From Ostreococcus lucimarinus (Eukaryota), in the NCBI GenBank assembly GCA_000092065.1, contig CP000600.1: a stretch of DNA of 64,000 bases. One strand, written 5' to 3'. Numbering within the stretch: the stretch's first letter is position 1; the number at the start of each line of letters is the position of its first letter. Below are positions 1 to 64,000 of this stretch, piece by piece. A program made the position numbers and the translations under genes. Below the pieces are notes generated by a model. The model was not told where the DNA came from, did no database searches, and saw only the letters and a list, made by a program, of their open reading frames with translations.

Positions 1-647
1 CGGAGTTGTGCGTGTTGGAATCGTTCGTGCGAGAGACGGCGGTGCCGTTCGTGCGAGAGAAGGGCTTGGGATGGGTGCTGCCGAGGAGAGAGACGAGCGA
101 GACGTATCTCGCGGGCGTGGTGTTCATGCTCGGCGCGAATTTCATTTTGCTCGGTTCGACCAAGGTTGTGGCCATCATGGCCATCTATCACGATCTGAGT
201 CTTGGGTTGGCGACGCGCTTGTTTGGCTCGGCGCTCGGCGCGCTCGGGCCGACGAATGAGCGAGAAAAGCGCGAGAAGGAGTTGAACAAGGTGATGGATG
301 AACAGATGAACGAGCTAAAGGGGGTGATGTCGAACTGGACGATCGGTAAAGACGATCGCGCGAGGAAGACGCAGGAAATTAACGACAAGTACGCGACGAA
401 ACTGGAAGCTTTGCGCGGTTCGCAAGAGGAGCGAAGCGATCGCGACGACGCCGTCGGGTTGAGTAAATTCAGACAAGTCGCCGGCGTAGTCGCAGTTCCG
501 CTCAAGGTGTACGGCACCGTCAGTTCGAAAGGCCGCCAAGTCTTAGAGGTCTTCGACACGTTCTGTTCGCGATATTTTGTCGCCTTCACGGTGACGTACA
601 TAATCATCAAAACCGCGCATTACACGGTGTTGAAAGATTTCCCGTGA
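1..647 (+). CDS. hypothetical membrane protein, 5'-partial (frame open to window edge)
   Basis: Track ORF 6..647 starts at TTG and the frame stays open to base 3, so the true start lies upstream of the window. Hydrophobic segments (LAGVVFMLGANFILLGSTKVVAIMAIY, FVAFTVTYIIIKTA) flank a K/E-rich helical stretch. No family recognised. Confidence 0.4.
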   Translation, partial: ELCVLESFVRETAVPFVREKGLGWVLPRRETSETYLAGVVFMLGANFILLGSTKVVAIMAIYHDLSLGLATRLFGSALGALGPTNEREKREKELNKVMDEQMNELKGVMSNWTIGKDDRARKTQEINDKYATKLEALRGSQEERSDRDDAVGLSKFRQVAGVVAVPLKVYGTVSSKGRQVLEVFDTFCSRYFVAFTVTYIIIKTAHYTVLKDFP

Positions 648-708
648 TTCGAGACGGTTAGTAATACATTGTAGTCTACACATCCACGCGCACCGTGCGG
701 TGCCGATT

Positions 709-1302
709 TCACGTTTTCGGACGTCGAACGTAACGCGCCAACCGAGTGGCGTGCGCCCCCGTCGACGCGGCCAGCGCGCTCTCGCACGCGTCCTTCAGCG
801 CCTTGAGCGTTTGATAATCCGTCTCCGCGAGCGTCGTCTTCTTCGTCCCGCCGTCGTCGCCGCGCGCCAATCCCAGTTTCAACAAATACTTCGCCTCGCT
901 CTCCACCAGCGACGCTCGACTCGAGACGTTCGCATCTAATCGCCACTCCAACCCATCGTACGCGTCGCTTCTGTTCGTCGCCGTCCCTCGTCGCGTCGCC
1001 GCGCCTCGTTCGCCCCGCAGCGCCTCCTCCGCGTACCGCCTCGTCAGCGTCTCCGCCTTGGCGTCGTCGAACCCGAATCCCCGCATGCGCTTCCCGAACG
1101 CATCGCTCGTCACGCATCCTCGCGCGCACTCCGCGAACGCCCACGCGAGCGCCCTCGCGTCGCTCGCCGCGCGCTCGACCGCGCGCTCGCCCGACGCCAG
1201 CGCCATGGCGTCCTCGCACGCCGCGTCGACGACGTCGAGCGATCGCGCGGCGAGCGCGCGCAGGTCGCGCTCGATCGCTTTCGTCCACACCACGGGTTCC
1301 AT
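709..1302 (-). CDS. COMM domain-containing protein (197 aa)
   Basis: This is the C-terminal part of track ORF 709..2508, from the ATG at 1302 (MEPVVWTKAIERDL...). The C-terminal COMM-type signature is LEWRLDANVSSRASLVESEAKYLLKLGL...TTLAETDYQTLKALKDACESAL. The rest of the 599-aa ORF is antisense to the transporter gene. Confidence 0.7.
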   Translation of the reverse strand: MEPVVWTKAIERDLRALAARSLDVVDAACEDAMALASGERAVERAASDARALAWAFAECARGCVTSDAFGKRMRGFGFDDAKAETLTRRYAEEALRGERGAATRRGTATNRSDAYDGLEWRLDANVSSRASLVESEAKYLLKLGLARGDDGGTKKTTLAETDYQTLKALKDACESALAASTGAHATRLARYVRRPKT

Positions 1303-1551
1303 GGCGCCGCGCGCGAGGCGACGCGCGACGCGACCGCGCGAACGTCTGCCGTCGATGGACGACGCCCAACACCCTCCGTTTGAGGACCGCAGTGCGCGAC
1401 GGTCGGACCGCGCGCGACGACGCGCGAGGCGGCGACGACGCGCGAACCGAAAGAAAGAACGAACGAACGCGCGCGCGCGACGACGCGCGGGTCGAACGCG
1501 CGCGAACGAAGCGACGACGCGCGCGCGAAAGAAGCGACGAGGGCGAACACC

Positions 1552-2562
1552 ATGAGCGACGTCGGCGGGAAGAGCGCGAAAGAGCTGTCGATGTCGGCGT
1601 ATCTCACGGCGATGACGTATGGGGTGGCGTACATCACCGCCGCGACGACGATCATCATGCTGAATAAGTACATGCTGAGCGTGACGGCGTTTCATTATCC
1701 CATCGTGTTGTCGTCGCTGGGCGTCGTCTGCGGGTGGACGCTGAGCCTGATCGGCGTGCACGTGACGAAGACGGTGGATATCTCCACGCACGGTGATATT
1801 ACGTTTACGACGTGGGTGAAGAACGTGTTGCCGATCGGGTTTTTTCAAGGAACGACGCTGATGCTCGGGAACATGGCGTACTTTCATCTCACGCTGTCGT
1901 TTTTGCAAATGGTCAAGGCGCTGTCGCCGGCGGTGTTGTTCTTCATCTTGTATCTCACTGGGTTGGATAAGTGGCACGCCAAAGTCGCCATGGCGGTGGC
2001 TGTTATTATTGGCGGTACGTTGATCGCGTCGCTCGGCGAGACGAGCTTCACGTGGGTCGGATTCGCTTTGATTTTTGGCGCAGAATTGACAGAGGCGTTT
2101 AAGAACGCGTTGATGCAATTCTTGCTCGCGAATAAAAAGTTCAGCATGTGGGAAGGGATGTACTTCATCTCCCCCGCCTCGCTTATCTTTCTTCTTCTCG
2201 CCGCGACGGCGTTCGAATTCAAGCACATGCGTGAGAACGACGCTTGGGGCATGATGGTGGACAAGCCTTACTTGTTCGTCGCCGCCGGCTTTTTGGGCTT
2301 CGTCGTCAACTTTTGTTCCCTCGGCGTCATCAAGCACATCGGTTCTCTCACCCTCAAAGTCCTCGCTCAGCTCCGATCGATTCTCATCATCGTCTTCGGC
2401 GTCGTCTTCTACCACGACGTCGTCACCCCGATGCAAATGTTCGGTTACGGCGTCGCCCTCGTCGGTTTCACCGCATACAACGTCGCCAAGGTGCAGGCCA
2501 AGGAGCAAGAGATTTTAGAAGAACAGCGCGAGGCGGGACTGAGCAAGCCGCTCTTACCCTGA
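1552..2562 (+). CDS. triose-phosphate/nucleotide-sugar transporter family (DMT superfamily) membrane protein
   Basis: ATG-initiated 336-aa ORF with about 9-10 hydrophobic helices. TPT-family landmarks are present (NKYML, GNMAYFHLTLSFLQMVKALSPAV, GSLTLKVLAQLRSILIIVFGVVFY). Confidence 0.85.
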   Translation: MSDVGGKSAKELSMSAYLTAMTYGVAYITAATTIIMLNKYMLSVTAFHYPIVLSSLGVVCGWTLSLIGVHVTKTVDISTHGDITFTTWVKNVLPIGFFQGTTLMLGNMAYFHLTLSFLQMVKALSPAVLFFILYLTGLDKWHAKVAMAVAVIIGGTLIASLGETSFTWVGFALIFGAELTEAFKNALMQFLLANKKFSMWEGMYFISPASLIFLLLAATAFEFKHMRENDAWGMMVDKPYLFVAAGFLGFVVNFCSLGVIKHIGSLTLKVLAQLRSILIIVFGVVFYHDVVTPMQMFGYGVALVGFTAYNVAKVQAKEQEILEEQREAGLSKPLLP

Positions 2563-2724
2563 GCGCCGAACGATCGCATCTGATGTGTGTAGCTTTTCGT
2601 AGTCATGTATTCACTGATCTAGCTCTTCTTCCAATCGTTTCATCCGTCCCGCGCCGCCGCCTCGCGCGCGCGGTTTGAATGTCACCACGCATTCAAACCG
2701 CACTCGCGGTCGCGTCGGCTCGCC

Positions 2725-3499
2725 ATGGCGAGCACGAGCTTCGGCAAGAAGGCGTGCGAACTCGTGCGAGAGATCGCGGAGAGCGAGGCCGGGACGCTAC
2801 CGCCGTACAATCAGGATTTAATGCGCACGATCGCCGATCAGTGCGCGGACCACGGCGAGGCTATGCAGACGCTGGCGGTTCAGATTAACGAAGTGAACGA
2901 CGCCGAGGACGACGGCGCCGAGGACGCGGACGCGAGAGAAGATAAGACAGGGTCGTTGCGCACGGGGATGTTCGCGCATCATCAGGTGAGCGCGAGAGAT
3001 GCGGGAATCGAGGCGGCGAATCGAAGACGCGCGAGACGCGAGCGAAACGAATCAAACGAACGAACGAACGAACGAACGACGAACGAGCGACTGACTGCGT
3101 TTGCGTCGCGAATAGGCGATATTGCGGAATAAACGCGCGATGTTGGTGTACCTGAACGAGCGCATGAACAGGATAAAAGATCTTCGATGGCAAATCGGCA
3201 CCGGTTTGCCGGACAACGTGTCCTCCAACCTGAGTCACGGCGAACGCGCCTTCTTCACCAAGTACTCGGAAAATCTGAACGAATACATGCGAGAGGTGGA
3301 TTTGAACTTGACGTTAGATTTAGAACCGCCGAAGCATCACAAGATACAGGTGCGATGCTTGGAAGATCGCGGGGAGTTGTTCACCAGGGACGGCTCGGTG
3401 GATCTCAAGCGCAACACGGTGCACTTGATGTGGAGAGAGGAAGCGCAGCCGCTCATCCGCGAGGGCGTCCTCGAGCAGCTCGACGACGATGGGTGTTAG
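2725..3499 (+). CDS. PSF1: GINS complex subunit PSF1 (2 exons: 2725..2985, 3116..3499)
   Basis: Exon 1 ends ...GMFAHHQ at a GTGAGC donor. Exon 2 begins AILRNKRAMLVYLNERMNRIKDLRW, the hallmark PSF1 helix (compare human [25 protein letters not shown]), and ends ...IREGVLEQL. The junction is phase 0/0. Confidence 0.85.
2986..3115 (+). other. spliceosomal intron (130 nt) of PSF1
   Basis: GTGAGC donor, gcgACTGACtgc branch box 22 nt upstream of the AATAG acceptor. The internal (gaac)n low-complexity stretch contains stop codons if read through. Confidence 0.8.
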
Positions 3500-3610
3500 C
3501 GGCGTGTAGAATCAATTGAATTATAGGGAAGTAATATGCTATCCGTTCGTCGTTCGCGCTCGACGCGTCGTAATCCATTCCGTTTTCCGTCGGCTCGCTC
3601 CGCGACTCGC

Positions 3611-4117
3611 TCAAATCGCGAGCGGCGAGAGCACTCTCGGCAGCGCCTCGACGTTGGCCAAAAACGCGAAGAGCGAAAACAGCACCCCGAGCGTCGGCAT
3701 CAATCGCGGTCCCGGCCACTCGAGCGGATTTCTCGGCGTCTCGTCGAATCTCTTCGCGTACTGATAGCCCAACGCGAGCGTCGCGACCGCCCCCAGCGCC
3801 AGTCCCGCGGGCGACGCCAGTTCGTTATCGCTCTGGATCAGCGCGAACGCCCCGCACAGCGCACCGCTCGCCGGGCCGACGAACGCGAGATTCGGTCGTC
3901 CCGGCGTGCCCTCCGCGACGTTTTCCCGCGTGTTCAGCGCTTCGCCCATCACGCACAGCGCGAACGCGACGTCTTGCTGCGCCACGGCGTAGGCGACGTT
4001 CGCGTCCACCGCGCGCGCGGCGGTGCGTTCACCGCGCGCGAGCGACGCGCGCCTCGAGACGCGCGCGACGCGCGCTCGCGCGAGCGTCGTCGTCGTCGTC
4101 GACGTCGTCATCGCCAT
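3611..4117 (-). CDS. hypothetical small membrane protein with organelle-type presequence (168 aa)
   Basis: Taken from the ATG at 4117 (MAMTTSTTTTTLARARVARVSRRAS...) inside track ORF 3611..4498. It has a Thr/Arg-rich N-terminus followed by 3-4 hydrophobic segments. No family recognised. Confidence 0.5.
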   Translation of the reverse strand: MAMTTSTTTTTLARARVARVSRRASLARGERTAARAVDANVAYAVAQQDVAFALCVMGEALNTRENVAEGTPGRPNLAFVGPASGALCGAFALIQSDNELASPAGLALGAVATLALGYQYAKRFDETPRNPLEWPGPRLMPTLGVLFSLFAFLANVEALPRVLSPLAI

Positions 4118-4126
4118 CGCCGCAGA

Positions 4127-4882
4127 ATGAGGCGCACCGCCGCGCGCGCGGCGCGCGCGTCTCGAAGCGCGCGCGAGTACCTGCCGAAGGCGTTTCCGTC
4201 GCTCGACGCCGACGACGTCGCGCGCGAGCTCTTCGACGACGCGCGCGCGGTGGCGACGTTCGGCGCGAGCGACGAGGCGACGGCGCGAAAACAGCTGGGA
4301 CACGCGTGCGCGCAGGCGATCGGAGGCGAAGCGCGCCGGTGCAGGCACGGATACAGTCGCGCGCTGCTGTACGCGCCGGCGTCGACGACGACGACGGACG
4401 CGAGGGCGGCGCTCAAGGCGGAGCACGCGCTGTCGAGACTGAGCTGTCCCGAACTCATCGAAGCCGTCGACGCGTGGGAGCGCGAGGGAGGGATACACGC
4501 CGTCGCGGCGGCGTGCGACGCGGACGAAAGTTTATTCCAAAGCCTGGAGCGGGCGCATCGAGACGCGCCGAGGGTGCGAAACTGGTTGGTGGGCGAGGAG
4601 ACGAGCGCGCGGGTGCGCGAAGGCGAGACGAAAACGGATTTCATCGTCAACAGAACGGGGTTAGTTGGGGTGAGTTTAGAGGCGCTGACGAGCCAGAAGA
4701 CGTGGAAGAAGGTGAAATGTCTTCACGCGCACATAGCGGACACTTTGGTGCGGGGGAGAGGGAAGAATGCGGTCGGCGCGTTTGCGCTCGACGTTCTTCG
4801 CACGAGAAGAGGCGTCGACGTCGACGGAACGCCCGAGTGCTGGCGCAGATGCGCGCCAGGGGTAGCGGAGAGTAGAAAGTAG
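4127..4882 (+). CDS. hypothetical protein (251 aa)
   Basis: This is the only in-frame ATG (4127) of the coding-looking C-terminal part of track ORF 3536..4882 (MRRTAARAARASRSAREYLPKAFPSLDADDV...). The upstream part of that ORF is antisense to the previous gene. No family recognised. Confidence 0.5.
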   Translation: MRRTAARAARASRSAREYLPKAFPSLDADDVARELFDDARAVATFGASDEATARKQLGHACAQAIGGEARRCRHGYSRALLYAPASTTTTDARAALKAEHALSRLSCPELIEAVDAWEREGGIHAVAAACDADESLFQSLERAHRDAPRVRNWLVGEETSARVREGETKTDFIVNRTGLVGVSLEALTSQKTWKKVKCLHAHIADTLVRGRGKNAVGAFALDVLRTRRGVDVDGTPECWRRCAPGVAESRK

Positions 4883-4946
4883 AATGCGCTAGGGTAGAGT
4901 ATTAATAGAAAATAGCATAGCTGCGAGGGAACGAGCGGGGCGAGCG

Positions 4947-5990
4947 CTATCGACAAAACGACGAACTCAACGCTTTGGAGACGGAAATTCTCTGCGACCT
5001 GTTCGCCACGAGACCGCACACTAATTTCCAACCCGCCCCGTCGTTTTCATCGAGAATCGCGAAATCGCTTTGCCTGCGCTCGGGCAGGCTCGCTCGCCAG
5101 GCTTCGCAGTCGTACGCCCAAGTTTTCAATTCTCCTCGAACGCCCTTCATGCCATTCTTTTTCCGAAACGCCGGAACGCTCACTTGCAAGATCACCATGC
5201 CCACCGAGAACGCGTCGAATAAATCGGGTTTATTCTTGTTCCACTCCCCAGCCCCTCCACCGCCGCCAAACTTCCCCGTGAGATATCGCTCGGGCGGCCC
5301 GTAGACGGGATCGAAAACCGTCTCCGCCTCGTCGTAGTTTTGCCCCGTCTTCAAATCTGCCGCCCCACCGAGATCGATCAGCCGCAATCCGTTCTTCGTG
5401 AGCAACACGTTGTTAGGTTTCACGTCCCTGTGAATGATCTTTTTGTCGTGAAGCCCCTTGACGCACTTGAGGAGTTCGCGACTCACCTTCTTGCACGCCT
5501 GCGCCTCCGTGGCGCACCCCAGCGCCTCCGCGAACGCCGCGCCGTCTCGTCCGCCTCCGAACACTCCCCCGAGTCCACCACCGCCGAGCGCGCCCTCGAG
5601 CGTGTCGCGTCCCTCGTCTTCGAACACGAGGTACGCGTTCGCGCCCGCGACGCCCAGAAACGTCGCGCCGCCGCGCCACCCCCTCGCGCGCCGCCAGATT
5701 CGCCCCTCCGCCTCGACGAACCGCGCGCCGCCTCGAAACGCGCTGCCCTCTTTCAGCACCACCGCCGTGCGCCCGCGGAGCGTGCCCGCGAAGACGTCGC
5801 CGAACGAGCCCGCGCCGATCTTCTCGCCGCGTCGCACGTCCGCGAGCGCGATGTCCCCGGCAAAGTCGCGCCCGCCGTCGTCGGACTCCGCGAACGCGCG
5901 CGGCGGCGGCGGCGACGCGCGGCGCGTCGAGCGGCGCGGCGCGCGCGCGCGCGGGGTCGTCGGAACGCGCGAGGTCGAGGCGACGCGCAT
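4947..5990 (-). CDS. Ser/Thr protein kinase, STN7/STN8-like (thylakoid state-transition kinase family), with transit-peptide-like N-terminus
   Basis: Kinase motifs are GAGSFGDVF, VVLKEG and IIHRDVKPNNVLL. The family-specific block is IDLGGAADLKTGQNYDEAETVFDPVYGPPERY, followed by FDAFSVGMVILQVSVPAF and ...GAGWKLVCGLV. Family assignment is by motif memory only. Confidence 0.75.
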   Translation of the reverse strand: MRVASTSRVPTTPRARAPRRSTRRASPPPPRAFAESDDGGRDFAGDIALADVRRGEKIGAGSFGDVFAGTLRGRTAVVLKEGSAFRGGARFVEAEGRIWRRARGWRGGATFLGVAGANAYLVFEDEGRDTLEGALGGGGLGGVFGGGRDGAAFAEALGCATEAQACKKVSRELLKCVKGLHDKKIIHRDVKPNNVLLTKNGLRLIDLGGAADLKTGQNYDEAETVFDPVYGPPERYLTGKFGGGGGAGEWNKNKPDLFDAFSVGMVILQVSVPAFRKKNGMKGVRGELKTWAYDCEAWRASLPERRQSDFAILDENDGAGWKLVCGLVANRSQRISVSKALSSSFCR

Positions 5991-6034
5991 GGGTGTGACG
6001 CCGCAGAGCGCGACGGCGAGCGCGCGCGCGCGGC

Positions 6035-7717
6035 ATGGCGAGCGAACGCGCGCGCGACGGCGACGACGGCGACGATGCGATGCGCGCGATGGGGACGCAG
6101 CGCGCGCGCGCGGTGACGCTCGTCGCGCGCGCGCGCGCGGAAGATGCCGCGGACGTCGAGCGCGAATCCGAAGACTTTGACGACGCGCGGCGACGCGCGC
6201 GGCGCGAGGCGAGCGGTGCGGAGGGCGGGAAGAGCGCGCGCGAGGGCGCGATGACGCCCGCGGGGTACAGAGCGACGCTGCGCGACGAGGACGGGGAAGA
6301 TTACGCGTCGATGCGACACGCCCTCGACGCGCTTCGGAACATCGATAAAGTCGACGCGTCGGGAGGTGCGGACGCGCGCGGTGCGTCGAACGCGGCGCGC
6401 GAGGGATGGGCGAGCGCGCGGGCGAGCGCGATCGCGGGCGACGCGGACCGCGGGACGTACGAGGTGGTCGAGACGCTGCGCGCGGGCGGAGCGGCGTCGA
6501 GCGCGAGTTTTAGTAAAGTCGGCGAGAGGAGTCTGGCGATCGGTGATCGCGCTGGATCGATCCTCGTGAGGCGATGCGCGACGGATGATATGGCGTGCGC
6601 GTCGACGAGCGAGGTCGGGGCGCACGATGGGGAGATTGTTGGCATGGATTGGAGTTTGAACGGCGGACGCCTGGTAACTGTAGGCAAGGTGGGGGAAGTG
6701 AAAACGTGGAACGTGACGCACACGTCCAAGACGACGATACAAATGACGAAGCAGAGCGCTTTTAAGGTGCATACTGAGGTGACGTGTGTTCTGTTTCACG
6801 CGGCGAAAGACGATCTCGTTTTTGTGGGCACGAAGTTGCGAGAGGTGCTCGTCGTCGACGTCCAGGTCGGAGTCCTCTTGGACAAGTTCACGATGAACGC
6901 GGTACCGCTTTGCATGGAATCCAACACATCAGGGTGTGTTCTGTTCGTCGGTGACGCTGAGGGCAATATCAGCGTGTTGACGTGCGACGCTCGAATGAAG
7001 AAGACGCTGTCACTCAAGTCTGAAGGCGACGCTGCGGTTGAAAATCCACTTCAGCGCGTCATCAATGAAAGATCGGCGAGTCAATCAGAGAGGATGAGCG
7101 TGGTCGGGCATCAACAGCTGCCTGATGAAGATGGAAGTGACCCGTCGACGGTAGGATCGAAACTCCGCTCGACACTCGCATCGATGCTTTCAAAGGCAAA
7201 AACCGCGGTGCCCGTGCCGCGGGTGGCTCAAGTGAAGACTGGGTATCGCTTGCGAGCGGCAAAAACGATTTCTGCAGAAAAATCGCCGATTCGCGCGATA
7301 CGCTATTGTCCGTTCGTTACAATCACGGGTAGAGCTGCGTTGTTGAGCTTCCATGAGTGCGGTATCGTGCGTATGTATCACGCAAACGATTTGCGGTACT
7401 CGTCTTTTAACTCTTTCACCCACGGACAAATACACGATTGGACCACTCCGGCCCGCGGTAGTGGCGCCGTTTCTTTCGCACACGGACACTCCATCGATCT
7501 GCCCCTCTTATCCGCCTCTAGAGCCAATCGAACGGCACTATACGTCATGCCCACTATTCCCGAAGCACCGATCCAGGCCTTGCAGTTCACCGACGATGTA
7601 GAAGAGAATAGCGAACAAGCTGTGGATATTGCAACCGTATCGGAATGGTCGCACGATTCCACCGAGCTTGTTATCGGTTATGCGTCGGGTAAATTGGTCG
7701 TCTGGCGCAAGATGTGA
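6035..7717 (+). CDS. WD40-repeat protein (560 aa), function unknown
   Basis: ATG ORF with a low-complexity Ala/Arg/Asp N-terminus. WD-like blades follow (GAHDGEIVGMDWSLNGGRLVTVGKVGEVKTWNV; CVLFVGDAEGNISVL; ELVIGYASGKLVVWRK). Confidence 0.65.
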   Translation: MASERARDGDDGDDAMRAMGTQRARAVTLVARARAEDAADVERESEDFDDARRRARREASGAEGGKSAREGAMTPAGYRATLRDEDGEDYASMRHALDALRNIDKVDASGGADARGASNAAREGWASARASAIAGDADRGTYEVVETLRAGGAASSASFSKVGERSLAIGDRAGSILVRRCATDDMACASTSEVGAHDGEIVGMDWSLNGGRLVTVGKVGEVKTWNVTHTSKTTIQMTKQSAFKVHTEVTCVLFHAAKDDLVFVGTKLREVLVVDVQVGVLLDKFTMNAVPLCMESNTSGCVLFVGDAEGNISVLTCDARMKKTLSLKSEGDAAVENPLQRVINERSASQSERMSVVGHQQLPDEDGSDPSTVGSKLRSTLASMLSKAKTAVPVPRVAQVKTGYRLRAAKTISAEKSPIRAIRYCPFVTITGRAALLSFHECGIVRMYHANDLRYSSFNSFTHGQIHDWTTPARGSGAVSFAHGHSIDLPLLSASRANRTALYVMPTIPEAPIQALQFTDDVEENSEQAVDIATVSEWSHDSTELVIGYASGKLVVWRKM

Positions 7718-7787
7718 TGTTTTCTGTATTCAAATTATCCTGTTGTTGCAATTTTAAATTTGAGCTCGCTGCGCGATGTTTTCTTTT

Positions 7788-7864
7788 CCTCTTCCAATCC
7801 TCTTCCAATCCTCTTCCAATCCTCTTCCAATCCTCTTCCAATCCTCTTCCAATCCTCTTCCAAA
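7788..7864. repeat. tandem repeat, 11-bp unit CCTCTTCCAAT x7
   Basis: Read directly from the sequence. Seven head-to-tail copies, the last degenerate (ccaaa). It lies in the convergent 3' spacer between the WD40 and transportin genes. Confidence 0.95.
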
Positions 7865-7962
7865 TCCCATATCTCTCCTTCAACCATCTCCCTACTTCCT
7901 AAACAATTCCTAAAAGTCCTTACCCTGACCTTTTCCAATCTGGCTGCGTCCTCATGCAACCG

Positions 7963-8112
7963 CTTCCTCTTCCTCTTCCTCTTCCTCTTCCTCTTCCTCT
8001 TCCTCTTCCTCTTCCTCTTCCTCTTCCTCTTCCTCTTCCTCTTCCTCTTCCTCTTCCTCTTCCTCTTCCTCTTCCTCTTCCTCTTCCTCTTCCTCTTCCT
8101 CTTCCTCTTCCT
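7963..8112. repeat. microsatellite (CTTCCT)25, pure pyrimidine on + strand
   Basis: 150 bp of perfect hexamer repeat, ending 4 bp from the transportin stop codon. The track ORFs translating it as LPLPLP / FLFLFL are artefacts. Confidence 0.97.
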
Positions 8113-8116
8113 CCAC

Positions 8117-10849
8117 TTAAACGCCGTACTGCTCAGCTAATTTTCTCATCACACCAGGTTCGAGATCCCGTACAACCATCGCCCACTGGTCGGTCCCAAC
8201 GTGATCCTTGAAGCCGCGCACAAGTTGACCCATGGTCGCGACGAGTTCATTGTTGCGGCACTGTCTCCACGACGCAACGGCCTCGACAAATGCGCTCAAA
8301 CCACTCGTCGCGCCCGACGGATTCATCTGAATCAACTTGCAAAGCCCCATGAAGCCGTGTTCTTTTTCAACGCCATCGCGAAGTCGTCTCAGAGCAGAGC
8401 ACCAAGACGTGATGAAATGCGCGAGACCACCTTGTAATTCTTCAGGACACGTCATCGAAAGTCGACCAAGACTTATGGCGGCATTTTCGCCAAGGGCTCT
8501 GTTCACCATTCGCATGTCGAGAATTTGAACCAAACATTGCGCCAGTGGCGCTACAAATGGACGCAATACGTCGCTTGACGTTCGAATGGCGATCTCGCCG
8601 GCGGCCCAGCTTGCGTTATTGCATACAGACATGTTCATGGATATGACCATCGCTGGCTGCAACTGCGCAACAATGAGCTCCATCAACTGTTGCAAAGACG
8701 GAGTCAAGTGCGCAGTACTCGAACGTGTGAGATCGCCCACGAGTGCGAATGCGCTACGTCTGACTCCTGGGGACTCATCCATGCACGAAGCGATGAGAAT
8801 ATCTCGAATAGGCGACTGCGCGACGAGCGGCTCGATGGCTTGTCCCATGCCTTCGCATAAACCAGAAAGCAAGTCCAAGGTACAAATGACGATGTCGATT
8901 GCGTACTCTTCGGCTGGCATCTCGCCGCGTTGCACTGCAGTGCGCTGCTGAAGCTGGTATGTCAAAGCGGAAATGCATTTTGCGAAAATCCCAGACGAGA
9001 ACTCGGCCGATGCCTGCCCGAGGCCGACGATTATCGCCGTGAGGCACTCGAGCAAATGATACAGCTCAGGGTCCACCTTGTTCGCATTCTCCCACTTTTG
9101 AAGCATTCCTGGTAAGATCGCACCGGCGTACCGCGCATCCTCAATCGACGGACCGATATTCTCCGCGAGCATGGTCAGTGCGTCGTACAAGTTGCGCATA
9201 TTCTTCCGCTGGTATGTAGCCAGCGCCTGGGTGAGCGTCTGCACGATAGTTTCGGTCCAAGGCGCCAGCGTGTCTTGACCTTCGGCGAGAAGGGTCGCGA
9301 TCGCGCCGCAAGCTGCGGCTTGAACGTGTTTGTTGTGATCCAAGCACCTCTTGCAAAGCGCTGTCGTCAGCGTGTTGAGCTGCTCCATACCTTGCTGCTG
9401 GGGCATCGCGTTTGGATCGTTCGACGGCCTCGCGCACTGCAACGTCCATCGAGAGAATCGACTGAGCGTCCAGCAAGTCGTTGAGCGCACCAACGGACGG
9501 GCGTCATCCAGCATCGGTAAGAGGAAATTGATTAGCATCGGGAGGTATTGCAGCAAGCCGCCTGAACAGCCCTCAGCGACGGCGCCAAGGGCCAAAATAG
9601 CGCTCTCACGGATCTCCCACCTCGACTCGCGTAGTCTCTGCTCGACGACGGGTAGCAGAAGAGGCAGAAGCTCGTCGCCAAAGACGTTCGACAGGATGTC
9701 CAAACCATTTGCAGAACTCTTTCGGAGGTTCCACACGAAGTCATCGCTGTCGTCTTGGCCGTCATCCTCTCCTTCTCCTTGTGAGCCTTTATCCTTGGTA
9801 TCACGAAACGTGGGTTTGATGTCTTGATCTCTGTCTTCCCTTCCCACGTTCACTTCGTCGTCCTCGGCCGAAATCACTTCCTCGTCGTCCTCCGTGTACG
9901 CCATGTTTGTCAACAACACTGGGATGAGTCTCGGCGTAAACTCGCGCAAAATTTGCACATAATCATCACCCAGTTCGGCCTCACAGAACGCTCCCCAGAA
10001 CTCGCACGACTCCATGGCGACGTCTTTATCCTCGTCGTCCTGCCTTTCGAGCATGTACACGATGATTTCCCGCAAATTCGGCGCCAACTTTTCTGGACAA
10101 ATGTGAATCAACATGACCAAGCCCGAGCACACCAGCCTTCGAACGTCGTTGTCCGGATCGTTCGCGAGCGAAAACAATCCTTGCAAGTAACTATCCAACA
10201 GCGCGTAGTGGTTTTCCGGCCAGCACGGCGCGATCATGTTCACCACGCCGACCGCTTGCTGGCGCACCTTGGCCGCCGGCGAGGAGAACAACGCGAACAG
10301 TCGCGGAATCACCATCCCCGCGGGCGAATCCGGCAACCCGGGCACTTTGACGTCCAATCTCCCGTTCACCTCCTCGCACGCCTTGTACAGCGCGCCCAGG
10401 GCACCGTCTCGAGAATTCTCGTCCCCCGCCTCGACCGCTCTCACGAGCGTCGGCCACAGGTCGCCCCAATTTTCAACCCCCCCGCACCGCACGATCACCG
10501 CCACGCACGTCCCGCACGTCCCCCTGATCAATCTCGACGGGTGTCCCAGCGCTCTCAGCAGCGTTTCTCGCACGTACGTCCTGTACTCTTCGCTCATCGT
10601 CGTCGTCCACGACGTCTTCAGATTATTCTTCAACAGCAGTCCCGCGCTCTGTCGCACGTCCTCCCTCCGTCCCGCGTCCTCGTCGCTCGTCAGCACGTGC
10701 GCGAGGTAGTTATTAAAGTCCGGAAACCCCGCGCATTGCTCCAGCCTGCCCAGCATCTCTCGCTGATTCGCGCGCGGGTCCAAGTATTCGGCGATCATCT
10801 GAATGATTCGCGCCGCCCCGTCCCCGTTCGGGGTCCACGCCGTCGCCAT
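8117..10849 (-). CDS. TNPO1: transportin-1 / importin beta-2 (910 aa)
   Basis: Collinear end to end with transportin-1. Matching blocks are FPDFNNYLAHVL, SAGLLLKNNL, an acidic loop followed by WNLRKSSANGLDILSNVFGDELLP, VRSTTCWTLSRF, NNASWAAGEIAI and the C-terminal ...LAEQYGV. Confidence 0.95.
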   Translation of the reverse strand: MATAWTPNGDGAARIIQMIAEYLDPRANQREMLGRLEQCAGFPDFNNYLAHVLTSDEDAGRREDVRQSAGLLLKNNLKTSWTTTMSEEYRTYVRETLLRALGHPSRLIRGTCGTCVAVIVRCGGVENWGDLWPTLVRAVEAGDENSRDGALGALYKACEEVNGRLDVKVPGLPDSPAGMVIPRLFALFSSPAAKVRQQAVGVVNMIAPCWPENHYALLDSYLQGLFSLANDPDNDVRRLVCSGLVMLIHICPEKLAPNLREIIVYMLERQDDEDKDVAMESCEFWGAFCEAELGDDYVQILREFTPRLIPVLLTNMAYTEDDEEVISAEDDEVNVGREDRDQDIKPTFRDTKDKGSQGEGEDDGQDDSDDFVWNLRKSSANGLDILSNVFGDELLPLLLPVVEQRLRESRWEIRESAILALGAVAEGCSGGLLQYLPMLINFLLPMLDDARPLVRSTTCWTLSRFSRWTLQCARPSNDPNAMPQQQGMEQLNTLTTALCKRCLDHNKHVQAAACGAIATLLAEGQDTLAPWTETIVQTLTQALATYQRKNMRNLYDALTMLAENIGPSIEDARYAGAILPGMLQKWENANKVDPELYHLLECLTAIIVGLGQASAEFSSGIFAKCISALTYQLQQRTAVQRGEMPAEEYAIDIVICTLDLLSGLCEGMGQAIEPLVAQSPIRDILIASCMDESPGVRRSAFALVGDLTRSSTAHLTPSLQQLMELIVAQLQPAMVISMNMSVCNNASWAAGEIAIRTSSDVLRPFVAPLAQCLVQILDMRMVNRALGENAAISLGRLSMTCPEELQGGLAHFITSWCSALRRLRDGVEKEHGFMGLCKLIQMNPSGATSGLSAFVEAVASWRQCRNNELVATMGQLVRGFKDHVGTDQWAMVVRDLEPGVMRKLAEQYGV

Positions 10850-11037
10850 CGCGCGCGGGAGCGCGCGTCGCGCGTCGCGTCGCGTCGCTCGACGCGCTCG
10901 CGTCGCGGTCGCGCTCGCGTCGCGCTGTGCGGGACGACGGATCGATCGCCGCGCGCGTCGGCGTCGGATAACCTCACGGCGCGACGCGCGACGCGCGCTC
11001 CGCGAGCGCGCGTCGAGCGACGACGACGACGCGCGCG

Positions 11038-12138
11038 ATGACGACGATGATGACGCGCGCGACGGCGACGACGCGCGCGACGGCGGGCGGACGCGCGAGC
11101 GGGAGCGCGGACGCGCGGACGACGCGACGCGTCGCGATGCCGAGCCGGGACGCGGCGACGACGGCGCGCGCGCGACGCGACGCGCGAGCGCGAGCGATGA
11201 AGCGGGTGTTCATCGATGGCGAGGCCGGAACCACGGGGCTTCAGGTGCGCGAACGGTTGGAGGCGCGAGGGGACGTCGAGCTGATTCAACTGGATGAGGG
11301 CTCGAGAAAGAATCTCGAGGCGAGACGCGCGGCGTTGAACGAGTGCGACGCGGCGATTCTGTGCCTTCCCGATCAGGCGGCGGAGGAGGCGGTGAAATTG
11401 GTGGAGAATGAGACGACGGTGGTGATCGATGCGTCGACGGCTTTTCGCGTCGCCGATGGTTGGACGTACGGATTCCCGGAGCTGGCGCCAGGGCATCGAG
11501 AGTTGGTCAAGGCGTCGAAGAGAATCTCAAATCCGGGGTGCTATCCCACCGGGTTCATCGCACTCACTAGACCATTGGTTGACGCGGGCATCCTGTCTCC
11601 AGGCGCGGCGTTGACGGTGAACGCGGTGAGCGGGTACACGGGCGGCGGTAAGGCGCTCATCAAGGTGTACGAGGAGGAAGAACACGAGCCGTGGGGCGCT
11701 TACGGATTTAATCTCGAACACAAGCACTTGCCAGAGATGGCGAAATGGAGCATGATCGGTCGTGAACCAATTTTCATGCCATCTGTCGGTTCCTTCGCGC
11801 AAGGTATGGTGGTGAGCGTACCGTTGCATTACGATCAACTTGCCGCCGACGCTCGCAGCGCCAAGCGTCTGCATGAGTGCTTACGCGCGCGGTACGCGCA
11901 GAGTACGTACGTTTCGGTGCGAGATTTGAACAAGATGGACGACCTCGAGCGTGGAGCTTTCATGAGACCAGACTCTTTGGCGAACACGAACAAGCTCGAG
12001 TTAAGTGTTTACGCCAACGACTCAAAGCGAACCGCCGTTCTCGTGGCAAGGTTAGATAATTTGGGCAAAGGTGCTTCGGGTGCGGCGGTGCAAAACATGA
12101 ACTTGGCGCTTGGACTGGATGAAACAATGGGATTGTAG
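11038..12138 (+). CDS. argC: N-acetyl-gamma-glutamyl-phosphate reductase (short ArgC type) with transit peptide
   Basis: After a presequence of about 53 aa rich in Thr/Arg/Ala: KRVFIDGEAGTTGLQVRERL, AILCLPDQAAEE, VIDASTAFR and the catalytic NPGCYPTG, then SGYTGGGK and DNLGKGASGAAVQNMN. Confidence 0.9.
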   Translation: MTTMMTRATATTRATAGGRASGSADARTTRRVAMPSRDAATTARARRDARARAMKRVFIDGEAGTTGLQVRERLEARGDVELIQLDEGSRKNLEARRAALNECDAAILCLPDQAAEEAVKLVENETTVVIDASTAFRVADGWTYGFPELAPGHRELVKASKRISNPGCYPTGFIALTRPLVDAGILSPGAALTVNAVSGYTGGGKALIKVYEEEEHEPWGAYGFNLEHKHLPEMAKWSMIGREPIFMPSVGSFAQGMVVSVPLHYDQLAADARSAKRLHECLRARYAQSTYVSVRDLNKMDDLERGAFMRPDSLANTNKLELSVYANDSKRTAVLVARLDNLGKGASGAAVQNMNLALGLDETMGL

Positions 12139-12263
12139 GCATTACGAGACAGTATGTTAACATATTATGCTAAGATATACCACGATGAACCATGAAAATA
12201 TTATAGTACCACTAGAATCGTAGTGGCAGAGAATCAGAGCGACGCGCGGTCGCACAAGCTATC

Positions 12264-13213
12264 TCACTTATCAAATAGTGATGGGCGAATCGCGCCGCCA
12301 AGATTCGACGGGAACAACTTCCTCACAAAGCAACCCACTTTCGAACGGTGCTTGTAAATTTTCGTCCGGATTCTGTTGAATGCCTCCGGTGAGCGGACAG
12401 AATCGAATGTTCCAGTGCGTAAGAACATTCCTTCTAGCGCGCGCGCGTACTTTTCTAGAGTGTCAAGATCTTCCAGCAAATCCGTCATAGCGTAATCCAT
12501 CCTGAGAAACGCCGAGCGCGCACGGTGCGAATAATAATTCACATCGCACATCTCCATATCATCGATGCTGTATTCAAACTGCGCCAACGTATGCTATCGT
12601 GTCACGCACGCATATTGTTACTTTAGTCAGTCATCAATCTCTCCGTGCGTCGTCGAAATCACGACTCGCGTGTAGTCGTATCGCTCGCATCGCTCGTCCC
12701 GTCGCACCTGCATGAGCTGCGCAATGTATTCGTGGCAACCCACCACCGCTTGCGCGTGACGATGCGGCCATCGCGTTACGCCCGCTTTTCTACACCTACA
12801 CTCACCGCGAACCAGACGCGCATCGTCAGTCACGCGGTCCGTGCGAGCGACAAAGACTCTCAAAAAAGTCAAAAAAAAATCGCGCGCTGGGCTCAAAAAC
12901 ACAATAAAGCGACGAAAGACACGTGCGCTTTGACGTACTGCAGCCTGAATGATCCAGAGGGCATCCCAAACGCCTTCGCGACTTTGTCCGCGGGCATCAT
13001 CAGGAACGCGTACAGCTCGTGCAAGTCGAACGGCTCGTCCAACTCCTCGTCGATCGCCAACGCCTCGCGTTCGGCAAACTGTTTCGCGACGAGCGCCGCT
13101 CGCCTCGCCCGTTGATCATCATCGATTATCCCCAATCGATGATCTAAGATCGCGCGCGCCGCGCGCGCCTCCGTCGCCGCGAGCGCGTCGCGTTCGTTCG
13201 CAATCGTTCTCAT
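12264..13213 (-). CDS. small RWP-RK domain transcription factor (230 aa; 3 exons: 13213..12939, 12795..12708, 12593..12264)
   Basis: Three separate track ORFs join in phase. Exon 1 ends ...LYAFLMMPADKVAKAFGMPSGSFRL(Q). Exon 2 is CRKAGVTRWPHRHAQAVVGCHEYIAQLMQ. Exon 3 is HTLAQFEYSIDD.... The spliced product restores the canonical L-x-x-F-x...LG...LK-x-CR..G..RWP-x-R motif. Donors are GTACGT and GTGCGA, and both introns carry ACTGAC. Confidence 0.7.
12594..12707 (-). other. spliceosomal intron 2 (114 nt) of RWP-RK gene
   Basis: On the minus strand: CAG|GTGCGA donor, atgACTGACtaa branch box about 29 nt upstream of the GATAG acceptor, phase 0. Confidence 0.6.
12796..12938 (-). other. spliceosomal intron 1 (143 nt) of RWP-RK gene
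   Basis: On the minus strand: CTGCA|GTACGT donor, gtgACTGACgat branch box about 30 nt upstream of the GTGTAG acceptor. The intron splits a Gln codon (ca|g) inside the RWP-RK motif. Confidence 0.7.
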
Positions 13214-13495
13214 CGCGCGTGCGCGCGCGTCGCAGCCACGCGCGCCGCGCCGGGCGAGCGCACCACGGCCTCGCGCCTCGGAATAAAAAAACCCTCCGGT
13301 GGCATCGCGCGCGCCTTCCCGCGTCGCGCGCTTTCACTCGGCACGTTCATCGCACCGTCGATACCCTTTCGATTCGCGCTTGTACGGCGTCTTCGCCGCG
13401 CGCGGTGGCGATAAACGTTCGTGCGCTTTTTCGCCACTTTTTCGGTCTTTTCGGTCTGTTCGACGGCGACCGGTCGACAGTCGGAGATTTAACTT

Positions 13496-13540
13496 GTCGT
13501 ATGCGTAAACAGTCAGAATAAGGACGTATGCGTAAACAGT
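13496..13540. repeat. two tandem copies (27-bp spacing) of intergenic motif CGTATGCGTAAACAGT
   Basis: Exact 16-mers at 13498..13513 and 13525..13540. The first is part of an 18-mer identical to 39377..39394. They lie in the divergent spacer between the RWP-RK gene and the 13632 gene. Confidence 0.9.
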
Positions 13541-13592
13541 TCGAGACCCGTGCGCGCGCGCGCCGGGCGCGCCGGCGTCCCGGACCGCACTC

Positions 13593-13626
<34 letters not shown>

Positions 13627-13631
13627 GCGCC

Positions 13632-14918
13632 ATGCGCCGCGCGCTGGACGACGACGATGATCTCGGAGGCGCGCGTCGACGACGCGACGGCGCGCGAGCG
13701 CGCGCGGGGGCGCGAACGAGCGCGGCGAAGGCGGATGGGGACGGTTGCGCCGCGCGCGGTGCGTCGGCGGCGGCGCGCGAGGAGAACGGCGGCGCGGCGG
13801 CGCCGGGCGAGGGCGAGGGCGCGGGAGGGGCGATGCGCGTCGCGCGCGAGTGGGTCGGGGGTGATGGCGCGAAGGCGCGCGCGAGGGGCGTGGGGAGCGG
13901 GGGCGCGGCGAGGCGGGCGGCGCGCGGGCTAAATATAGCGACGACGACCGCGGTCGGGATGTACGTGTATTGGATACTCATGGGGACGGTGGCTTGGATC
14001 TCGCACTTGGGCGAACGCGCGCCGTGGTTGAGGTTCGCGCTACCGGCGGAAGGATATCCGGGAAACGCGCCGTCGAGCGCGGGGGCGCTCGGATTCGTCG
14101 CGAGAAACGTGCCGCTGAGTCTCATCTTTGTCGTGCCGCATTCAGTGTTTTTGCCGAGTCGATTGCGGAAGATTTTCGGAAAACATGGGCGTTTGATGTA
14201 TAATTTCGTGTCTGCGGCGACGTTGCACTTCTTCTTGTTGAATTTTACGCCGTTGAAGACGCCGGTGGTGATGACGATTCCATTCAACACGAATTTTCAC
14301 AACGCGCTCTCGATTGGATGTCTCGCTTACGCGTCGTATGCGTTCCTCAGCTCACCCGCAACGTTAGGTTTATTAGGTGTGAGCTCGGCGCTCGAGCTTC
14401 GCGACAGTAAATACTCCAATCCAGCGGCTGGCATGGACGCCATCACGTGGATGGGCGTGACGACGTGGCGGCTCGGCGGCGCCTCCGCCTTTGTATTGTT
14501 CACCGGTCTATCCATCATCCCGCGCGAGCTCACGTTGGGTGACTGCATCACGAGATGTGTTGCTGCGGTGTATTTACGTCAGCGCTCGCGATCGTTCCGC
14601 GAGTGGGTGGAAAAGATCGAGGGCGTCCACCTCTTGACGTGGATTTTACGAGGCACGCTCTTGTCCTTCGCGTGTCACGGCGCCTTGCAAGGCGGTGGAA
14701 ACGTTCGCACAGTGGGATGGATTTTATTCGGCGCCGCGAGTTTAGCGGGAATTCTGCGTCTCGCCGAGTCAGAGAGTCCGAACGCTAAGAAGAAACCCAT
14801 TTCTCGCGCCGCGTCCTTTGACGTCGCCGAAGCCGCGCCCGCGGCGCTCGACGACGTCGCCCGAGTCAATCGCCCGGAGCGCTGGCACGCGTGGAACCCG
14901 CACGCTCGCATGACGTGA
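13632..14918 (+). CDS. multi-pass membrane protein (NnrU/ICMT-like topology), function unknown
   Basis: ATG ORF of 428 aa. A Gly/Ala/Arg-rich N-terminal region of about 100 aa is encoded partly by (CGG)n. At least 7 hydrophobic helices follow (MYVYWILMGTVAWISHL, VPLSLIFVVPHSVF, LMYNFVSAATLHFFLLNF ...). The family is a guess. Confidence 0.55.
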   Translation: MRRALDDDDDLGGARRRRDGARARAGARTSAAKADGDGCAARGASAAAREENGGAAAPGEGEGAGGAMRVAREWVGGDGAKARARGVGSGGAARRAARGLNIATTTAVGMYVYWILMGTVAWISHLGERAPWLRFALPAEGYPGNAPSSAGALGFVARNVPLSLIFVVPHSVFLPSRLRKIFGKHGRLMYNFVSAATLHFFLLNFTPLKTPVVMTIPFNTNFHNALSIGCLAYASYAFLSSPATLGLLGVSSALELRDSKYSNPAAGMDAITWMGVTTWRLGGASAFVLFTGLSIIPRELTLGDCITRCVAAVYLRQRSRSFREWVEKIEGVHLLTWILRGTLLSFACHGALQGGGNVRTVGWILFGAASLAGILRLAESESPNAKKKPISRAASFDVAEAAPAALDDVARVNRPERWHAWNPHARMT

Positions 14919-15084
14919 CGCGACAAAGCGTTCGTTCTGTTGTCAACTTTAGTTTACCGCTCACTCGCGTTCGCGCGAATCGTTTCGCCTTCGACGCCGC
15001 GCTTCGCGCTCGCGTCCCGCTCGCCCGAGCGCAGCCGCCACTCGCCGACGCGTCGTTCGCGCTTTCGCTTTCGCGCGACGGGTC

Positions 15085-17046
15085 ATGGCCGCGCCCGCGC
15101 CGTGGGAGCCCGCGGCGGCTAAAGCCGAGGGTCCACCGTTCGAAGATCTCGTCCCCGCCCTGCGCGCGTCCTCGCTCGCCGTCCTCGAGCGCGCCGGTTT
15201 CGCGCGCTCGACGCCGGTCCAGGCCGCCACCGTCCCGCTGCTCTGCTCGCACAAGGACGTCTCCGTCGAGGCGTGCACGGGGTCGGGGAAGACGCTGGCG
15301 TTCGTGCTGCCGATGATTGAGATTCTGGCGCGAGCGAAGCGCGAGCTGAAGCGATACCAGGTCGGGGCGGTGATCGTGAGCCCGACGCGAGAGCTGGCAA
15401 AGCAAATTCACGAAGTCGCGGCGCCGTTCGTGCGGACGCTGGGGAAAGAACGGAGCGAGACGAATGAGGGTGAAGGAGATTTAGCGATGTTGCTCGTGGG
15501 AGGAACGGATGTGGCGAAGGATGTGGCGACGTTCGCGGCGACGTCGCCGCTGGTGCTCATCGCGACGCCGGGGCGCTTGTGGGACGTGATGCAGCGAAGC
15601 AAAGAGCTGGACGGGAAGAAGTGTGAATTGCTCATATTGGACGAAGCCGATCGATTGCTCGGGATGGGATTCATGGCGACTTTGAATAATATTATATCGC
15701 GACTACCCAAGCAGCGAAGGACTGGGTTGTTCAGTGCGACACAGACGGAAGAGGTGGCGGAACTCGCGAGAGCGGGCTTGCGGAACCCGGTGCGAGTGAC
15801 GGTGCGAGACGCGTTGAACTCGGCTGCAAAGGCGGCGGGTGAGAAGGCTGGGAAGCTTCCGACGCAGCTGCAGCTGCTTTATCGTATATGTTCCGTAGAT
15901 TCCAAGCTGTGGCATTTCGTGAACTTCATCAAGGAGCATCGCGAGTGTAAAGTCATCGTCTACTTTTTGACATGCGCGTGCGTGGACTTTTACGAATCGG
16001 CGCTCAAAGAACTTTTGCCAGAGTCCACCGCCATCGCGCTGCACGGAAAAATGAAACAAAGCGCCCGGGAAAGCGCTTTGGGTAAATTCACCGAACAAAA
16101 GTCGGGTATTCTGATGTGTACTGACATCGCGGCTCGCGGTTTAGACATTCCAGGCGTCGATTGGATTGTGCAATTTGATCCACCGCAAGACCCGGCGGCG
16201 TTTGTGCATCGTGTCGGAAGAACTGCGCGCATGGGTCGAGATGGAAGTGCATTAGTGTTTTTATCGCCGAATTCGGAGGCCAGCTATGTGGACTTTTTGC
16301 GAATTCGCGGTGTAGAGATCAAGCCGGCTCCGGGAACGCGCGAAGGTTACGCCGAGGAGGCAGCCGCGGCAAAGGATGGCGGCGACGACAACGGCGAAAT
16401 TGAACTAGCATCAGAGATCGTCGACGCTTTGGAGAAAGATGCGAGCGATGAGAGAAAAGGTGCGGCGCACGTGCATGCGGTGTTGCGAAAAGCGAGCGAA
16501 AAAAAACGGGAAATTATGGAGAAGGGCGTGCGAGCGTACGTCTCATTCATTCGCGGGTACAAGGAGCATCACTGTCGATTCATTTTCCGATTTAAAGAGC
16601 TCGAATACGGCGCGCTCGCCATGTCCATGGGTCTGCTTCGTCTTCCGAAGATGAAGGAAATTCGCAAGGCACCGAAAAAGTTTATGGAATGCTTCGTCGA
16701 ATCATCCGTCCACGCCGATTCGGTGGCTTTCGAGGACAAGGCTCGCGAAAAGCAACGTCAAAGAACCCTCAAGGAGCAAGAAGAAGCGGCCGAGGCGCAG
16801 CGTTTATTGGATGCGGATAAACCCAAACCTAAGAAGGAAAAGGTCAAGGAGGAAAAGCGCCAGACAGCCTTCAAACGTCGCAAGGAAGAGTCCAGAGCCG
16901 ACATCGAAGAGATGGAGGACGATTACCGCGCCCTCAAAAAGTTGAAAAAGGGCAAGATGACGGAGGAAGAGTTCGATCTCGAGATCGGTTTTGACGAAGT
17001 CGAGAAGTCAAACAACAAGAAACCTAGCAAGCGCGCGGGGCGATAG
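15085..17046 (+). CDS. DDX55: DEAD-box ATP-dependent RNA helicase, DDX55/Spb4 type
   Basis: Q-motif FARSTPVQ, then ACTGSGKTLAF, SPTRELA, LDEADRLL, SATQT, TDIAARGLDIP and HRVGRTARMG. The Spb4/DDX55-specific C-terminal block is YVSFIRGYKEHHCRFIFRFKELEYGALAMSMGLLRLPKM, followed by a K/E-rich tail. Confidence 0.9.
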   Translation: MAAPAPWEPAAAKAEGPPFEDLVPALRASSLAVLERAGFARSTPVQAATVPLLCSHKDVSVEACTGSGKTLAFVLPMIEILARAKRELKRYQVGAVIVSPTRELAKQIHEVAAPFVRTLGKERSETNEGEGDLAMLLVGGTDVAKDVATFAATSPLVLIATPGRLWDVMQRSKELDGKKCELLILDEADRLLGMGFMATLNNIISRLPKQRRTGLFSATQTEEVAELARAGLRNPVRVTVRDALNSAAKAAGEKAGKLPTQLQLLYRICSVDSKLWHFVNFIKEHRECKVIVYFLTCACVDFYESALKELLPESTAIALHGKMKQSARESALGKFTEQKSGILMCTDIAARGLDIPGVDWIVQFDPPQDPAAFVHRVGRTARMGRDGSALVFLSPNSEASYVDFLRIRGVEIKPAPGTREGYAEEAAAAKDGGDDNGEIELASEIVDALEKDASDERKGAAHVHAVLRKASEKKREIMEKGVRAYVSFIRGYKEHHCRFIFRFKELEYGALAMSMGLLRLPKMKEIRKAPKKFMECFVESSVHADSVAFEDKAREKQRQRTLKEQEEAAEAQRLLDADKPKPKKEKVKEEKRQTAFKRRKEESRADIEEMEDDYRALKKLKKGKMTEEEFDLEIGFDEVEKSNNKKPSKRAGR

Positions 17047-17102
17047 AGCCTCAGTGGAGAGATTCATCTTTAGTAGAACAAGTTTAGATAGTACAACACG
17101 CG

Positions 17103-17670
17103 TCAATCTCTCGAAAGCTGTTTGCGAATCACGCCGCCCCACTTTGCCAACAACGCGTCCACGTCGCCATTCATTCGCGTTCCCACGCCACCCCACACCA
17201 ATAAATCCGGTATATCGCGCAATCCGTTCTCGCCCACCACGCGCACGGTTTCAAACCCCAATCGACCGTAATACCTCACCAATTTCTCCGCGTACCCGTT
17301 CCCGTCGTCGATCGCGAGCAACTCGCACTTTTTACACCCCGCCTCCGCCCCCTCGAGCAGAGACATCGTCCCGAGCAAAATCGCGATCCCAAACGTGCTT
17401 CGCATCTTCCCGCGCTCGCGCTCGCTCACTTTAGAGTTATACACGCGCATGCTATCCATGTGCAATATCCCAAACGGCGGCGGCGCCACGAACCCGTCGT
17501 GCGTCGCCACGACGTCCGCCTCTCCCTCCCCCCCCCGCCCCGTCCTCATCCGTCGCGCCTCCATCTTGAACACCGGTCCGTAAAACTTCGTCTCCAGCGT
17601 CAATCCTCGCGCGTTCGCCGCGCGTTCGATCTCTTCCCGCGTCACGCGCGTCCCGTCGCCGCGTCCTCGT

Positions 17671-17703
<33 letters not shown>

Positions 17704-17825
17704 TCGCGCCTTCCCGTCGCGCGCGCGACGCGCGCCGCGCGCCGTCGCCTCGCCCGCGTCGCCCGCGTCGTCCGCGTCGCGCATCGCGTCGACTCGGCGC
17801 GCGTCGACGGCCGTCGCGCGCGCAT
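17103..17825 (-). CDS. GNAT-like acyl-CoA N-acyltransferase fold protein with presequence
   Basis: The first ATG is at 17825; the track ORF starts at a GTG at 17891. The C-terminal region ILLGTMSLLEGAEAGCKKCELLAIDDGNGYAEKLVRYYGRLGFETV resembles the GNAT acetyl-CoA pocket. Assignment is weak. Confidence 0.45.
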
Positions 17826-17907
17826 CGCGCGTCGCCGAGCGTCGCGCAGTCGCGCGTAACAACCTCGGCGTCGTCGTCGTCGTCGTCGCACAGCGCGACG
17901 CGACGCG

Positions 17908-18030
17908 ATGCGCGCGAGCGGCGCGTCGTCGTCGCTCGAGCGCGGCGTCGTCGTCGATGGACGACGCGCGCGACCGCGCGACGCGCGCGCGACGGCGACG
18001 GCGAGGACGCGGATCGCGACGACGCGAATC

Positions 18031-18065
<35 letters not shown>

Positions 18066-19548
18066 ACGGACGAGGACGAGGACGCGCGCGACGGCGACGC
18101 GCGTCGATGAGAAAGACGTCGATGAGGACGACGAGGAGGACGACGCGTACTACACGTGGCGCGTGGGGGGGGCGAACGATTTGAAGATCACGCACCTGCG
18201 GGACGTGCATCGCGGCGACGCGCCGCCGCGAGCGAGGCCGAGCCCGTTCTGCACGAAGAGCTCGTGCCCGCTGAACGTCGGACCGAGAACGTCGCTGACG
18301 TTTAATAGTAACTTTGTGAGCAATAGTGATCGGATATTGCTGAACTCGGTGGCGTACGGGAGCGCGGCGGATCCGACGCAGACGTGCTCGTTGTCGAGCG
18401 ACGTGTACGACCCGAGCGGGTGCGATTACGTGCCGGAGTGGGTCGTCCGGGCGGGACCGAGGGCGGAGGTTTATTTCGATCCAGAGGAAGTGCACGCGGC
18501 GGTGGTGACGTGCGGAGGATTGTGCCCGGGAATCAATGACGTCATTCGATCGCTCGTGAACACCCTGGAGGTTGGCTACGGGGTGAAGAAGATTAGCGGC
18601 GTGCGATACGGATTTAAAGGGTTCTTCTCCGGCGACGAATTCATGCCGTTGAACAGGAAGGTGGTGAGAAACATTCACAACATCGGTGGGTCTGCGCTTG
18701 GATCCGGCAGAGGCGGTGGAGACGTGGAGAAAATCGTGGAATCTATCGTAAATAACGGAATCAACATGGTTTTCGTCATCGGCGGCAACGGCACGCACGC
18801 CGGGGCAAACGCGATAAGTAATGAATGCGCCAAGCGAGGGGTCAAGGTCTCCGTAGTGGGCGTCCCGAAGACGATAGATAACGATATCCTTCTTCTGGAT
18901 AAGACTTTTGGGTTCGACACCGCGGTCGAAGAGGCACAGAAAGCGATTCAAGCCGCGGCCATTGAGGCGCAGAGCGCCTATCGCGGCGTCGGCGTGGTGA
19001 AGCTCATGGGACGTCAGAGCGGATTTATAGCCATGTTCGCGACGCTGGCGAACGGACAAGTCGATTGCTGTTTGATTCCCGAGATTAGCTGGGCGGCACA
19101 CGGCCCGAATGGCGTGGTCGAGTACGTTCGAAACATGTTGGACGCTCAAGGTCACGCCGTCGTCGTCCTCGCCGAGGGCGCCGGCCAAGAGTTCGTCTCC
19201 GCCGGCGGCACCGACGCCGGCGGTAACCCCAAGCTCGGTGACATCGGTCAATGGTTTTGCAAGCAACTCAAAGCCGAGATCAAGTGCGACGTCAAGTACA
19301 TCGATCCCACGTACATGGTTCGCGGTTGCGTCGCCAACGCCCACGATTCCATCATGTGCACCGTCCTCGGCCAAAACGCCGTCCACGGCGCCTTCGCCGG
19401 TTTCACCGGCATCTCCGTCGGCTCCGTCAGCGCGCACACCGCGTTTTTACCGATCCCTCGCATGATCGAGCGCGAGCGTTTGGTCGATCCCGACGGTCGC
19501 ATGTGGCACCGCACCCTGGCCAGCACCGGGCAGCCAGACTTCTTCTGA
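17908..19548 (+). CDS. PFK: ATP-dependent 6-phosphofructokinase (plant-type PFK) with N-terminal extension
   Basis: Motifs are TCGGLCPGINDVIR, VFVIGGNGTHAGA, GVPKTIDNDI, FGFDTAVEEAQ and MGRQSGFIA. The Thr/Arg-rich N-terminus is encoded by (GAC)n/(ACG)n. Confidence 0.9.
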
Positions 19549-19657
19549 CTTTGTCTGTTTGTAACGCCACGCACCCGCGACGCGGATTCAAACCCTGTGT
19601 TTTTTGTCCCGCGTCGACGCGACGCGACGCGCGACAGCGACGCGCGCGCGATCGAAC

Positions 19658-21578
19658 ATGGCCGACGCCGCCGATGAACCGACGCTGAAGGAGTTCCCGG
19701 AGTTCCCGGGCGAGCCGATGAGCAAGAGGTGCGGCGCGACGCGCGCGAAAGACGCGACGACGACGGCGGATGGCGCGATGGCTGGCGCGATGGATGGATG
19801 GCGCGACGGCGCGACGGTGACGCGCGACGCGAACGAGGACGACGACGACGGACGCGAGACTGACGACGCACTCGCGCGCGCGATGACGACGACGGCGCAG
19901 TGAGTATAAGAAACGGCTGAAACAGAGACAAAACGAAGAGAAGAAGGCGGCCAAGGACGCGGCCAAGGCGGAGGCGGAGGCGGCAAAGCCGAAGAAGGAG
20001 AAGAGCGAAGAGGACGACGAAGCGGATTTGGACCCGACGCAGTACACGCAAAATCGAATTAATAAGGTGCTTAGCGCGAAAGCGAAGGGAGAGTCGCCGT
20101 ATCCGCACAAGTATCACGTCGATACGCGCGTGGGGGAGTTTATCGAAAAGTATTCCGGGTTGGCGGATGGGACGACGGCCGAGGGCGAGAGCGCGTCCGT
20201 GGCGGGACGCATCATGTCTAAACGGGCGAGCGGGAAGAAATTGTACTTTTACGATCTTATTGCGGATGGTAAGAAGATTCAAGTGACCGCGGATGAGGGT
20301 GCGGCATCGGGATATGATTTCCAAAAGATTCACAGCGCGACGAGACGCGGGGACATTGTCGGCGTCAAGGGTACGCCCGGGAAGACGAAACGTGGGGAGC
20401 TCTCGCTGTTCCCGTCTAATTTTGAGATCTTGACCCCGTGCTTGAAGATGCTTCCCGGTTTTTCGGGGTTGAAGGATGTCGAAACGCGCTTCCGCATGCG
20501 CTTTTTGGATTTGATGATGAACAACGAAGTTCGCGACACGTTTTACATCCGATCCAACATCATTCGATACATCCGCAAGTACTTGGATGATCGCGATTTC
20601 CTTGAGGTTGAGACGCCGATGATGAATATGATCGCCGGTGGTGCCACCGCGCGACCGTTCATCACCCACCACAACGACTTGAACATGACGCTCTACATGC
20701 GCATCGCGCCCGAGCTTTACCTCAAACAGCTCGTCGTCGGAGGTATCGAGCGCGTGTACGAAATCGGTCGTCAGTTCCGTAACGAAGGGATCGATATGAC
20801 GCATAACCCTGAGTTTACCACTTGTGAGTTCTATCAAGCGTACGCCGATTACGATGACTTGATGCAAATGACTGAAGAGATGATCTCCGGCATGGTGTAC
20901 GCCATCAAGGGCTCGTACAAGATTCAATACCACGCCAAGGGCCCGGATGAGGATCCGATTGAGATTGATTTCACGCCGCCGTTCCGCCGCATCTCCATGG
21001 TTAGCGGTCTCGAAGAAGCGCTCAACATCAAGTTCCCATCCACTGACTTCTCTACGCAAGAAAACGAAGATTTCTTGAAGGAATTAATCAAGAAGTTGGG
21101 CGTCGAAATGTCTCCACCGTACACCACGGCGCGTATGCTCGATGAGCTCGTCGGCGAATACTTGGAGTCTCAACTCGTCAACCCGGGTTTCATTTGCGAC
21201 CATCCGCAAATTATGTCCCCTTTGGCCAAGTATCATCGCAATATTCCCGGTATGACCGAGCGTTTCGAGCTCTTCGTGAACACGAAGGAGCTTTGCAACG
21301 CGTACACCGAGTTGAACGATCCTATCGATCAACGCGAGCGCTTTGACGAGCAAGCCAAGGCGAAATCTAGCGGCGATGACGAAGCGATGCTTATCGATGA
21401 AGTGTTCGTGCAATCTTTGGAGTACGGTTTGCCGCCCACCGGGGGCTGGGGCTTGGGCGTCGATCGCCTCACGATGCTTCTCGCGGACAAGAACAACATC
21501 AAGGAGGTCTTGCTCTTCCCGGCGATGAAACCGGAAGAAAACATCCCGGCCGACGGGATGAAGAATCTGTCCGTGTAA
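19658..21578 (+). CDS. KARS: lysine--tRNA ligase, class II (2 exons: 19658..19728, 19901..21578)
   Basis: Exon 1 is [23 protein letters not shown] with an ag|GTGCGG donor. Exon 2 begins (S)[18 protein letters not shown]..., the typical eukaryotic KRS lysine-rich N-helix. The OB fold follows ([20 protein letters not shown]) with class II motifs ([29 protein letters not shown]). The main ORF has no ATG upstream of 20028. Confidence 0.9.
19729..19900 (+). other. spliceosomal intron (172 nt) of LysRS
   Basis: GTGCGG donor, gagACTGACgac branch box 32 nt upstream of the GCGCAG acceptor. The phase (2 nt + 1 nt) restores the downstream frame exactly. Confidence 0.8.
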
Positions 21579-21708
21579 CCCCTACGCGATGGACGCGCAC
21601 GATTAAGAGATATCTACAGACGACGAATGAAATAATTAATTCCTAGAAAAGTGAGTCTCAAATCACAACAAATTATAAAAGCCACGGCGCGCGTTCGCTC
21701 GGCGCCGT

Positions 21709-22079
21709 TTACTCCTTCTTCACCGGCGAATCCATGGTTTCGACCGCCGAGAGGTCACCGAGGTCGCCGAAGCGATTGGCGAAGCGGCTCACTTGACCCG
21801 CATCCGTCATGATCGCCGACGATCGTCCTTGAAAGAACGGGTGGTTGCCGCTCCAAATATCCACGACGTACTCCGCTTGCGTGCCTCCCACCGTCATGAC
21901 TTCCTCCCCGTTGCAGAAAACCTTCGCTTCCTCGAACCACTCCGGCTGTTCCTTCGCGCCTTCCTTCTTCGCGTGCATCTTCACCGACGCCCGTCGGGCC
22001 TGCGCATCATCGAAACGAAACGCTCAAAGTCAGTCTCCCTCGCGGCGCGAATAGGTTTTATTTTATCTACGCCAGCCAT
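21709..22079 (-). CDS. organellar ribosomal protein bL31 (main exon 21999..21709; tentative 9-nt first exon 22079..22071)
   Basis: L31 signature: KVFCNGEEVMTVGGTQAEYVVDIWSGNHPFFQGRSSAIMTDAGQVSRFANRFG. The conservative start is the ATG at 21978 (MHAKKEG...). A possible upstream micro-exon ATGGCTGGC|GTAGAT joins in phase 0 to ARRASVKMHAKK.... Confidence 0.8.
22000..22070 (-). other. tentative intron (71 nt) near the 5' end of the bL31 gene
   Basis: gagACTGACttt branch box 26 nt upstream of a GCGCAG acceptor, AT-rich body, non-consensus GTAGAT donor. Without splicing, the first AUG opens a 33-codon out-of-frame uORF that overlaps the L31 start. Confidence 0.4.
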
Positions 22080-22511
22080 CCACCGCGCGCGTCCCGCGGT
22101 CGTCTCCCGCGCCCCGCGCCCGATCTCGCGTTCGTTTCCGCGCGCGCGCGAGATTTAAAATTATCCCGCGCCCCGTCCTCGCGCCGCCGTCCTCGCCCGA
22201 TCCCGCGCGCGCGCGTCCCTCGTCCGTCGTCGTCGCGCGCGCGTCGCTAGGGTCGTCCCCGTCGTGACGTCGCGCCGCGTTCGCGGTCGCTCGCGTCGTC
22301 GTCGCGCACCTCTCGTCGCTGCGCGCGCGCGCCGGCGGTGGCGGTAAATCTCGTCGTCGTCGTCGTCGTCGTCGCGTGCATCGCGTCGATCGCGTCGCGC
22401 GTCGCGGTGTCCCAATCGCGTCGCCGCGCGCGACGCCCGGCGTCGCCGAGCGAGACCTTCCCGTGAACGCGCCACACGGATCTTTTGAGACCACGAGACG
22501 GCGACGTCCCG

Positions 22512-22549
<38 letters not shown>

Positions 22550-22586
22550 CGCGCAGACGACGACGCGCGCGCGGACGACGGGCGCG

Positions 22587-23519
22587 ATGTCCGCGCACGC
22601 GGTGACGGCGACGACCGCGAGCGATGGGACGTGCGCGACGACGGACGAGCCGAGCGAGTGCGCGTCGAGGAAGCGCGGACGCGGTGGCGCGACGGCGACG
22701 ACGACGAGCGAACGCGACTGCGGGACGAGGGACGGACCGGAGTCGAGCGCGGGACAGGGGACGACGCTGTATAAGCGACGACAGCGACAGGCGCGGAGAA
22801 GCGTGAATGGACGAGAGTTCGCGCGGCGATTGATTGATTTTCGAGGATTTGACTTGAGCGAGACGCAGGCGAACGACATCGCGCGGTTTATTGAATTGTT
22901 GCCGGAGGAGATGGAAGAACGCGTGCGTGAGACGCTGGAGAATTGTAGTGATATTGATGATGCGATCGGGAAGCTGGCGAGCGTGAAGATGGTGGAGCAG
23001 ACGGCGCAGTGCTCGGTGGGCGATTTCGTGAGCGAGGCGGCGATCTCCGAGGCGGCGAATAGCGCGGGAGGCGAGGGGAACGCGGGAGATGTTGGTGAAC
23101 GCGAAATGGGGACGGCCACGTCGAGCGCGCCCGTGTTGACGATGGAGTGGGTAAACGCGATCGTGAACGAGATGGGAGCCTCGGTGGACGTGTCGGATGC
23201 GCAGAATCGCGCTTCGCGAGTCTTGCAAACATTTGAGGGCGCCGTGAGACAGAGATGCGCGGAGTTTAACGATTATAGCAAAGTGATGAAGATGAAGCGA
23301 GAGAACGCTTTGTTGAAGCGTGCGGTGGCGATTCAGAACTCACGCATGCAAGACTTGGCGCCGCTTCAGGCCCGCGTGCGCGAACTCGAAGCCGCGTGCG
23401 CGCAGTACGACGACAGGCTCAAGACGGCGGAGAGACAAAATTACTCGCTCAGCGTCAACTTAAGGCTCGCTATGGCGGAACAGTCGCCGTTTGGTTCGAA
23501 AAACCACGATGTATTTTGA
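22587..23519 (+). CDS. CUE-domain-like / coiled-coil protein (plant 'ubiquitin system component Cue' type)
   Basis: The first ATG is at 22587; the track ORF starts at a TTG. The block MEWVNAIVNEMGASVDVSDAQNRASRVLQTFE is followed by a coiled coil (KRENALLKRAVAIQNSRMQDLAPLQARVRELEAA), as in plant Cue proteins. Recognised from memory only. Confidence 0.5.
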   Translation: MSAHAVTATTASDGTCATTDEPSECASRKRGRGGATATTTSERDCGTRDGPESSAGQGTTLYKRRQRQARRSVNGREFARRLIDFRGFDLSETQANDIARFIELLPEEMEERVRETLENCSDIDDAIGKLASVKMVEQTAQCSVGDFVSEAAISEAANSAGGEGNAGDVGEREMGTATSSAPVLTMEWVNAIVNEMGASVDVSDAQNRASRVLQTFEGAVRQRCAEFNDYSKVMKMKRENALLKRAVAIQNSRMQDLAPLQARVRELEAACAQYDDRLKTAERQNYSLSVNLRLAMAEQSPFGSKNHDVF

Positions 23520-23606
23520 TAGAGAGTGCGGACGTTGACGCTGCAAAAGCGCGATAGCTTTCCAACTCTACGATGTAATAAATGTACACAAAAATCGCTA
23601 CTATTG

Positions 23607-25334
23607 TTATACTTGCGACGTCGTCGCGTCGTCGTCGTCCTGGCGCCATCCCGGTGGACCTCTAAGGTATCGAAACGTGATATTGATTCGTTCTTTTCCG
23701 TTCGTCGGGACGCGATTCTTCGGCACCGCGTGATAATGAGTGTGCTGCAAGGAACCGTCCATCACCATCAGCGAGCCGTGCTCGAGAAAGATTGATGTCT
23801 TCTTCTTCGCTCGAGATTTCACCTGAACGTCAAACTTTCTCGTGTGACCGACGCTCACGGCCGCGATACACGCGTTTTTACCGAGTTCGGGTTCGTCATC
23901 GGCGTGAAACGCCATGGAATCGTCCCCATCGCGATAACGATTTAAAAGTATATGGTTGAACGTCGCGCCGCATTTCGCCTCAACCGCGGTCTGCAGGCGG
24001 CGCAACACCTCAGGCACGGGTACCGGATCGAGCGTCTGGCCACTATATTTGTACGGTAGATCGCCCGCCCACGACACGAGTCTCGGTTGGACGACTTCTT
24101 TCGTGACGCCTTTGTCGGGTTGCCAAACGACGATGGAGCGCTGCGCCCATGTCACGGGCGGCGACGACACGAGGCTAGACAACAGTTCGTTCGCCGCGTC
24201 TTCGTCGAGGAATTGACGACAAATGCCTAATCTCCCATCGGACTCCTCTGGGTCGACGACTTTGTACACTAACTCGGTCGGATTGTCGTCGAATCCTTCG
24301 AAACTGCTAACGATTTGCCGCTCGAGTTCCGCCTCGACGTTGCGTCGCTGTTCTTCCACGTTCACGCCGAAAAATTCGAGCAAAATCGCTTCCATCTCGT
24401 CGTAGTGCGCAACATCTTCCCGTAATCGTGAAACAGCGACGGCGTCGCCCGCGTCCGCGAGCCGCTCGAGTCGCGTCAAGTTTAGGCTCGACTGCCTGCG
24501 CACCTCGCGAACCCATTCCAGACGTTTTTTGACGTACAACTTGAGCAACGGCGACTCTTTCGGAGATTGTGCGCCCAAACACGGGCCTATGATTTCATCT
24601 CTCATCGTGAACGGTCGTTTCGTCGCAGCCGTCTCGTTCTCCGCGCACAGAATCAGATGCATCGTTCCGTTTTCCACGACGAGCCGCTCGTCGACGACGC
24701 GATAGTCGTTCGCGCGCAACCATCGACGCACTTGCGCGCCATCTTTCGCCGGCGGATTCAACACTACGCGCTTTAAACTTCCGCGTCGGTTTCCCGACCC
24801 CCCACACCCGCCCTCCTCGAGCACGCGCGCCATGGTATTCGCCCCCACGCCCGCGACGACCAAGACGTCGACGCGCTCGTCGTCCCGCAGCGCCGACAAC
24901 CCGTCGCCCAGTCTCAAATCCACCGTATCCACCGCCGCGCCATCACCGCCGACCATCTCCACTTCTTTTTTCGCCCTCGCCACGTTCTTTTTCGCGCGTT
25001 CAATCTCCGCCTCGCTTCGATCGATCGCGACGACTCGCGTCGCGTTCGCCTCGGACGCGCAGCCGAGCGCCAGCAGCGCGTGTCCGCAGCAGCAATCCAC
25101 CACGACGCCCTCCCCGTCGCCGTCTTCGATCGCGCTCATCGCTCGCAGCGCTTGCAACCGAGACGACCACGCCCACGACGCCGCGCGCGGGACGTCGTCG
25201 CGGTCGAGCGCGGGCGCGTCCGGGGCGTCGCGCGCTCTGAACCGCGCGCGCGCGTCCCCGCGGCGGCGACGTCCCGCCGCGCGACGAGGCGTCGACGTCG
25301 ACGTCGCGCTCGACGCGCGCGCGCTCGACCGCAT
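23607..25334 (-). CDS. fusion protein: TrmK-like tRNA (adenine-N1) methyltransferase fold + AlkB (ALKBH2/3-type) Fe(II)/2-oxoglutarate dioxygenase (575 aa)
   Basis: Taken from the ATG at 25334 within track ORF 23607..26306. TrmK landmarks are SSRLQALRAM, VVDCCCGHALLALG, AIDRSEAEIERAKKNV, RLGDGLSAL, VLVVAGVGANTMARVLEEG, LKRVVLNPP and VRRWLRANDYRVVDERLVVENGTMHLIL. AlkB landmarks are LLNRYRDGDDSMAFHADDEPELG, GSLMVMDGSLQHTHYHAVPK and ERINITFRYL. There is no stop between the halves. The ORF portion above 25334 is antisense to MAD2. Confidence 0.8.
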   Translation of the reverse strand: MRSSARASSATSTSTPRRAAGRRRRGDARARFRARDAPDAPALDRDDVPRAASWAWSSRLQALRAMSAIEDGDGEGVVVDCCCGHALLALGCASEANATRVVAIDRSEAEIERAKKNVARAKKEVEMVGGDGAAVDTVDLRLGDGLSALRDDERVDVLVVAGVGANTMARVLEEGGCGGSGNRRGSLKRVVLNPPAKDGAQVRRWLRANDYRVVDERLVVENGTMHLILCAENETAATKRPFTMRDEIIGPCLGAQSPKESPLLKLYVKKRLEWVREVRRQSSLNLTRLERLADAGDAVAVSRLREDVAHYDEMEAILLEFFGVNVEEQRRNVEAELERQIVSSFEGFDDNPTELVYKVVDPEESDGRLGICRQFLDEDAANELLSSLVSSPPVTWAQRSIVVWQPDKGVTKEVVQPRLVSWAGDLPYKYSGQTLDPVPVPEVLRRLQTAVEAKCGATFNHILLNRYRDGDDSMAFHADDEPELGKNACIAAVSVGHTRKFDVQVKSRAKKKTSIFLEHGSLMVMDGSLQHTHYHAVPKNRVPTNGKERINITFRYLRGPPGWRQDDDDATTSQV

Positions 25335-25524
25335 GGTCGACGCCGCGACGCGCCGGCGCCCGCGAGCGCGCGACGTCGGCGTGTGCGCGGCGTCGCGAGG
25401 GCGACGGACGCTCGCGCTCGACCTCGACGTCCAGGCGCCGACGTCGAGCGCGGGATCGGTTTGAATCGAAACCGCAGTGAAACGCGCGCTCGAGCGCGCC
25501 GACGCCGCGACGCTCGAACGCGAC

Positions 25525-25893
25525 ATGGCGCAAGAGCAACGGCGCGGCGCGACGTCGAGCGCGATCACGCTCCGAGGGTCGACCGAGCTCGTGACGGAGT
25601 TTTTCGGGTACGCGGTGAACACCATCTTGTACCAGCGCGGGGTGTACCCGGCGGAGGAGTTTGAACGAAAGAAAAAGTACGGACTCGGGGTGATGGTGAC
25701 GAACGAACCGAAATTAAAGGAATACTTGGTCGCCGCGCTCGAACGCGTGAACGCGTGGTTGATGGAGAAGGATTTGAAAAAGTTGGTGCTGGTGCTCGCG
25801 GACGCGAAGACTGGGGAGACGCTGGAGCGCTGGACGTTCGACGTGGAGACGGATGCGGAGATCGTGGATGAGAACGGTGGTGATGCGAACGGA

Positions 25894-25943
<50 letters not shown>

Positions 25944-26208
25944 GGAGAAGCCGGAGAAGGAAATTATGCAAGAGATACAAGCCATCATTCGGCAAATCAC
26001 GGCTTCGGTGACGTTTTTGCCTCTGCTCGATCGCGAGTGCGCGTTCGAACTCTTGGCGTACACGGACGCGGCGAGCGCGACGCCGGAGGAGTGCGAAGAG
26101 AGCGATCCGAAGTATGTTCGAGACGGCGTCGAGATGCGGTTGCGTTCGTTTAGCACGAAGATCCATACCGTCGACGCGGGGGTGTCGTACAAGACGGAGG
26201 ACGACTGA
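25525..26208 (+). CDS. MAD2: mitotic spindle assembly checkpoint protein MAD2 (HORMA domain)
   Basis: From the ATG at 25525: MAQEQRRGATSSAITLRGSTELVTEFFGYAVNTILYQRGVYPAEEF, YGLGVMVT, LERWTFDVE, IRQITASVTFLPLL and VEMRLRSFSTKIHTV. It is collinear with human MAD2L1. Confidence 0.9.
25894..25941 (+). repeat. (ACG)16 microsatellite encoding a 16-Thr run inside MAD2
   Basis: Perfect trinucleotide repeat, in frame. It lies in the loop equivalent to human DKTAKDDSAPREKSQK, between LERWxFD and the IRQITA helix. Confidence 0.95.
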
Positions 26209-26407
26209 ACCGCGAGCGAGAGCGACATTTGTAATATCAACCAACGAAGCCGACGCAACGCGCAGCGCGTACGGTGAATGCGGTACGCGCTCGACGCCCA
26301 ATTCAACTCGCATCGTCCGACGAACGCTAAGTCTTTACGTACAAGCCGAAATTAAACGCGCCGACGTCGGCCGGCGCGCGCGACGCGACGCGCGACGTTG
26401 ACCGAGC

Positions 26408-26800
26408 TCACCCCGAATCGGCGTCCGATGTCGACGAAAAGTTAGGACAAGCTAGAACGTGTAACTCTCGTGTCGTCACAAAAGTTTCGGCGACGTTCGC
26501 GCCGTCGAGCGGTGCGAAGTCGCGCCGAACCATCGCGAGCAAACCATCACACACCATCTCAAATGATGCAAAATCCATCATTCGGGCGCTTAAATCGCGT
26601 CCGAATTCGACGAAAAGTTGGGAAAAGCTGGAGAACGAAAAGTTCTCGCCGTCGGCGCGAAAAGCATAAAGAAACCAAGCGATACCGGGGGTTCCTGACG
26701 TCTTCCGACATCGGTACTTATCCGGCCCACGCGGTCTTAACTGAGAAGTTCCGATGGGTTTCTGTGATTTTCCGCGGGTGTGGTCGCTTGATGACACCAT
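26408..26800 (-). CDS. candidate small orphan protein (130 aa), low confidence
   Basis: This is the only protein-like ORF in an otherwise unassigned interval of about 1 kb (MVSSSDHTRGK...GIAWFLYAFRADGENFSFSSFSQLFVEFGRDLSARMMDFASFEMVCDGLLAMV...). Its position fits the local architecture: tail-to-tail with MAD2 and head-to-head with the Ldh_2 gene. It has low GC3 and no recognised family. Confidence 0.3.
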   Translation of the reverse strand: MVSSSDHTRGKSQKPIGTSQLRPRGPDKYRCRKTSGTPGIAWFLYAFRADGENFSFSSFSQLFVEFGRDLSARMMDFASFEMVCDGLLAMVRRDFAPLDGANVAETFVTTRELHVLACPNFSSTSDADSG

Positions 26801-27234
26801 GTGCCGCACGACCCTTTAGCCGCGCACCACGCGGGGTCACGGCGCGAACGTTACGGGTACTTTTGACGCCGTGTCGGTACTTTAAGAGTCGAAAACCTAT
26901 ACATTCACAAAATGCACCCCTCAATTATCGCGTCATCGCATCGCCGCTCGCGATTAGGCGCTTAAAAACCTCGATGTACGTGAATTCATCGCCCTTTTTT
27001 CGTTTCGTTCCCTGACTTTACCCTGTTTACCCCGTCTGACTGTTTACCCATAGATACCATAGAATTCAAGCGGTCGCAAACAACAACACGGATCCCCACC
27101 CCCCCTCGACACGCGCGCATGCCCCCCTGTGCCGCGGTCGTTGAGTGGATAATCGCGATCGGTCGACGATCGACGCCGCGCGACGCCGCACATTCGCGCG
27201 CCGAATCCACACCGCACACGCTCTCACGCACACG

Positions 27235-28350
27235 ATGCACGCCGCTCGAGCGCTCCCGACGCAGTTCGCGAACGCGAAGACTTTCGTCGCGAACGCGAAC
27301 GCGACGACACCGACACGTCACGGACGACGGGCGACGATGACGACGACGCGCGCGACGATGGTGCCGATCGAAGAGCTGAAGACGACGACGACGAAGGCGA
27401 TTCGAGGGATCGGGTACAACGAAAAGGACGCCAAGGTGATTTTGGACGTGCTCATGTACGCGCAGTTGCGAGGGAACAACCAAGGGATCATCAAGGTGAC
27501 GACGAACGGGCTCGCGATGGCGCCGGACGCGGAACCGATGGTGGTGACGCACGAAACGAAGCTTTCGGCGGCGATCGACGGTAAGAAAACGCAAGGTATG
27601 CTTGTTTTGGCCGAAGCGACGCGCGTGGCGCACGAAAAGGCGAAGGAACACGGGTTCGGGATCGTGGGGACGTGCAACACGAGCACGTCCACGGGGGCGC
27701 TCGGGTATTATTGCAAATCCGTCGCCGACCAAGGCATGATCTCCATCTGCTTCGCGCAATCCCCGGAATTCGTCGCCCCGGCCGGGAGCTCGAAGGCTAT
27801 TTTCGGCACCAACCCGATCGGCGTGGGCATTCCCTCGTCCGAAGGCGCCATGGTGCTCGACATGGCCACGAGCGCGTACAGCTGGTTCGGCGTGCTCGAG
27901 GCGAAGACCGCGGGACGCGAACTCCCGGATGGTGCGGCTCAAGACAAGAACGGCGTGTTGACCAAGGACCCGAATGAAGTTCTCGACGGTGGTGCCATCC
28001 GAACTTTCGATGGTGGTTACAAGAGCAGCAACTTGGCGCTCGTCATCGAGCTCCTCGCCGGTCCGCTCGTCGGCGCCGCCATCGAAGGCAAGCTCGCGGC
28101 GAAGAACTGGGGTAACTTGATCATGGTGATCGACCCGAAGATGCTCGGCCAAGCTGATTTCGAGAAGAACGCCGCGTTCGTGATGAACCGCGTGCGCAAC
28201 GCGCCCAAGCAACCGGGCGTCGATGCCATCAACCTTCCGGGCGAGCGCGGCGACGCCATCGCCAAGGCGAACGAAGCAAAGGGCGAAATTGACGTCGAGA
28301 CCAACCTCTGGAACAATTTGAAGAAGGCTGCCGAGGCGTTCTCGGGCTAA
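27235..28350 (+). CDS. malate/L-lactate dehydrogenase family 2 (Ldh_2) oxidoreductase
   Basis: The first ATG is at 27235; the track ORF starts at a GTG. Ldh_2 landmarks are VLMYAQLRGNNQGI, GFGIVGTCNTSTSTGALGYY, FGTNPIGVGIP, LDMATSAYSWFGVLEAK and GGYKSSNLALVIELLAGPL. The substrate cannot be inferred. Confidence 0.85.
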   Translation: MHAARALPTQFANAKTFVANANATTPTRHGRRATMTTTRATMVPIEELKTTTTKAIRGIGYNEKDAKVILDVLMYAQLRGNNQGIIKVTTNGLAMAPDAEPMVVTHETKLSAAIDGKKTQGMLVLAEATRVAHEKAKEHGFGIVGTCNTSTSTGALGYYCKSVADQGMISICFAQSPEFVAPAGSSKAIFGTNPIGVGIPSSEGAMVLDMATSAYSWFGVLEAKTAGRELPDGAAQDKNGVLTKDPNEVLDGGAIRTFDGGYKSSNLALVIELLAGPLVGAAIEGKLAAKNWGNLIMVIDPKMLGQADFEKNAAFVMNRVRNAPKQPGVDAINLPGERGDAIAKANEAKGEIDVETNLWNNLKKAAEAFSG

Positions 28351-28491
28351 GCACGCGCGCATTGTTGGAATATTATCCTCTTCATCACGATTTCAAACGA
28401 TGATTTCATTTAATTAAACTGTTTCTAAATTCCTCAACTCATGAACGCTTGCAAGCATTTTTTGCGTACGACGCCGCGCCGCGCTATGGAT

Positions 28492-31400
28492 TTAAGCAGT
28501 GGCTTCAACTCCAGCCTTAACATCGTTCGTCGCCTCCGGCGTGTTCGCCTCAGACGGCGGAACTAACTGCCAGAACTTGGGCAAATAGTTGGCCCAGTCA
28601 GCGAGGATAGCCTTCGCCTTCGGCGAGTTCGTCTTCTCGGCGTGCGCGGAGATGAGACCCTTGAGTTGGGCCTCACCCGCCGGCGTGATCACGCGCTGCA
28701 TGGCGACAATCTCGCCGTTCACCTTGGATTCGAACGTACCGTCTTCGTCGAGGAAGTAACCGATGCCACCAGTCATACCCGCGCCAACGTTGCGGCCAAC
28801 CTTGCCGATCGCGACGACGCAACCACCCGTCATGTATTCGCAGCAGTGGTCGCCAGTGCCTTCAACGACCGCTTCACCGAGCGAGTTACGGACGGCGAAG
28901 CGTTCACCAGCGCGACCGCTGATAAACACTTGACCACCAGTGGCGCCGTACAAGCACGCGTTACCCGCGATGCTCGCCGACTCCGGCGCGAACGGAGAGT
29001 TCGGAGGAGGCATGATGGCAATCTCACCGCCACTCATGCTCTTCGCCACGTAATCGTTCGCTTCACCCACAAGTCGCACTTTCAGGCCACCGACAACGAA
29101 AGCACCGAAAGATTGACCGCTGGAACCCTCGATGTCTAAGGTGAGAGAACCAGCGAAGCCATTGTCGCCGTACTTCTTGGCGATTTGACCGGCGACGCGC
29201 GCCGTCGCGCAACGGTCGACGTTGACAATCTCCACCTTCTTCGTGTACGTGCCTTCGGTTTCGATGCACTTTTGGACTTCCGGATCGCTAAGGATCTTGT
29301 CATCGAGAACGATACCGTCGTTGTGCACCGGTTGCGCGATGCGGTCCGAGGAAGCGCCAGCCTCGCCAGAGGACGTGGTGAGGAAGGACAAGTCGAGAGA
29401 CGAAGTCTTCGCCGGCGCCTTGTCAATTTGGCTGAGCAAGTCGTTGCGACCGATGATCTCATCGAGAGATCTGTAACCCATTTGGGCGAGGATCTCGCGC
29501 ACTTCTTGCGCGGCGTACATGAAGAAGTTGACAAGATCGCTTGGCGCACCGGGGAAGCGCGCGCGAAGCTCTTCGCGCTGGGACGCAACACCAACGGGGC
29601 AGTTGTTGGTGTGGCAAATACGAGCCATGACGCAGCCAGTGGCAATCATCGCAACGGTACCGAAACCGTATTCATCGGCACCCATGAGAGCGGTTTGGAT
29701 GACGTCAAGACCGGAGCGGCAGCCACCATCGGCGCGCAAGACGACGCGCTCGCGAAGGCCATTCTCAACGAGAGTTCTGTGCGATTCGACGAGACCCATC
29801 TCCAACGGACCACCGCAGTGCTTGATGGACGACAAAGGAGACGCGCCGGTACCACCATCGCCACCCGAAATTTGGATGATGTCGGCGTTCGCCTTGGCGA
29901 CGCCGGACGCCACCGTGCCGATGCCCGCTTGGGACACGAGCTTCACGGACACCTTCGAGTTCTTGTTGACCATGTGCAAGTCATAGATGAGCTGCGCGAG
30001 ATCCTCAATGGAGTAGATGTCGTGATGCGGCGGCGGGGAGATGAGCGGGACACCAGCCTTGGATCGGCGGAGCCAGGCAATGTACGGGGAAACCTTCTTA
30101 CCCGGAAGCTGACCACCTTCTCCCGGCTTGGCACCTTGCGCCACCTTGATTTCGGTCTGGTTGGCAGACATCAAGAACGACGTCGTGACACCAAAGCGAC
30201 CGGAAGCGACTTGCTTGATAGCGGAAGACGCGACGTCGCCATTCTCCATGCCTCGAAGGTACGGGAACGTTTCAGACTTGCCATCCGCGGTGGCGTCAGT
30301 GATGGTTTCGAATCGCTTCGGGTCTTCGCCACCTTCACCAGAGTTGGATTTACCACCGATGCGGTTCATCGCGATGGCGATAGATTCGTGGCACTCTTGG
30401 GAGATAGCACCGAGAGACATACCACCCGTGCAGAAGCGCGTGCAAATGTCAGCGACGGATTCGACCTCATCGACGGAGATCGGTTGGCGGTCAGACTTGA
30501 TTTCGAGTTGATCGCGCAAGCACGTGTACGGACGATCGTTGCGGTGCGCTTGGTAGGCGCTCCAGAACTCATCATTCTTTTCACCACCACCGAGGCCAAC
30601 AGCCTTGTGAAGAAGCTTAGACATCTCTTGGTTGTTGCCGTGGTATTCCAATCCCGGCTTGACTTGGAACATACCGCGCGCCTCAACCTTGGCCATCTCT
30701 TCAGCCTCACCCGGGAAAGCGGACTGGACAAACATGTGCGTCTCCGCGGCAACTTCATCCATGGTGAGACCACCGATGCGGGAAACGGTGCCCTTGAAGG
30801 CGGTGTTGATGACTTCAGGCCCAAGACCGTAGCACTCGAAAATTTGCGCGCCTTGGTACGAGGTGATCAAAGAGATACCCATCTTAGACAAGATCTTCTT
30901 GAGACCCTTGTTGAGGGCATTCTTGAAGTTGACTTGCACACCTTCCACAGAGACATCACCCATCTTACCGCGCTGGATGGCGGTCTCGACCTTCGGGGAC
31001 TTTCTCCATGACCGGCAGGTTTCCAAAGCCAACCACGGGCACACAGCGTGTGCGCCGAAACCAACCAAGGTGGCAATGTGGTGCGTGCTGAACGCCGAAG
31101 CAGACTCCACGACGATAGACGCGCGGGTTCGAAGACCTTGCGCGATCAAGTAGTGGTGCACGGTACCAACAGCGAGAAGCGAGGGAATCGCGGGCGAGTC
31201 CGGACCTTGATCCGGACGATCCGTGATGACGATGCACTCGCTGCCGGCGCGAATCGCCGCGGCGGCCTCTTCGCAAAGCTTGTCAAGGCCAGCCTTGAGG
31301 GCACCAGCGGCACCACCAGCGGCGTAACGCGCGGCAATAGTTTGCGTCTTCAGCTTCGGGTGGTTCTTAATGTGCTCCAACTCAGAGTCGAAGAGGACCG

Positions 31401-33446
31401 GGGAGTCGAGCATGACCGGCGGCGTTTCCTTGCCTTGCGTGTCGAGCAAGTTGCCCTTCGCACCAAGAGTCATGGCCAAGGACATGACGAGACCCTCGCG
31501 AAGAGGGTCGATGGCGGGGTTGGTAACTTGCGCGAAGCGTTGCTTGAAGTAGTCATAAAGCAAGCGCGGTCGGCCAGACAAGACGGGCATCGGGGTGTCG
31601 TCGCCCATCGACCAAGTGGGTTCGATGGCATCGGACGCCATCGATTCAATGATCATCGTGATGTCTTCGGCGGCGTAACCGGCGCGAGCTTGGCACTCGA
31701 TGAGTTGGATCGGGTCCAGTTGCGTCGCGCCAATGGGTTCGATGCCCTTGACGCGATCGATGGCCTTCATCCATTCGCCGTACGGGAGGCGCGCGGAGAC
31801 TTCCTTCGCGATTTCCGTATTTTCCTTGAACTCGCCCGTCTCCAAATCAGCGTAAATCATCATACCCGGGCCGAGACGGCCCTTGGAGACGACATTGGAC
31901 GCGTTGGACATGACATCACCGAGGACACCAACTTCCGAGGCGACGTAGATGTAATCATCGGACGTGCGCCAGAAGCGCGCCGGGCGCAACCCGTTGCGGT
32001 CGAGGCGGGCGCCGAGCTGCTTGCCATCGGAGAAGACGAGCAACGCTGGACCATCCCACGCTTCTTGCATCCCAGCGTAATAATCGTAGAAATCATGAAC
32101 TTCCGGGAACGTCGCATCGAGTTCGGGGTGGTTGCGGTGCGCTTCTGGCACAAGCAACATCATAGTCTCCGCCGGCGCGCGGCCGGTTCTCACCAGGAGC
32201 TCCGCGACTCTGTCGAGGTTGGCGGAATCGGAGGCAGCCGGATTACAGATCGGGCGGAATTCCGGTTCACGACCGCCCCAGATCGGGTTCTCCATATCAG
32301 CTTCCTTAGACGCCATCCAGTTCAAGTTACCTTGAAGGGTGTTGATCTCACCGTTGTGTCCCAAGAAACGCATCGGTTGCGAGAGTGGCCACTTCGGCGT
32401 CGTGTTCGTGGAGAAACGGCGGTGGTAAATCGAGAACTGCGACTCGTAGTCGGGGTCTTCCAAATCCTTGTAGAACTTGCCCAACACCGCGGATCGAAGC
32501 ATACCCTTGTACACAATCGTGCGGGAGCTCAAGGTGCAAATGTAGAAGCTCTCAGCTAACACGGCGTCGGAGCTCGCCGACTTTTCGCACGTCTTGCGCG
32601 CGATGAACAACTTGCGCTCGAGCTCTTCGCGTTCCAAGCCCGCCCCGTCGACGAGAATCTGTTCGTGCACCGGGCACGTCATCTTCGCGAGCGGACCGAC
32701 GACGGAGTTGTCCACCGGAACCGCACGCCAACCGAGCACCTTGAGGCCTTCGGCGACGCAGCTCGCCTCAAGAATCTTCTTCGCCTCAGCCGCCTTGGCA
32801 CCGTCGGTGGGCAACATAACCATACCGACCGCCGAGGAGCCTTCAGAGAATCCACTGATACCATTCGCCGCGCACCACTTGTCCAAAAGCTTCCACGGAA
32901 TGTGCGTCATGACACCGACACCATCACCAGAGTCGTTGTCCGCCGAGCACGCCCCGCGGTGCTCCATGCACCCGACAGCCATCAAGGAATCTTTCACAGT
33001 CTTGTGCGTGCGCTCACCCTTCAACGAAGCGATGAAACCGACCCCGCACGCATCATGCTCTTCCAAAAGCTGCGTGTTATCCACCGCACCGCCTTCATAC
33101 ACGGGCCAATCGCCGTACACCGACCCTCGCTCCGCCAGGCACACCGTCTTCGCGCGGTCGCGTCCCGGCACGCGCACCGTCGAGCACTTGGGCAACGCCG
33201 CGGGCTTACGCAACGTCACCGGGGACGGAGTAAACTTCTGCGCGATGTAAATGATCACACTCTACCGTCAGTCTTCTTCGTTCGACGTTCGATCGACGCC
33301 TTCGCGCCTCGCCTTCGGCCCGTCTTTTAAACGCGCATTCGCCGTTCGTGATTCGTCGCGGGGTGACTCTTGGAAAACAAGCCCTAACCCCCTTCGCGCG
33401 TCGTCGCGCGCGTCTTACGCACCGCTTGGTTCCCCAACGCGCGCAT
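28492..33446 (-). CDS. GLU: ferredoxin-dependent glutamate synthase (Fd-GOGAT), chloroplast precursor (main exon 33237..28492; proposed 24-nt first exon 33446..33423)
   Basis: The ORF of about 1580 aa begins its mature part at the Ntn Cys ([12 protein letters not shown]). It then shows the amidotransferase, central, FMN/3Fe-4S ([15 protein letters not shown]) and GXGXG C-terminal domains. The main ORF has no in-frame ATG upstream of the catalytic Cys and is closed by TAG two codons above its GTG. Proposed exon 1 is ATG CGC GCG TTG GGG AAC CAA GCG|GTGCGT. Confidence 0.93.
33238..33422 (-). other. proposed 5' intron (185 nt) of Fd-GOGAT
   Basis: GTGCGT donor after 8 codons (MRALGNQA), aagACTGACggt branch box 32 nt upstream of the TCGCGCAG acceptor, phase 0/0. 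The spliced product is [34 protein letters not shown]..., a plausible transit peptide. Confidence 0.55.
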
Positions 33447-33962
33447 CGTGCCCGCGCTCGCGCTCGCGACGTTTTTGTTACGCATCGCCTGCGCGTGTGC
33501 ACCATTTTTCGCCCCCACGCGCGCGCGATGGCGACGCGCGCGCGCATCCGTCACCGCGACGGGGCTTACGCGCGCGCCCATCGCTTGCATCGCCTTCGCT
33601 CGCTCGCGCGCCCTTCCGGCGCGCGCACGATCGCGACGACGATCAAAGAATTAACCAACCGTTCGTTCGTCCGCTTCGCGCACGACCGATCGTCAAGTCG
33701 CGACGTCACCGGTCGCGTTCTGACGTCGCGCGCGCGCAATCGCGTCGCCTTCGCGAAACGGTTCCGGTCGCCGTCGTCGTTTTTTTCATCACAAAGGCGA
33801 ATTCGTGTCTTCTCTACGCGAGTTTTGCGATCGACCGCGGTGACGTCGCGCGAGTGGATCGAATGTCGGGTGTCTCGGCACCTCGCCTGTGTGACAGTGT
33901 GACACCTGCGACACGGCCAGCATTGCGCGTCGCGCGCGCGGTGGGACGCGGAAGCCGAAAGA

Positions 33963-36506
33963 ATGGAGTCGAAAAATAAAGCTTCGCGTGAACGGACGCG
34001 AACGCGGCGAGCGCGGCGAGCGTCGATTGGGTGTCGCGCTTTCGCGGCGTTGGCGAGTTGGTGCTGCGCGTCGCGGGCGCGAGGCGCGCACGGACGCTCG
34101 TGCGGGACGTGGGACGTCGCGCGGGTGGCGAACGTGGTGAATGGAATTGAAATTATGATCAGTGGGGGCTCGAGGGTGGAGGAAGCGCCGCGGACGGTGT
34201 GGGTGAATGGACGAGAGCGCTGCGCGAGCGAGTCGTTCTCGACGACGGCGACGACGGCGACATGCGTCATCGTCGAAGCGAACGAAAGAGCGCTGCGTGC
34301 GGCGAGAGATTTTGTGCGAGAGTTTACGTCAGTAGGTCGTGTGCAAGTGTGGGTGGCGAGTTTGCCGCCACGACTGATCGTGGACGCAACGACGAATACG
34401 CGGCACGCGTTGCGTACGATGGACGACGTCCTGAACGCGACGCGGACGGAGACGGAGACGAAAGAAGCGGATTTCAGGGTTGCTACCACCCGTGTTTACG
34501 CGTCATTCACCGTCGATGATCGCCAGTACGAAGAGAGCGCGGAGTATAAAGCCTTTGTCATCGCAACGAGTCACGCGCTCGATTCAACATCAAGGATGAG
34601 AACGCCAATCGATCCGCCTCGCGCGGGTGGCGCCGAAATATTTCGTCTCGACCTTGCAAACGCAACAAAGACGATCGAATTCATTGATCATCACCGAACG
34701 CGGTCGTTTTATCGCGTGACGTGTTGCGTTTCGGTTGGGCGATCGACTTTTGTACTATCCTTCGACGACGGCTCAGAGTGCACCGTGCGGTCGCCGAGTC
34801 GCGATCCAGTAAGACACTTGCGAGGAACAACCAATGATCCTTGCGTCGCCAAAGATCTCAGCCTACCTTATCCGGACGATATCACGTTAGAGTTTACGCC
34901 AAGCGAGCGAGCGACGTTCGACGAGTACCGAGGATTTTATCGTGGAAGTTACGAGAAAATGATGCGAGCCAAATCGAAATTTGCGCTCGCGGTGAGATTT
35001 GATGAAGGCCCGCGCTTGAGAGCTACGGCGCGTTTTCGAGGTGTATCCTCATTTCGAGATTGTGAACGGCGAAAGAGTCTCACCGTAGAGCTCGACGGGC
35101 GAGGCGTGCGCTTGATGCCTGGTTCCTTCGGGACAAAATTCCTGCTGATCAGCCTGTGCATCGATGATCGATACGTAAAGACACACCTCGTGTTGTCGAT
35201 GGCGAAGGCGCTCGGGACGTTTCCGCACGCTTTTCGATACGTCAGGTTAAAAATACGCACACGTGGTCAGAAAAGAGTGGAACATTCTGGCTTATACCTG
35301 CTCATGGATGACCCAAAGTCTTCGCTCGAGCGCGCGCACAATCAGCTCTCCGTCGTCGTGCGCCGACGGTTCGATCCAGCGAGGAAGAATTTTACCAGTT
35401 CCAAGGGTGTGCCCGAAGTGAAATCTTATCCAAATACAGATATTGAAGCAATCGCAGGTCGCGTACGATACGAACGCGTCGTTCTCGCAAGCGAGAGCTG
35501 CGAAGATAAAGCTTGTTTCGACGTTTTGAACAATTTGATCGACCTAGAAGGCTACCTTAGTTGGATGGCGCTGATGACGTGGGTCGAGTCGGGCGATTAC
35601 GTCGATGAACTCTGGTTATACGCATCAAATGAGAATGATGGGAAGCACCGTTTCAAAGTTCACGCGTGGGACCCTGACGATTCTTTTGAGTCTTGTCATC
35701 ACGGCGGCGAAGATGCAATCGTTGGGCTAGGCAATCTCCTGTACTGCGCGGAGGGCGCCATCGATCGCGTACTCGTACGATCTGAAAGCATGCGTGCTCA
35801 TTACATCAAGATTCTCAACGAAGTTCTTCGAGATAGACTAAACGAGCGAGCACTTCGGGAGATCGTTGATGCGCAAGAAGGACAAATTCGTCGGCTCCTC
35901 AACGACGATGACACCGCTCTCGGCCTGCTTGAGCTTCGGGAAATCGAGCCATCGATCGATAGCGCGACGGAGGCTGTGAGTGAAATCATCGGTTCATTGC
36001 GTTATTACAGAGACGTGATAAATTTTCGCAGACGTTCCTTGTTGCGCGACGCAGAAGCTTACGCATCATTCGACCCGAGCGCCACGGCGTGGACGTCGCA
36101 ACCAACGGCGGACGATTGCGACGATGGTGCGCCTACATTAGTGACGCAAGTACGAAGTTATGATAGGATTGATCAAGATATTTTGCTCAAAGTCAGTGGT
36201 AATGGTGGATCATACGCGCTGAACGTGTCTTTTGATCCCATCGTTGTCTACAATGGCTCGACGTACGTCGCCACGCGAGACGAGTTCGTGCTGGAGAGAT
36301 GGTCTTCTGAACAACACGAAAATGTCACACGCATGGCGATGTCATCGCCATGCGTGAGAACTTTCATCGGGGGTGGATACATCGTTCTGAGTTCCATTTG
36401 CGATGACTCAATCCCTCACATGTTTTCACTGCATCATCGATTCTGGCATGGTTTTGCCAACGCGTCTTCGCCGATGATAGTTAGTCGCCTACTCGGATGT
36501 GTGTGA
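33963..36506 (+). CDS. CotH-kinase-family-like protein with N-terminal hydrophobic signal/anchor (847 aa)
   Basis: ATG ORF whose N-terminus is ...IGCRAFAALASWCCASRARG. CotH-like blocks are ATARFRGVSSFRDCERRKSLTVELDG, GTKFLLISLCIDDRYVKTHLVLSMAKALG, YVRLKIRTRG..HSGLYLLMDDPK and IDLEGYLSWMALMTWVESGDYVDELWLYASNENDGKHRFKVHAWDPDDSF. Recognised by pattern only. Confidence 0.65.
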   Translation: MESKNKASRERTRTRRARRASIGCRAFAALASWCCASRARGAHGRSCGTWDVARVANVVNGIEIMISGGSRVEEAPRTVWVNGRERCASESFSTTATTATCVIVEANERALRAARDFVREFTSVGRVQVWVASLPPRLIVDATTNTRHALRTMDDVLNATRTETETKEADFRVATTRVYASFTVDDRQYEESAEYKAFVIATSHALDSTSRMRTPIDPPRAGGAEIFRLDLANATKTIEFIDHHRTRSFYRVTCCVSVGRSTFVLSFDDGSECTVRSPSRDPVRHLRGTTNDPCVAKDLSLPYPDDITLEFTPSERATFDEYRGFYRGSYEKMMRAKSKFALAVRFDEGPRLRATARFRGVSSFRDCERRKSLTVELDGRGVRLMPGSFGTKFLLISLCIDDRYVKTHLVLSMAKALGTFPHAFRYVRLKIRTRGQKRVEHSGLYLLMDDPKSSLERAHNQLSVVVRRRFDPARKNFTSSKGVPEVKSYPNTDIEAIAGRVRYERVVLASESCEDKACFDVLNNLIDLEGYLSWMALMTWVESGDYVDELWLYASNENDGKHRFKVHAWDPDDSFESCHHGGEDAIVGLGNLLYCAEGAIDRVLVRSESMRAHYIKILNEVLRDRLNERALREIVDAQEGQIRRLLNDDDTALGLLELREIEPSIDSATEAVSEIIGSLRYYRDVINFRRRSLLRDAEAYASFDPSATAWTSQPTADDCDDGAPTLVTQVRSYDRIDQDILLKVSGNGGSYALNVSFDPIVVYNGSTYVATRDEFVLERWSSEQHENVTRMAMSSPCVRTFIGGGYIVLSSICDDSIPHMFSLHHRFWHGFANASSPMIVSRLLGCV

Positions 36507-36529
36507 TGCATCTAAGTTGTATAGCAATC

Positions 36530-37792
36530 CTACTGCGGCGCTTCTGGGACCGGCGCCGCGGATTTCCACTCTGGTTTGAGCCCCCACAAACCCATATTCG
36601 GCCCACGTCTCGTCAAAAGCGCGATTTCGCCCAAGTTTGTCTTTAGCCAATCCACCGGTTGCTTCGTCTCGAGGATCAGCTGCTTCAGACTCCAATACGG
36701 TTGTCGCTCGAACAACCCGAAGAGGACATTTTCCAGGGCCTTCTTTTCCATGCGTTCCTTCTTTTCCTTCTTATTTGATGCGGCGTCGGTGAACCGAATC
36801 AAGTTTCTCGCCTTGGGCAGCGGCGCGAAACGCATCTCAGACGAGCTCTGCGTTACTCTCGTCTTAGTCTGTGCCTGAATCATGCGATCTTTACTAACTC
36901 TATGGTAATCGACATCGTCGATCGATGTCGGACGCATGTCTAACTTCAAGTCCACTTTGGCCTCGAGGGTGATGTCCGCCTGCCCGCTCGTCGTCCCCTC
37001 GCGAACGTCGGAAAACACGCGCATCGGCATATCACTCGGCTGATTGGCTAAAATGTACTGCTTCGGCACGCCGTTCGCCTCTTTTCCGGTGAGTTCCATG
37101 ATCGCGTGCGTCATGTGCTTGGTTTTGTCCTCCTGGAACGGGTCGACGAAGACGCGAACTGTGCCGATGGCGGGCTCGTCCTCCTCCTTGGTGTCCGTAT
37201 CCATGTCATCATCATCCGCCATCGCCTGCTTACTCGCCGCCGCGGCTTCGTGGAACACTCGCGAAACAAATTTCGGCACCTTGACTAACCACGCGTTGCG
37301 ATCGCCCCGCGTGGTGTCGAGCGCGGTGGGCCACAAATACGCCTTGAGCGCGTCGACGACGGCTTCTGGAATGTCCGCCTCCTTAATCCCGAGAATCTTG
37401 CACGCCTGGTGTCGCCAGTGCGCGCGATACATCGACGGTGGACCATCCTTTCTCCACACTGGATCGTCATACTTCTCCGCACCCGCCCTGTGATGGATGA
37501 AACGCGCGCGTCGCTCGGTCAGTCGGCCCGTTCGCCCGGCGAGATCGACTCAAAACTTCCCCATCATCGCCCTCAACCTCCCTCCCGCCGCGCGTCGCGA
37601 CCGCGCACTGCGCGCACACGTACCCTAATCGCTCGTGATTCAACAATCCGAGCACCTGTTTCACCTTCCCCGCCGCCGTTCGCTTCTTCGTCAACCAATC
37701 CTTGATCGCCTGTTGCAACTCCTCCGAGTTCGCCGGCAACTCCTCGTCCTGCGTTCGCCATCGCGGCATCGCGCGCGCGTCGTCAGTCACCA

Positions 37793-37824
<32 letters not shown>

Positions 37825-37970
37825 CCTCGCGTCCCGCGCGTCGTCCGTCTCGTCCCCGCGCGCGTTCGCCTCCGCCCATCCATCCGTCGTCGTCGTTTCC
37901 TCGTCGTTTCCTCCCCCCCCCGCGCCGTCGCCGACGTCCTCGCGCGCGCGCGTCGCACCTCTTCGCTCAT
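36530..37970 (-). CDS. GTF2F2: transcription initiation factor TFIIF beta subunit (RAP30) with N-terminal extension (3 exons: 37970..37959, 37748..37624, 37487..36530)
   Basis: Core landmarks are NAWLVKVPKFVSRVF and the C-terminal winged helix LFGLFERQPYWSLKQLILETKQPVDWLKTNLGEIALLTRRGPNMGLWGLKPEWK. The TFIIF frame stays open with coding-like sequence up to a CACAG acceptor at 37488. It joins in phase to an upstream exon ending ...LLNHERL(G) at AGG|GTACGT. A 12-nt first exon ATGAGCGAAGAG|GTGCGA is proposed. The conservative single-exon start is the ATG at 37432. Confidence 0.8.
37488..37623 (-). other. spliceosomal intron 2 (136 nt) of TFIIF-beta
   Basis: GTACGT donor, ccgACTGACcga branch box about 28 nt upstream of the CATCACAG acceptor. 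The 2 nt + 1 nt phase restores the TFIIF frame. Confidence 0.65.
37749..37958 (-). other. proposed intron 1 (210 nt) of TFIIF-beta, containing a (GAC)10 repeat
   Basis: GTGCGA donor directly after MSEE, gtgACTGACgac branch box 31 nt upstream of the AACGCAG acceptor, phase 0/0. The alternative is no intron and a start at the ATG at 37793. Confidence 0.45.
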
Positions 37971-38288
37971 CCTCGCGCCTCCGCGCCGTCGCGCGCCCGT
38001 CGTCGTGTGCGGCGGCGTCCCGCGCGCGCGCGACGTCGCCGCGCCGAAATCCTCGCCTCGGCGCCCGCCGCCGACGTCGTCGCTGTGTACCCATACACCC
38101 GTACCCTTGAGTCGTGAACCGTCGACAAAAAGCACGGTCGCGCATCCATCGATCGCGTCGATCGCTCGCGCGCGCGCGACCCGCGCGGCGTCGATCGCTC
38201 GCGCGCGCCCGACCTCGCGACGCGGGTCGACGACGATCGCGCGTCGCGATCCGACGAACCGGGCACCCTCGACCGCACCGCGCGACCG

Positions 38289-39344
38289 ATGGATCGACAC
38301 GCGTTCTTCGCCGCGCAGGCGTGGTTGACGGCGACGACGACGCGCGCGCGCGACGGCGCGCGTGCGAGCGACGACGGCGACGGCGACGACGGCGCGACGC
38401 GCGAGCGCGAGGAGATATACGCCGGGACGTGCTCGTTTTCGTGCGCGGACGAGGAGCAGTACGAGACGCGGGCGATCGCGACGATGGACGGCGACGACGC
38501 GGCGGACGACGGGGAGGACGACGCGGCGGACGACGGGGAGGAGGACGCGGCGGAGAATGGAAGAGGGCGACGGCGCGCGCGGCCGCGCGGCGCGCTGGCG
38601 AGAGATGCGCAGCACTTGACGTTCGGGACGACGGCGACGCTGCGCGACCCGGCGAGCGTTCGAGTGTCGTTCGCGGCGGTGAAAACGACGTTCGGAGCGA
38701 GCTCGGGAACGGGGTCGGGATCGACGAGCGTGGGGGATGCGACGACGGCGAACGCGCGCGCGCGAATTGAGCTCGAGTGTGAGCTCGACGGTCAGACGTA
38801 CAGGATGTCGACGCGAACGTGCCGCGCCGTCGTGAAATCGTTCAAGGAGACGGCGCGATCGGGGCACACCGAGGCTTTTCCGCGGTATTTGAGCGTCATT
38901 TTCCCTCACGTCACCATGAACGTATACTCTGCCGCGGAATCCGACGCTTCGTGGGACGGTTTGCGCGCGCTCGCGCGCGCTTTGACGGACCCCGCGCTCG
39001 CGACGACGAAGACGACGACGACGACGAGCGAAAACTACGACGACGGACACGACACCGACCCCGACGGAAACGATCCGAGTCCAGTGGGCGTGGGGAAGCC
39101 GAATCCTCTTCCACGTTCGATCGGGAACGAGATCGATCTCGAGACTGTCGCGCTCGCGGACGCCGACGCCTTTGCCGCGCAGCGTTTCGCCGCCGACGCT
39201 CTCTGCGACGCCGCTCGGCTCCTCGTCGCCGACGGCGATCCGTGGCGAACGCTTTCGCACGACTTGCTCGCTCACGGCGTGCGCGACGTTTTCGCGGACG
39301 ATCCATCCGCGTACGCCGGGCGCGCTTTTCCAGGCGACAAGTAA
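38289..39344 (+). CDS. hypothetical protein (351 aa)
   Basis: ATG ORF with non-repetitive, mixed amino-acid composition in its C-terminal two thirds (ELECELDGQTYRMSTRTCRAVVKSFKETARSGHTEAFPRYLSVIFPHVTMNVYSAAE...). The opposite-strand 629-aa ORF is Arg-rich and codon-aligned antisense. No family recognised. Confidence 0.5.
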   Translation: MDRHAFFAAQAWLTATTTRARDGARASDDGDGDDGATREREEIYAGTCSFSCADEEQYETRAIATMDGDDAADDGEDDAADDGEEDAAENGRGRRRARPRGALARDAQHLTFGTTATLRDPASVRVSFAAVKTTFGASSGTGSGSTSVGDATTANARARIELECELDGQTYRMSTRTCRAVVKSFKETARSGHTEAFPRYLSVIFPHVTMNVYSAAESDASWDGLRALARALTDPALATTKTTTTTSENYDDGHDTDPDGNDPSPVGVGKPNPLPRSIGNEIDLETVALADADAFAAQRFAADALCDAARLLVADGDPWRTLSHDLLAHGVRDVFADDPSAYAGRAFPGDK

Positions 39345-39376
39345 AAGCGTGGACATCCAACCGGGCGATGCGAATC

Positions 39377-39394
39377 GTCGTATGCGTAAACAGT
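39377..39394. repeat. third copy of intergenic motif GTCGTATGCGTAAACAGT
   Basis: Exact 18-mer match to 13496..13513, flanked by direct ATGCGAATCG repeats (39368..39377 and 39402..39411). It lies 33 bp after the stop of the 38289 gene and 310 bp upstream of the KH-protein ATG. Confidence 0.9.
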
Positions 39395-39703
39395 ATGCTC
39401 ATGCGAATCGACAGGGGAGGGCGCCAGCGTGGTTGTCGCGAGGCGCGCCCGCGCCCGTACACCGAGTCGTGCGCTTTCGTCCTGTCGGCGATCGCGCGCG
39501 CGCGGCGCCGAGCGCTCGATCGCGAACGTTCATCCGTAAACGTCTCGATCGCACGCGCGCGCGTCGCGGACGGACGCGTCGTCGCGCGAGCCAGGCGACG
39601 CGCAAAGATCGACGCTCACGCGTTTTCACCCTTCGCGCGTCGTTCACGCGTTTTCCGCGCTTGACGACGCCGCGCGCATCGCACGCGCGCGCATCGACGC
39701 GAA

Positions 39704-40801
39704 ATGAGCGGTGATGGTTTTTTTACGTTCACCGACGCCGATCCGAGCCAGTGGCTGCCCAAAGGGATCGTGGACGAGCGCGAGGAACACGATGCGGGGG
39801 CGTACGCGTCGTTCGCGCTCCCGCAAGGCTCGGCGAGCAGGAGCGCGAGCGACGACAATTCTAGAGGCTCGTTCGATTCGTTTGGGGTGAAATCAAAAGT
39901 GCTCGGGAGCGTGTTGTACGATGATGAAGGATTGATTCCGCTGGGGCTCGGTGGACACGCGTACGTGGACAAGTCGACGTCGCCGAAGAGCACGGCGTCG
40001 CCGACGGCGGCGTTCGTGGCGGATGCGGAGTTCGGCGCGGCGGCGGCGAGTGGATCGAGATTACGTGGGCCTTCTGGTCCTCGACGCGCTGGTCAAGGAG
40101 TCGAGGAAGAAGAACAGCAAGTGGCATCCATAGAGGTCATGGCGAACGGTGGTTTGCGACTGCGCGTGACGCTGCTCGCGGCGGGATTCGTCATCGGCGC
40201 CAGCGGAGCGTCGATTCGAGAAATTATGCGTCACACCGGTTCGACGATTCAGTCTTGGACGCAGCAACCCGAAATGGGGGTATATCATCGTCCATGCCGC
40301 GTTTTCTGCATCCAAGGCTTGCCCGAATCCGTCATGGCGGCCTCGAATATCATCCACGAAGCCGTCGAGCGATACAAGGAGTTGTGCGAAGGGAAGCGCC
40401 GCGGAGAGTTTGTGCAGCGATTGCAGTACATTCGCGGCGTTGAATTCTCGTACCAACCGCCTCCGAAAAATGCTGTACCAAATGCTGCCTCCGTGAATGG
40501 CGCCACTCGTCAAGGTACGAATCCACTCCTGATGCCGAGGCAACCGACGAATGCGGCGAATGAAACCATGCGCCTCCTCGCCGCCGCGCAGGCGCAGCGA
40601 GCCGCTATGCAACATTACCAAAACCTTGCGACACAATCCTACGCCGCGGGGTTAGCCGCCGGTGCTAAGATGGGTCATGTTCCGGCGATATCGGCGATGT
40701 CGGCGATGCCAGACTCTGAGAATCCTTTTGCCGCCGCTCAAATGCCGAACCCAAGTGATTTTTTCACCGCGTTCAGCGCGCAAACTCGCCCGAATGTTTG
40801 A
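39704..40801 (+). CDS. KH-domain RNA-binding protein
   Basis: ATG ORF of 365 aa with a type-I KH core: LRLRVTLLAAGFVIGASGASIREIMRHTGSTIQSW...CRVFCIQGLPESVMAASNIIHEAVERY. Confidence 0.7.
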   Translation: MSGDGFFTFTDADPSQWLPKGIVDEREEHDAGAYASFALPQGSASRSASDDNSRGSFDSFGVKSKVLGSVLYDDEGLIPLGLGGHAYVDKSTSPKSTASPTAAFVADAEFGAAAASGSRLRGPSGPRRAGQGVEEEEQQVASIEVMANGGLRLRVTLLAAGFVIGASGASIREIMRHTGSTIQSWTQQPEMGVYHRPCRVFCIQGLPESVMAASNIIHEAVERYKELCEGKRRGEFVQRLQYIRGVEFSYQPPPKNAVPNAASVNGATRQGTNPLLMPRQPTNAANETMRLLAAAQAQRAAMQHYQNLATQSYAAGLAAGAKMGHVPAISAMSAMPDSENPFAAAQMPNPSDFFTAFSAQTRPNV

Positions 40802-40932
40802 TTGTACTGTCCAAGCGACGAATCTCAAGATTGTTGAACGAAGAGTTGATATTGAAGATATATAGCCAACCTTGGCGAATTCGCATGTAACCATTAGCGC
40901 CTTGAAAACTGATATTTTGTTTCTACAACAGT

Positions 40933-41622
40933 CTACGGCCTCGAAAAACGCAGAGGCTTGTCTCGCAAGTAATAAAGCTTTGCTCTGCGCACTTTCCTAC
41001 GCTCGACGACTTCCATCGCCTTAATATTCGGCGTGAACAGCGGAAACGACCGCTCGACGACGAGATTTCCTATCGCGCTTCGCAAGGTAAAGCTAGATCC
41101 CATCCCTCTGTGCCGCTTGGCGATGCAAATCCCCGTAAACGTCTGCGTGCGCCTGTTATTCTCCGGCACTTCGAGCGTCAACTTCACCACATCTCCCGGT
41201 CGAAACGGTACGATCGCGCGTTCTTTCGCCAACTCCTTCATGTGTTCCCTCTCAAGCGTCTCCATGATGTGTCCACATCGCTTAAAATAGCTCTTCCTTT
41301 TCCGCAGCGCCCGCGTCGGCGTCCACGGCGCCGCGCCGCCGCCCGCTTTCCCCCATCCCTCTTGCGTCGCCCCGGCCTCGAAGCTCGTCATCGGCGCCTC
41401 CATCCCGCGCGCCTCCGGTTTCAGTTTCTTCGTCGCGTTCGATCGATCGTGTTTGATCGCGCTCGCCGTCGACGTCGCGATCGCGCGTCGTCCCGTCGTC
41501 GCGCATCCGCGCGCATCGATCGTCGTCCCCGTCGTCGCGCGTCCCGCCTCGCGCGCGCCGCGCTCGCCCGCGCGCGCGCACCGCTCGAGCGCGCGTCCGA
41601 GCGCGCGCCACGCGAACGTCAT
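40933..41622 (-). CDS. organellar ribosomal protein bL19 with long presequence
   Basis: C-terminal L19 domain: VPFRPGDVVKLTLEVPENNRRTQTFTGICIAKRHRGMGSSFTLRSAIGNLVVERSFPLFTPNIKAMEVV. Confidence 0.9.
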   Translation of the reverse strand: MTFAWRALGRALERCARAGERGAREAGRATTGTTIDARGCATTGRRAIATSTASAIKHDRSNATKKLKPEARGMEAPMTSFEAGATQEGWGKAGGGAAPWTPTRALRKRKSYFKRCGHIMETLEREHMKELAKERAIVPFRPGDVVKLTLEVPENNRRTQTFTGICIAKRHRGMGSSFTLRSAIGNLVVERSFPLFTPNIKAMEVVERRKVRRAKLYYLRDKPLRFSRP

Positions 41623-41736
41623 TTCGCGCCTCGCCGCCGTCCCTCGGCCGCGCCGCGTCCGATCGCGTCGTCGCGCTGTGCCGCCGCCCGAGGGTTACGC
41701 GCGCGACCGCACCGCGCGGCGCGCGTCGCGCTCGGC

Positions 41737-42930
41737 ATGCTGCGCGCGCGGCGCGCGTGCGAGGCGCTGATGCGCGCGACCGCGCGCGCGACGGCGTCGA
41801 CGCCCGAGGCGCGGGCCGGGGCGACGCCGACGCGCGCGGGACGCCGACGCGCGCGAAGGACGGTGACGCGGCGAACGACGACGACGCGCGCGACGGGACG
41901 CGAGGACGCCGATGGGGCGACGAGGAAACGACGCGTGGTGTTTCTCGGGACGCCGGAGTGCGCGAAGGAGGTGCTGGCGCGGGTGCTGGACGCGGCGGAG
42001 GGGAGGGAGAGCGCGTTCGAGGTCGCGGCGGTGGTGTCGCAGCCGGGACGACCGCGAGGGCGAGGAAGGAAGAGCGATGAAGCGGCGCCGAGCCCGGTGG
42101 CGGAGTTGGCGCTGCGGCGAGGGATGGCGGAAGACAGGGTGCTTTGTCCGGAGAAGGCGAACGAGGAGTGGTTTCTGGACGCGCTGCGCGCGCTCGACGT
42201 CGACTTGGCGGTGACGGCGGCGTACGGGAACTTTTTACCGCAGAAATTCTTGGATATTCCGAAATTAGGGACGTTGAACATCCATCCGAGTTTGTTGCCG
42301 CAGTGGCGAGGGGCGGCGCCCGTGCAACGCGCGTTGGAGAGTGGACAGAGCGAGACCGGCGTGTCGGTGGCGTACACCGTGCTCAAAATGGACGCCGGTC
42401 CCGTCCTCAGACAAGTCACTCGACCGCTTAAAGGGGATGAAAAGGCGCCTGATCTCTTGACTGAGCTCTTCGAGACGGGCGTGGGGGCGTTGTTGGAGGA
42501 ATTACCGTCGGTATTTGCCGGCGACGCGGCGGCTCGAGCGGTGCCTCAGAGCGAGGAAACGCTCAGCCACGCCGCGAAAGTGAGCCCAGAGGAGGGTGAA
42601 TTAGACTTCACGAAACAGTCCGCACTGGAGTGTCACAATAAAGTGCGTGCATTTGCGGGTTGGCCCGGAACGAAAGCGACTTTGAAGATTAAGGCAAACG
42701 GGGACGAAGAATCGAAAGAGGTGGTGCTCAAAATCATCACCACTCGTGTCTCTGCCGAGGGAGATGAAAAGGCGGCGAACGGTCAAGTCGAGGTAACGAA
42801 AAAATTACTTCGCGTACCATGTGCAGGGGGCGGTTGGTTAGAGGTGCTCGAGGTTCAGCCCCCCGGAAAGAAAGCGATGCCGGCGAACGCTTTCATCAAC
42901 GGGATCAAAGGCTCAACCGTCTTCATTTAA
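41737..42930 (+). CDS. FMT: methionyl-tRNA formyltransferase with presequence
   Basis: The first ATG in the coding-like part of track ORF 41110..42930 is at 41737. Motifs are RVVFLGTPE, VVSQPGRPRGRGRK, DLAVTAAYGNFLP, LNIHPSLLPQWRGAAPVQRAL and TGVSVAYTVLKMDAGPV, followed by the C-terminal OB-like domain. Confidence 0.9.
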   Translation: MLRARRACEALMRATARATASTPEARAGATPTRAGRRRARRTVTRRTTTTRATGREDADGATRKRRVVFLGTPECAKEVLARVLDAAEGRESAFEVAAVVSQPGRPRGRGRKSDEAAPSPVAELALRRGMAEDRVLCPEKANEEWFLDALRALDVDLAVTAAYGNFLPQKFLDIPKLGTLNIHPSLLPQWRGAAPVQRALESGQSETGVSVAYTVLKMDAGPVLRQVTRPLKGDEKAPDLLTELFETGVGALLEELPSVFAGDAAARAVPQSEETLSHAAKVSPEEGELDFTKQSALECHNKVRAFAGWPGTKATLKIKANGDEESKEVVLKIITTRVSAEGDEKAANGQVEVTKKLLRVPCAGGGWLEVLEVQPPGKKAMPANAFINGIKGSTVFI

Positions 42931-42972
42931 TCTCTAGCTCATTATCATAGCACAGCAGCTAAAGCTAAAACG

Positions 42973-43896
42973 CTAAAAGTCGTCATCGTCGTAATCACCA
43001 TCCGAATCATCCGCCCTTCGCATCGACTCGCCCGGACGTAACGCCCGTATGTGCTTGTGCGGGTACGTCCGACCGCACGTCTCGCATGGTTTATTCACTC
43101 CAAATAACTCCTCATCGCTAGCATCATCGTTCTCTTCGTCCGATGATGCATCGCTATCGACGTTTGTGACGGTTTTTTCAGCGAACGGATGTCCAGGAAG
43201 CGCGTCGTGCTTCGCCAACCATCGCGTCACGCGTTCTTCTTCAAAGTTTTCCGCGCCACCGAAGTCGTCGAGCGCGCACGTCGTAAACGTCAATCGCCCG
43301 CGCCTAAATATCAGCATCGCCGGAAGCGCGCTGATACGATGTTGTCGCATCAACGCCGAGTCGTGACTTGGCCTTATGCGCACGAACTTCGTTTTAGCGA
43401 ACACGGGCGCCAAGTCATCGCACACCTCGTCGATGCGAGCGCACTGCTCCGCGCCCTCCAACACCAGGTGCGCCACCACCCTCGAGCTCGCCCGCACGGT
43501 CTCCCCCAGCGCACTCTCTTTTATTTCCACGTATCTCGCTCTTCGTGCCTCCGCCGCGGCGATCGCCGCCGCGCCTTTAAGCTCTCGTAAGCGCGCCTCT
43601 TGAATCTCTCGCAGCGCCTCGTCGTCGTCGTCGTCACCGTCTGATCTCGCCCAATCTTCGTCGTCCGCGTCTTCTTCGCCGCATTCCCCGACCACGCCTT
43701 CCGCGATTCGCATCCTCGCCGTCGAGCGATCGACTTCGCGCAGCTCGCCGAGCATGCGCGCCGCTTCTTTTTGTTTCTTCACGTCCTCCTCGCAGCATCC
43801 ACCTGGCCGAGGAATGTGCGCGCCCGCCTCCCCCATGGCGTCCAGTTCATCGTCCACCCACGTGCGACACGCGCCGGCTTGACAGTCCACGCCCAT
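42973..43896 (-). CDS. phosducin-like / TXNDC9-type thioredoxin-fold protein with C-terminal Cys-x2-Cys...H-x-H element
   Basis: RLRELKGAAA... then YVEIKESALGETVRASSRVVAHLVLEGAEQCARIDEVCDDLAPVFAKTKFVRI...ISALPAMLIFRRGRL, which follows the PhLP3/TXNDC9 pattern. The tail is acidic and contains CETCGRTYPHKH. Confidence 0.65.
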   Translation of the reverse strand: MGVDCQAGACRTWVDDELDAMGEAGAHIPRPGGCCEEDVKKQKEAARMLGELREVDRSTARMRIAEGVVGECGEEDADDEDWARSDGDDDDDEALREIQEARLRELKGAAAIAAAEARRARYVEIKESALGETVRASSRVVAHLVLEGAEQCARIDEVCDDLAPVFAKTKFVRIRPSHDSALMRQHRISALPAMLIFRRGRLTFTTCALDDFGGAENFEEERVTRWLAKHDALPGHPFAEKTVTNVDSDASSDEENDDASDEELFGVNKPCETCGRTYPHKHIRALRPGESMRRADDSDGDYDDDDF

Positions 43897-44008
43897 GAGG
43901 TCGCCGAGCGCGTCGTCCGAGCGCGCGCGCGCGTGTGACGACGGGCCGATGATGCCGCGTAAACCCTAGGTCGGGCCGCCCGCGCGGCTCGGCAGAGCGC
44001 GAAGCGCG

Positions 44009-45196
44009 ATGCTCGTCCGACGCCCGCGCCGAACGGCGCGCGCGAGTGCGATCGAAAATGTGTTTCGAGCGCGATGCGCGCGGTTCGCGGACGCGGCGCG
44101 CGGTGGCGAGGCGAGCACGAGCGGAAAGATGCCAGAGAAAGATGGTGTCGTCGACGTCGAGGGAGCGAAAGCGAGAGCTCGCGCGCGCGCTGAGATGCTC
44201 AAAGATGAGGAGTTGGCGTCGAAAGTGCGAGCGATGATGGTTTTTGATCGAGACGTCGTGCGCGCGCACAGAGATCGAGCGGCGTACTTGCAGAATGAGG
44301 CGCTGAAACGCAGGCCCGAGCGCGCGCCGGATGGGTTGTTGGACGAGCTCGCGAGGCGTTTGTTGGATCGGTTGTTCGATATCAAACGCGGATTTAAGCG
44401 CGTGGTCGTGCTTGGTGGTGCGAGCGAAGCGATCACGCGCAGATTATTAGCGGAAAGGGACGATGTGGAGAAGATTGTCGTCGTGGATTTGTCTCAAGAT
44501 ATGCTCAATTTCGTCGAGCGGCGCATCGGAGCCGAGCCAAGACGGCGAGACGGAGCGCCTGTGGAGGTATTGTACGTGCAAGGAGACGAAGAGAATTTGC
44601 CCATTCAAGAAAATTCGGTAGATGCCGTGATTAGTTGCTTAGGATTGCACTGGGTGAACGATTTACCCGGCGCCATGTCGCGCGCGGCGGCGGCGCTCGT
44701 TCCGGATGGTCTCTTCTTGTCGTGTATTTTTGGTGGTAACACTTTACAGGAGCTTCGTGTGGCGTGCGCGCTCGCCGAGACCGAGCATGAGGGTGGTGTT
44801 AGCCCTCGAGTCTCGCCTTTAGCGCACGTGCGCGATTGTGGGAGCTTGCTCGGTCGAGCCAACCTCACGCTTCCCGCCGTCGACGTCGACATCGTCACCG
44901 TCGGCTACGCCTCTCCCGACGAGCTCGTCGAGCATTTGCGCGCCATGGCCGAGACCAACTCTGGGTTAATGCGTCGTCATCTTCTCCCTCGCGCCACCGC
45001 GCGCGCGGCGAGCGCGATGTATTCCCAAAAGTTCCCCGCCCCCGACGCCCCCGACCCCGGCGCCGTCGAAGCCACGTTTGAGATCCTGTACATGACCGGC
45101 TGGCGTCCTCATTCGAGTCAGCAGACGGCCAAGCAGCGCGGCACCGCCACGGTGTCTCTGAGCGACTTGCAAAAGCACCTCGACGGCGACGCGTGA
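44009..45196 (+). CDS. NDUFAF5: SAM-dependent methyltransferase, NDUFAF5-like (complex I assembly factor type)
   Basis: MVFDRDVVRAHRDRAA, VVVLGGASEAITRRL, ENSVDAVISCLGLHWVNDLPGAM, LVPDGLFLSCIFGGNTLQELRVA, HEGGVSPRVSPL and the C-terminal FEILYMTGWRP. Confidence 0.75.
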   Translation: MLVRRPRRTARASAIENVFRARCARFADAARGGEASTSGKMPEKDGVVDVEGAKARARARAEMLKDEELASKVRAMMVFDRDVVRAHRDRAAYLQNEALKRRPERAPDGLLDELARRLLDRLFDIKRGFKRVVVLGGASEAITRRLLAERDDVEKIVVVDLSQDMLNFVERRIGAEPRRRDGAPVEVLYVQGDEENLPIQENSVDAVISCLGLHWVNDLPGAMSRAAAALVPDGLFLSCIFGGNTLQELRVACALAETEHEGGVSPRVSPLAHVRDCGSLLGRANLTLPAVDVDIVTVGYASPDELVEHLRAMAETNSGLMRRHLLPRATARAASAMYSQKFPAPDAPDPGAVEATFEILYMTGWRPHSSQQTAKQRGTATVSLSDLQKHLDGDA

Positions 45197-45223
45197 CGCT
45201 CGACGCAAGCCGCGCCGCCGCGA

Positions 45224-45375
45224 CGGAGCGCGCCTTGTAACGCGTACGAGCAAACAGTCAGCCCAACCCGATGTGAAGTTTTATGATTCACGAAAAAGTC
45301 GGACAAAAGATTCGTTCCCGCGCATTTTCGGAGCGCGCCTTGTAACGCGTACGAGCAAACAGTCAGCCCAACCCG
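45224..45375. repeat. tandem duplication: 47-bp unit CGGAGCGCGCCTTGTAACGCGTACGAGCAAACAGTCAGCCCAACCCG at 45224..45270 and 45329..45375 (105-bp period)
   Basis: Exact 47-bp direct repeat separated by an AT-richer 58-bp spacer. It lies in the spacer between the NDUFAF5-like stop and the bHLH start, and contains TGTAA, ACGCGT and a CAAACAGTCAG element. Confidence 0.95.
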
Positions 45376-45668
45376 CCGCGACGCCATCTCGATCGAAATC
45401 CGACGCGGTCCGACCGACCGCGGCGGTCGGATCGGCGGCGCGGGTGCCGCGCGCGCGGCCGGCTCGTCCGCACACGACGACGGTCGTCGCGATCCGCGAG
45501 CGCACGAACGCGTCGAACGACGGACGACCGCGCACGTCAACGTCTCTCTCGCGCGCGCGGTGCACCGCGCGCGCGCGCCGACGAACGCGCGTCGACGGAC
45601 GTCGATCGCGAGACGTTGGAAACCCTCGCGATCAGAGGACGACGAGCGCGATCGGCGACGCGCGCGCG

Positions 45669-46442
45669 ATGGACGGCGCGACGCCGACGGCGGATTGGTT
45701 GAGCGACTTTTTTGACTCCTTTGACGCGGATGACGTCGGGGCGTTCGACGGCGCGAACGCGTTCGCGGACGTGCCGACGGAGGTGATCGGGGGTGAGGGC
45801 CCTAGGGTTCGAGCGGCGGGGACGAAACGAAAGGCGACGGAGGAGGCTGACGGGAGTCAGGATGAACGCGTCGCGGTGACGGCGACCTCGGTGGCGGCGA
45901 CCTCGGTGGCGGCGACCACGGCGGCGGCGACCACGGCGACGGGACGCTCGAATGTGTTGAGCGAAGGGGCGAAGAAGACGAAGAGCACGCGGGAGAAGCG
46001 TCGACGCGACGTTTTGAACAGTCGCTTTGAGGAGCTCAGCGCGGTGCTCGAACCGGGTGAGTCGCAGGGTGAGTCGCAGTCGAAGGCGACGGTGGTGTTC
46101 GCGGCGACGGAGTTGATCAAGCGACTGCGTGTCGAACACGCGAGGTTAGCGAACATGATCATGCGATTCCAAGAGGATAACCTGCTAAAGACGGAGCTCA
46201 CCCAAAAGCTCGCTGCGGAACGCGATCAACTCATGCAAGAAAAGACGCATTTATTGCGAGAGAAGCTTCGCATCGAGGCACAGTTACAAGGTTTCTTGAC
46301 GAGCATGCCGTTTGCGTCTCCCGCGGATGGCATGGTGTCCACGAAATCGGCGAGCGGCGTCGCGGCGTGGACCGTGCCCATGCCCTTCATGCCGGCGAGC
46401 GAAGAAGGAGAAGACGTCACCTTGCGCGCCCCTGTGGCGTAA
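45669..46442 (+). CDS. bHLH-zipper transcription factor (257 aa)
   Basis: From the ATG at 45669 (MDGATPTADWLSDFF...). The basic-HLH region is KSTREKRRRDVLNSRFEELSAVL...ATVVFAATELIKRLRVEHARL, followed by a heptad Leu zipper (LLKTELTQKLAAERDQLMQEKTHLLREKLRIEAQL). Confidence 0.75.
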   Translation: MDGATPTADWLSDFFDSFDADDVGAFDGANAFADVPTEVIGGEGPRVRAAGTKRKATEEADGSQDERVAVTATSVAATSVAATTAAATTATGRSNVLSEGAKKTKSTREKRRRDVLNSRFEELSAVLEPGESQGESQSKATVVFAATELIKRLRVEHARLANMIMRFQEDNLLKTELTQKLAAERDQLMQEKTHLLREKLRIEAQLQGFLTSMPFASPADGMVSTKSASGVAAWTVPMPFMPASEEGEDVTLRAPVA

Positions 46443-46544
46443 CCAATTGTCTTATGACAAATCGACATGATTTACAATTGTACCTAAAATATCCTAGTCC
46501 TAGTAATTTGTGATCATTTGTAATTTGTGATCGCAGAAAACGAA

Positions 46545-49500
46545 TCACGTGAGCCCGAGTACGGTGCGGTAATCTCGTCCAGGTTTACACACGATGAAAT
46601 CCGCCATATCGTCATACTCATCTTGCGCGCCGCCTTCTTGCGCCACGACGGCGTCCAAGTAAGGATTTCGTATGCGTTTACGAGGCTTTGATGCAGAATT
46701 TTCCCGAGACGAAACGTTCGACGGGCAGCATTTCAACACCTCTCCGTCGACGTTTTGCACGCTCTCACCGAGACGCGACAAATTTTCGCTGTAGAGTTCG
46801 ATGTCATCCATCGCGAGCGCGTTACCAATAGCCACTAAACCGCGATCAAGCGGCGTGCCACTGTTCTTCACGAGCTGAAGCGCCCTTAAGTTGGTGAAAA
46901 CTCCGGCGCAAACAACCATAAACTGTCGTCGTTTGAGTTCAAACGACCTGAGCACCTTGACGTCGTACAGATGTGACATCTTATCCGTGTTGTGATGCAA
47001 GCGAATGCCAGCGAGGACTAACGATGCATTTCGACGTTGACTTTCCAAATGTTTTTGATTTCCATCCGTGCGCGAAAGCTTCGAAGCCGCGGAAATGCAA
47101 CGTTCGAATGAATGCGTAGCCAACGACACGAAGTTTGCCTCGACGTCGTCCAACGACTTCTGCTTTGAGTGCACATGGCGCCACAATATATCACCCGACT
47201 TGACTAGAATCGTCGTCAGAGCGATGAACGCATCTTGTTTCTCAATTTTACCGTGCTGATCGTTGTCAGATGATAAATCTGTGACGATTTCATTCAAGAC
47301 ACTGAGCAAATCGTTGAGCTCATCGGGTATGGATGTCAAGGAATAGCTCAAGGCCATTTTCAACATCTCTGACGCGGTCTTGACGCAATCTGGCAGAGGG
47401 AATCGTCGACGATGATACTGTAAGATCGTGCAAGCGATGTGACACGTAGGCTCGATGGGCAACTCACGCAATTGAATAATATCGTCCTCAAGCATGACGA
47501 CAGAAGCCGACGCCAAGTCTGCATTTTCCACCAATGGCAGCATAGTGTCCAGCAAGTTCAAAACTTCATTGATGATCCGATCCCACGTATCGATCACGGT
47601 GCGTGAATTATACGTCTCTTGGAGCTGATGGTGCAAAGATGTCACGAGCGCGGCAACAACACCTGAGACTGGGGCCTCTACGCCTGCGCGTCCGGCGGCT
47701 TCGTAATCACTTCTCGCAAGATGAGGTTTACCGTAAGACGCGACTTCCTTTGCGGCGTTTTCTAATTCATCATCCGTGAAAGAAGCGCGCATCAAGTCTT
47801 GTAAAACGCCAAGATCTGGTCCGTACGACGCATTACGGCTGACAGCGAGTTCGCACAGCGCTCTGAGCGTTTGAAGAGCATCCAAAGTGGTCTTTGTCGA
47901 CCACAAATCTGAGTTCGGCGCCAATTCCTTCTTATCGAAAGCAAACCAGTTGTCTCGCAATGTTTCGACGCATTGACGCGCGCATGTATTCATAAGTGTC
48001 GCGTACTGATTAGAAGCACGCATATCACCGGAAGAAACGCGCGCCACGCGCAACGTGTGGGCACAAATTTGCGTGATGTGACGCTGCAATTCCGGAGACC
48101 ATTCCGCATCGTCAGACGAGAGCCTGACGCAACTATCAATGCACAAAGCAGATGACACGTTCCCAGCCCGCGTGTTCTCAGAACCGCAACTGAGCTGAAG
48201 ATGCATGAAAAGTAATCGCGTGATCCAACTCTCCAGCGTCTCGCTCGTACCCTCGTCGATCTTAGGGTGTTCTAATTGTTCCAACATCTCCTTGAACCAC
48301 GTCGAGTACGACAGCATGGAATCGAGGACGACTTCAACGACTGGTACAAGTTTAGCCAATACGTGCGACTCCACTTTGTCGTTTGCATCATCGAAAGCAT
48401 CGGCGTCGACGAAGTTGATTTGTTCACCATCTGTGTCTCTGGCTGACTCGGCTTGAAGGATGAGACACTCGCTCAGAGCCGATAGCAATCGAAGCGAGTT
48501 CCGCAAAATTTCTCTATTCTTGACAGATTTGCCGCTCACGTCGAGCGCCAAAATCAATCCGAGCGAGCTCGTGAGGGATTGAATCGTCGCAAAACTCAGC
48601 GTAGGGGTCTCTCTTCGCTGCGATAACGCTCTCAAGATTTCATTGATCGATAAGATGGCGTCAACCTTTGCTTCTGCCTCAGCCTTTTGCAGCATCGCTT
48701 CGTCCGCAATGGACTCGCTCGTAATCAACGTCGTCGCGACGACGAAAGCGTGTTGTCGGACACTCGAGCGGTCATCCACCATCGCGCGTTCTAAAGCCGC
48801 GATACCTGCGTCAAGATGATTGCCGGCTCGCATCATGTCACCGAGCATTTGCAAGCCTAAAATAGTTTTCGAGCAGTCGTCCTCGACGCTTTCGAACAAA
48901 GCCATCACCGGCGCGACGCCAGAGATTTTGGAGAGCGCCGCTACCGCCCTGCGCGCGATATCTCCCCCCTCTTTGACGCTCAACTGGGGTAAATATTCAA
49001 CCGCTCGCTGAATTTCACTCGACATTCTGTCGACGTGCGGCGCCGCGTCCATCTGGACAATCTCCTCGAGCGCGCGAAGCGCCGCGCGCGTTTGAACGCC
49101 CGTCGACAGCCGAGACAACAACGCGCCGAGAATTTCCACGCAAATCTCCGAATCTCTGCGCGCGATCGCTCGCAATACGTGTGCGTCGCTTTCTTTCACC
49201 TCCTCGAGCACGTATTTCGCCATGCTCTCCAACGATCTCGCATCACACGCTCTCAGCGCTCGCTCGACGTCGCTCGCGCTCGCGCTCGCCTCTCGCGCGC
49301 GTCCCCACGCCCTCGCCTCGATCAACACCGCCAACGTCGCATCCTTCGCGTCCCCTAACCGACGCACGCTCGCGTCGTACTCTTCGCACACGCGCGTCGT
49401 GAACCTCTCGTCCATCGCCGCCGCCCTTCGCGTCGCTTCGAGCGCCCGTTCGAGCGCCCGCCCGCTCGTCGACGCCGTCGCGCACAGCGTCCCCAACCAC

Positions 49501-49802
49501 GTCTCCGTCTCCGTCTCCCTCTCCTCCGCCGTTTCCTCGTCCTCGTCCGCCCGTCCGTCCGTTGCATCGTCGCACGTCCGCATCATCGCTTCGCAACACG
49601 CCCGCGCGACGATTTCGAGCGCCTCGTCGTCGTCGTCGTCCCTCGTCGCCGTCGCCATCGCGCGCGCGCCCTCGAGCGCGCGTCGTCGACATCGCGCGTC
49701 GTCGTCTCGCGTCATCCCTCGTCCGTTCGCCACGCATCGCATCGCTCGCGCGAGGTTCTCGCGCGTCCACGCCGCGTCGACGATCGCGCGCGGCGTCGAC
49801 AT
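46545..49802 (-). CDS. large alpha-helical (ARM/HEAT-like) protein, 1085 aa, unknown function
   Basis: The first ATG is at 49802; the track ORF starts at a TTG. Helix-repeat-like composition runs throughout. The C-terminal tail is KPRKRIRNPYLDAVVAQEGGAQDEYDDMADFIVCKPGRDY. No family recognised. Confidence 0.6.
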   Translation of the reverse strand: MSTPRAIVDAAWTRENLARAMRCVANGRGMTRDDDARCRRRALEGARAMATATRDDDDDEALEIVARACCEAMMRTCDDATDGRADEDEETAEERETETETWLGTLCATASTSGRALERALEATRRAAAMDERFTTRVCEEYDASVRRLGDAKDATLAVLIEARAWGRAREASASASDVERALRACDARSLESMAKYVLEEVKESDAHVLRAIARRDSEICVEILGALLSRLSTGVQTRAALRALEEIVQMDAAPHVDRMSSEIQRAVEYLPQLSVKEGGDIARRAVAALSKISGVAPVMALFESVEDDCSKTILGLQMLGDMMRAGNHLDAGIAALERAMVDDRSSVRQHAFVVATTLITSESIADEAMLQKAEAEAKVDAILSINEILRALSQRRETPTLSFATIQSLTSSLGLILALDVSGKSVKNREILRNSLRLLSALSECLILQAESARDTDGEQINFVDADAFDDANDKVESHVLAKLVPVVEVVLDSMLSYSTWFKEMLEQLEHPKIDEGTSETLESWITRLLFMHLQLSCGSENTRAGNVSSALCIDSCVRLSSDDAEWSPELQRHITQICAHTLRVARVSSGDMRASNQYATLMNTCARQCVETLRDNWFAFDKKELAPNSDLWSTKTTLDALQTLRALCELAVSRNASYGPDLGVLQDLMRASFTDDELENAAKEVASYGKPHLARSDYEAAGRAGVEAPVSGVVAALVTSLHHQLQETYNSRTVIDTWDRIINEVLNLLDTMLPLVENADLASASVVMLEDDIIQLRELPIEPTCHIACTILQYHRRRFPLPDCVKTASEMLKMALSYSLTSIPDELNDLLSVLNEIVTDLSSDNDQHGKIEKQDAFIALTTILVKSGDILWRHVHSKQKSLDDVEANFVSLATHSFERCISAASKLSRTDGNQKHLESQRRNASLVLAGIRLHHNTDKMSHLYDVKVLRSFELKRRQFMVVCAGVFTNLRALQLVKNSGTPLDRGLVAIGNALAMDDIELYSENLSRLGESVQNVDGEVLKCCPSNVSSRENSASKPRKRIRNPYLDAVVAQEGGAQDEYDDMADFIVCKPGRDYRTVLGLT

Positions 49803-49996
49803 CGCGCGTCGTCGGTCGGCGTCGTCGAGTGTCGCGCGCGGCGTCGTCGTTTGAATCCGACGCGCCGTCTGAATCCGACGGACGCGCACACGGACGCGCG
49901 CGGAACTCGACAAAGCGCGGCGCGGACGAACGCGTCGACGTCGGCGCTCGCGTCGGCGGCGCGCCTACACTCGACGGCGCCCACGCGCGAGTCGGC

Positions 49997-50050
49997 ATGG
50001 CGCGCGCGCGCGCGCTCGCGCGATTGATGACGACGACGACGCGAGGCGTC

Positions 50051-50096
<46 letters not shown>

Positions 50097-51463
50097 CGCG
50101 GCGACGCGCGATGCCGATGCCGATGACGATGACGATGGGACGCGAGACGGTGACGCGCGCGCGCGCGAGCGCGAGTCGACGCGCGGTGCGCGAGTTTACG
50201 TCGCTCGGACGGCGCGGATGGGACGCGACGAGCGCGAACGCGACGACGAACGCGGCGACGAACGCGGCGACGAACGCGGCGATGGCGAGCGCGGCGACGC
50301 GAGCGATGGTGAGAAGGATGCGGTCGACGATGGCGACGACGGCGCAGGCGACGCCGTCGATGACGTTGGTCGTCGGAGGCGAACGGGCGACGCGACGGGT
50401 GGCGTGGTGGCTCGGCGGAGGGTGCGCGTGGGTGTTCTCCATGGTCGTCCTGGGAGGGATGACGAGGCTGACGAGGAGCGGATTGTCGATGACGGATTGG
50501 AAGTTTGAGTACGAGCATCCACCGCTCACGGACGAGGATTGGGCGAAAGAGTTTGAAAAGTACAAGCAAAGCCCAGAGTACAAGAAGTCGAACTTGGGGA
50601 TGACGGTGGAGGAGTACAAATTTATTTATTGGATGGAGTACGGGCACCGCATGTGGGGGCGCGTTTTGGGGTTGTACTTCGTCGCCCCGCTCGCGTACTT
50701 TGCGTCGAAAGGGTACGTCACCTCGGCGTTGGCGAAGCGATTGGGAGTCTTCTTCGTTCTCGGCGCGGCGCAAGGCATGATTGGCTGGTGGATGGTGAAG
50801 AGCGGTCTCGAGGAGCAAGAGTTTTCGTACGACGTGCCGCGAGTGAGTCCGTATCGACTCGCCACACACTTGACGGGAGCGTTTACCATTTACACCGGTA
50901 TGCTTTGGACGACTTTGAACGTCATCTATCCCGTTTCGCCGAGTCAAAGCGCTGGAGCGAGCAAGGCGCTCATCGACGCGACGAAGCGTTTGCATCGCGT
51001 GGTGCACCCGCTCGCCGGTCTAATCGGCGTGACGGCCATCTCTGGAGCTTACGTCGCGGGCATGGATGCAGGTCGTGCTTACAACACATTTCCTTTGATG
51101 GGCGGACGCTGGATTCCAGAAGAGTACCTCGACCAGTGGGAGCAGAAAGGCTGGAGAAATTTCTTTGAAAACACCGCCGCGGTGCAGTTTGATCATCGCG
51201 TCCTCGCCTTGACCACCTTGGCGAGCGTATCAGCCGTTTGGCTCGGTCATCGAAATTCTACCGCATTGCATCCGAGAACTAGAATGCTTCTCCACGCCCT
51301 CCTCGCCACGACCGCGGGGCAGGTGACTCTCGGAGTCACCACGCTCCTTCATCATGTGCCCGTCGAGCTCGGCTCGGCGCACCAAGCGGGAGCGTTAACT
51401 CTGTTCACCGTTGTCTTAGCCTTAATGCACTCCTTAAGAGGGCCTAAACGCTTGCGAATTTAG
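49997..51463 (+). CDS. COX15: heme A synthase COX15 with repeat-rich mitochondrial presequence
   Basis: From the ATG at 49997. Motifs are VLGGMTRLTRSGLSMTDW, FIYWMEYGHRMWGR, AAQGMIGWWMVKSGL, YRLATHL, AVQFDHRVLA and GSAHQAGAL. Confidence 0.9.
50054..50095 (+). repeat. (ACG)14 microsatellite (14-Thr run) in COX15 presequence; adjacent 3 x 12-bp repeat at 50245..50280
   Basis: Read directly. GACGAACGCGGC x3 encodes the repeated TNAA units of ATTNAATNAATNAA. Confidence 0.9.
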
Positions 51464-51504
51464 ACTGCTTGCTTGCTTTAATTGATTCATCGCTATTGAT
51501 TCTA

Positions 51505-52578
51505 TTACTGTTGATTTCCTAGCTCGCCTCGCGCTGCTCGCCACGAGAAGCTTCCCGTTTGCCTTCCAGGCAGCGATTCCCCGATGTCTACGGCTGGTTT
51601 ATCGAGCTCGAGCGACTCCATCGCATCTTGGGCCTCGAGCTCTTTCACCTCATTCGCCGGTATTTGCATCCTGAGCTCGCGCGTCAGGGCGTCGCAGCGA
51701 CTCTTGAGCCACGGCTCGTACACCTCGCCGCGACGACGGTAGAGCGGCTTCATATCCTTCGTGTAACGTTTAGTCACATCCACCACGCCTTCGACTGAAA
51801 AGGCGATGACGTACGACAATTGTTTGCCCCAACCCTGTTCGTACAGCAACGGCTTATCGCACACGTTCTCGCAAGGATCGCAGTGTAACCACCGCTTTTG
51901 GCGTTCCGAATACACCTCGGTCCACACGTGGTCGGTCCAGTCGAGGACCCAACGCGCGCGATACCCCATCGCTCGGCAGCACAGCGTGAACGCGTTCGCC
52001 CACTCCCCGCATCTACCGCGACGCGTGTCGAGCAGTTTGATTGCGGAATTATACCGCGGAAATCGCGTCTCGGCGCGACACGTCGAGCACTCGTACACCT
52101 CCGCGCGACTCGCTTCGCCCTCGCGCTCTTCCGCGCGCAGCGCTTCGCCTTGATCGGTGCGTTTCAACCTCGTCTCCGCGTTCCCGCACTTTTCGCACTT
52201 CGGTTTATCCACCCACTCGAAAAAATCTTCCTTGAACCAGCGCAAGAGCGCGAGCAGCGTGGCGTCCTCCAGACTCACGCCGTCCCCCTCGTCCGCGCCC
52301 GTCGTCGCCGTCGTCGCCGTCGTCCCGTCCGTCGCCTCCCTCTCCCTCTCCCTCGCCGTCGTCGCGCTCAATCGCATCACCGTTCTCTCTCCCTCGCGCC
52401 GCAGCGTCTCCGTCGGCATCGCGCTCGTCGCGCACGTCGTCGCGAGCTCGTCCTCGTGCGACGCCACCTGCGCCGCGCCCGCGCGCAGTCGCGCGTCGAA
52501 TCGCGCGCGCGCGGGCGTCGTCGTCGCGGCGTCGACGCGCGCGAACGCGTCTCGCAGCGCGCGCGCGTCGATCGTCAT
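51505..52578 (-). CDS. PNG1: peptide:N-glycanase (PNGase, transglutaminase-like fold)
   Basis: From the ATG at 52578. A zinc-ribbon is followed by the catalytic core: LLRWFKEDFFEWVDKPKCEKCG, YECSTCRAETRFPRYN, RRGRCGEWANAFTLCCRAMGYRARWVLDWTDHVWTEVY and WLHCDPCE. Confidence 0.85.
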   Translation of the reverse strand: MTIDARALRDAFARVDAATTTPARARFDARLRAGAAQVASHEDELATTCATSAMPTETLRREGERTVMRLSATTAREREREATDGTTATTATTGADEGDGVSLEDATLLALLRWFKEDFFEWVDKPKCEKCGNAETRLKRTDQGEALRAEEREGEASRAEVYECSTCRAETRFPRYNSAIKLLDTRRGRCGEWANAFTLCCRAMGYRARWVLDWTDHVWTEVYSERQKRWLHCDPCENVCDKPLLYEQGWGKQLSYVIAFSVEGVVDVTKRYTKDMKPLYRRRGEVYEPWLKSRCDALTRELRMQIPANEVKELEAQDAMESLELDKPAVDIGESLPGRQTGSFSWRAARGELGNQQ

Positions 52579-52743
52579 GCGCCGCACCGTGACGACATCG
52601 GCGACGCCGGAGACGCCGCATCGCGTCGCGTCGTCCTGGAGACGCTGGGTCGAAATCGCATCGTCCTGGAGACGCCGCGACGCCCGCGCGGCGCCAGATC
52701 GAGCGGCGACGCGCGTCGCGCCGCGCGTCCGGGACGCGTCGCG

Positions 52744-53694
52744 ATGACGAGCGAGGGCGCGACGACGACGACGACGGCGGCGGCGGCGGCGACGCGCGAA
52801 CCGCGGGTCGGCGAGAAACGCGCGCGACGCGACGACGACGACGACGAGGCGAACGGGCGACGCGACGGTGGGAAGACGACGACGGACGACGAGCGCGGCG
52901 GTGACGACGCGCGCGAGGACGGGAAAACGAACGAGGGGAAGACGAACGACGTCGCGAGCGAGGACGCGGCGAAAGCGACGACGAGCGGGTTCGGGAGCGC
53001 GCTCGCGAACGCGGGCTTCGGCGGCTTCGGCGGTTTGAAGAGCGCGGCGGCGAGCGGAGGGGGATTCGGAGGGTTCGCCGCGGCGAGCGCGAGCGCTGGA
53101 ACGGGTGGATTCGCGTCGAAAGCGGCGACGCCAGTGTTCGGTGGCGCGGTGGCCGCGCCCGTGGCGCTGTTCGGGGCGGGGAAGAAGAAGGAAACGACGA
53201 CGGAGGAGGACGAAGAGGGCGACGACGACCCAGAGCGCGAAGTCGCGAACGATTCTATCAAGCCAGTGGTGGAGTTGGAAGTCATCGAGACGAAAACTGG
53301 TGAGGAAGGTGAAACGTGTGCGTTTCGCACCGAAGGCGCGCTGTTTGAGTACGTCAACGACGCCGAGAATGGGTCGCGTTGGGTCGAGCGCGGCCGAGGA
53401 GACGTGAGGCTCAACGAGGGTGAAAACGGCTCTCGACTCGTCATGCGAGCTAAGGGAAACTTTCGTCTGATGCTCAACGCGGCGCTTTTCAAAGGTCAAA
53501 AGTTTCAGTTGATGGAAGGGGGCAAGGGGGTGTCGTTTACGTGCGTAAACGCGGCGTCTGGTGCCGACGCAAAGATGAGCACGTTTGCTCTGAAGATGCG
53601 CGCGGCGGCATCAAACGCGCAATCTCAGGCGGAGAACTTTCACGTAGCCGCGAAGAAAGCGATCGAAAAGCTATCCGAAGAAACACACAACTAA
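52744..53694 (+). CDS. FG-repeat + Ran-binding domain protein (NUP50/RanBP3-like)
   Basis: From the ATG at 52744. FG/GFG repeats (SGFGSALANAGFGGFGG, GGFGGFAA, PVFGG, ALFGAG) are followed by a RanBD: TGEEGETCAFRTEGALFEYV...RWVERGRGDVRLNEGENGSRLVMRAKGNFRLMLNAALF. Confidence 0.75.
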   Translation: MTSEGATTTTTAAAAATREPRVGEKRARRDDDDDEANGRRDGGKTTTDDERGGDDAREDGKTNEGKTNDVASEDAAKATTSGFGSALANAGFGGFGGLKSAAASGGGFGGFAAASASAGTGGFASKAATPVFGGAVAAPVALFGAGKKKETTTEEDEEGDDDPEREVANDSIKPVVELEVIETKTGEEGETCAFRTEGALFEYVNDAENGSRWVERGRGDVRLNEGENGSRLVMRAKGNFRLMLNAALFKGQKFQLMEGGKGVSFTCVNAASGADAKMSTFALKMRAAASNAQSQAENFHVAAKKAIEKLSEETHN

Positions 53695-53728
53695 CTACAA
53701 CTAGTCTACTAGCGAGTGCAATATACTT

Positions 53729-55903
53729 CTACGTTTGTACGAGAGCGTCCAGAGCTGTGAGGAGCGAGCGAATCTGCACTTTCGGCGCTTGTTCCAATCC
53801 TTTTCTGAATCTCCAGATCAACTTGAGCGCATCGTTGGCGGTATAATTGATCACAATTGGCAGATTTAAAGTTCTGTTACCGCCTTTTAACGATACGACG
53901 AGCGAACCAGGAGATAAAGCCCGAATCGCTGCGCGCGAATTCGGCGCAAACAAGTCCACTGGGACTTCGCGGCCGAGCGCTTCAAGAACCTTTTTCAGCT
54001 CCGATCGAGACAATTCAATTTTCCGCTTCGTGTTCATTAACGGCTCAATGATATGCATGCCATCTTGAGTCAGCATATAAAAGTCATCACGCTCTGATTG
54101 CTCCCAAATCTTGACACCCGACCAAACGCAGCTCATTCGCTTTGCGCCAGGTGAATCTATGCAGTGCTTCTTGACTCCTTCAGCGATATACACGATAGAC
54201 TTCTGTTGATTTGAGCGCGCGTAGAGGCAAGGGGCGATTTTTTCCGAGAATTTATCACCAAGACCAAACTCTTTTGCCAACTTTTTCACCAATGTGCTCG
54301 AAACTTTTGAGTAGACGTGCTTTGGTTCCGTGCGCTCATAAGCGCGGTCGACTTTTTCTGCGGTCGACTCCTTCGCCTGTGGTCCGGGAATCGGCGCCAC
54401 CTTTTTCAATAAGACTGCAAAAAATCCGCCCATGTCTTGTAAGTGAGGTACGAGCCTCATGCAGTGCTGCAATGGGATCGCCGTCGACTTGATGCGTTTT
54501 CCGAGATGGCCCATTCGCGCCAGCGACTGCGCCGGCGGCCACATCGATTTCGCAAACTTTCGCTTCAATCCAATGGGCACGGTCGAAGCTTGACTATCCT
54601 CGTACTTTGGATATTCTACTACGTTCCCTTCGACCATGGTCATCACGTTCCAAGTCGATATTCCCGGTCTGCGCAGTAACTCGGGAATTCGATCAGAAGC
54701 GTCGACAATTTCTAGCGCTCCACCGCACCGTTTGATGAGCTCTGCGACGACAGCCTCGTTTTCCACTGGGTTGAATGAGCACGTACTGTAAACCATATAT
54801 CCACCAACATTAAGGAGTGCCGCGCCACGCTGCGCAATGCGTAGCTGTAGCTTGTGAAGGCCCATGGCGAATTCGGGGCGCCATTCGGACCAAATCTGTG
54901 GGTTTTTCCTAAGCGTTCCGTCACCACTGCACGGAACATCACAAATGATACGATCGTAAGAGCCTTCTGGATATCTTCCTCCGCGTTCAGTCAATGCCTT
55001 ATCGGTGGTAGGTACGTTGATATTTGGATACCATTGAGCTTGGTGCGTCGTCACCATCAAATTCGCAGTGGCGTTGCGAAGCGCTGCACAGCGTCGTACT
55101 AGGAAATAACATCGCATCGGATTAATATCGTTCGCGATGACGCATCCAGACGCCGATCCTTCCTCTCCATTGACGTTGAGTGCCTCAAGTGCCTGCGTAG
55201 TTTTCGATCCAGGACTTGCGCAAAGGTCGAGCACGCGATGGTGCGGCTCGACTTGTAAAATTGCCGCGGGAACCATGGAATCCACCGCCTGTCGAGTGAG
55301 AACGCCGGTATTGTTGCACTTCACCAACCAACGCTGCAAATCTCTCAACATTGGATTTCGAGAGAACTTCAGGCTCATCTTGTCCACGCCGAGCTGCCAT
55401 CCGTCACACCACGGCAGGCGTGTTGGCGGCGGTATCAACCGTCCCCGGTCGTCCCTCGTTTCTCTCGCGTTTTGCAGAAAGTGTTTCGCCACGTTCAGCG
55501 CTTCGCGCACTTCTTCTCGTCTCGACGCCATAACGTTCATCCTAAATGTCACCGGTAAAGGCAATCGAAGGTACCTCAAAAAGTCTCTCCACTCGCCCTC
55601 GTCCACTATGCCCTGTCGTCTGTAGTACGTCTCAAACGACGTCTCCTCGTGCACCGAAAGCGTGCGCGAGAACCAAGGCGCGGACGTCCGCGGAAGCATG
55701 ATCGTTTCTGTCGTCGTCGTCGCCTCGTTCGCGCTGTTTCGTCGCCCAGCGTCATCAGCGTCATCGTCGTTCCTCGTCGCTTTCGCCGCCGCCTCGAGCG
55801 CCCTCGCGCGTTTCCTCGCGCGCACCATGCGCTTCGATCGCGATCGCTTCCCCGACACCGACGCACCGCCGATCGTGTCGTCATTCCACGCGTCGTGCTG
55901 CAT
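53729..55903 (-). CDS. NSUN2: tRNA (cytosine-C5)-methyltransferase NSUN2/Trm4 (NOL1/NOP2/Sun family)
   Basis: The first ATG is at 55903. Motifs are FETYYRRQGIVDEGEWRDFLRYLRLPLPVTFRMN, VLDLCASPGSKT, DRIICDVPCSGDGTLRKNP, GGYMVYSTCSFNPVENEAVV and GGFFVAVLKK-like GGFFAVLLKK. Confidence 0.85.
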   Translation of the reverse strand: MQHDAWNDDTIGGASVSGKRSRSKRMVRARKRARALEAAAKATRNDDDADDAGRRNSANEATTTTETIMLPRTSAPWFSRTLSVHEETSFETYYRRQGIVDEGEWRDFLRYLRLPLPVTFRMNVMASRREEVREALNVAKHFLQNARETRDDRGRLIPPPTRLPWCDGWQLGVDKMSLKFSRNPMLRDLQRWLVKCNNTGVLTRQAVDSMVPAAILQVEPHHRVLDLCASPGSKTTQALEALNVNGEEGSASGCVIANDINPMRCYFLVRRCAALRNATANLMVTTHQAQWYPNINVPTTDKALTERGGRYPEGSYDRIICDVPCSGDGTLRKNPQIWSEWRPEFAMGLHKLQLRIAQRGAALLNVGGYMVYSTCSFNPVENEAVVAELIKRCGGALEIVDASDRIPELLRRPGISTWNVMTMVEGNVVEYPKYEDSQASTVPIGLKRKFAKSMWPPAQSLARMGHLGKRIKSTAIPLQHCMRLVPHLQDMGGFFAVLLKKVAPIPGPQAKESTAEKVDRAYERTEPKHVYSKVSSTLVKKLAKEFGLGDKFSEKIAPCLYARSNQQKSIVYIAEGVKKHCIDSPGAKRMSCVWSGVKIWEQSERDDFYMLTQDGMHIIEPLMNTKRKIELSRSELKKVLEALGREVPVDLFAPNSRAAIRALSPGSLVVSLKGGNRTLNLPIVINYTANDALKLIWRFRKGLEQAPKVQIRSLLTALDALVQT

Positions 55904-56068
55904 CGCGTCGTCGCGCCTCGACGCGTCGACGTCCGCGCGCGCGCGTCTGCAGCGCTCGTCCGCACACGTCGACCGCGGGCGCGGCGAAGCGACGCGAGAG
56001 GCGGCGCGAGCGAGCGCTCGAGCGAGGGCGACGTCGTCAGTCGTCGAATTCTGACGCTCGACCGCGCG

Positions 56069-59000
56069 ATGACGACCGCGAGCCTCGCGTCGCCGCGCGA
56101 CGTCGCGGAGGAGGAGGACCGACGGGACCAACGACCATCGGCGACGAAACGAAGCGATGACGCGGCGTCTACGAGCGAGAACGACGTGCCTGAAGAATAC
56201 GCTGAGAACGCGAGTGCGGTGATACGCGAAACGCTCGATGGCTTCCTCGAGTACGTCGAGACGTGGGCGCAGAAGACGAGGGAGACCGCAGACAACTTGG
56301 GGGAGGAGGGTGTTTCAAATCGCGGGCCGCGCGCGAGCGGGAACGGGGCGAAGGATGCGATCGTCCTGAACGGCGATCCGCGCGAAAATATACGGATTGA
56401 AGATCTCGTCACGTGCGAAAATGCGCTGTTGAGCAAGACGACGATGATTTTAGCGCATTTAGGCGGCGAAGTCGAGCGGTTGAGCGCCGTGGCAGACGAA
56501 ACAATTTATCCGATGCTTACGACTTTCGGCGAGAGAGCGAATGATGCGGACGTGATGTCCGATGCAGAGTTACGAGATGCATTCGTTGGGAAATTAGAGC
56601 CGCTTCAAGACGCACTGTTATTCATGGATCAAGTCAGAGCGGTCGTGTGTAACTTGTTCACGCAACTCACGGTGGTGTATTCGACGTTCGCGGCATACAC
56701 GCCGTATCAAACTGTGCGTTTGGCGTGGTCATTCGATATGCTCGGTCGTGCACTAGCAATTGGAGTCGGAATTGATGAGGTGGTTAGGAACAATAGGGCG
56801 TTGCGGTCGGCGCTGATGAATTTCAAACGCGTGGTGCTGCTCCTTCGAGCCAATCCCGAGCAGTTCGGCATGAACGAAGTCGACGTCGTGAGCTTGGATT
56901 CGGCGGTTGCGATCATCGAAAATCAATTGCTCTCATCTTCATTCTTTGCCTCAGTGCTCACACAGCTCACAGAAACCGAACAACCTGATCGATTTATCAA
57001 GGAGCTCGCCGGCACAACTCTCGAGCTTCTCGAAAGCACGACGGCTCGATTGAATACCGACTCGGAGCGGTTGAACGATAAACGCACACTGCTGTCGTGT
57101 CTTTGCTTGACTATGCTTCATTCAGGATTAGTTCCCGATATAGCCGATAGAAAACTCTGCATGAAGGCGTGGGAAGTCTACAAGGTGTGCGTGCTGGTGT
57201 CGGTGACGACGACGGTTTCAGTGTGTCCAGGGGCAATACTAGAAGCGCATCTATCTCCAGCCGCACGAGAGTGCTTTCCTGATAATGGTTTAGAATCAGT
57301 GATCTCGTTTCGTCGAGAGACGCTCGAGACTCTGGATGAGACTTTCCCTGCGAAGCTCCTCGATTTGTTGTCGGCTTCAGTCGCCTGGCTCACCAAGTTT
57401 ACGGCGACACCAAACGTCTCGCATAGCTTATCGAGCACAATGAACGCTCGCACGAGTTTGTTTCAGGAGGGTATGAGACTGGTAAATCGACTGCGCCACT
57501 ATACTCAGGAGATCATACACCTCCACGTGTCTCTGGAGGCCCCGGTCACGAAGCGGCGGGTGCGACTCATCGCTCGCGCCGTGGAAATGTTGCAAGCCAT
57601 GTGCGAAGCTTTCACTCAAAATCTCAATTTGAGTTTGGAAGTGCAGCACGTGCTGAAATTTCTAGCAGATAGAATACATCGCATGATGGTACGTTTGAAA
57701 CGCTTCTGAGATCGATCGGCTCACATCTGACCTTTTCACGCAGGTTCCTACTCGGGAATTATTAGAAAACAAAATTTCGACGACGACGACGTCGAGTGGA
57801 TGGGAACGCTTAAAGGCTCAAATTTCGTCGGGAAAAGCCGAAAACAATAAACAGGACACCCTCGCGACGGTCAATATCGCAGGTAAGCTTTTCATTCTCC
57901 GTCTAGATGACGTACAAATTAAATTAATTATTTCATTTATTTAGTGCATGTTTTGTCTGGGCCGGCGACTCGAAAAAGGATGCATGTTCTTCGAATCTGC
58001 CTCGATGCGATCCGTGGAGCGAGTCTTCTCAGTGATGAAGATGTCGTGCTCGCATCTGAGTTCGTGGAACTCGTAGAAGTGCTCTCCACGTACCGCAAAA
58101 GCGTTCAAGATCAATGTGATACTTCCTTTTTATTTTTCACGAGGGAATTATTTCCGGTGTGTTTGGCTGATATTTACGTCAAGCCGAACGAATCTGGACG
58201 TCTTACTTTGCTTGTGAGTGCGTTTCGCAATTGTGAAACGTTATTAATGCGTGCTGGAGCGAGCGATAGCGAAGTGGCGACGTTTGACAATTATATTCGA
58301 ACGTCACTGGAGCGAGAAATAATTCAACCGCTTTGTCGAGATATTGAGACAGATTTGAGGTTGCATCTTCATTCTGCGCGCATAGCAGGCGTCATGAACA
58401 CGAATCCGTTCAAGGATGGCGTTCGAGACTTGTCGTTGTTCACGAATCTGCCGCCAATCTACACGTTGAAGCACCAGGTGCGAATATTATTTATTTAATT
58501 AATTGTGGCGAATTTGAAACTGACCGGATTTCGTCCTCGTCGTTGACAGATCGACATTCGTAATCGCGTCGAAGGTTATTTAAATCAGACCTTCCACAAT
58601 CACACGGCGATTGCTCTTCATAACTGGAAGGTGAGTGATAAAATAATTAATTTGTCCTACTTCGCAACCGAGCGAGCTGCCTTTTACGAAAACGACGACT
58701 AACGATCTATTCGCGCGCAGTCTTACGTGGAAATGAGAAATCTTGCGATAGAAAAGTACGGCTTACGCTGCGCCGAGATTGAGCTTCCGAGCCAGACGCT
58801 CGAACAAGGCTTGGATGTGTTGGAGCTGATGCGCAATATCCACGTCTTCGTGTCGAGGTACAACTACAACTTGAACACACAGTGCTTTGTCGAGAAGGCG
58901 AGCGCGGCGCTCGATCGCAAGCATCTGAACACCATAAGTATTCGGCATGTCGCCAACTCTATCAGAACGCACGGAACGGGCATCACGCACACGACCATCA

Positions 59001-59965
59001 ACTTTGCCTATCAGTACCTGGCGCAAAGATTTCAGATTTTCAACCAGTTTCTCTTTGACGACCACATCAGAAGTCAACTCATGAAAGAAGCTCGAATGGT
59101 GCACGCCGAGACAAAGGCTAAGAGTGATACTATCAAGTTAAGCTCAAAGCAAGCAGGATATCGCGCATCGACTGTGGACGAAAAGTTTGAGTACCCAGTC
59201 GAACGCGCCCTTCGAGTGATGCGCGACATTCGAAAGCTCGGTTTATCGAAGGACGGCTCTTCGTTCATCGACGAGTTCCGTGTGTTAGTGACTGAAATCG
59301 GTAATGCGCTCGGTTTTGTTCGCATGGTTCGTCTCGGTGCGATGCACTACAGCACCAACGCCGCCAAGTTTGTACCGAGTGCGCGCGGGTCGAAGTTCGC
59401 CCTCGATGAGAGCCTCGACGCCGACGGTTTGTCCGAGTGGACAAAGACGGCACTGAAAAATCTGCAGAGTGAATTAAAAGCCTTAAGCACAGGCGGTACC
59501 GATGGTACTGACTATTTTCAAGTCCTCGTATCGGTTTTTTCGACCGAGCTTCGAAAGGGTCACGAACACCTAAAAGACTTTTACTTGGTGCTTCCAGCGC
59601 TCACGATGAGCGCCGCTGAAACCATCCTGGCTTCAAAAGACAAGCTCGTGCGACGTGGTAAAGATTCACAGACCGCCACTTTCACCGATGATGGTTTAGC
59701 ACTTGGGATCGTGTACCTGCTGAGCGTCCTCGATCAACACGAAGCCTTCGATGCGCTGCATTGGTTTGAGTCCGCCTCGCACCACTTCGAAGCGGAGGAG
59801 AAGCGCGCAAACGAGGAAACCGGTGGCACTTTCGGCATTTTAGGTCGTAGCATCGACGAAAAGACCAAGCTTCAGGTCAAGTTGGATAAGATTGACGCGT
59901 TAAGGCGCGAGTTTGTACACTTGAAGCATTCACTCGTCGGCGCGCGAAGCTTTGTGAATTTGTAA
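56069..59965 (+). CDS. WASHC4: WASH complex subunit SWIP (WASHC4 / WASH-7), about 1205 aa, 5 exons: 56069..57688, 57744..57882, 57945..58477, 58550..58630, 58721..59965
   Basis: Collinear with human SWIP from LDGFLEYVETWAQKTRETADNL (human [21 protein letters not shown]). The match runs through DQCDTSFLFFTRELFPVCLADIY, LCRDIETDLRLHLHS, IDIRNRVEGYLNQTF and SQTLEQGLDVLELMRNIHVFVSRYNYNLNTQCFVE...LNTISIRHVANSIRTHGTGI. It ends at FTDDGLALGIVYLLSVLDQHEAFDALHWF. The exons are three large track ORFs plus two small exons, all joined in phase. Confidence 0.88.
57689..57743 (+). other. SWIP intron 1 (55 nt)
   Basis: ATGATG|GTACGT donor, caTCTGACc branch 13 nt upstream of the TTTTCACGCAG acceptor, phase 0. 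Confidence 0.8.
57883..57944 (+). other. SWIP intron 2 (62 nt), AT-rich
   Basis: GCAG|GTAAGC donor and TTTATTTAG acceptor, phase 1. The body contains AAATTAAATTAATTATTT. Confidence 0.8.
58478..58549 (+). other. SWIP intron 3 (72 nt)
   Basis: CAG|GTGCGA donor, aaACTGACcgg branch 24 nt upstream of the TTGACAG acceptor, phase 0. The body contains TTATTTATTTAATTAATT. Confidence 0.8.
58631..58720 (+). other. SWIP intron 4 (90 nt)
   Basis: AAG|GTGAGT donor, cgACTAACga branch 18 nt upstream of the GCGCGCAG acceptor, phase 0. The body contains AAAATAATTAATTTG. Confidence 0.8.
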
Positions 59966-60124
59966 TTGTAGACGCCTCGCCGCACTCAGCCACAGACGCT
60001 GTGAAAACCTCAGCTTTTCATCGTCATCTTCCAAACGTCATCGTCCGCCACATCACAGTCGCGCGCGCGTCGTCGTCGTAAAGTAAGTGATACTCTGCTC
60101 CAATACAACATCGCACGCCTCGTC

Positions 60125-61555
60125 ATGTCGTGCCAAGCGATGTTAAACACGCCCGCGCTCGCGCCGGCGGTGACATCCGTCGCCCACCGTCGCCCTAGCC
60201 GCCGAGGTGCTCGCGCGTTGACGCGCGCCAACGCCGGTGGTGCCATGGAGCAGCTCACGTTGAAGCCGATGAAGAAAATTGAAGGCACGGTTCGATTGCC
60301 GGGGTCTAAGTCGCTGTCAAACCGCATTCTGCTCCTCGCGGCGCTCGCAGAAGGAACGACCAAGGTGGAAAACTTGTTGGATAGCGACGACATTCGTTAC
60401 ATGGTTGACGCGCTTAAAGTTCTGGGGCTGTCCTTCACGGAAGACAGAGAGAACAACATTTTGGAAATCACCGGTTGTGGGGGTAAGCTCCCGGTCGAGG
60501 GCGCGGAGTTGTTCCTCGGTAACGCCGGGACGGCGATGCGACCGCTCACCGCCGCCGTGGCTGCGGCGGGTAAAGGCACGTTCATCCTCGATGGTGTCGA
60601 GCGTATGCGTGAAAGACCAATTCAAGATCTTGTTGATGGTTTGGTTCAGCTTGGTGTCAAGGCGGAGTGCACGATGGGTACGGGTTGCCCGCCGGTGAAG
60701 GTTGAGGCGAACGGCTTGCCTGGCGGTCGCGTCGAGCTCAGCGGTTCCGTGAGCTCGCAATACCTCACCGCGCTCCTCATGGCGGCCCCACTTTGCGAAG
60801 GGTCGATTGAAATCGTAATTGTCGATGAGCTCATCTCCAAACCGTACGTTGAGATGACTATCACACTCATGGAACGCTTCGGTGTCAAGGTAGAAAAGGC
60901 GGACGACCTCCAGAGCTTTAAGATTCAAGGCGGACAAAAGTACATCTCCCCGGGCAGTGCATTTGTTGAAGGCGATGCTTCGTCCGCTTCCTACTTCCTC
61001 GCCGGTGCCACCATCACCGGTGGTACCGTCACTGTCATCGGTTGCGGTTCGGAGAGCATCCAAGGCGACACAAACTTTGCGTACACGATGGAGCAAATGG
61101 GCGCGACGCTCGAGTGGGGTCCGAACTCGGTCACCTGCACCGGTCCCAAGGGCCCGCTCAAGGCGATTGATGTGAACATGAACGCCATGCCCGACGCTGC
61201 GATGACTCTTGCCGTCGCTGCACTCTTCGCTGACGGCATCACTACCATTCGTGATGTCGCGAGCTGGCGCGTGAAGGAAACCGAGCGCATGATTGCGATT
61301 TGCACCGAGCTGCGCAAGCTCGGTTGCGACGTCTTCGAAGGCGCGGATTACTGCGTCATCACCCCTCCTCACAAGCTCGACCCCCCGGCCAAGATGAAGG
61401 CCAACGTTGACATCGATACCTACGACGATCACCGCATGGCCATGGCTTTCGCCTTGGCCGCGTGCGGCGACGTCGACGTCGTCATCAACGACCCGAAGTG
61501 CACGAAGAAGACTTTCCCGACGTACTTTGACGTCCTCAAGTCCGTCGCCAAGTGA
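60125..61555 (+). CDS. aroA: 3-phosphoshikimate 1-carboxyvinyltransferase (EPSP synthase) with chloroplast transit peptide
   Basis: [72 protein letters not shown] and [12 protein letters not shown]. Confidence 0.95.
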
Positions 61556-61663
61556 GCGTCGCGCGCATCTTCGACGTATTAGCTATTATAGAATTGGTGC
61601 AAGCTATCGTATATGAATCATTGGATAAATTTGTCTACCGTCCCCTCTCGCGAGTCGCGAAAC

Positions 61664-61951
61664 CTACTGCGGCGGCCCGCCCATTTGTTGCATCGATTGC
61701 GCGTTTAATTCCGCGAACCGCACCGACGTTCGCGCCGAGTGCTTCAGGAACTTTTCGCAGCACTTCGACACGCATCGCTCTTCGTCCTTCTCCAGCGTTT
61801 TCCTCCGAAACGACTGCACGCACGTCGAGAAGCACCGCTCCACCAAGTTGTTATACATCTTCAGGCTGTCTCGCGTCTGCATCGCTTCGATCATGCCCAT
61901 CATCTTCGCCTTGTCTTCCTCCGGGAACCCATCGAGCATGGCTGGGTCCAT
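61664..61951 (-). CDS. TIM9: mitochondrial import inner membrane translocase subunit Tim9 (small Tim, twin CX3C)
   Basis: FPEEDKAKMMGMIEAMQTRDSLKMYNNLVERCFSTCVQSF...EERCVSKCCEKFLKHSARTSVRFAE. It is near-collinear with plant TIM9, and the twin Cys-x3-Cys motifs are present. Confidence 0.9.
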   Translation of the reverse strand: MDPAMLDGFPEEDKAKMMGMIEAMQTRDSLKMYNNLVERCFSTCVQSFRRKTLEKDEERCVSKCCEKFLKHSARTSVRFAELNAQSMQQMGGPPQ

Positions 61952-62412
61952 GGCGACCTCGGTTTCGCTCGAGTCCGTCGCCGCGTCGCTCGGCGGCGTC
62001 TGCGGTGCCGCCGTCGCGGGCCGCCTTTCGACCCCGACCTAGGGTTCGGGCGCGCCCTCGATCGCGCGCGAAATCCGAGGCGCGGGCGTCCGAATGTGCC
62101 GGGGCGGGCGGGGCGGGTGTCCGAATGTCCGAATTGCGCGCACGTCCGCACTGTTTGCGCACACGATACAGACGTCCGCGCGCGCGTGTGATCTTTCGCG
62201 CCGACGTCACGCGCGTCGAGAGGGCGCGCGCTCGGACGCGTCGCGCGCGAGCGGGGACGGGGCACAGCGCGACGCGACGGCGAGGAACGACGCGAAAGAT
62301 TGAGTCGCATCACCGCGCGCGCCGGGCGAGGACGACGCGCGCGAACGACGGCGAGAAGACGCGCGGAAGACGAGGGCGAAAGAGCGAGGGCGAAGGGCTC
62401 GGTGGGGGGAGT

Positions 62413-63528
62413 ATGAAGACGCGGGGACGGACGACGCGGGCGCGGTCGGAGGACGCGGGGGAAGAAAACGAGGGCGCGCGAGATGGAGACGCGGGGAAGG
62501 CGCCCGAGGGAGCGACGGAGGAAGCGGCGGTGCCGAATGATGATTTTCTGTGCCTGTTCGACGAGAGCGCGCGAGAAGAGCCGGCGACGCTGAACGGGGC
62601 GTGGGAGGACGTGTTCGCGCAGCATCATCACGCGAACGCACCGCAAGGCGGTGTGGAAGGAGGGTTTCATCAAGGCAGTGAAGACGCGGGTGAACACTTT
62701 CCACAATCTGGATACGTGGACACGGTGCAGTACAAGCTTCCGACGACGCGCCCAGGGGTGGCGTCGACGTCGAGAGGGCGCGTGACAAAATCGCGCAGCG
62801 GCACTAGAACGTCAGGTTCGAGGAAGCCAAAGCCGATATCTCAATCTTTACCACCACGCCCGCAAGCGATGATGGCTCCGCTACCTCAGCCGATGTCACC
62901 GATGATGTACCGTTCGCCGGGGGGCAAGCCGAGGTCTTCGAGGTACAACGGCGTGTGCCGCCACGCCAAGTCTGGGCGTTACGAGGCGCACGTCTGGTTG
63001 AGAGAGTCACGACGGCAAGTTTACCTAGGTGGACACCTGGAGGAAGAGTTTGCCGCCGAGGCTTTTGATATCATTGTGTTGAAGCTCGCACGCATCGGCG
63101 ATCGCTCTCGAACAGGAACGCGTCCGCTTAAAATGAACTTTCCCGAGTCTCGTTACGCAAACTTGATCGGTTTCATTGATTCTCTTACGCTCGATGAACT
63201 GATCATGGAGGTTCGCCGACATTCCGAAGGTTTTGCGAGGGGTAATTCGGGATACAGAGGGGTCACGCAACACTCGCCTAAGAAGTTTGAGGCGAGAGTC
63301 GGAGTGCCCCCGCAAAGCAAACACGTGTACTTGGGGCTCTACGATTCTGCCGAGAAAGCTGCGGTGGCGTACGACACCGCTCTCGTTCAAGCGAGGGGAC
63401 GGAGAGCTTCGACGAACTTTCCAATTTACAACTACGACGAGCACATTCGCCAATACGAAGAAGCAGTGGCGAGGAATCCGGCGCTCGAGCAACACGAGCA
63501 CGGGCAGTACGAAGATTTACAACGATGA
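62413..63528 (+). CDS. AP2-family transcription factor with two AP2/ERF domains (ANT/AP2-like)
   Basis: From the ATG at 62413. Domain 1 is SSRYNGVCRHAKSGRYEAHVW...QVYLGGHLEEEFAAEAFD...NFP. The linker is LTLDELIMEVRRHSEGFARGNS. Domain 2 is GYRGVTQHSPKKFEARVG...HVYLGLYDSAEKAAVAYDTALVQARGRRASTNF. Confidence 0.85.
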   Translation: MKTRGRTTRARSEDAGEENEGARDGDAGKAPEGATEEAAVPNDDFLCLFDESAREEPATLNGAWEDVFAQHHHANAPQGGVEGGFHQGSEDAGEHFPQSGYVDTVQYKLPTTRPGVASTSRGRVTKSRSGTRTSGSRKPKPISQSLPPRPQAMMAPLPQPMSPMMYRSPGGKPRSSRYNGVCRHAKSGRYEAHVWLRESRRQVYLGGHLEEEFAAEAFDIIVLKLARIGDRSRTGTRPLKMNFPESRYANLIGFIDSLTLDELIMEVRRHSEGFARGNSGYRGVTQHSPKKFEARVGVPPQSKHVYLGLYDSAEKAAVAYDTALVQARGRRASTNFPIYNYDEHIRQYEEAVARNPALEQHEHGQYEDLQR

Positions 63529-63619
63529 AACGACCACGAACGACGACCACGATGATGTGACTTTTGAACCAAATGAAATGTAAAACATGTACAAAACGCA
63601 CGCAAATAAATAAGCTATC

Positions 63620-64000
63620 CTACTTCATCGTAAACTCGTCGCCCTCTTCAAGCGCGGGCCAGAGCTCGAGCGGCCCGGCGTCGAAAGCTTTTCCGACATC
63701 GTCGCCCTCACCCCAACGCACTTTTTGCACCAAAACTCGAACGCCCTTGCGCTGAGCCCGCGATAAATGTTTTGCGAACGATGGGCACGCCGCACCGTTA
63801 GGACGCATACCCATTGCGTCTGCTCTACTACAAATAAAAAGCACCGCCGGGTGGACGTCGGGACTCTTGGACGCGAGTTCGCTGAGCTCGCGCAAGTGCT
63901 CGATCGCCCTGGCGCTCACCACTTTTTCACCATCCGGGCCTTTCTGACCTCGTTTTCCCCATGGAAATATTCCCGCGCGCGCGTATGGCTCACCTTTCTT
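63620..64000 (-). CDS. sfsA: SfsA-family (sugar fermentation stimulation protein A-like nuclease fold) protein, 5'-partial
   Basis: The frame is open to the window edge. Sequence reads ...GIFPWGKRGQKGPDGEKVVSARAIEHLRELSELA...AVLFICSRADAMGMRPNGAACPSFAKHLSRAQRKGVRVLVQKV, following the SfsA C-terminal pattern (FPDaxTxRGxKHLxEL ... vlFxvqRxD ... GVev). Confidence 0.65.
   Translation of the reverse strand, partial: KKGEPYARAGIFPWGKRGQKGPDGEKVVSARAIEHLRELSELASKSPDVHPAVLFICSRADAMGMRPNGAACPSFAKHLSRAQRKGVRVLVQKVRWGEGDDVGKAFDAGPLELWPALEEGDEFTMK

What the first reader, a model, noticed from the sequence alone, without database searches (positions are those of the whole stretch)
12264..13213. Small RWP-RK regulator hidden across three track ORFs, with an intron splitting the RWP-RK motif itself
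**Seen in sequence.** None of the three minus-strand ORFs (12893..13213, 12627..12902, 12264..12587) contains a complete domain.
- Joining 12939|12795 (donor GTACGT, acceptor GTGTAG, ACTGAC branch) yields ...LYAFLMMPADKVAKAFGMPSGSFRLQ-CRKAGVTRWPHR.... This matches the canonical RWP-RK spacing (LG-x6-LK-x-x-CR-x-x-G-x-x-RWP-x-R) residue for residue.
- A second in-phase intron (GTGCGA...ACTGAC...GATAG) attaches a 109-aa C-terminal exon whose track ORF starts only at a TTG.

**Established knowledge.** Short RWP-RK proteins (MID in Chlamydomonas and Volvox, RKD in land plants) control gamete or egg-cell identity. Long ones (NIT2/NLP) control nitrate signalling.

**Inference.** At 230 aa this belongs to the short class. 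It is therefore a candidate sexual-cycle regulator in a lineage where sex has not been observed directly. Its upstream spacer carries the duplicated CGTATGCGTAAACAGT motif.
Basis: partly seen in the sequence, partly recalled or inferred. Interest (0 to 1): 0.55.

Follow-up and report, generated by a model that had tools for sequence, protein, structure and literature searches.

The report
Known fast-evolving RWP-RK regulator gene
The three short ORFs really are one spliced gene for a small RWP-RK DNA-binding regulator of the marine alga Ostreococcus lucimarinus, but this exact gene model is already in the public databases and it lies outside the alga's candidate mating-type region, so a role in sex remains a guess.

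Summary
Joining 13213..12939, 12795..12708 and 12593..12264 (minus strand) gives a 230-aa protein. It passes Pfam's RWP-RK threshold (32 bits against 29.3), which none of the three ORFs does alone. The product is residue-for-residue XP_001422716.1 / UniProt A4SB51, "RWP-RK domain-containing protein", of Ostreococcus lucimarinus CCE9901. The gene model is therefore already known.

Related contigs support both introns. GT..AG is conserved, exon 2 is always 88 nt, and intron lengths vary by non-multiples of 3.

The sexual-regulator reading is not supported by linkage:
- The gene lies in normal-GC sequence (window 0.595, gene GC3 0.66) on a 549-kb record.
- It sits between ArgC and a conserved 428-aa gene.
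- An orthologue occupies that same slot in every Ostreococcus-like locus with enough flank (about 24), with no presence/absence variation.
- The published mating-type candidate is a different RWP-RK gene, on chromosome 2.

New here is the rate of change. The gene evolves very fast, at 76-79% protein identity where ArgC is 98%, and 28-34% where ArgC is 77-93%. dN/dS is 0.65-0.79 against 0.05-0.07 for ArgC. It also carries a subfamily-specific C-terminal module (DL..A..F..YKHR). That pattern fits a reproductive regulator but does not show one. Interest is low to moderate.

The parts
12939..13213 (-). Exon 1 (CDS nt 1-275, residues 1-92 first two bases). It holds the variable N-terminus and the first half of the RWP-RK domain (...ELYAFLMMPADKVAKAFGMPSGSFRLQ).
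   Evidence: It is identical to the RefSeq model. The first ~35 codons are not conserved as protein: the reading frame differs in L001 and L003.
12796..12938 (-). Intron 1, 143 nt, phase 2. Donor GTACGT, ACTGAC at 12830-12825, acceptor ..GTGTAG. It splits the RWP-RK domain.
   Evidence: GT..AG is conserved and lengths are 143/136/131/130 nt in the window, L002, L003 and L004. An intron lies at the same position and phase in the distant orthologues L007, L008 and L012. It is absent from L005, L006 and L016.
12708..12795 (-). Exon 2, 88 nt: CRKAGVTRWPHRHAQAVVGCHEYIAQLMQ, the RWP-x-R core and the start of the following helix.
   Evidence: It is 88 nt in all four close haplotypes. TGT AGA to TGC CGA in L002 is a synonymous change at the junction.
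12594..12707 (-). Intron 2, 114 nt, phase 0. Donor GTGCGA, ACTGAC at 12631-12626, acceptor GATAG. If retained, it gives a stop after 26 codons.
   Evidence: Lengths are 114/111/116/116 nt. An intron lies at the same position in L008, L012 and L016.
12264..12593 (-). Exon 3, 330 nt including the TGA stop at 12264-12266. It encodes most of the subfamily-specific C-terminal module. The stop lies 125 nt from the stop of the convergent ArgC gene.
   Evidence: Invariant residues are D163 L164 A171 F178 Y201 H203 R204 in 8 orthologues.
12750..13024 (-). Coding span of the RWP-RK domain (residues 64-107), interrupted by intron 1.
   Evidence: Pfam PF02042, 32.0 bits against cut-off 29.3. All 8 orthologues match PF02042, best E 3e-16. 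F89 R94 G97 W101 P102 R104 are invariant.
12336..12734 (-). Coding span of the C-terminal module (residues ~113-207: Y-x-Y-[IV] ... DL..L...A...E..F[LM]R.G ... VYKHR), interrupted by intron 2.
   Evidence: The alignments. There is no Pfam match and no PDB match. It is predicted all-helical, but the model is poor (pLDDT 52).
13210..13305 (-). Upstream ORF of 31 codons (MPPEGFFIPRREAVV...) whose TGA overlaps the main ATG (ATGA). It contains a T7 run within 13282-13294.
   Evidence: Other contigs have T5, which puts this ATG in frame with the main ORF (P0042, P0037).
13498..13540 (-). Two exact copies of ACTGTTTACGCATACG (gene-sense orientation), 27 nt apart. They lie 285-327 nt upstream of the RWP-RK ATG and 92-134 nt upstream of the ATG of the divergent 428-aa gene.
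   Evidence: about 0.03 matches at up to 2 mismatches expected by chance. In L002 the downstream copy is kept with 1 mismatch and the part of the upstream copy within the contig is identical, 27 nt apart, while the spacer has diverged. L003 has one degenerate copy.

Best explanation
This is a genuine three-exon nuclear gene of Ostreococcus lucimarinus CCE9901. It is already annotated as XP_001422716.1 / A4SB51 and encodes a 230-aa transcription regulator of the RWP-RK family.

**Shown here.**
- The spliced product carries a complete RWP-RK domain, split by a phase-2 intron.
- Behind the domain is a roughly 95-residue conserved module found only in this small subfamily.
- The gene occupies a fixed slot, convergent with ArgC and divergent from a 428-aa gene, in ordinary normal-GC sequence.
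- An orthologue fills that slot in every Ostreococcus-like lineage sampled.
- Its non-synonymous rate is about 15-30 times that of ArgC next door.

**Inferred mechanism.**
- The RWP-RK helices bind DNA, as established for NIT2, NLPs and MID.
- The long C-terminal helices mediate dimerisation or contact with a partner protein.
- The fast change, strongest in that module, reflects co-evolution with a partner or target, or weak constraint.

**Biological programme.** It is not the mating-type-linked determinant. My best guess is a conditionally used life-cycle or nutrient-limitation programme. I put a specifically sexual-cycle role at roughly 0.2.
For: **Identity and gene model.**
- Gene model and domain.
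- Exact identity to the deposited protein, on a 549,133-bp record.
- Neighbours are the adjacent RefSeq proteins ArgC, transportin and A4SB52.
- Splice sites, exon lengths and synonymous junction changes are conserved.
- Intron 1 position is shared by distant orthologues.

**Synteny.** A family member lies downstream of ArgC on the opposite strand in L001-L003, L005, L007-L017, L019-L027 and L031. None is found in L032, whose ArgC is 66% identical.

**Rate of change.**
- Protein identity, RWP-RK against ArgC: 79/98.4, 76/98.7, 30/91, 34/93.5, 33/86 and 28/77%.
- dN/dS is 0.79 and 0.65, and 1.37 in the C-terminal module, against 0.05-0.07 for ArgC.
- The gene region is the most divergent stretch of otherwise 91-97% identical loci.

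**Still functional.** The reading frame is intact and 14 residues are invariant across lineages whose ArgC dS exceeds 1.5. All 8 orthologues match PF02042.

**Not in a mating-type-like region.** Window GC is 0.595 and gene GC3 is 0.66, against 0.58-0.74 for neighbours. Mating-type regions show a 9-17% GC drop and about 20% lower GC3 (PMC8557840).
Against: - No transcript evidence was obtained, so the splice junctions rest on comparison and on the existing annotation.
- The structure model is poor (pLDDT 52), so the helical-dimerisation idea is weak.
- dN/dS of 0.65-0.8 could also mean relaxed constraint.
- I could not name the chromosome or retrieve the O. tauri orthologue, so "not chromosome 2" rests on GC content, record length and synteny rather than on a chromosome label.
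- I could not align the protein with authentic MID, RKD or NLP sequences.
Confidence: 0.8

Rival explanations
1. It is the MID-like, mating-type-limited sex determinant of this alga. It would be present only in one mating type and would specify minus gametes, as in Chlamydomonas.
For: - It is a short protein with an RWP-RK domain.
- It diverges very quickly between lineages, as I recall being reported for sex-determining genes such as MID.
- O. lucimarinus CCE9901 is regarded as MT-minus because it has an RWP-RK gene (PMC8557840).
Against: - The published candidate lies in the low-GC block of chromosome 2 (ostta02g01710 family).
- This gene is in normal-GC DNA with normal GC3, on a 549-kb record, flanked by housekeeping genes in conserved order.
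- A family member is present in every one of about 24 Ostreococcus-like loci examined.
- The one apparent deletion (L011) is a run of N.
Confidence: 0.04
2. It is an autosomal regulator of the cryptic sexual cycle (gamete, zygote or meiosis programme). It would act downstream of, or together with, the chromosome-2 mating-type gene, and its fast evolution would be driven by reproductive selection.
For: - dN/dS is 0.65-0.79 overall and 1.37 in the C-terminal module, against 0.05-0.07 next door.
- The frame and key residues are kept over deep divergence.
- Short RWP-RK proteins control gamete identity in volvocine algae and land plants (reviewed in PMC11291829).
Against: - There is no expression, linkage or functional evidence.
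- Fast evolution is not specific to reproductive genes.
- The domain found no named MID or RKD sequence among the 31 significant HMMER hits.
- Four of the five RWP-RK genes of this alga are equally "short".
Confidence: 0.2
3. It is a nutrient-response regulator (nitrogen or iron), like NIT2/NLP or the O. tauri RWP-RK gene ostta14g01760.
For: - RWP-RK factors commonly control nitrate responses (PMC4620153).
- An O. tauri RWP-RK gene, ostta14g01760, is strongly induced under iron limitation (PMC4855317).
- The gene is stably linked to ArgC, an arginine-synthesis gene.
Against: - There are no GAF or PB1 domains.
- Orthology to ostta14g01760 could not be established.
- A regulator of core metabolism would not be expected to change at dN/dS of about 0.7.
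- Adjacency to ArgC is convergent (3' ends facing), which gives no shared promoter.
Confidence: 0.2
4. It is a decaying gene under relaxed constraint, on its way to becoming a pseudogene.
For: - dN/dS is high.
- The first ~35 codons change reading frame between lineages.
- One contig (L001) has a +1 frameshift in exon 2 and a 76-nt duplication in intron 2.
Against: - Full-length reading frames could be assembled, with GT..AG introns where present, for the window, L002, L005, L007, L008 and L012. L003 and L006 are open over all the sequence recovered. L016 and L019 show matching open exons.
- All 8 aligned products pass the RWP-RK model.
- 14 residues are invariant where ArgC dS exceeds 1.5.
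- At deep divergence dN/dS falls to 0.29-0.52.
- L001 is a long-read-style metagenome contig with other homopolymer indels, so its frameshift may be an error.
Confidence: 0.05

Closest known systems
XP_001422716.1 / ABP01033.1 / UniProt A4SB51, 'RWP-RK domain-containing protein', Ostreococcus lucimarinus CCE9901
   Same: It is identical over all 230 residues, so the exon-intron model is the same.
   Different: Nothing differs. The finding re-derives an existing annotation. The database entry carries no function beyond the domain name.
Mamiellales candidate MT-minus RWP-RK gene (O. tauri ostta02g01710 and its O. lucimarinus counterpart on chromosome 2)
   Same: Same alga group and same DNA-binding domain family. 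Both have been, or could be, proposed as sex regulators (PMC8557840, PMC5498103).
   Different: That gene lies in the low-GC, non-recombining block of the big outlier chromosome and is absent from MT-plus genomes. This one is in normal-GC DNA and is present in all sampled lineages. I could not retrieve that protein to compare the sequences.
MID (minus dominance) of Chlamydomonas and Volvox
   Same: A small protein whose only recognisable database domain is RWP-RK. Its sequence evolves fast.
   Different: MID is mating-type-limited and this gene is not. Here the domain is central and is followed by a roughly 120-aa tail with its own conserved module. No orthology could be shown.
Land-plant RKD factors (egg-cell and germ-cell regulators)
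   Same: A non-NLP RWP-RK protein without GAF or PB1 domains.
   Different: According to the review read (PMC11291829), the RKD subgroup proper has a conserved region N-terminal of the domain and no algal members. Here the N-terminus is unconserved and the conserved extra module is C-terminal.
NIT2 / NLP nitrate regulators
   Same: The RWP-RK DNA-binding domain.
   Different: There is no GAF-like N-terminal domain and no PB1 C-terminal domain, and the protein is only 230 aa.
Unnamed syntenic Ostreococcus subfamily (P0050, P0052, spliced products of L008, L012, L016 and L019; also P0051 from a 44.5% GC contig)
   Same: They share the RWP-RK domain, the C-terminal DL..A..F..YKHR module and, except P0051 (context unknown), the position next to ArgC. 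Intron 1 and/or intron 2 positions are often shared as well.
   Different: Protein identity is only 26-34%. Intron number ranges from 0 to 3 and protein length from 171 to about 390 aa.

Membership tests
RWP-RK domain family (Pfam PF02042) | The domain model is matched above the curated gathering score. | tested here: met
   32.0 bits against 29.3, residues 64-107, and only for the spliced product. All 8 orthologues match.
RWP-RK domain family (Pfam PF02042) | The R-W-P-x-R-K signature. | tested here: met
   The window has RWPHRH. W101, P102 and R104 are invariant across orthologues. The final K is present in L002 and L008 but is H, Q or R elsewhere.
MID (volvocine minus-dominance) | The gene is confined to one mating-type haplotype, in a non-recombining, low-GC region. 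| tested here: not met
   Window GC is 0.595 and gene GC3 is 0.66, against 0.58-0.74 for neighbours. A family member lies at the syntenic slot in every Ostreococcus-like locus examined.
MID (volvocine minus-dominance) | Groups with MID sequences in a phylogeny. | tested here: inconclusive
   HMMER against 1.84 billion representatives gave 31 hits. The few that carried a source name were not MID, RKD or NLP. No authentic MID sequence was available to align.
MID (volvocine minus-dominance) | Induced in gametogenesis and necessary and sufficient for the minus programme. | not testable with these tools
   This needs expression data and genetics.
Mamiellales MT-minus RWP-RK (ostta02g01710 family) | Located in the low-GC block of the big outlier chromosome (chromosome 2). 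| tested here: not met
   The record is 549,133 bp and GC is normal. The flanking order transportin-ArgC-[gene]-428aa-DEAD helicase is conserved across lineages.
Mamiellales MT-minus RWP-RK (ostta02g01710 family) | Absent from genomes of the opposite mating type. | tested here: inconclusive
   No locus lacks the gene, but the metagenome contigs cannot be assigned to mating types.
NLP / NIT2 | GAF-like N-terminal domain and, for NLP, a PB1 C-terminal domain. | tested here: not met
   RWP-RK is the only Pfam hit at E <= 1.
Land-plant RKD subgroup | A conserved region N-terminal of the RWP-RK domain, with members from bryophytes and vascular plants only (PMC11291829). | tested here: inconclusive
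   The N-terminus is not conserved even among close relatives. No RKD sequences were available for direct comparison.

The most novel reading that the evidence does not exclude
This autosomal, syntenic, very fast-evolving RWP-RK gene, with its private C-terminal module, is a component of the unobserved sexual cycle of Ostreococcus. For example, it could be a gamete- or zygote-specific regulator whose partner interface is under reproductive selection. It would then offer a second, non-mating-type-linked handle on sex in Mamiellales.
Probability: 0.15. Interest if true: 0.55.

Novelty: already known. Interest (0 to 1): 0.22.

Why it matters
As a gene prediction it adds nothing, because the model and its domain name are already in RefSeq and UniProt. 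The idea that an RWP-RK gene marks the minus mating type of Mamiellales is also published, for another locus.

The modest added value is comparative. One of the five RWP-RK genes of this tiny alga is held in a fixed chromosomal slot across the genus while its protein changes far faster than its neighbour ArgC. If sex is ever induced in culture, this would be a reasonable candidate to look at, after the chromosome-2 gene.

Tried and rejected
1. **L011 "deletion".** It looked like a presence/absence polymorphism that removed the RWP exon. The alignment shows it is a run of N, that is, a scaffold gap.
2. **Conserved introns as hidden RNA genes.** Introns are 91-95% identical to L002, against 89-90% for exons. 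Rfam at E <= 1 found nothing in 11800-14000. Intron divergence is close to the synonymous divergence, so nothing special is needed.
3. **L022 and L024 as two divergent alleles in one species.** Both have ArgC 86% identical to the window but very different RWP-RK genes. Their ArgC DNA is only 76.5% identical, so they are different species.
4. **Structure.** The AlphaFold2 model from a 10-row alignment has pLDDT 52 and pTM 0.37. That is too poor for a fold search, so none was run. A PDB sequence search gave only chance hits with E > 0.5.
5. **The O. tauri orthologue, and whether it is the iron-induced ostta14g01760.** No named O. tauri protein came back from the searches. The paper's text and supplements list no neighbouring genes.
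6. **Spliced transcripts among database ORFs.** All inspected members read through into intron sequence, so they are genomic.
7. **The Palenik 2007 genome paper (for chromosome sizes) and the supplement of PMC8557840.** Neither is held.
8. **The first word-index protein search.** It missed even 97%-identical exon-3 ORFs, so its negative results carry little weight.
Full report
**1. What is in the sequence**

On the minus strand between 13213 and 12264 lie three ORFs in three different frames: 12893..13213, 12627..12902 and 12264..12587. Each was scanned alone against Pfam. The first and third match nothing. The second gives only the C-terminal third of the RWP-RK model, at 21.1 bits against a cut-off of 29.3.

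Removing 12938..12796 (143 nt, GTACGT...GTGTAG) and 12707..12594 (114 nt, GTGCGA...GATAG) gives a 693-nt reading frame of 230 codons. An ACTGAC lies about 30 nt upstream of each acceptor. The product reads ...LYAFLMMPADKVAKAFGMPSGSFRLQ|CRKAGVTRWPHR.... It scores 32.0 bits for PF02042 over residues 64-107.

**2. Whose gene it is**

An exact-sequence look-up shows that the 230-aa product is XP_001422716.1 / ABP01033.1 / UniProt A4SB51, "RWP-RK domain-containing protein". It belongs to Ostreococcus lucimarinus CCE9901 and lies on a record of 549,133 bp.

The flanking ORFs are the adjacent database proteins:
- transportin, XP_001422715.1 (A4SB49);
- ArgC, XP_001422554.1 (A4SB50);
- an uncharacterised 428-aa protein, XP_001422555.1 (A4SB52).

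The gene is therefore not hidden. A review of the family already lists five RWP-RK genes for this alga, one NLP and four RKD-type (PMC11291829).

**3. Independent support for the introns**

No transcript data were reachable. All database ORFs from this locus read on into intron sequence, so they are genomic. Comparison with related contigs supports the model instead.
- In three closely related haplotypes (L002, L003, L004), whose ArgC where present is 98.4-98.7% identical in protein, both GT..AG pairs are kept.
- Exon 2 is always 88 nt, and the stretch aligned to exon 3 is 330 nt in all four sequences.
- The introns measure 143/136/131/130 nt and 114/111/116/116 nt. The three ORFs can therefore only be joined by splicing.
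- At the first acceptor, L002 reads TGC CGA where the window reads TGT AGA. Both changes are synonymous (C-R), and they abolish the second AG 6 nt downstream, so the upstream AG is the conserved one.
- In much more distant orthologues an intron sits at the same place and phase in L007, L008 and L012. An intron at the position of intron 2 occurs in L008, L012 and L016. L005 and L006 have no intron at all.

**4. Genomic setting and the mating-type question**

The literature places the candidate MID-like gene of Mamiellales in the low-GC, non-recombining block of the big outlier chromosome. That is chromosome 2 in Ostreococcus, and the O. tauri gene is ostta02g01710. The gene is absent from strains of the opposite type (PMC8557840 and PMC5498103). 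That block is defined by a 9-17% drop in GC, and its core genes have about 20% lower GC3.

The present window has GC 0.595, and the 12-14 kb bin has 0.606. The gene's GC3 is 0.66, within the 0.58-0.74 of its neighbours.

I fetched every Ostreococcus-like locus I could reach through ArgC or through the gene's own exons:
- L001-L003, L005, L007-L017 and L019;
- L020-L027 and L031 from a metagenome scan.

In every one with enough sequence downstream of ArgC, a member of this family lies there on the opposite strand. The single apparent absence, L011, is a scaffold gap of N. A locus whose ArgC is only 66% identical (L032, probably another genus) has none within 3 kb.

The gene is thus an ordinary, fixed, syntenic gene of the genus. 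It is distinct from the chromosome-2 candidate. I could not read the chromosome number of the 549-kb record, so this point rests on GC content, synteny and record length.

**5. What is unusual: the rate of change**

Protein identity to the window product, set against the ArgC identity of the same contig:

| Locus | RWP-RK identity | ArgC identity |
|---|---|---|
| L002 | 79% | 98.4% |
| L003 | 76% | 98.7% |
| L005 | 30% | 91% |
| L007 | 34% | 93.5% |
| L008 | 33% | 86% |
| L012 | 28% | 77% |

Nei-Gojobori estimates:
- dN/dS is 0.79 (L002) and 0.65 (L003) for this gene.
- It is 1.37 in the C-terminal third.
- It is 0.05-0.07 for ArgC, at similar dS (0.14 against 0.11 for L002).

In pairs of contigs that are 91-97% identical across the flanks, the gene region drops to 75-87% identity and carries many gaps.

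The gene is nevertheless not decaying:
- Full-length reading frames could be assembled for the window, L002, L005, L007, L008 and L012. L003 and L006 are open over all the sequence recovered.
- All eight aligned products match PF02042.
- Fourteen residues are invariant where ArgC dS exceeds 1.5. They are F89, R94, G97, W101, P102 and R104 in the domain, and Y115, D163, L164, A171, F178, Y201, H203 and R204 behind it.
- At deep divergence dN/dS falls to 0.3-0.5.

The first ~35 codons are not conserved as protein. In L001 and L003 the same DNA is read in another frame.

**6. The family**

A HMMER search of 1.84 billion representative proteins gave only 31 hits at E <= 0.001.
- The exon fragments of close relatives account for several of them.
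- Only three hits (P0050, P0051, P0052) also cover the C-terminal module.
- P0050 and P0052 lie next to ArgC and are therefore orthologues.
- P0051 comes from a 1.1-kb, 44.5% GC contig of unknown origin.
- The remaining hits match the domain only. Only a few carried a source name, among them a Cryptomonas protein and, in a second search, a Closterium protein. None was a MID, RKD or NLP.

The C-terminal module (Y-x-Y-[IV] ... DL..L...A...E..F[LM]R.G ... VYKHR) has no Pfam or PDB counterpart. AlphaFold2 predicts long helices for it, but the model is poor (pLDDT 52) and I did not use it further.

**7. How it most likely works**

- *Shown:* a complete RWP-RK domain and a conserved private module.
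- *From established knowledge of NIT2, NLP and MID:* the domain binds DNA and the proteins act as transcription regulators.
- *Inferred:* the helical tail is a dimerisation or partner surface, and its rapid change reflects co-evolution or weak constraint.

Which programme it controls is open. The mating-type-determinant reading fails the linkage tests. A sexual-cycle role without linkage fits the evolutionary rate but nothing else. A nutrient role is suggested only by analogy, for instance with an O. tauri RWP-RK gene, ostta14g01760, that is strongly induced by iron limitation (PMC4855317). I could not establish orthology to that gene.

**8. The upstream motif**

ACTGTTTACGCATACG (gene-sense strand) occurs twice, 27 nt apart, at 13498-13540 in the spacer shared with the divergent 428-aa gene. 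A third exact copy lies at 39379-39394, 23 nt upstream of the ATG of another minus-strand ORF. About 0.03 matches at up to 2 mismatches are expected by chance.

In L002 the downstream copy is kept with one mismatch, and the part of the upstream copy that lies within the contig is identical, 27 nt apart, while the spacer between them has changed. L003 keeps one degenerate copy. This looks like a real cis-element, but there is nothing to say which gene it serves.

**9. Verdict**

- Novelty: already known as an annotated gene.
- The comparative result (fixed position, very fast protein evolution, private C-terminal module) is new to me, but of modest interest.

Noticed in passing
window 13282-13305 (minus strand): A T7 run lies in the 5' leader. 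In the window the upstream ATG at 13305 opens a 31-codon uORF that ends in an ATGA overlap with the main start. Other contigs have T5, which puts that ATG (and a further one) in frame and gives 136-151-aa exon-1 ORFs (P0042, P0037).
   Followed up: partly
L001:5900-7400; protein P0132: These are mosaic haplotypes. L001 has an L003-type promoter and 5' half of exon 1, but a window-type (99-100% identical) remainder. P0132 is an L003-type exon 3 with a window-type tail. The cause is either recombination between diverged lineages or chimeric metagenome assembly. L001 also carries a 76-nt tandem duplication in intron 2 and a +1 nt frameshift in exon 2.
   Followed up: partly
L004:1-262: In this 1.2-kb contig the 3' end of intron 2 and the start of exon 3 are fused directly upstream of the middle of exon 1. 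This is either a local rearrangement or duplication, or a misassembly.
   Followed up: no
window 39379-39394: A third exact copy of the 16-nt motif lies 23 nt upstream of the ATG (39356) of a 629-aa minus-strand ORF with no Pfam match. The spacer is shared with a KH-domain gene starting at 39704.
   Followed up: partly
window 11038-12138 (+): The ArgC ORF runs 366 aa from its first ATG and has an Ala/Thr/Arg-rich leader that may be a transit peptide. The RefSeq model XP_001422554.1 is 313 aa. Its stop lies only 125 nt from the stop of the RWP-RK gene, so the 3' ends are convergent and possibly overlapping.
   Followed up: no
L008-L010, intron 2 of the orthologue (alignment A4 columns ~1110-1285): A (GTTT)n microsatellite inside the intron varies in copy number between contigs. 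It is the place where two scaffolds (L008, L011) break into N.
   Followed up: no
L005, L006, L007, L008, L012, L016: Intron number in the orthologous gene ranges from 0 (L005, L006) through 1 (L007) and 2 (window) to 3 (L008, L012). L016 has at least 2 and lacks intron 1. Positions are shared where introns are present, so there has been intron loss or gain within one genus.
   Followed up: partly
window 13632-14918 (+): The divergently transcribed 428-aa gene (A4SB52) has no Pfam match. It is conserved in all the Ostreococcus loci and looks like a multi-pass membrane protein. The low-complexity Ala/Arg-rich N-terminal part overlaps a long GC-rich antisense ORF (13334..14290).
   Followed up: no

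Follow-up and report, generated by a model that had tools for sequence, protein, structure and literature searches.

Analysis of a 64-kb stretch of the genome of Ostreococcus lucimarinus CCE9901 (the window) led to the recognition of a discrete, sharply bounded 17-bp word, W-CGTATGCGTAAACAGT (degenerate form YRTRTGNGYAAACAGT), which occurs non-randomly, is restricted to spacers that contain promoters, recurs across taxa and has been gained by insertion. The word is on balance likely to be a cis-regulatory site for a presumed sequence-specific DNA-binding protein of Ostreococcus and related prasinophytes; protein binding, a transcriptional effect and the identity of the factor are what we infer from sequence.

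The exact 16-mer CGTATGCGTAAACAGT was located at the three positions reported in the first-pass annotation, 13498-13513, 13525-13540 and 39379-39394, all on the + strand. The first two copies form the tandem pair with 27-bp spacing that had been described (starts at 13498 and 13525), and copies 1 and 3 are indeed identical over 18 nt, the 18-mer GTCGTATGCGTAAACAGT being present at both 13496-13513, where CAGA follows, and 39377-39394. The related elements mentioned in the annotation are real as well (GTAAACAGTCAG at 27036-27047 on the - strand, GCAAACAGTCAG at 45250 and 45355), and a further one is found at 62150 on the - strand. They belong to degenerate copies of the form YRTRTGNGYAAACAGT. 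Two of these lie on the + strand, CGTACGAGCAAACAGT at 45243-45258 with three mismatches and a second one at 45348-45363, each within a copy of a 47-bp repeat (45224-45270 and 45329-45375). The other two lie on the - strand: TCTATGGGTAAACAGT at 27039-27054, followed by two more GGTAAA boxes (27016-27054 in all), and CGTGTGCGCAAACAGT with two mismatches at 62150-62165. Same-strand pairs of the word occur at three window loci and in metagenome contig L089.

Chance sharing, which the annotation had considered improbable, does not account for these numbers. The whole window contains eight sites with up to three mismatches against 0.33 expected, a count reached in 0 of 100 shuffles, and the string GYAAACAGT is found seven times with an expectation of 0.34. 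In the 9.7 kb of non-coding sequence there are seven sites with zero to three mismatches against 0.08 expected, and the classes with four and five mismatches are at chance level, without excess. Mismatch numbers in the window have a bimodal distribution, with three exact copies and none with a single mismatch, a pattern compatible both with copies related by descent and with binding of very high specificity. The differences seen in intergenic variants are confined to positions 1, 2, 4, 5, 7 and 9; none of them falls in positions 10-16. Alignment of the flanks of 25 copies showed that position -1 is A or T in 24 of them, and apart from a weak NAGA at +1 to +4 no other flanking position exceeds about 0.5 bit of information; the spacers that carry the word are thus unrelated, as had been noted, with nothing in common beyond it. 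Sites in the window are spaced about 6-17 kb apart, a local density that is biased upward because the window was selected for holding this motif. Outside it the density is much lower, at most about one site per 50 kb of sequence not selected for the motif, and about 60 kb of such sequence from sister species contained one intergenic core match only. The word is not an artefact, since identical sequences recur in at least 16 independent metagenome assemblies.

Open reading frames make up about 85% of the window, yet all five loci of the word are non-coding (P ~8e-5), in agreement with the statement that all copies lie outside coding sequence. These loci lie in five of the eight longest spacers, each of at least 359 bp and holding at least one gene start; three are divergent, two tandem and none convergent, and the word is found in none of the 14 convergent spacers of the window. 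The pair at 13498 and 13525 sits, as described, between an RWP-RK-type gene (-) and the 13632 gene, with 91 nt between the end of copy 2 and the ATG at 13632; the RWP-RK call is based on RWPHR in the translation and on a Pfam RWP-RK match on the neighbour of the orthologue. Copy 3 lies, again as described, between the stop of the 38289-39344 gene, 35 nt after which it starts, and the KH gene, 310 nt before whose ATG it ends, and it is flanked on both sides by the direct repeat ATGCGAATCG. The 45243 copy starts 47 nt past the stop of a UbiE-type methyltransferase gene and about 306 nt separate the end of the 45348 copy from the first ATG of the bHLH gene that follows (45669). The 27039 copy is found in the divergent spacer between a 5S rRNA gene (26674-26791, -) and an Ldh_2 gene (27145/27235, +). 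The 62150 copy likewise has divergent genes on either side, a small Tim9/10-like gene (-) and an AP2 gene, and lies upstream of the former at about 180 nt from its ATG. As a side observation, all three transcription factor genes of the window (RWP-RK, bHLH, AP2) have the word upstream, an association that was noticed post hoc (P ~0.003) and is not established.

A metagenome scan revealed the exact 16-mer at no fewer than about 22 further distinct loci with green-algal genes. Chance would yield about 0.2 matches if, as we assume, distinct genome sequence of this class amounts to no more than about 0.4 Gb. Among the genes next to the word are ELIP, MinE, RACK1 with zuotin, NOL10, a DEAD/GUCT helicase, alpha-amylase, PurF and RIB43A, and protein clusters assign loci to O. 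lucimarinus, O. mediterraneus and Ostreococcus sp. Contigs with a GC content of 0.62-0.68 also carry the exact word. One of them encodes the flagellar protein RIB43A, without a named relative above 50% identity, and these contigs point to another genus, a flagellate. The flanks of the metagenome loci are unrelated except for the A/T just 5' of the word. Taking window and metagenome loci together, the adjacent genes are mixed, with no clear common function; a weak enrichment for ribosome-related neighbours (NOL10, two DEAD helicases, RACK1 with zuotin, 5S rRNA) was seen and is not established. Matches in bacterial metagenome sequences, among them a repeat in human-gut contigs and ORF-internal matches in RHS, enolase-like and trypsin-like genes, were set aside as unrelated or due to chance. 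The same applies to 10 exact 16-mer matches in IMG/VR that could have indicated a virus link: these are chance matches because their flanks and GC content are unrelated.

The position of the word relative to start codons is also biased. Most metagenome loci among those listed are between divergent genes, and the distances to the ATG of the gene in the same orientation cluster at about 80-140 nt, with gene starts taken from ORFs and not from transcripts: 91 and 118 nt for the 13632 gene, 80 for ELIP, 93 in contig L089, 110 for MinE, ~115 for NOL10, ~120 for a DEAD helicase and 136 for RACK1. At six loci the only gene start nearby is in the same orientation as the word, and at two or three the only one is divergent. 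A search for a second co-occurring motif by k-mer enrichment (±150 bp, 26 sites) yielded no candidate that remains significant after correction for multiple testing; GACCGAC and GTCCGAAT are k-mer leads only.

Comparison of orthologous spacers in sister species, a check named in the annotation, gave a mixed picture. Copy 1 is present in six population contigs, with the allelic variant GCAAACAGT in contigs L073 and L080, and 10 of 11 lucimarinus-type contigs have copy 3 in identical form, with the remaining one (L011) stopping short of the site; wherever population contigs cover a copy, it is fixed. A close relative (L018, 96% amino-acid identity) keeps copy 1 with one A missing and copy 2 exactly. 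In a more distant species (L020, 66% amino-acid identity) the 13632-type spacer holds a match of 13/16 with three mismatches on the opposite strand (chance ~0.003), and the copy is absent from the other two of the three distant species (L019 and L021). The KH-spacer copy is absent from three sister Ostreococcus species (X, Y and Z) with the same gene order, which have a single CGAATCGAC box at this position, and the bHLH-spacer copies are absent from the two sister species examined, X and Z. The KH and bHLH copies are lineage-specific gains within a 6-kb stretch. The spacer 13214-13631 has few polymorphic differences, too few for a comparison inside and outside the word.

For the 39379 copy the gain is documented. 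It is a 33-bp gain in the lucimarinus lineage, composed of the 23-nt insert TCGTATGCGTAAACAGTATGCTC (39378-39400, absent from the three sister species) that carries copy 3, and of a 10-bp direct duplication of ATGCGAATCG resembling a target-site duplication, of which the left member is at 39368-39377 and the right member, at 39401-39410, runs into the ancestral CGAATCGAC box (39404-39412). Other copies have been duplicated within longer pieces. The 118-bp promoter module 13441-13558, with both copies of the tandem pair inside, was found by blastn also at a low-GC locus (L073, L080) with 99.2% identity and unrelated flanks on both sides; the low-GC contig with the copied module has no relative in IMG/VR. 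A 52-bp module around the word is common to three unrelated GC-rich loci, and this sharing is seen in the GC-rich taxon only. Individual sites are gained and lost quickly, and the word itself is kept across species and genera. At least some new sites arise through small copy-and-insert events and not by point mutation, as is clear from the 23-nt insert and from the 47-bp and 118-bp copies.

Of the three options put forward in the annotation, a transcription factor site appears best supported, in view of the sharp word, the promoter spacers, the pairs, the position-specific degeneracy and the retention across genera. The word lies, alone or as same-strand pairs, in the longer promoter-containing spacers; where it is directed at a nearby gene, it is typically 80-140 nt upstream of the ATG, a promoter-proximal position in such compact genomes and possibly near the transcription start. 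It may serve as an upstream activating element or as a promoter-organizing element of the general regulatory factor type. New sites would be seeded by small copy-and-insert events. Against a transcription factor site stand the 16 invariant bases, which is long for such a site, the poor conservation at orthologous positions in the KH, bHLH and 13632 spacers, and the mixed functions of the neighbouring genes. The restriction to long spacers could instead reflect tolerance of insertions.

Such tolerance is central to a different explanation, in which the word is a selfish or neutral micro-repeat without host function, i.e. the end, subterminal site, footprint or truncation of a transposon or retroelement that is tolerated in long spacers. 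This we regard as possible though doubtful. The insert at 39379 with its empty sites in the three sister species speaks for it, and 10-bp duplications fit Mutator-like elements or target-primed reverse transcription. The copying of the 118-bp module to an unrelated low-GC locus, the 52-bp module at three unrelated GC-rich loci, the bimodal mismatch spectrum and the lineage-specific gains of the KH and bHLH copies within 6 kb are also in its favour. However, no terminal inverted repeats were found, the ends of the insert (TCGTATGC and GTATGCTC) are not inverted repeats, and paired copies are all direct. The insert of 23 nt is much smaller than any known non-autonomous element, and no longer element is visible, because apart from one base the flanks of 25 copies have nothing in common. 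Identity of 16/16 across species and genera is unlike that of usual transposon ends and indicates, with the position-specific degeneracy, constraint on the word itself; the copies are, moreover, fixed in natural populations. A duplication like that of a target site is evident at the 39379 copy and at no other copy, and no transposase, integrase or reverse-transcriptase domains were detected among about 40 neighbouring ORFs scanned. A transposon bounded by inverted copies was considered and rejected, since what lies between the members of the sole inverted pair (L090, 1.2 kb apart) is an ordinary gene with a second divergent promoter. The mobile or repeat origin suggested in the annotation is partly right, as regards the 33-bp gain with its duplication and the 118-bp copy, and is opposed by the lack of inverted repeats and of a transposase near the copies examined.

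Function and mobility may also be combined. The word could be a self-propagating regulatory cassette, recognized either by a conserved DNA-binding protein that may derive from a transposase or by the machinery of origin recognition, and copied into new spacers as pieces of 23-118 bp with target-site duplications. Promoters, boundaries or sequence-defined origins of these very small genomes would then be seeded by insertion and would not evolve by point mutation. We consider this unlikely.

Also unlikely, in our estimate, is that the word binds an organizer of chromatin or replication, either a boundary or nucleosome-excluding factor or the machinery of a sequence-defined origin such as that with the ARS consensus of budding yeast. 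The location in long, often divergent spacers, the lack of a functional theme among neighbouring genes and the intervals of 6-17 kb in the window would agree with this. The sites of yeast Reb1, Abf1 and Rap1 and the ARS consensus are long, highly specific words, and yeast origins too retain their word although its individual occurrences change from species to species. At no more than about one site per 50 kb outside the window, however, the word occurs too rarely to mark a boundary at each pair of promoters in general, and its orientation and distance of 80-140 nt to the ATG fit a promoter element better than an origin. The protein presumed to bind the word may nevertheless have an insulator or boundary role, as the annotation had also suggested.

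Recognition at the RNA level, with the word in the 5' leader of the downstream mRNA or in a short unannotated non-coding RNA that is read by an RNA-binding protein, is very unlikely. The proximity to the ATG and some preference for the orientation of the nearest gene (six loci versus two or three) could be explained in this way, but the match in L020 is on the opposite strand and many sites are in divergent spacers, which speaks for recognition of DNA irrespective of strand, and the flanks do not show the conservation that would mark a transcript. An Rfam search of the window at the gathering threshold gave the 5S rRNA gene only, 248 bp from one site; a permissive E-value threshold around 13498 gave only noise, and 150 kb around 19 other motif loci gave nothing. 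No tRNA genes were found, and folding was no better than that of shuffled sequences (z-scores +0.1 to +0.9). An RNA gene or an upstream element of the snRNA/Pol III type was accordingly discarded, there being no Rfam match, no tRNA and no unusual fold. Hardly any credence can be given to a role in ending the transcript of the upstream gene, whether as a terminator, which the annotation had listed, or as a poly(A)-related signal. Such a role would suit the tandem spacers, with the word 35 nt (39379) and 47 nt (45243) past a same-strand stop, but is contradicted by the divergent spacers, without an upstream 3' end, at three of five window loci and most metagenome loci, by the 14 convergent window spacers that all lack the word, and by the missing KH-spacer copy in three sister species with the same gene order.

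Ostreococcus and related algae, ecologically dominant members of the picophytoplankton, count among the smallest of free-living eukaryotes and have promoters of only about 100-400 bp. To our knowledge, almost no cis-elements have been defined in these organisms beyond a few plant-type motifs of 6-8 nt. A 17-bp word shared between genera offers a handle for finding a lineage-specific regulator or chromatin organizer, and it could be used as a compact building block for synthetic promoters in the transformable O. tauri. The 33-bp gain, for which three sister species preserve the empty site, illustrates cleanly how insertion can bring in a word that resembles a binding site, and it bears on the turnover of regulatory DNA in extremely compact genomes. 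Should the word be only a neutral micro-repeat, it would mark an unrecognized insertion process in genomes that are regarded as nearly free of transposons outside the outlier chromosomes.

Among known binding sites, the forkhead (FOX) site RYAAAYA was brought up in the annotation, rightly without a claim that such factors exist here, and the match is real as far as the string goes, GTAAACA in the exact copies fitting this core. The constrained word, however, is much longer (16-17 bp), and GCAAACA at 45250, 45355 and 62150 does not fit. We know of no forkhead-domain proteins from green plants and algae (Viridiplantae), and the resemblance is probably superficial.

Promoter motifs described for Ostreococcus are the evening element AAATATCT, the E2F motif GTTCCCC, the MYB motifs CGATTC and GGATAG and the bHLH motif CCACGTGG; they are found within about 250-500 bp of the ATG and are often gained or lost between ecotypes (PMC10662239, PMC12216367). 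The word resembles them in occurring in the same organisms, in its promoter location and in its frequent gain and loss. Unlike the word, the published motifs are 6-8 nt long and match known plant factor families, and none overlaps with it. The literature on Ostreococcus and Micromonas promoter motifs gave other, shorter motifs only, and the string of the word was absent from the algal papers searched, the matches to the string being primers only.

Transposable elements have spread transcription factor sites in other lineages, such as E2F sites on Brassica MITEs and STAT1 sites on primate MER41, and these cases likewise involve insertion with duplication, lineage-specific gains and modules copied upstream of other genes. 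The algal insert differs in being only 23 nt long (33 with the duplication), with no terminal repeats and no recognizable parent, and in contrast to typical young transposon families the algal word is common to distant genera. The general regulatory factors of yeast (Reb1, Abf1, Rap1 and Tbf1) and vertebrate ZNF143/Staf likewise recognize a long, highly specific word. The algal word is unrelated to theirs in sequence, except that GGGTAA in the 27039 variant loosely recalls the Reb1 core, and is seemingly less dense. Similar to the algal word, the sites of the yeast factors and of ZNF143/Staf are located 100-300 bp upstream of the start codons of mixed, often divergent genes, and in these systems too the word is kept across genera while its sites turn over.

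The exact 16-mer CGTATGCGTAAACAGT, called the word here, was found by string match on the plus strand of the window at starts 13498, 13525 and 39379. This agrees with the first-pass annotation, which had also correctly reported an 18-mer (GTCGTATGCGTAAACAGT) common to 13496 and 39377 and direct repeats beside the third copy (ATGCGAATCG at 39368-39377 and 39401-39410). Its view that chance recurrence is unlikely is borne out by 8 window sites with at most three mismatches to the word (0.33 expected) and 7 occurrences of the core GYAAACAGT (0.34 expected). Degenerate copies lie at 45243 and 45348, one in each copy of a 47-bp local duplication, and on the minus strand at 27039 and 62150; a further minus-strand match with at most three mismatches, at 12004 within the argC coding sequence, is probably due to chance. 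Open reading frames cover about 85% of the window, and all five word loci fall in the remaining 15% (P about 8e-5). The 9.7 kb of non-coding window DNA holds 7 sites with 0-3 mismatches versus 0.08 expected, and matches with 4 or 5 mismatches are as frequent as chance predicts, so that the motif is either plainly there or missing.

Neighbouring genes in the window were defined by ORF and Pfam analysis. Five of the eight longest spacers hold the word loci, and each of the five is at least 359 bp long and has a gene start; three are divergent and two tandem, and none of 14 convergent spacers is represented. The exact pair sits in a 418-bp divergent spacer between an RWP-RK-type gene (minus strand) and the 13632 gene (XP_001422555, 13632-14918). 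The former contains an intron; RWPHR is read in its translation, and Pfam RWP-RK was matched by the orthologue's neighbour. The third copy lies between a hypothetical gene (XP_001422563, 38289-39344) and a KH-domain gene (XP_001422564, 39704-40801). A 5S rRNA gene (26674-26791, minus strand) and an Ldh_2 gene border the 27039 site, UbiE-type methyltransferase and bHLH genes the 45243/45348 sites, and a minus-strand, small Tim9/10-like gene and an AP2 gene the 62150 site. Exact protein matches assign the window to a 549-kb chromosome of Ostreococcus lucimarinus CCE9901, and the window loci are found again in many marine metagenome assemblies.

Some further features of the window were recorded. 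The three sequence-specific transcription factor genes recognised in the window (RWP-RK, 12264-13213, minus; bHLH, 45669-46442, plus; AP2, 62413-63528, plus) all have the word in the upstream spacer, an association with a post-hoc hypergeometric P of about 0.003 that is confounded with spacer length. The 5S rRNA gene is complete (Rfam, 71 bits) and stands alone in the 1-kb divergent spacer by Ldh_2, with the degenerate word copy and two more GGTAAA boxes some 225-265 bp upstream. The long plus-strand ORF at 61552-63528 comprises more than one gene: the Tim9/10-like protein, with CX3C motifs, has its minus-strand coding region at about 61664-61975, and from the codon-position GC pattern the AP2 gene would start at about 62413 or later. 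A CTTCCT-type microsatellite (7924-8155, 12-bp register, about 200 bp) occupies the convergent spacer by the 3' end of an importin-like gene.

An exact 16-mer scan of JGI metagenome contigs (L-numbered here) matched at least 120 stretches, many of them irrelevant, being ORF-internal matches in bacterial genes or a repeat in human-gut bacteria. In the human-gut contigs (L042-L044, L057, L058, L070-L072 and others) the identical 16-mer is part of a bacterial repeat, gttactgggcaCGTATGCGTAAACAGTaac, that occurs with at least 3 different flanks; the identity is apparently a coincidence without relation to the algal word. At least 22 distinct green-algal loci (about 22 by blastn clustering) carry the exact 16-mer, and about 0.2 chance matches are expected if, as we assume, the distinct genome sequence of this algal class amounts to no more than about 0.4 Gb. 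Among the matches listed, these loci have a GC content of 0.55-0.68 and include genes for an ELIP-like chlorophyll-binding protein, MinE, RACK1 adjoining zuotin, NOL10, a DEAD/GUCT helicase, another DEAD helicase, alpha-amylase, PurF, a cyclin, SRP14, an NTF2-RRM protein, Vps54, a LysM protein, an HSA/Myb chromatin protein and RIB43A. By protein clusters at 90% identity, the ELIP locus is linked to O. lucimarinus, the amylase locus to O. mediterraneus and the PurF locus to Ostreococcus spp.; contigs with a GC content of 0.62-0.68, among them one that carries the flagellar gene RIB43A, most likely represent another genus.

Alignment of 25 copies on the word showed unrelated flanks, as the earlier description of unrelated spacers implied, save for position -1, which is A or T in 24 of them, and a weak NAGA from +1 to +4; this makes the unit a 17-mer with sharp bounds rather than a piece of a longer repeat. 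The exception is a 52-bp module, ATTACGCAT-TTA-word-TAGAYGGTGCYAATCACC, common to three unrelated loci (L149; L067/L139/L052/L053; L050/L075) of a GC-rich flagellate alga (GC 0.61-0.67). Part of the module is an 8-bp inverted repeat (TTACGCAT / ATGCGTAA); another part, a GGTGCCAATCACC box, contains CCAAT. Intergenic variants of the word (CGTACGAGCAAACAGT, CGTGTGCGCAAACAGT, TCTATGGGTAAACAGT, TATATGTGTAAACAGT, CATATGTGTAAACAGT, TGTCTGTGTAAACAGT and the allelic CGTATGCGCAAACAGT) depart from the consensus at positions 1, 2, 4, 5, 7 and 9 only, with AAACAGT never altered, a pattern that resembles the profile of a binding site more than uniform decay. A second motif in significant association with the word was not found; GTCCGAAT / ATTCGGAC repeats adjoin it in three independent loci (window 62170-62230, L106, L092) and may be a candidate partner motif, without statistical support.

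The majority of word loci lie between divergent genes. Distances to the likely ATG of a same-orientation downstream gene, a proposed check, cluster at 80-140 nt (13632 gene, 91 and 118 nt; ELIP, 80; L089, 93; MinE, 110; NOL10, about 115; DEAD helicase, about 120; RACK1, 136), with longer distances for the Tim-like gene (about 180 nt), L067 (202 nt) and the bHLH and KH genes (306-310 nt). Orientation preference is mild, a same-orientation start alone being nearby at 6 loci versus a divergent start alone at 2-3, and three window loci as well as L089 have paired copies on one strand. Because boundaries are sharp, degeneracy is position-specific, copies are paired, confined to promoter spacers and at a preferred ATG distance, and the word reappears strand-independently in an orthologous spacer and stays identical across genera, we lean towards recognition by a putative conserved DNA-binding protein acting at promoters. 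The transcription-factor site suggested earlier would fit the sharp word, its promoter spacers and the ATG distance; the likeness to a forkhead site goes no further than a substring match.

Conservation in sister species was also named as a check, and the word is kept in some spacers of relatives and missing from others. In the 13632 spacer of relatives, L018 (96% amino-acid identity) keeps both copies with altered spacing and copy 1 minus one A, and L020 (66% identity) has TATATGTGTAAACAGT on the opposite strand (chance of a match with at most three mismatches in that spacer about 0.003); the word is absent in L019 and L021. It is likewise absent from the KH spacers of three sister Ostreococcus species, X (L012, L013, L016, L017), Y (L014) and Z (L158, L159), and from the bHLH spacers of X and Z. 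The KH spacers of X, Y and Z have a single conserved CGAATCGAC box with flanks alignable on both sides, and the same place in O. lucimarinus reads ATGCGAATCG-[TCGTATGCGTAAACAGTATGCTC]-ATGCGAATCG-AC. Since the empty state is common to three separate species, one gain of 33 bp in the lucimarinus lineage would be the parsimonious origin of the third copy; of 11 lucimarinus-type contigs, 10 carry the insertion and the other ends short of the site. Upstream of the KH gene, footprints at 39404-39412, 39617-39627 and 39645-39655 are shared with other Ostreococcus (L012, L014, L016, L158). CGAATCGAC, kept in four species, contains GATTCG and resembles LUX/MYB-type sites, and CACGCGTTTTC, which occurs twice and is shared by the window with species X and Y, contains ACGCGT; both fit the classical idea of a phylogenetic footprint better than the 16-mer does.

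The 118-bp segment 13441-13558 with both exact copies is 99% identical to L073 2503-2620 and L080 about 4567-4684, where it stands 147 bp upstream of a different ORF. Outside it, these contigs are unrelated to the window (GC 0.44-0.46), and their ORFs give weak glycosyltransferase-like and methyltransferase-like matches. No viral relative of these low-GC contigs was found in IMG/VR; by composition they possibly derive from the hypervariable small outlier chromosome of Ostreococcus, and the copy resembles the capture of a promoter by a hypervariable region. A purely selfish micro-repeat, the mobile or repeat element first suggested, is kept alive as a less probable rival by such signs of copy-and-insert origin, namely the insertion with a 10-bp duplication, the 47-bp local duplication, the 118-bp transfer, the 52-bp module and the bimodal mismatch spectrum, but no inverted termini, no element body and, among about 40 neighbouring ORFs, no transposase were found, and the word is identical across genera. 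More doubtfully, the putative bound protein could serve a chromatin boundary or replication origin rather than act as a classical regulator. Action at the RNA level is quite unlikely: Rfam recognised the 5S rRNA gene alone in the window, no meaningful match around 13498 at E <= 10 and none in 150 kb from 19 other motif-bearing loci; no tRNA genes were found, and 118-nt and 61-nt regions folded no better than shuffles on either strand. A terminator, also proposed earlier, is scarcely credible and contradicted because most copies sit between divergent genes. Ten exact IMG/VR matches had unrelated flanks and GC content, and a virus fragment was rejected.

The word was undescribed in literature, sequence-string and topic searches, a coverage to which a 2009 phylogenetic-footprinting study did not belong. 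At least one copy has, on sequence comparison, a documented insertional origin. The paper on the Micromonas genome reports introner elements, not this word (PMC4815162). Published Ostreococcus promoter motifs are plant-type sites of 6-8 nt (PMC10662239, PMC12216367); we classify the word as a putative promoter cis-element with an unusually long invariant core.

What the first reader, a model, noticed from the sequence alone, without database searches (positions are those of the whole stretch)
33963..36506. CotH-kinase-like protein with a signal/anchor sequence in an algal nuclear genome
**Seen in sequence.** The 847-aa ORF starts with a short basic stretch followed by a hydrophobic segment (IGCRAFAALASWCCASRARG). 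Its central part matches my memory of the CotH family block order:
- an RG-x-SS...KKS-type strand (ATARFRGVSSFRDCERRKSLTVEL)
- the D-D-x-Y...lG block
- the Y-x-x-L-x-i-N/R...G-x-Y-x-L-x-d block
- the diagnostic ...LWLYASNENDGKHRFKVHAWDPDDSF (N-x-Y-x-Y...G-k...W-D-x-D-x-s-F)

**Established knowledge.** CotH is an atypical protein kinase of Bacillus spore coats. Among eukaryotes it is best known from Mucorales surface invasins.

**Inference.** A secreted or membrane-anchored CotH-like kinase in a wall-less picoalga would have an unknown substrate. It could reflect horizontal acquisition. The body of the gene is visibly less GC-rich than its neighbours, but so are other long genes here.
Basis: partly seen in the sequence, partly recalled or inferred. 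Interest (0 to 1): 0.55.

Follow-up and report, generated by a model that had tools for sequence, protein, structure and literature searches.

The report
Secreted CotH-type kinase gene in Ostreococcus
This gene in a tiny marine green alga encodes a real but ordinary member of the CotH atypical-kinase family, probably a secreted enzyme; related picoalgae carry it in the same chromosomal position, its closest non-algal relatives are myxobacterial lipoproteins, and the Ostreococcus tauri ortholog is already annotated as CotH.

Summary

The N-terminal hydrophobic stretch is weak in this copy. Orthologs have clear signal peptides or anchors at the same place, and 12 cysteines are invariant, which points to the secretory pathway.

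The gene is not a recent import. It sits between Fd-GOGAT and TFIIF-beta, as in O. tauri chr14, two other Ostreococcus-like lineages, a Bathycoccus-like contig and a Micromonas-like contig. Its low GC recurs in the Ostreococcus-like and Bathycoccus-like orthologs.

The nearest non-algal relatives are Myxococcota lipoproteins that share the vWA-like N-domain plus CotH architecture. The algal sequences form one clade nested among them, which suggests an ancient bacterium-to-alga transfer.

The O. tauri ortholog is already annotated "Spore coat protein CotH", and patchy eukaryotic CotH arising by LGT is published. This is a new member of a known kind, with unknown substrate and modest interest.

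The parts
33963..36506 (+). Complete intron-less CDS (847 aa plus stop) of the CotH-family protein
   Evidence: ORF listing. It aligns over its full length with 11 orthologs. dN/dS is 0.18 against an 80%-identical sister lineage.
33963..34025 (+). Basic N-terminal stretch, aa 1-21 (10 Arg/Lys), the putative cytosolic n-region
   Evidence: Read from the sequence. Ostreococcus- and Bathycoccus-like orthologs also have long basic n-regions.
34026..34070 (+). Weak hydrophobic segment, aa 22-36 (IGCRAFAALASWCCA), a putative signal peptide or type II anchor core
   Evidence: KD15 is 1.40 here against 1.9-2.65 at the homologous place in most orthologs. It is conserved in sister lineage L029 as AFAAWASWCCA. 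AF2 models it as a helix at low confidence.
34095..34247 (+). Small all-beta N-terminal module, aa 45-95
   Evidence: Strands 50-58, 61-68, 79-81 and 85-91 in the AF2 model, pLDDT about 85. C87 is nearly invariant.
34248..34727 (+). vWA-like alpha/beta domain, aa 96-255, without a MIDAS motif
34860..36062 (+). CotH protein-kinase-like domain, structural extent aa 300-700 (Pfam match aa 357-693 = nt 35031-36041)
35037..35078 (+). R359-G-V-S-S363 ... R370-K371-S372, the candidate nucleotide-binding loop and beta3 lysine
   Evidence: Invariant in orthologs. G360 and R370 are invariant and S363 is >=90% conserved in the 40-sequence algal plus bacterial set. R370 and K371 are invariant in A3. The functional assignment is an inference, not aligned to the solved structure.
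35592..35609 (+). Catalytic-loop motif G544-D545-Y-V-D548-E549
   Evidence: D545, D548 and E549 are invariant in all 40 sequences. The profile alignment to 5jd9 places D545 opposite B. cereus D224 and E549 opposite N229. B. subtilis D228Q is inactive (PMC7821199).
35667..35681 (+). W569-D570-P-D572-D573, the metal-binding (DFG-equivalent) motif
   Evidence: W569 and D570 are invariant in all 40 sequences. The motif aligns to WDYD 246-249 of 5jd9. B. subtilis D251A is inactive.
36090..36503 (+). Alga-specific C-terminal beta-sandwich domain, aa 710-847, with invariant C797, C813 and the H824-H825-R-F-x-H829 motif
28492..33258 (-). Upstream, divergently transcribed neighbour: ferredoxin-dependent glutamate synthase (synteny anchor)
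   Evidence: ORF. It is 95/91/88/75/75% identical to the GOGAT genes flanking the CotH orthologs in L001, L005 (O. tauri), L003, L027 and L028, where Pfam lists GATase_2, Glu_syn_central, Glu_synthase and GXGXG.
36530..37459 (-). Downstream, convergently transcribed neighbour: TFIIF beta subunit (synteny anchor)
   Evidence: ORF. It is 71-75% identical to the TFIIF_beta genes (PF02270) downstream of CotH in L001, L003 and L005, and 42-44% identical in L027 and L028.

Best explanation
The gene encodes a catalytically competent CotH-type atypical protein-kinase-like enzyme that enters the secretory pathway. The architecture is an N-terminal basic and hydrophobic signal or anchor, a small beta module, a MIDAS-less vWA-like domain, the CotH kinase domain, and an alga-specific beta-sandwich. 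In the lumen of the ER or Golgi, or at the cell surface, it would transfer the gamma-phosphate of ATP to Ser/Thr of secreted or surface proteins. D545 would act as catalytic base, and D570 with E549 (or D548) would hold the divalent metal. The vWA-like and C-terminal domains would serve substrate docking. It is a vertically inherited positional ortholog throughout Mamiellales. It probably descends from one ancient transfer of a Myxococcota-type surface CotH lipoprotein gene into an ancestor of these algae. Shown here: family membership, fold, residue conservation, purifying selection, synteny, and bacterial nearest relatives. Inferred: kinase activity, secretory location, protein rather than glycan substrate, and the direction of transfer.
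For: Family and fold:
- Pfam CotH scores 196 bits over the full profile.
- The AF2 model has pLDDT 87.9 and pTM 0.88.

Active site:
- D545, D548, E549, W569 and D570 are invariant in 40 algal and bacterial sequences.
- They align with the B. cereus CotH catalytic-loop Asp and the WDYD metal motif.
- The corresponding B. subtilis mutants are inactive.

Constraint:
- dN/dS is 0.12 in the CotH domain and 0.18 overall.

Secretory pathway:
- Orthologs have hydrophobic N-terminal segments with KD 1.9-2.65.
- Micromonas-like copies have classical signal peptides.
- There are 20 Cys, 12 invariant in orthologs and 6 invariant even in the bacterial lipoproteins, plus 7 N-glycosylation sequons.
- Mucorales CotH proteins also carry signal peptides (PMC9973265).

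Vertical inheritance:
- The GOGAT(-)/CotH(+)/TFIIF-beta(-) slot is the same in 5 lineages, including O. tauri chr14.

Bacterial origin:
- 20 of the 21 GTDB loci are deltaproteobacterial-type MAGs: 16 are labelled Myxococcota, Myxococcales, Polyangiales, Nannocystaceae or Bradymonadales, 3 are generic (Delta)proteobacteria and 1 is unlabelled; the remaining locus is labelled Thiotrichales.
- The relatives carry lipoboxes and share the N-domain.
- The algal clade has 100/100 NJ bootstrap support. It is nested among the bacteria in 97/100 replicates when rooted with a paralogous CotH.
Against: - This copy's own hydrophobic segment is weak (KD15 1.40, interrupted by Arg). Its Arg/Ala/Ser-rich N-terminus could also be read as an organelle presequence. 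No dedicated signal-peptide predictor was available.
- The catalytic-loop Asn of Bacillus CotH is replaced by Glu, with a one-residue shift in the alignment, so the metal geometry is unverified.
- The N-lobe Lys could not be aligned to the solved structure.
- No substrate is known, and no expression or activity data were found.
- The trees are NJ only, with a distant outgroup (about 22-24% identity) and mostly unlabelled sequences.
- Other Viridiplantae were not sampled, so an older eukaryotic origin is not excluded.
Confidence: 0.6

Rival explanations
1. The protein is a secretory-pathway kinase, but its substrate is a glycan or another non-protein molecule. Examples of this kind are Fam20B xylose kinase and POMK. 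It would modify cell-surface or secreted polysaccharides or glycoproteins.
Against: The only CotH enzymes with known activity phosphorylate proteins: CotB and CotG in Bacillus (PMC7821199). The CBM-like and Fam20 matches are weak and generic for beta-sandwiches and kinase folds. The beta-helix neighbour is absent from the algal loci.
Confidence: 0.2
2. The protein is a non-enzymatic surface or adhesion protein, like the Mucorales CotH invasins. The kinase fold would then be only a scaffold, and the vWA-like and beta-sandwich domains would mediate binding.
Against: The catalytic and metal-binding acidic residues are invariant across 40 algal and bacterial sequences, and the CotH domain is the most constrained part (dN/dS 0.12 against 0.36 for the N-domain). 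The Mucorales GRP78-binding motif QTNDGAY is absent. The vWA-like domain lacks a MIDAS motif.
Confidence: 0.12
3. The gene is a recent horizontal acquisition or assembly contaminant in this genome, as its low GC might suggest.
For: Gene GC is 0.542 against 0.595 for the window, and GC3 is the lowest of about 33 long ORFs. A 90%-identity cluster member is labelled '[bacterium]' in NCBI (MDA9627201.1).
Against: The same gene occupies the same slot between GOGAT and TFIIF-beta in O. tauri chr14 and four other Mamiellales-like lineages. The GC deficit recurs in the Ostreococcus-like and Bathycoccus-like orthologs (0.495 vs 0.573, 0.482 vs 0.547, 0.531 vs 0.589, 0.443 vs 0.479). The '[bacterium]' label is best explained as a mis-binned MAG contig. 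No relatives were found in viral contigs.
Confidence: 0.02
4. The protein is targeted to an organelle or stays in the cytosol. On this reading the Arg/Ala/Ser-rich N-terminus is a transit peptide or presequence, not a signal peptide.
For: The N-terminus (MESKNKASRERTRTRRARRAS...SRARGAHGRS) is rich in Arg, Ala and Ser with few acidic residues, and the hydrophobic core is sub-threshold.
Against: Orthologs have genuine hydrophobic cores of 15-21 residues at this position, and Micromonas-like copies have short classical signal peptides. Many cysteines are invariant, including ones shared with the bacterial lipoproteins, which are exported from the cytoplasm.
Confidence: 0.06

Closest known systems
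Ostreococcus tauri 'Spore coat protein CotH' (CEG02107.1 / XP_003083017.2 / UniProt A0A096PBS5, chr14)
   Same: It is a positional ortholog. It has the same flanking genes (Fd-GOGAT upstream, TFIIF-beta downstream), the same three-part architecture and the same invariant residues.
   Different: It is only 49% identical, although the neighbouring GOGAT is 91% identical. The O. tauri copy has a stronger N-terminal hydrophobic segment (KD15 about 2.0 against 1.4). Neither has been studied experimentally.
Bacillus CotH spore-coat kinase (B. cereus 5JD9/5JDA; B. subtilis CotH)
   Different: Sequence identity is only 15-16%. Phmmer and the ortholog profile do not find it at all. Bacillus CotH is a roughly 360-aa single-domain protein of the spore coat with no signal peptide. 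The algal protein has an extra vWA-like N-domain, a C-terminal beta-sandwich, many conserved cysteines, and Glu in place of the catalytic-loop Asn. No CotB- or CotG-like gene lies next to it.
Myxococcota CotH-family lipoproteins (e.g. NUN14378.1, Myxococcales MAG; loci L006-L026)
   Same: They are the closest non-algal relatives: 32-36% identity over the CotH domain, a shared vWA-like N-domain, shared invariant cysteines and the GD-x-x-DE / WD-x-DD motifs.
   Different: They are bacterial lipoproteins with a lipobox Cys, 650-750 aa long, and lack the algal C-terminal domain. In the two loci inspected they lie in a CotH / beta-helix / CotH cluster that the algal loci lack.
Mucorales CotH invasins (Rhizopus CotH2/CotH3; 17 Mucor paralogs)
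   Same: They are eukaryotic CotH-domain proteins with signal peptides, predominantly extracellular, thought to derive from prokaryotic LGT.
   Different: The GRP78-binding QTNDGAY motif is absent here. At this locus there is a single conserved copy rather than an expanded family. No GPI signal was examined. The acquisition was independent, since the algal clade groups with Myxococcota.
Fam20C / Fam20B / Four-jointed secretory-pathway kinases of animals
   Different: This protein is not a family member. There is no Fam20 Pfam hit, and the structural similarity is only at the level of the general kinase fold.

Membership tests
CotH kinase family (Pfam PF08757) | Significant full-length match to the family HMM, above the curated threshold | tested here: met
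   196.4 bits against a 23.8 cut-off, E=1.1e-57, profile 2-322/322, aa 357-693.
CotH kinase family (Pfam PF08757) | Atypical protein-kinase-like fold of the solved CotH structure | tested here: met
CotH kinase family (Pfam PF08757) | Catalytic-loop Asp (B. subtilis D228; D228Q is inactive) | tested here: met
   D545 aligns with B. cereus D224 in the profile alignment to 5jd9 and is invariant in 40 sequences. The B. subtilis to B. cereus numbering is inferred from the identical 23-residue Asp-Asp spacing. Mutant data come from PMC7821199.
CotH kinase family (Pfam PF08757) | Metal-binding Asp of the W-D-x-D motif (B. subtilis D251; D251A is inactive) | tested here: met
   W569-D570-P-D572 aligns with WDYD 246-249 of 5jd9. 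W569 and D570 are invariant.
CotH kinase family (Pfam PF08757) | Catalytic-loop Asn five residues after the catalytic Asp (B. cereus N229) | tested here: inconclusive
   The aligned residue is Glu (E549), with a one-residue gap. D548 and E549 are invariant in the whole algal plus Myxococcota subfamily. Glu could also ligate metal, but the geometry was not examined.
CotH kinase family (Pfam PF08757) | Nucleotide-binding loop and beta3 Lys in the N-lobe | tested here: inconclusive
   The RGxSS (359-363) and R370-K371-S372 motifs are conserved. The HMM alignment to 5jd9 did not cover the N-lobe, so the assignment is an inference.
CotH kinase family (Pfam PF08757) | ATP-dependent phosphotransfer activity | not testable with these tools
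   This needs a biochemical assay.
Mucorales CotH invasins | GRP78-binding 'CotH motif' (M/Q/A-E/M/A-QTNDGAY-...) | tested here: not met
   QTNDGAY and looser patterns are absent from the protein. The motif is as given in PMC9973265.
Secretory proteins (signal peptide or type II anchor) | N-terminal hydrophobic core preceded by basic residues | tested here: inconclusive
   Query KD15 is 1.40, with an Arg inside the core. Orthologs reach 1.9-2.65 at the aligned position, and Micromonas-like copies have classical signal peptides. No SignalP or TMHMM was available.
von Willebrand factor A (vWA) domains | Rossmann-like beta-alpha-beta vWA fold | tested here: met
von Willebrand factor A (vWA) domains | MIDAS metal site (DxSxS after beta1) and a sequence match to the VWA families | tested here: not met
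   There is no Pfam VWA hit at E<=1. The sequence after beta1 is VIVEANERAL. The bacterial relatives also lack DxSxS there.
Fam20 / Four-jointed secretory kinases | Sequence membership in the Fam20 family | tested here: not met

The most novel reading that the evidence does not exclude
Mamiellales picoalgae captured a myxobacterial surface CotH lipoprotein gene before their radiation. They turned it into a lumenal or cell-surface kinase, an independent green-lineage counterpart of the animal Fam20C/Four-jointed secretory phosphorylation system, and added an alga-specific HHRFWH beta-sandwich domain. Its fast evolution (48-53% identity where the neighbouring GOGAT is 88-95%) could reflect surface interactions such as prasinovirus adsorption or bacterial contact.
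Probability: 0.25. Interest if true: 0.6.

Novelty: new member of a known kind. Interest (0 to 1): 0.3.

Why it matters
If the protein is an active lumenal or surface kinase, it would be a tractable entry point to extracellular or secretory phosphorylation in the green lineage. O. tauri allows gene targeting by homologous recombination, and the orthologous locus carries a single copy. It would also be a clean example of an ancient bacterium-to-alga transfer of a whole two-domain architecture. As it stands, it is a correctly recognised but already annotated family member whose substrate and role are unknown.

Tried and rejected
- Phmmer of the protein and an ortholog-only profile (A1) against PDB sequences found no CotH structure. 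Only the broader 40-sequence profile reached 5jd9, at E=1.8e-6.
- NCBIfam gave no hit.
- The first AF2 run with 12 orthologs was poor (pLDDT 63.9, active-site stretch below 50) and was replaced by the 40-sequence run.
- A second word-indexed homolog search with alignment A2 returned nothing new and no names.
- Two further cluster look-ups gave one informative name, the Myxococcales label on NUN14378.1, and no species names for the algal clusters. The Bathycoccus- and Micromonas-like assignments therefore rest on GC content (0.48, 0.69) and 75% GOGAT identity.
A bacterial-only alignment (A4) worked.
- The viral contig scan found no relatives.
- AFDB Foldseek was unavailable.
- Nguyen et al. 2016 (PNAS) is not held, so catalytic-residue facts come from PMC7821199.
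- Literature searches for CotH with Ostreococcus or green algae, and for the WGS prefixes MDSX/MDSW, found nothing relevant.
- Recent HGT or contamination was considered and rejected on synteny.
- The longer 971-1257-aa proteins were first taken for paralogs. P0075 and P0014 turned out to be positional orthologs in other genera.
Full report
**Observation.** The window holds an uninterrupted 847-codon ORF at 33963-36506 on the + strand. An in-frame stop lies 20 codons upstream of the first ATG. Against Pfam the protein has one hit, CotH (PF08757), at E=1.1e-57 and 196.4 bits (cut-off 23.8). The hit spans profile positions 2-322 of 322 over aa 357-693. NCBIfam has no hit.

**Organism and context.** The upstream, divergently oriented gene (28492-33258, -) is a ferredoxin-type glutamate synthase. 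The downstream, convergent gene (36530-37459, -) is TFIIF-beta.
- The same arrangement (HORMA, Fd-GOGAT(-), CotH(+), TFIIF-beta(-), KH, L19, Fmt) is found around the orthologs in O. tauri chromosome 14 (CAID01000014.2, L005) and in two other marine lineages, L001 and L003.
- The window's GOGAT is 95%, 91% and 88% identical to those three. The window is therefore an Ostreococcus species other than O. tauri.
- Two more distant CotH proteins first looked like paralogs. They occupy the same GOGAT/TFIIF-beta slot on a contig of 48% GC (P0075, 971 aa, L027, Bathycoccus-like) and on a contig of 69% GC (P0014, 1175 aa, L028, Micromonas-like). GOGAT is 75% identical in both.
- The gene is thus a positional ortholog across Mamiellales and has been inherited vertically since their common ancestor.
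- An additional algal CotH (P0078, 972 aa) lies at a different locus on a 70%-GC eukaryotic contig.

**Composition.** The gene is less GC-rich than its surroundings (0.542 against 0.595). Its GC3 of 0.575 is the lowest of about 33 long ORFs in the window. The same deficit is seen in the Ostreococcus-like and Bathycoccus-like orthologs, though not in the Micromonas-like copy. It is therefore a long-standing property, perhaps reflecting low expression, and not a scar of recent transfer.

**Rate and constraint.** CotH evolves much faster than its neighbours. It is 53/49/48% identical between lineages in which GOGAT is 95/91/88% and TFIIF-beta is 71-75% identical. Even so, against an 80%-identical sister lineage (L029) dN/dS is 0.18 overall. 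By region it is 0.12 in the CotH domain, 0.36 in the N-domain and 0.16 in the C-domain. This is purifying selection on a functional gene.

**Structure.** With 12 orthologs AlphaFold2 gave a poor model (pLDDT 63.9). With a 40-sequence alignment that includes bacterial relatives it gave pLDDT 87.9 and pTM 0.88.
- Foldseek agrees, with E=1.4e-11 and TM 0.71-0.77 to 5jd9/5jda.
- Residues 710-847 form an all-beta sandwich with weak CBM3-like and cytokine-receptor-like matches. It carries an invariant HHRFWH motif and two invariant cysteines.

**Active site.** Across 40 algal and bacterial sequences the invariant residues include D545, D548, E549, W569, D570, H579 and E597. A profile of that alignment reaches 5jd9 by sequence at E=1.8e-6.
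- It aligns GD545-YV-D548-E549 with B. cereus FD224-GFVH-N229.
- It aligns W569-D570-P-D572 with W246-D247-Y-D249.
- The 23-residue Asp-Asp spacing in B. cereus equals that of B. subtilis D228 and D251, whose mutants are catalytically inactive (PMC7821199).
- The catalytic Asp and the metal-binding Asp are therefore conserved. The catalytic-loop Asn is replaced by an invariant Glu in this subfamily.
- The N-lobe motifs RGxSS and RKS are conserved but could not be anchored to the structure.

**Targeting.** The query's N-terminus is a 21-residue basic stretch followed by a weak hydrophobic segment (KD15 = 1.40, with an internal Arg). At the aligned position most orthologs have cores of KD 1.9-2.65 after long basic n-regions, which looks like a type II anchor. 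Micromonas-like copies have short classical signal peptides. Twelve cysteines are invariant among orthologs. Six are invariant even in the bacterial lipoprotein relatives. There are seven N-glycosylation sequons. Together these favour entry into the secretory pathway, but no dedicated predictor was available.

**Relatives and origin.**
- An exhaustive HMM search of 1.84 billion representatives with the ortholog profile found only 644 hits at E<=0.001. That is few for a domain as widely annotated as CotH, so this looks like a narrow subfamily.
- Beyond the algal sequences, the hits are 650-750-aa proteins with lipobox signal peptides. They share both the vWA-like N-domain and the CotH domain but lack the algal C-domain.
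- One cluster is named 'CotH kinase family protein [Myxococcales bacterium]'.
- A scan of GTDB species genomes returned 21 loci, 16 of them labelled Myxococcota, Myxococcales, Polyangiales, Nannocystaceae or Bradymonadales MAGs; the rest are three generic (Delta)proteobacteria MAGs, one unlabelled assembly and one Thiotrichales MAG.
- In NJ trees of 125 sequences the 19 algal representatives form one clade with 100/100 bootstrap support.
- Rooted with the paralogous second CotH of two Myxococcota loci, that clade is nested among the bacterial sequences in 97/100 replicates.
- This supports one ancient transfer from a Myxococcota-like donor, followed by vertical descent and addition of the C-terminal domain.
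- The trees are rough: NJ only, a distant outgroup, mostly unlabelled sequences, and no other Viridiplantae sampled.
- No relatives were found in viral contigs.

**What is already known.** The O. tauri ortholog is annotated 'Spore coat protein CotH' in NCBI and UniProt. The exact protein of this window is present in an NCBI WGS record. De Mendoza et al. [quoted passage not shown] No paper was found that discusses CotH in Ostreococcus or other green algae.

**Verdict.** This is a CotH-type atypical kinase that is very probably secretory, and it has an ancient bacterial ancestry. It is a new member of a known, already annotated kind. Its interest is modest: an uncharacterised and possibly lumenal or surface kinase, conserved at one locus across Mamiellales, with an alga-specific C-terminal domain and an unknown substrate.

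Noticed in passing
L008 2968-7915 and L010 2818-7822 (Myxococcota MAG loci): In both bacterial loci the related CotH lipoprotein gene is followed on the same strand by a roughly 640-aa right-handed beta-helix protein (PF13229) and then a second, divergent CotH-domain protein (E=6.8e-56 and 3.2e-53). This looks like a conserved CotH / beta-helix / CotH cluster and may hint at a polysaccharide- or surface-related function. In L008 the upstream gene encodes a protein with MopE Cu-binding motifs and FG-GAP repeats.
   Followed up: partly
window 36090-36503 (aa 710-847): An alga-specific C-terminal beta-sandwich domain has invariant C797, C813 and an H824-H825-R-F-x-H829 (HHRFWH) motif. It has no Pfam hit and is absent from the bacterial relatives. 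It could be a metal- or carbohydrate-binding module.
   Followed up: partly
window 26674-26791 (-): A 5S rRNA gene (Rfam RF00001, 71.2 bits, full length) lies about 1.7 kb beyond the 3' end of the GOGAT gene (28492). No tRNA genes were found in the 64-kb window.
   Followed up: no
window 37467-39356 (-) and elsewhere: Very long Arg-rich antisense ORFs (for example 629 aa) overlap the likely real genes on the other strand (for example 38289-39344 +, which matches the syntenic 325-aa gene without a Pfam hit in L001/L003). They are artefacts of the high GC content, so ORF length alone is unreliable here.
   Followed up: no
window, whole: There is a strong GC mosaic at the 1-kb scale, from 0.47 to 0.71. 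Gene 5' ends and intergenic stretches are very GC-rich and gene bodies are lower. A low-GC stretch at about 57-60 kb (0.47-0.51) was not examined.
   Followed up: no
L030 8001-10919 (70% GC eukaryotic contig): A further algal CotH (P0078, 972 aa, classical signal peptide) lies at a different locus, flanked by SET-domain, HSP70, Mtr4-like helicase, an NAD-dependent epimerase and Laa1-like genes. At least some Mamiellales-like genomes therefore carry a second CotH gene of the same subfamily.
   Followed up: partly
cluster of the query protein: A 553-aa member of the query's 90%-identity cluster is deposited in NCBI as 'CotH kinase family protein, partial [bacterium]' (MDA9627201.1). It is probably an Ostreococcus contig mis-binned into a bacterial MAG. 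Gene callers also disagree on the start, giving 793-aa and 847-aa versions.
   Followed up: no

Follow-up and report, generated by a model that had tools for sequence, protein, structure and literature searches.

Does a minimal green alga keep a working gene for SWIP (WASHC4), and does its product still act in the WASH complex? The question is raised by positions 56069-59965 on the plus strand of the window (the whole 64,000-nt stretch of Ostreococcus lucimarinus contig CP000600.1 analysed here), where a first-pass annotation made from the sequence alone had joined five exons into a full-length SWIP. This region is very probably a functional nuclear SWIP gene of O. lucimarinus, whose product would be a scaffold of the WASH complex.

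The gene consists of five exons, and removal of the four GT-AG introns between them (55, 62, 72, and 90 nt) leaves a continuous reading frame. The joined coding sequence of 3618 nt reads as 1205 aa with the terminal stop codon as its sole stop, so that the in-phase join and the product length of about 1205 aa proposed earlier are confirmed. Exon 1 (56069..57688; 1620 nt, aa 1-540; this and the following features are on the plus strand) encodes an N-terminus of low conservation followed by the greater part of the WASH-4_N domain. Intron 1 (57689..57743; 55 nt, GT..AG) has a branch-point-like motif, CTGAC, 17 nt from its 3' end. Exon 2 (57744..57882; 139 nt, aa 541-586 plus 1 nt) encodes the end of WASH-4_N and is followed by intron 2 (57883..57944; 62 nt, 26% GC, GT..AG). 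Exon 3 (57945..58477; 533 nt, to aa 764) covers the last part of WASH-4_N and the start of WASH-7_mid. Intron 3 (58478..58549; 72 nt, GT..AG) has CTGAC 30 nt from its 3' end. Exon 4 (58550..58630; 81 nt, aa 765-791) encodes IDIRNRVEGYLNQTFHNHTAIALHNWK. Intron 4 (58631..58720; 90 nt, GT..AG) has CTAAC 22 nt from its 3' end and, like introns 2 and 3, contains AATTAATT. Exon 5 (58721..59965; 1245 nt including the stop codon, aa 792-1205) encodes the rest of WASH-7_mid and WASH-7_C.

The three large open reading frames 55649..57709, 57944..58498, and 58727..59965 are present exactly as the first-pass annotation gave them. It had quoted these coordinates for the large pieces, and here the model changes. 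The small exons 57744..57882 and 58550..58630 were placed correctly, whereas the first base of exon 3 is 57945 and not 57944, that of exon 5 is 58721 and not 58727, and the true limits lie mostly inside the reading frames (e.g., exon 1 at 56069-57688). Within the upstream open reading frame, no in-frame ATG precedes the one at 56069. The exact start codon is uncertain because conservation is low over the first 65 residues (pN 0.32-0.38).

Syntenic SWIP orthologues were compared at L007 and L008, two diverged Ostreococcus loci recovered from metagenomes. All four introns are found at the same positions in both, and the donor of exon 1 (ATGATG before the junction, GTACGT after it) is conserved. 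Exons 2, 3, and 4 have the same lengths as in O. lucimarinus (139, 533, and 81 nt), whereas the introns differ in length: 58 and 59 nt for intron 1, 61 and 60 nt for intron 2, 70 nt in both for intron 3, and 88 and 89 nt for intron 4 (L007 and L008, respectively). Another locus, L010, keeps introns 3 and 4 at the same places. Loss of an intron in L010 was considered and rejected, as its 493-aa open reading frame results from an in-frame 90-nt intron 4 without a stop codon. When the product is aligned to 11 full-length family members, there are no indels at the four splice junctions. Junctions 2 to 4 are spanned without gaps in alignments to animal and gymnosperm SWIP, and exon 4 is gap-free across both of its junctions against mammalian, fish, and gymnosperm proteins as well as the 11 full-length members. 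On this comparative and homology evidence, the four splice junctions are judged to be correctly placed.

Metagenome pipelines, which use prokaryote-style callers, annotate 546-, 172-, and 410-aa proteins at this locus, as would be expected if the three large open reading frames were separate, unspliced genes. We give this reading almost no credence. The gap-free alignment to full-length members needs the small exons 2 and 4, the called reading frames begin or end within introns, and the GT..AG ends and exon lengths are kept while the introns vary by non-multiples of three.

The identity of the spliced product is clear from its domains. An HMM scan, suggested by the first-pass annotation, matches the N, mid, and C families of SWIP in the expected order, each well above the Pfam gathering cut-off of 25 bits for these models: WASH-4_N at aa 66-647 (6e-69, 233.5 bits, model 7-572/572), WASH-7_mid at aa 648-1011 (3.6e-124, 414.8 bits, model 1-343/346), and WASH-7_C at aa 1032-1202 (6e-42, 143.7 bits, model 1-173/175). 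With such E-values and full coverage of each model, the likeness to SWIP is far beyond chance. A search of 1.84 billion representative proteins found 1780 SWIP family members, of which the full-length ones are about 1030-1290 aa. Many align in a single stretch over residues ~90-1197 of the query; in one example, residues 32-1197 align to residues 32-1187 of a 1194-aa protein, and dozens more are alike. These alignments, with no indels at the junctions, bear out the whole-length collinearity noted at first. A word-index search with the WASH-7_mid domain gave 287 matches, the listed proteins being ~640 aa or less. Among the 1.84 billion representatives no full-length protein exceeds 50% identity, and no solved structure matching by sequence was found. 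The near-identical block quoted in the first-pass annotation is real. Against camel WASHC4 it reads LPSQTLEQGLDVLE[L/I]MRNIH[V/I]FVSRY.YNLN.Q.F[V/I]E...KHLNTI.IRH[V/I]ANSIRTHGTGI, and the central block (LPSQTLEQGLDVLE.MRNIH.FVSRY...IRTHGTGI) was checked against both camel WASHC4 and Taxus. It is encoded by exon 5 and lies in WASH-7_mid. As judged from sequence, the 1205-aa product is a full-length SWIP/WASHC4.

Fragmentary WASH pseudogenes are known in angiosperms (PMC3298513), and the GC content of SWIP (0.515) is below the window mean (0.595). Could the reading frames be a decaying relic of an ancestral SWIP gene? Such a pseudogene is effectively refuted. The reading frame after splicing stays open in three diverged lineages, among which pS is 0.71-0.77 (synonymous sites are saturated) versus a pN of 0.16-0.23, and dN/dS is ~0.08 where it is estimable. 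Purifying selection is found in every part of SWIP, also outside the most conserved block. Selection was measured on diverged orthologues because near-identical environmental copies differ too little (1-5 differences per 3.9 kb). All 12 environmental copies are without indels or stop codons and carry 0-2 amino-acid changes; the frameshifts and degeneration in other strains that were named at first as a possible refuting sign are absent from these copies. Full coverage of the Pfam models also stands against decay. As for base composition, the neighbouring NSUN2 (0.534) and CotH (0.542) genes are similar in GC, and the idea of a compositional outlier region was therefore rejected. By these comparisons, the SWIP gene is intact and under strong purifying selection in several Ostreococcus lineages.

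The surroundings of the gene are conserved as well. Upstream lies an NSUN2-like tRNA methyltransferase gene on the minus strand (ATG at 55903), divergent from SWIP, and the 165-bp intergenic region between the two (55904..56068, from the open reading frame layout) is presumed to be a shared promoter region. A promoter and terminator scan with bacterial models stayed at chance level, and such models are irrelevant for a eukaryote. On identical metagenome contigs, the 724-aa NSUN2 gene and the 546-aa first SWIP reading frame are called back to back. The neighbouring EPSP synthase (EPSPS) is 100% identical to XP_001422572.1 of O. lucimarinus, which identifies the window as DNA of CCE9901 type. 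Among green algae WASH has a patchy distribution, and Kollmar et al. found none in Micromonas, Chlorella, Chlamydomonas, and Volvox (PMC3298513). This could be taken to mean that SWIP was gained horizontally in recent times, or that it contaminates the assembly, and is not an ancestral gene of the green lineage. We regard that as highly improbable, for the syntenic order NSUN2-SWIP-EPSPS is shared by at least three diverged lineages of Ostreococcus, a fourth lineage shares SWIP-EPSPS, the introns look native, and identical copies occur in many ocean metagenomes. Furthermore, among the matches listed, the best named relative outside Ostreococcus is from a gymnosperm, Taxus, with 50% identity in the mid domain versus 44-47% for animals. 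This likeness supports vertical descent within Viridiplantae.

If SWIP works in a WASH complex, its partners are expected in the same species. OslWASH, from the supplement of Kollmar et al., is exactly XP_001419630.1 of O. lucimarinus CCE9901, so the search for WASH1 that had been proposed finds it in the same species. This protein has a WASH_WAHD domain (8e-24), a WH2 match that falls short of the Pfam cut-off of 23.1 bits (19.9 bits, E 5.8e-4), and an acidic tail that contains Trp, with the C-terminus ...DDDVSDWDSD. Strumpellin is found as full-length intronless reading frames (1283-1368 bits, whole Pfam model), named 'WASH complex subunit strumpellin' by JGI, on marine contigs with a GC of 0.56-0.60. 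One of these contigs has a green-algal-type CCT-delta neighbour, and the contigs are placed only as green-algal, with GC like that of Ostreococcus. Human CCDC53 and OslWASH gave no tblastn match within ~0.85 Mb of loci, an expected and uninformative outcome. WASH is reported to be the only recognisable WASP-family activator in Ostreococcus. WASH and Arp2/3 were reported there by Kollmar et al. 2012, whose survey explicitly excluded the non-WASH subunits (PMC3298513), and according to a review, all five WASH complex subunits appear to be encoded in O. lucimarinus (Yanagisawa et al. 2013, PMC3689024).

The first-pass annotation had left two options, a retained WASH/Arp2/3 endosomal module or a SWIP that works independently of the complex. 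WASH1, the strumpellin contigs, and the published surveys favour the first. It is quite unlikely that SWIP is kept for a complex-independent role or as part of a smaller complex from which FAM21 and/or CCDC53 is missing. The subunits outside the survey of Kollmar et al. leave some room for such a reading, whereas WASH1 in the same species, a full-length strumpellin on contigs of Ostreococcus-like GC, the review's count of five subunits, and purifying selection on every part of SWIP argue against it. A reduced or rewired module (e.g., SWIP-strumpellin-WASH1 without canonical FAM21 or CCDC53), or an additional complex-independent role of SWIP, is also unlikely.

For the preferred reading, SWIP as a scaffold of the WASH complex, the following mechanism can be proposed. 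SWIP would be transcribed from the short region shared with the divergent NSUN2-like gene, and its four short GT-AG introns would be spliced out to give the 1205-aa protein. By homology, this is predicted to be a large alpha-helical scaffold paired with strumpellin, and the pair would correspond to Sra1-Nap1 of the WAVE complex. Jia and co-workers are said to have matched SWIP specifically with Sra1 and strumpellin with Nap1. SWIP and strumpellin would together hold WASH1, CCDC53, and FAM21 in the pentameric WASH regulatory complex, and SWIP may help to anchor it on endosomal membranes via phosphoinositide binding, in line with its description as a membrane anchor (bioRxiv 10.1101/2022.08.16.504073). 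At endosomes, the WH2/acidic tail of WASH1 would activate Arp2/3, giving branched actin for cargo sorting and tubule fission. For the alga, complex assembly, membrane binding, and the endosomal role are extrapolated from other organisms.

A conserved SWIP in a minimal green alga had been thought worth documenting. It is already documented (PMC3298513, PMC3689024): WASH machinery in O. lucimarinus was reported in 2012-2013, and the gene is real, well modelled, and already known. What is gained here is a carefully supported model of the gene for a single subunit, in an alga for which the complex had been described before; nothing new is discovered, and the practical use of the result is modest. 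A more modest prospect is that the public annotation may be corrected by the five-exon model, whose exact 1205-aa product is absent from a collection of 15 billion proteins. The result lends support to the published picture in which the WASH/Arp2/3 endosomal actin module was present in the ancestor of the green lineage and disappeared piece by piece, surviving in Ostreococcus, mosses, lycophytes, and gymnosperms. With its genetic tractability and minimal endomembrane system, Ostreococcus tauri could be a simple system for studying WASH complex function.

The statement in the first-pass annotation on loss of the complex in land plants is only partly true. It does not extend to moss, Selaginella, and gymnosperms, in which WASH persists (PMC3298513), and Taxus SWIP is 45-50% identical to that of Ostreococcus. 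The partial Taxus chinensis protein KI387_019410, the closest named relative outside Ostreococcus among the matches listed, reaches the lower value over 482 aa and aligns without gaps across exon 4. Animal WASHC4 (SWIP, KIAA1033) shares the three-domain architecture and is similar in length. Camel WASHC4 is 41% identical over the last 560 residues, where the SQTLEQGLDVLE...IRTHGTGI block is nearly invariant. Compared with animal WASHC4, the N-terminal 65 residues of the Ostreococcus protein are unrelated and fast-evolving, and its gene has only four very short introns; compared with camel WASHC4, it has a Ser/Lys-rich insertion of 30-40 residues around aa 920-960. Sra1/CYFIP of the WAVE/SCAR complex has no detectable sequence similarity to SWIP, the CYFIP or Sra1 Pfam family giving no match in a Pfam scan of the Ostreococcus protein, and the analogy rests on the literature. 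Each WASH complex subunit is described as structurally analogous to a WAVE complex subunit in the part of the review that cites Jia et al. 2010 (PMC3689024), and SWIP would therefore be the counterpart of the large WAVE scaffold.

The SWIP (WASHC4) gene lies at 56069-59965 on the plus strand. Read from the sequence and joined in frame, its five plus-strand exons are at 56069-57688, 57744-57882, 57945-58477, 58550-58630, and 58721-59965. The four introns (55, 62, 72, and 90 nt, in order) all start with GT and end with AG, and are AT-rich, with 26-49% GC versus 59% in the window. The spliced coding sequence of 3618 nt encodes 1205 aa with a stop only at the end, and 56069 is the first in-frame ATG within the upstream ORF. 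The three large ORFs of the first-pass annotation are found at precisely the coordinates it quoted, and its five exons joined in phase through four short introns are borne out. Its limits for the small exons are exact; the true bounds of the large exons fall a few bases within the quoted ORFs.

The joining of exons was judged from comparative evidence, namely diverged loci and family alignments. Two diverged Ostreococcus loci from metagenomes (L007 and L008) share with the window the gene order NSUN2-SWIP-EPSPS. In global alignment all four introns are at the same positions in both, with GT..AG kept. All three lineages have exactly the same lengths for exon 2 (139 nt), exon 3 (533 nt), and exon 4 (81 nt). 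Intron lengths vary by non-multiples of three (55/58/59, 62/61/60, 72/70/70, and 90/88/89 nt), and the spliced frame is open in each lineage. Introns 3 and 4 are also retained in a fourth, Ostreococcus-like lineage (L010). There the 90-nt intron 4, in the exon 4/5 region (about 300-400), keeps the reading frame and has no stop codon, so that the 493-aa ORF call fuses exons 4 and 5 with a spurious 30-residue insert. A multiple alignment with 11 diverse full-length family members has no indels at any of the four junctions, and junctions 2-4 are gap-free in pairwise alignments with fish, camel, Taxus, and one uncharacterised homologue. The predicted five-exon model is well supported, and is the sole small addition to existing knowledge.

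Among the window genes inspected, introns are found only in SWIP. The palindromic AATTAATT is present in introns 2, 3, and 4 (57922-57929, 58497-58504, and 58645-58652), and is kept at corresponding intron positions in L007, L008, and L010 despite saturated synonymous sites. A signal for intron definition or regulation is one possible role. The window contains 10 copies of AATTAAT where 2.5 would be expected, and the remaining sites fall in, or just past, a lysyl-tRNA synthetase ORF. Neighbouring genes, ordinary intronless housekeeping ones, encode an importin-beta-like HEAT protein (8120-10849, -), an SPB4-type DEAD-box helicase (15085-17043, +), ferredoxin-type glutamate synthase (28495-33258, -), a Rad4/PNGase-like transglutaminase-fold protein (51508-53499, -), and an AP2-domain protein (61552-63525, +). 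The 899-aa ORF at 23610-26306 (-) carries a TrmK-type tRNA methyltransferase domain (aa 403-606) and a C-terminal AlkB-like 2OG-Fe(II) oxygenase domain (aa 694-879), an unusual fusion in writer-plus-eraser style. The CotH kinase family is best known from bacterial spore coats; a full CotH domain (1e-57) is found in this picoeukaryote genome in the 847-aa ORF at 33963-36503 (+). No Pfam model matches the 1122-aa ORF at 46548-49913 (-), which lies partly within a lower-GC stretch (0.51 at 46001-48000). In metagenomes with identical contigs it is called at about 1300 aa, again with no Pfam hit.

SWIP proteins of the three lineages are 66-73% identical, with pS of 0.71-0.77 (synonymous sites saturated) versus pN of 0.16-0.23, and dN/dS is about 0.08 where dS is estimable. 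Constraint is strongest in the mid and C-terminal domains and weakest in the first 65 residues. Among 12 O. lucimarinus-type copies from the environment, none has an indel or a stop, and each differs by 0-2 amino acids. With pN far below pS and these copies intact, the reading of SWIP as a pseudogene is excluded. At 56197 in exon 1, the window has A and all 12 copies have G, a synonymous change; the window therefore carries an allele private with respect to the ocean population.

The three Pfam models for SWIP are matched in order by the protein, each across nearly its full length: WASH-4_N (aa 66-647, 6e-69), WASH-7_mid (aa 648-1011, 3.6e-124), and WASH-7_C (aa 1032-1202, 6e-42). This is the profile scan that the first-pass annotation had proposed. 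Searching 1.84 billion representative proteins exhaustively with HMMER gave 1780 relatives; many have 1000-1250 aa and align in one stretch to query residues about 90-1197. These models and collinear relatives support the reading as full-length SWIP. Camel WASHC4 shares 41% of 571 aligned positions with the protein, and its alignment confirms the near-invariant block noticed earlier. No solved structure was matched in a search by sequence. All sequence-level membership tests place the protein in WASHC4, and on these comparisons the window gene is a WASHC4 orthologue.

The EPSP synthase ORF adjoining SWIP (60125-61555) is 100% identical to XP_001422572.1 of O. lucimarinus CCE9901 (436 aa). Ocean metagenomes commonly contain contigs with 99.9% identity to the window, on which prokaryote-style callers break SWIP into ORFs of 546, 172, and 410 aa. 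JGI labels the first of these 'hypothetical protein' and the C-terminal (exon 5) ORF 'WASH complex subunit 7'. Since the exact 1205-aa product is absent from a collection of 15 billion proteins and the HMMER search found no full-length representative above 50% identity, the public gene model at this locus may differ from the five-exon model.

A 2012 survey (Kollmar et al., PMC3298513) reports WASH and the Arp2/3 complex for Ostreococcus species, and for none of Micromonas, Chlorella, Chlamydomonas, and Volvox. The full-length OslWASH in the supplementary alignment of that survey is identical in sequence to XP_001419630.1 / ABO97923.1 from O. lucimarinus CCE9901, so the catalytic partner of SWIP, WASH1, which the first-pass annotation had suggested looking for, is present in the same species. 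OslWASH matches the WASH_WAHD model at 8e-24 and WH2 at E 5.8e-4; the latter match, at 19.9 bits, falls short of the Pfam cut-off of 23.1. The C-terminal tail of the protein is acidic and includes Trp. O. lucimarinus has both WASH1 and a spliced, selected, full-length SWIP gene. According to Yanagisawa et al. 2013 (PMC3689024), it appears to encode all five subunits of the complex, which would include FAM21 and CCDC53. That SWIP acts independently of the WASH complex, the other reading raised at first pass, is unlikely.

Strumpellin was searched with the human sequence, a probe that reaches 1676 bits against the Pfam model for Strumpellin. Long marine contigs encode intronless full-length ORFs that cover the whole model (900-1370 bits) and are named 'WASH complex subunit strumpellin' by JGI. 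Some of the contigs are Ostreococcus-like in GC (0.59-0.60 or 0.56) and others Bathycoccus-like (0.47), and the CCT-delta gene adjoining one strumpellin ORF has its nearest named relatives in green algae. The Bathycoccus-like contigs suggest that a second Mamiellales genus, putative by GC and outside the 2012 survey, retains the WASH complex as well. On one of these contigs (L050, within L041-L075), full-length strumpellin is at 3644-7711 (901 bits). Strumpellin of this type is extended at its N-terminus by a long stretch that is poly-proline and acidic.

By analogy with animal and Dictyostelium work, SWIP and strumpellin would be the large scaffold pair of the pentameric WASH regulatory complex, a scaffold described as analogous to the large WAVE complex scaffold subunits (Jia et al. 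2010, as cited in PMC3689024). SWIP would stabilise the WASH1/CCDC53/FAM21 part and may help to anchor the complex on endosomal membranes through phosphoinositides, independently of retromer (bioRxiv 10.1101/2022.08.16.504073). WASH1 would next activate Arp2/3 at endosomes.

The original observation is confirmed and its interpretation supported, but the case thought worth documenting is already known, since published accounts of WASH/Arp2/3 in Ostreococcus date from 2012-2013. Loss from land plants, as first stated, holds only in part. Moss, Selaginella, and gymnosperms are reported to have WASH, with the loss coming later, during seed-plant evolution (PMC3298513). Outside Ostreococcus, the closest named relative of Ostreococcus SWIP is that of Taxus.
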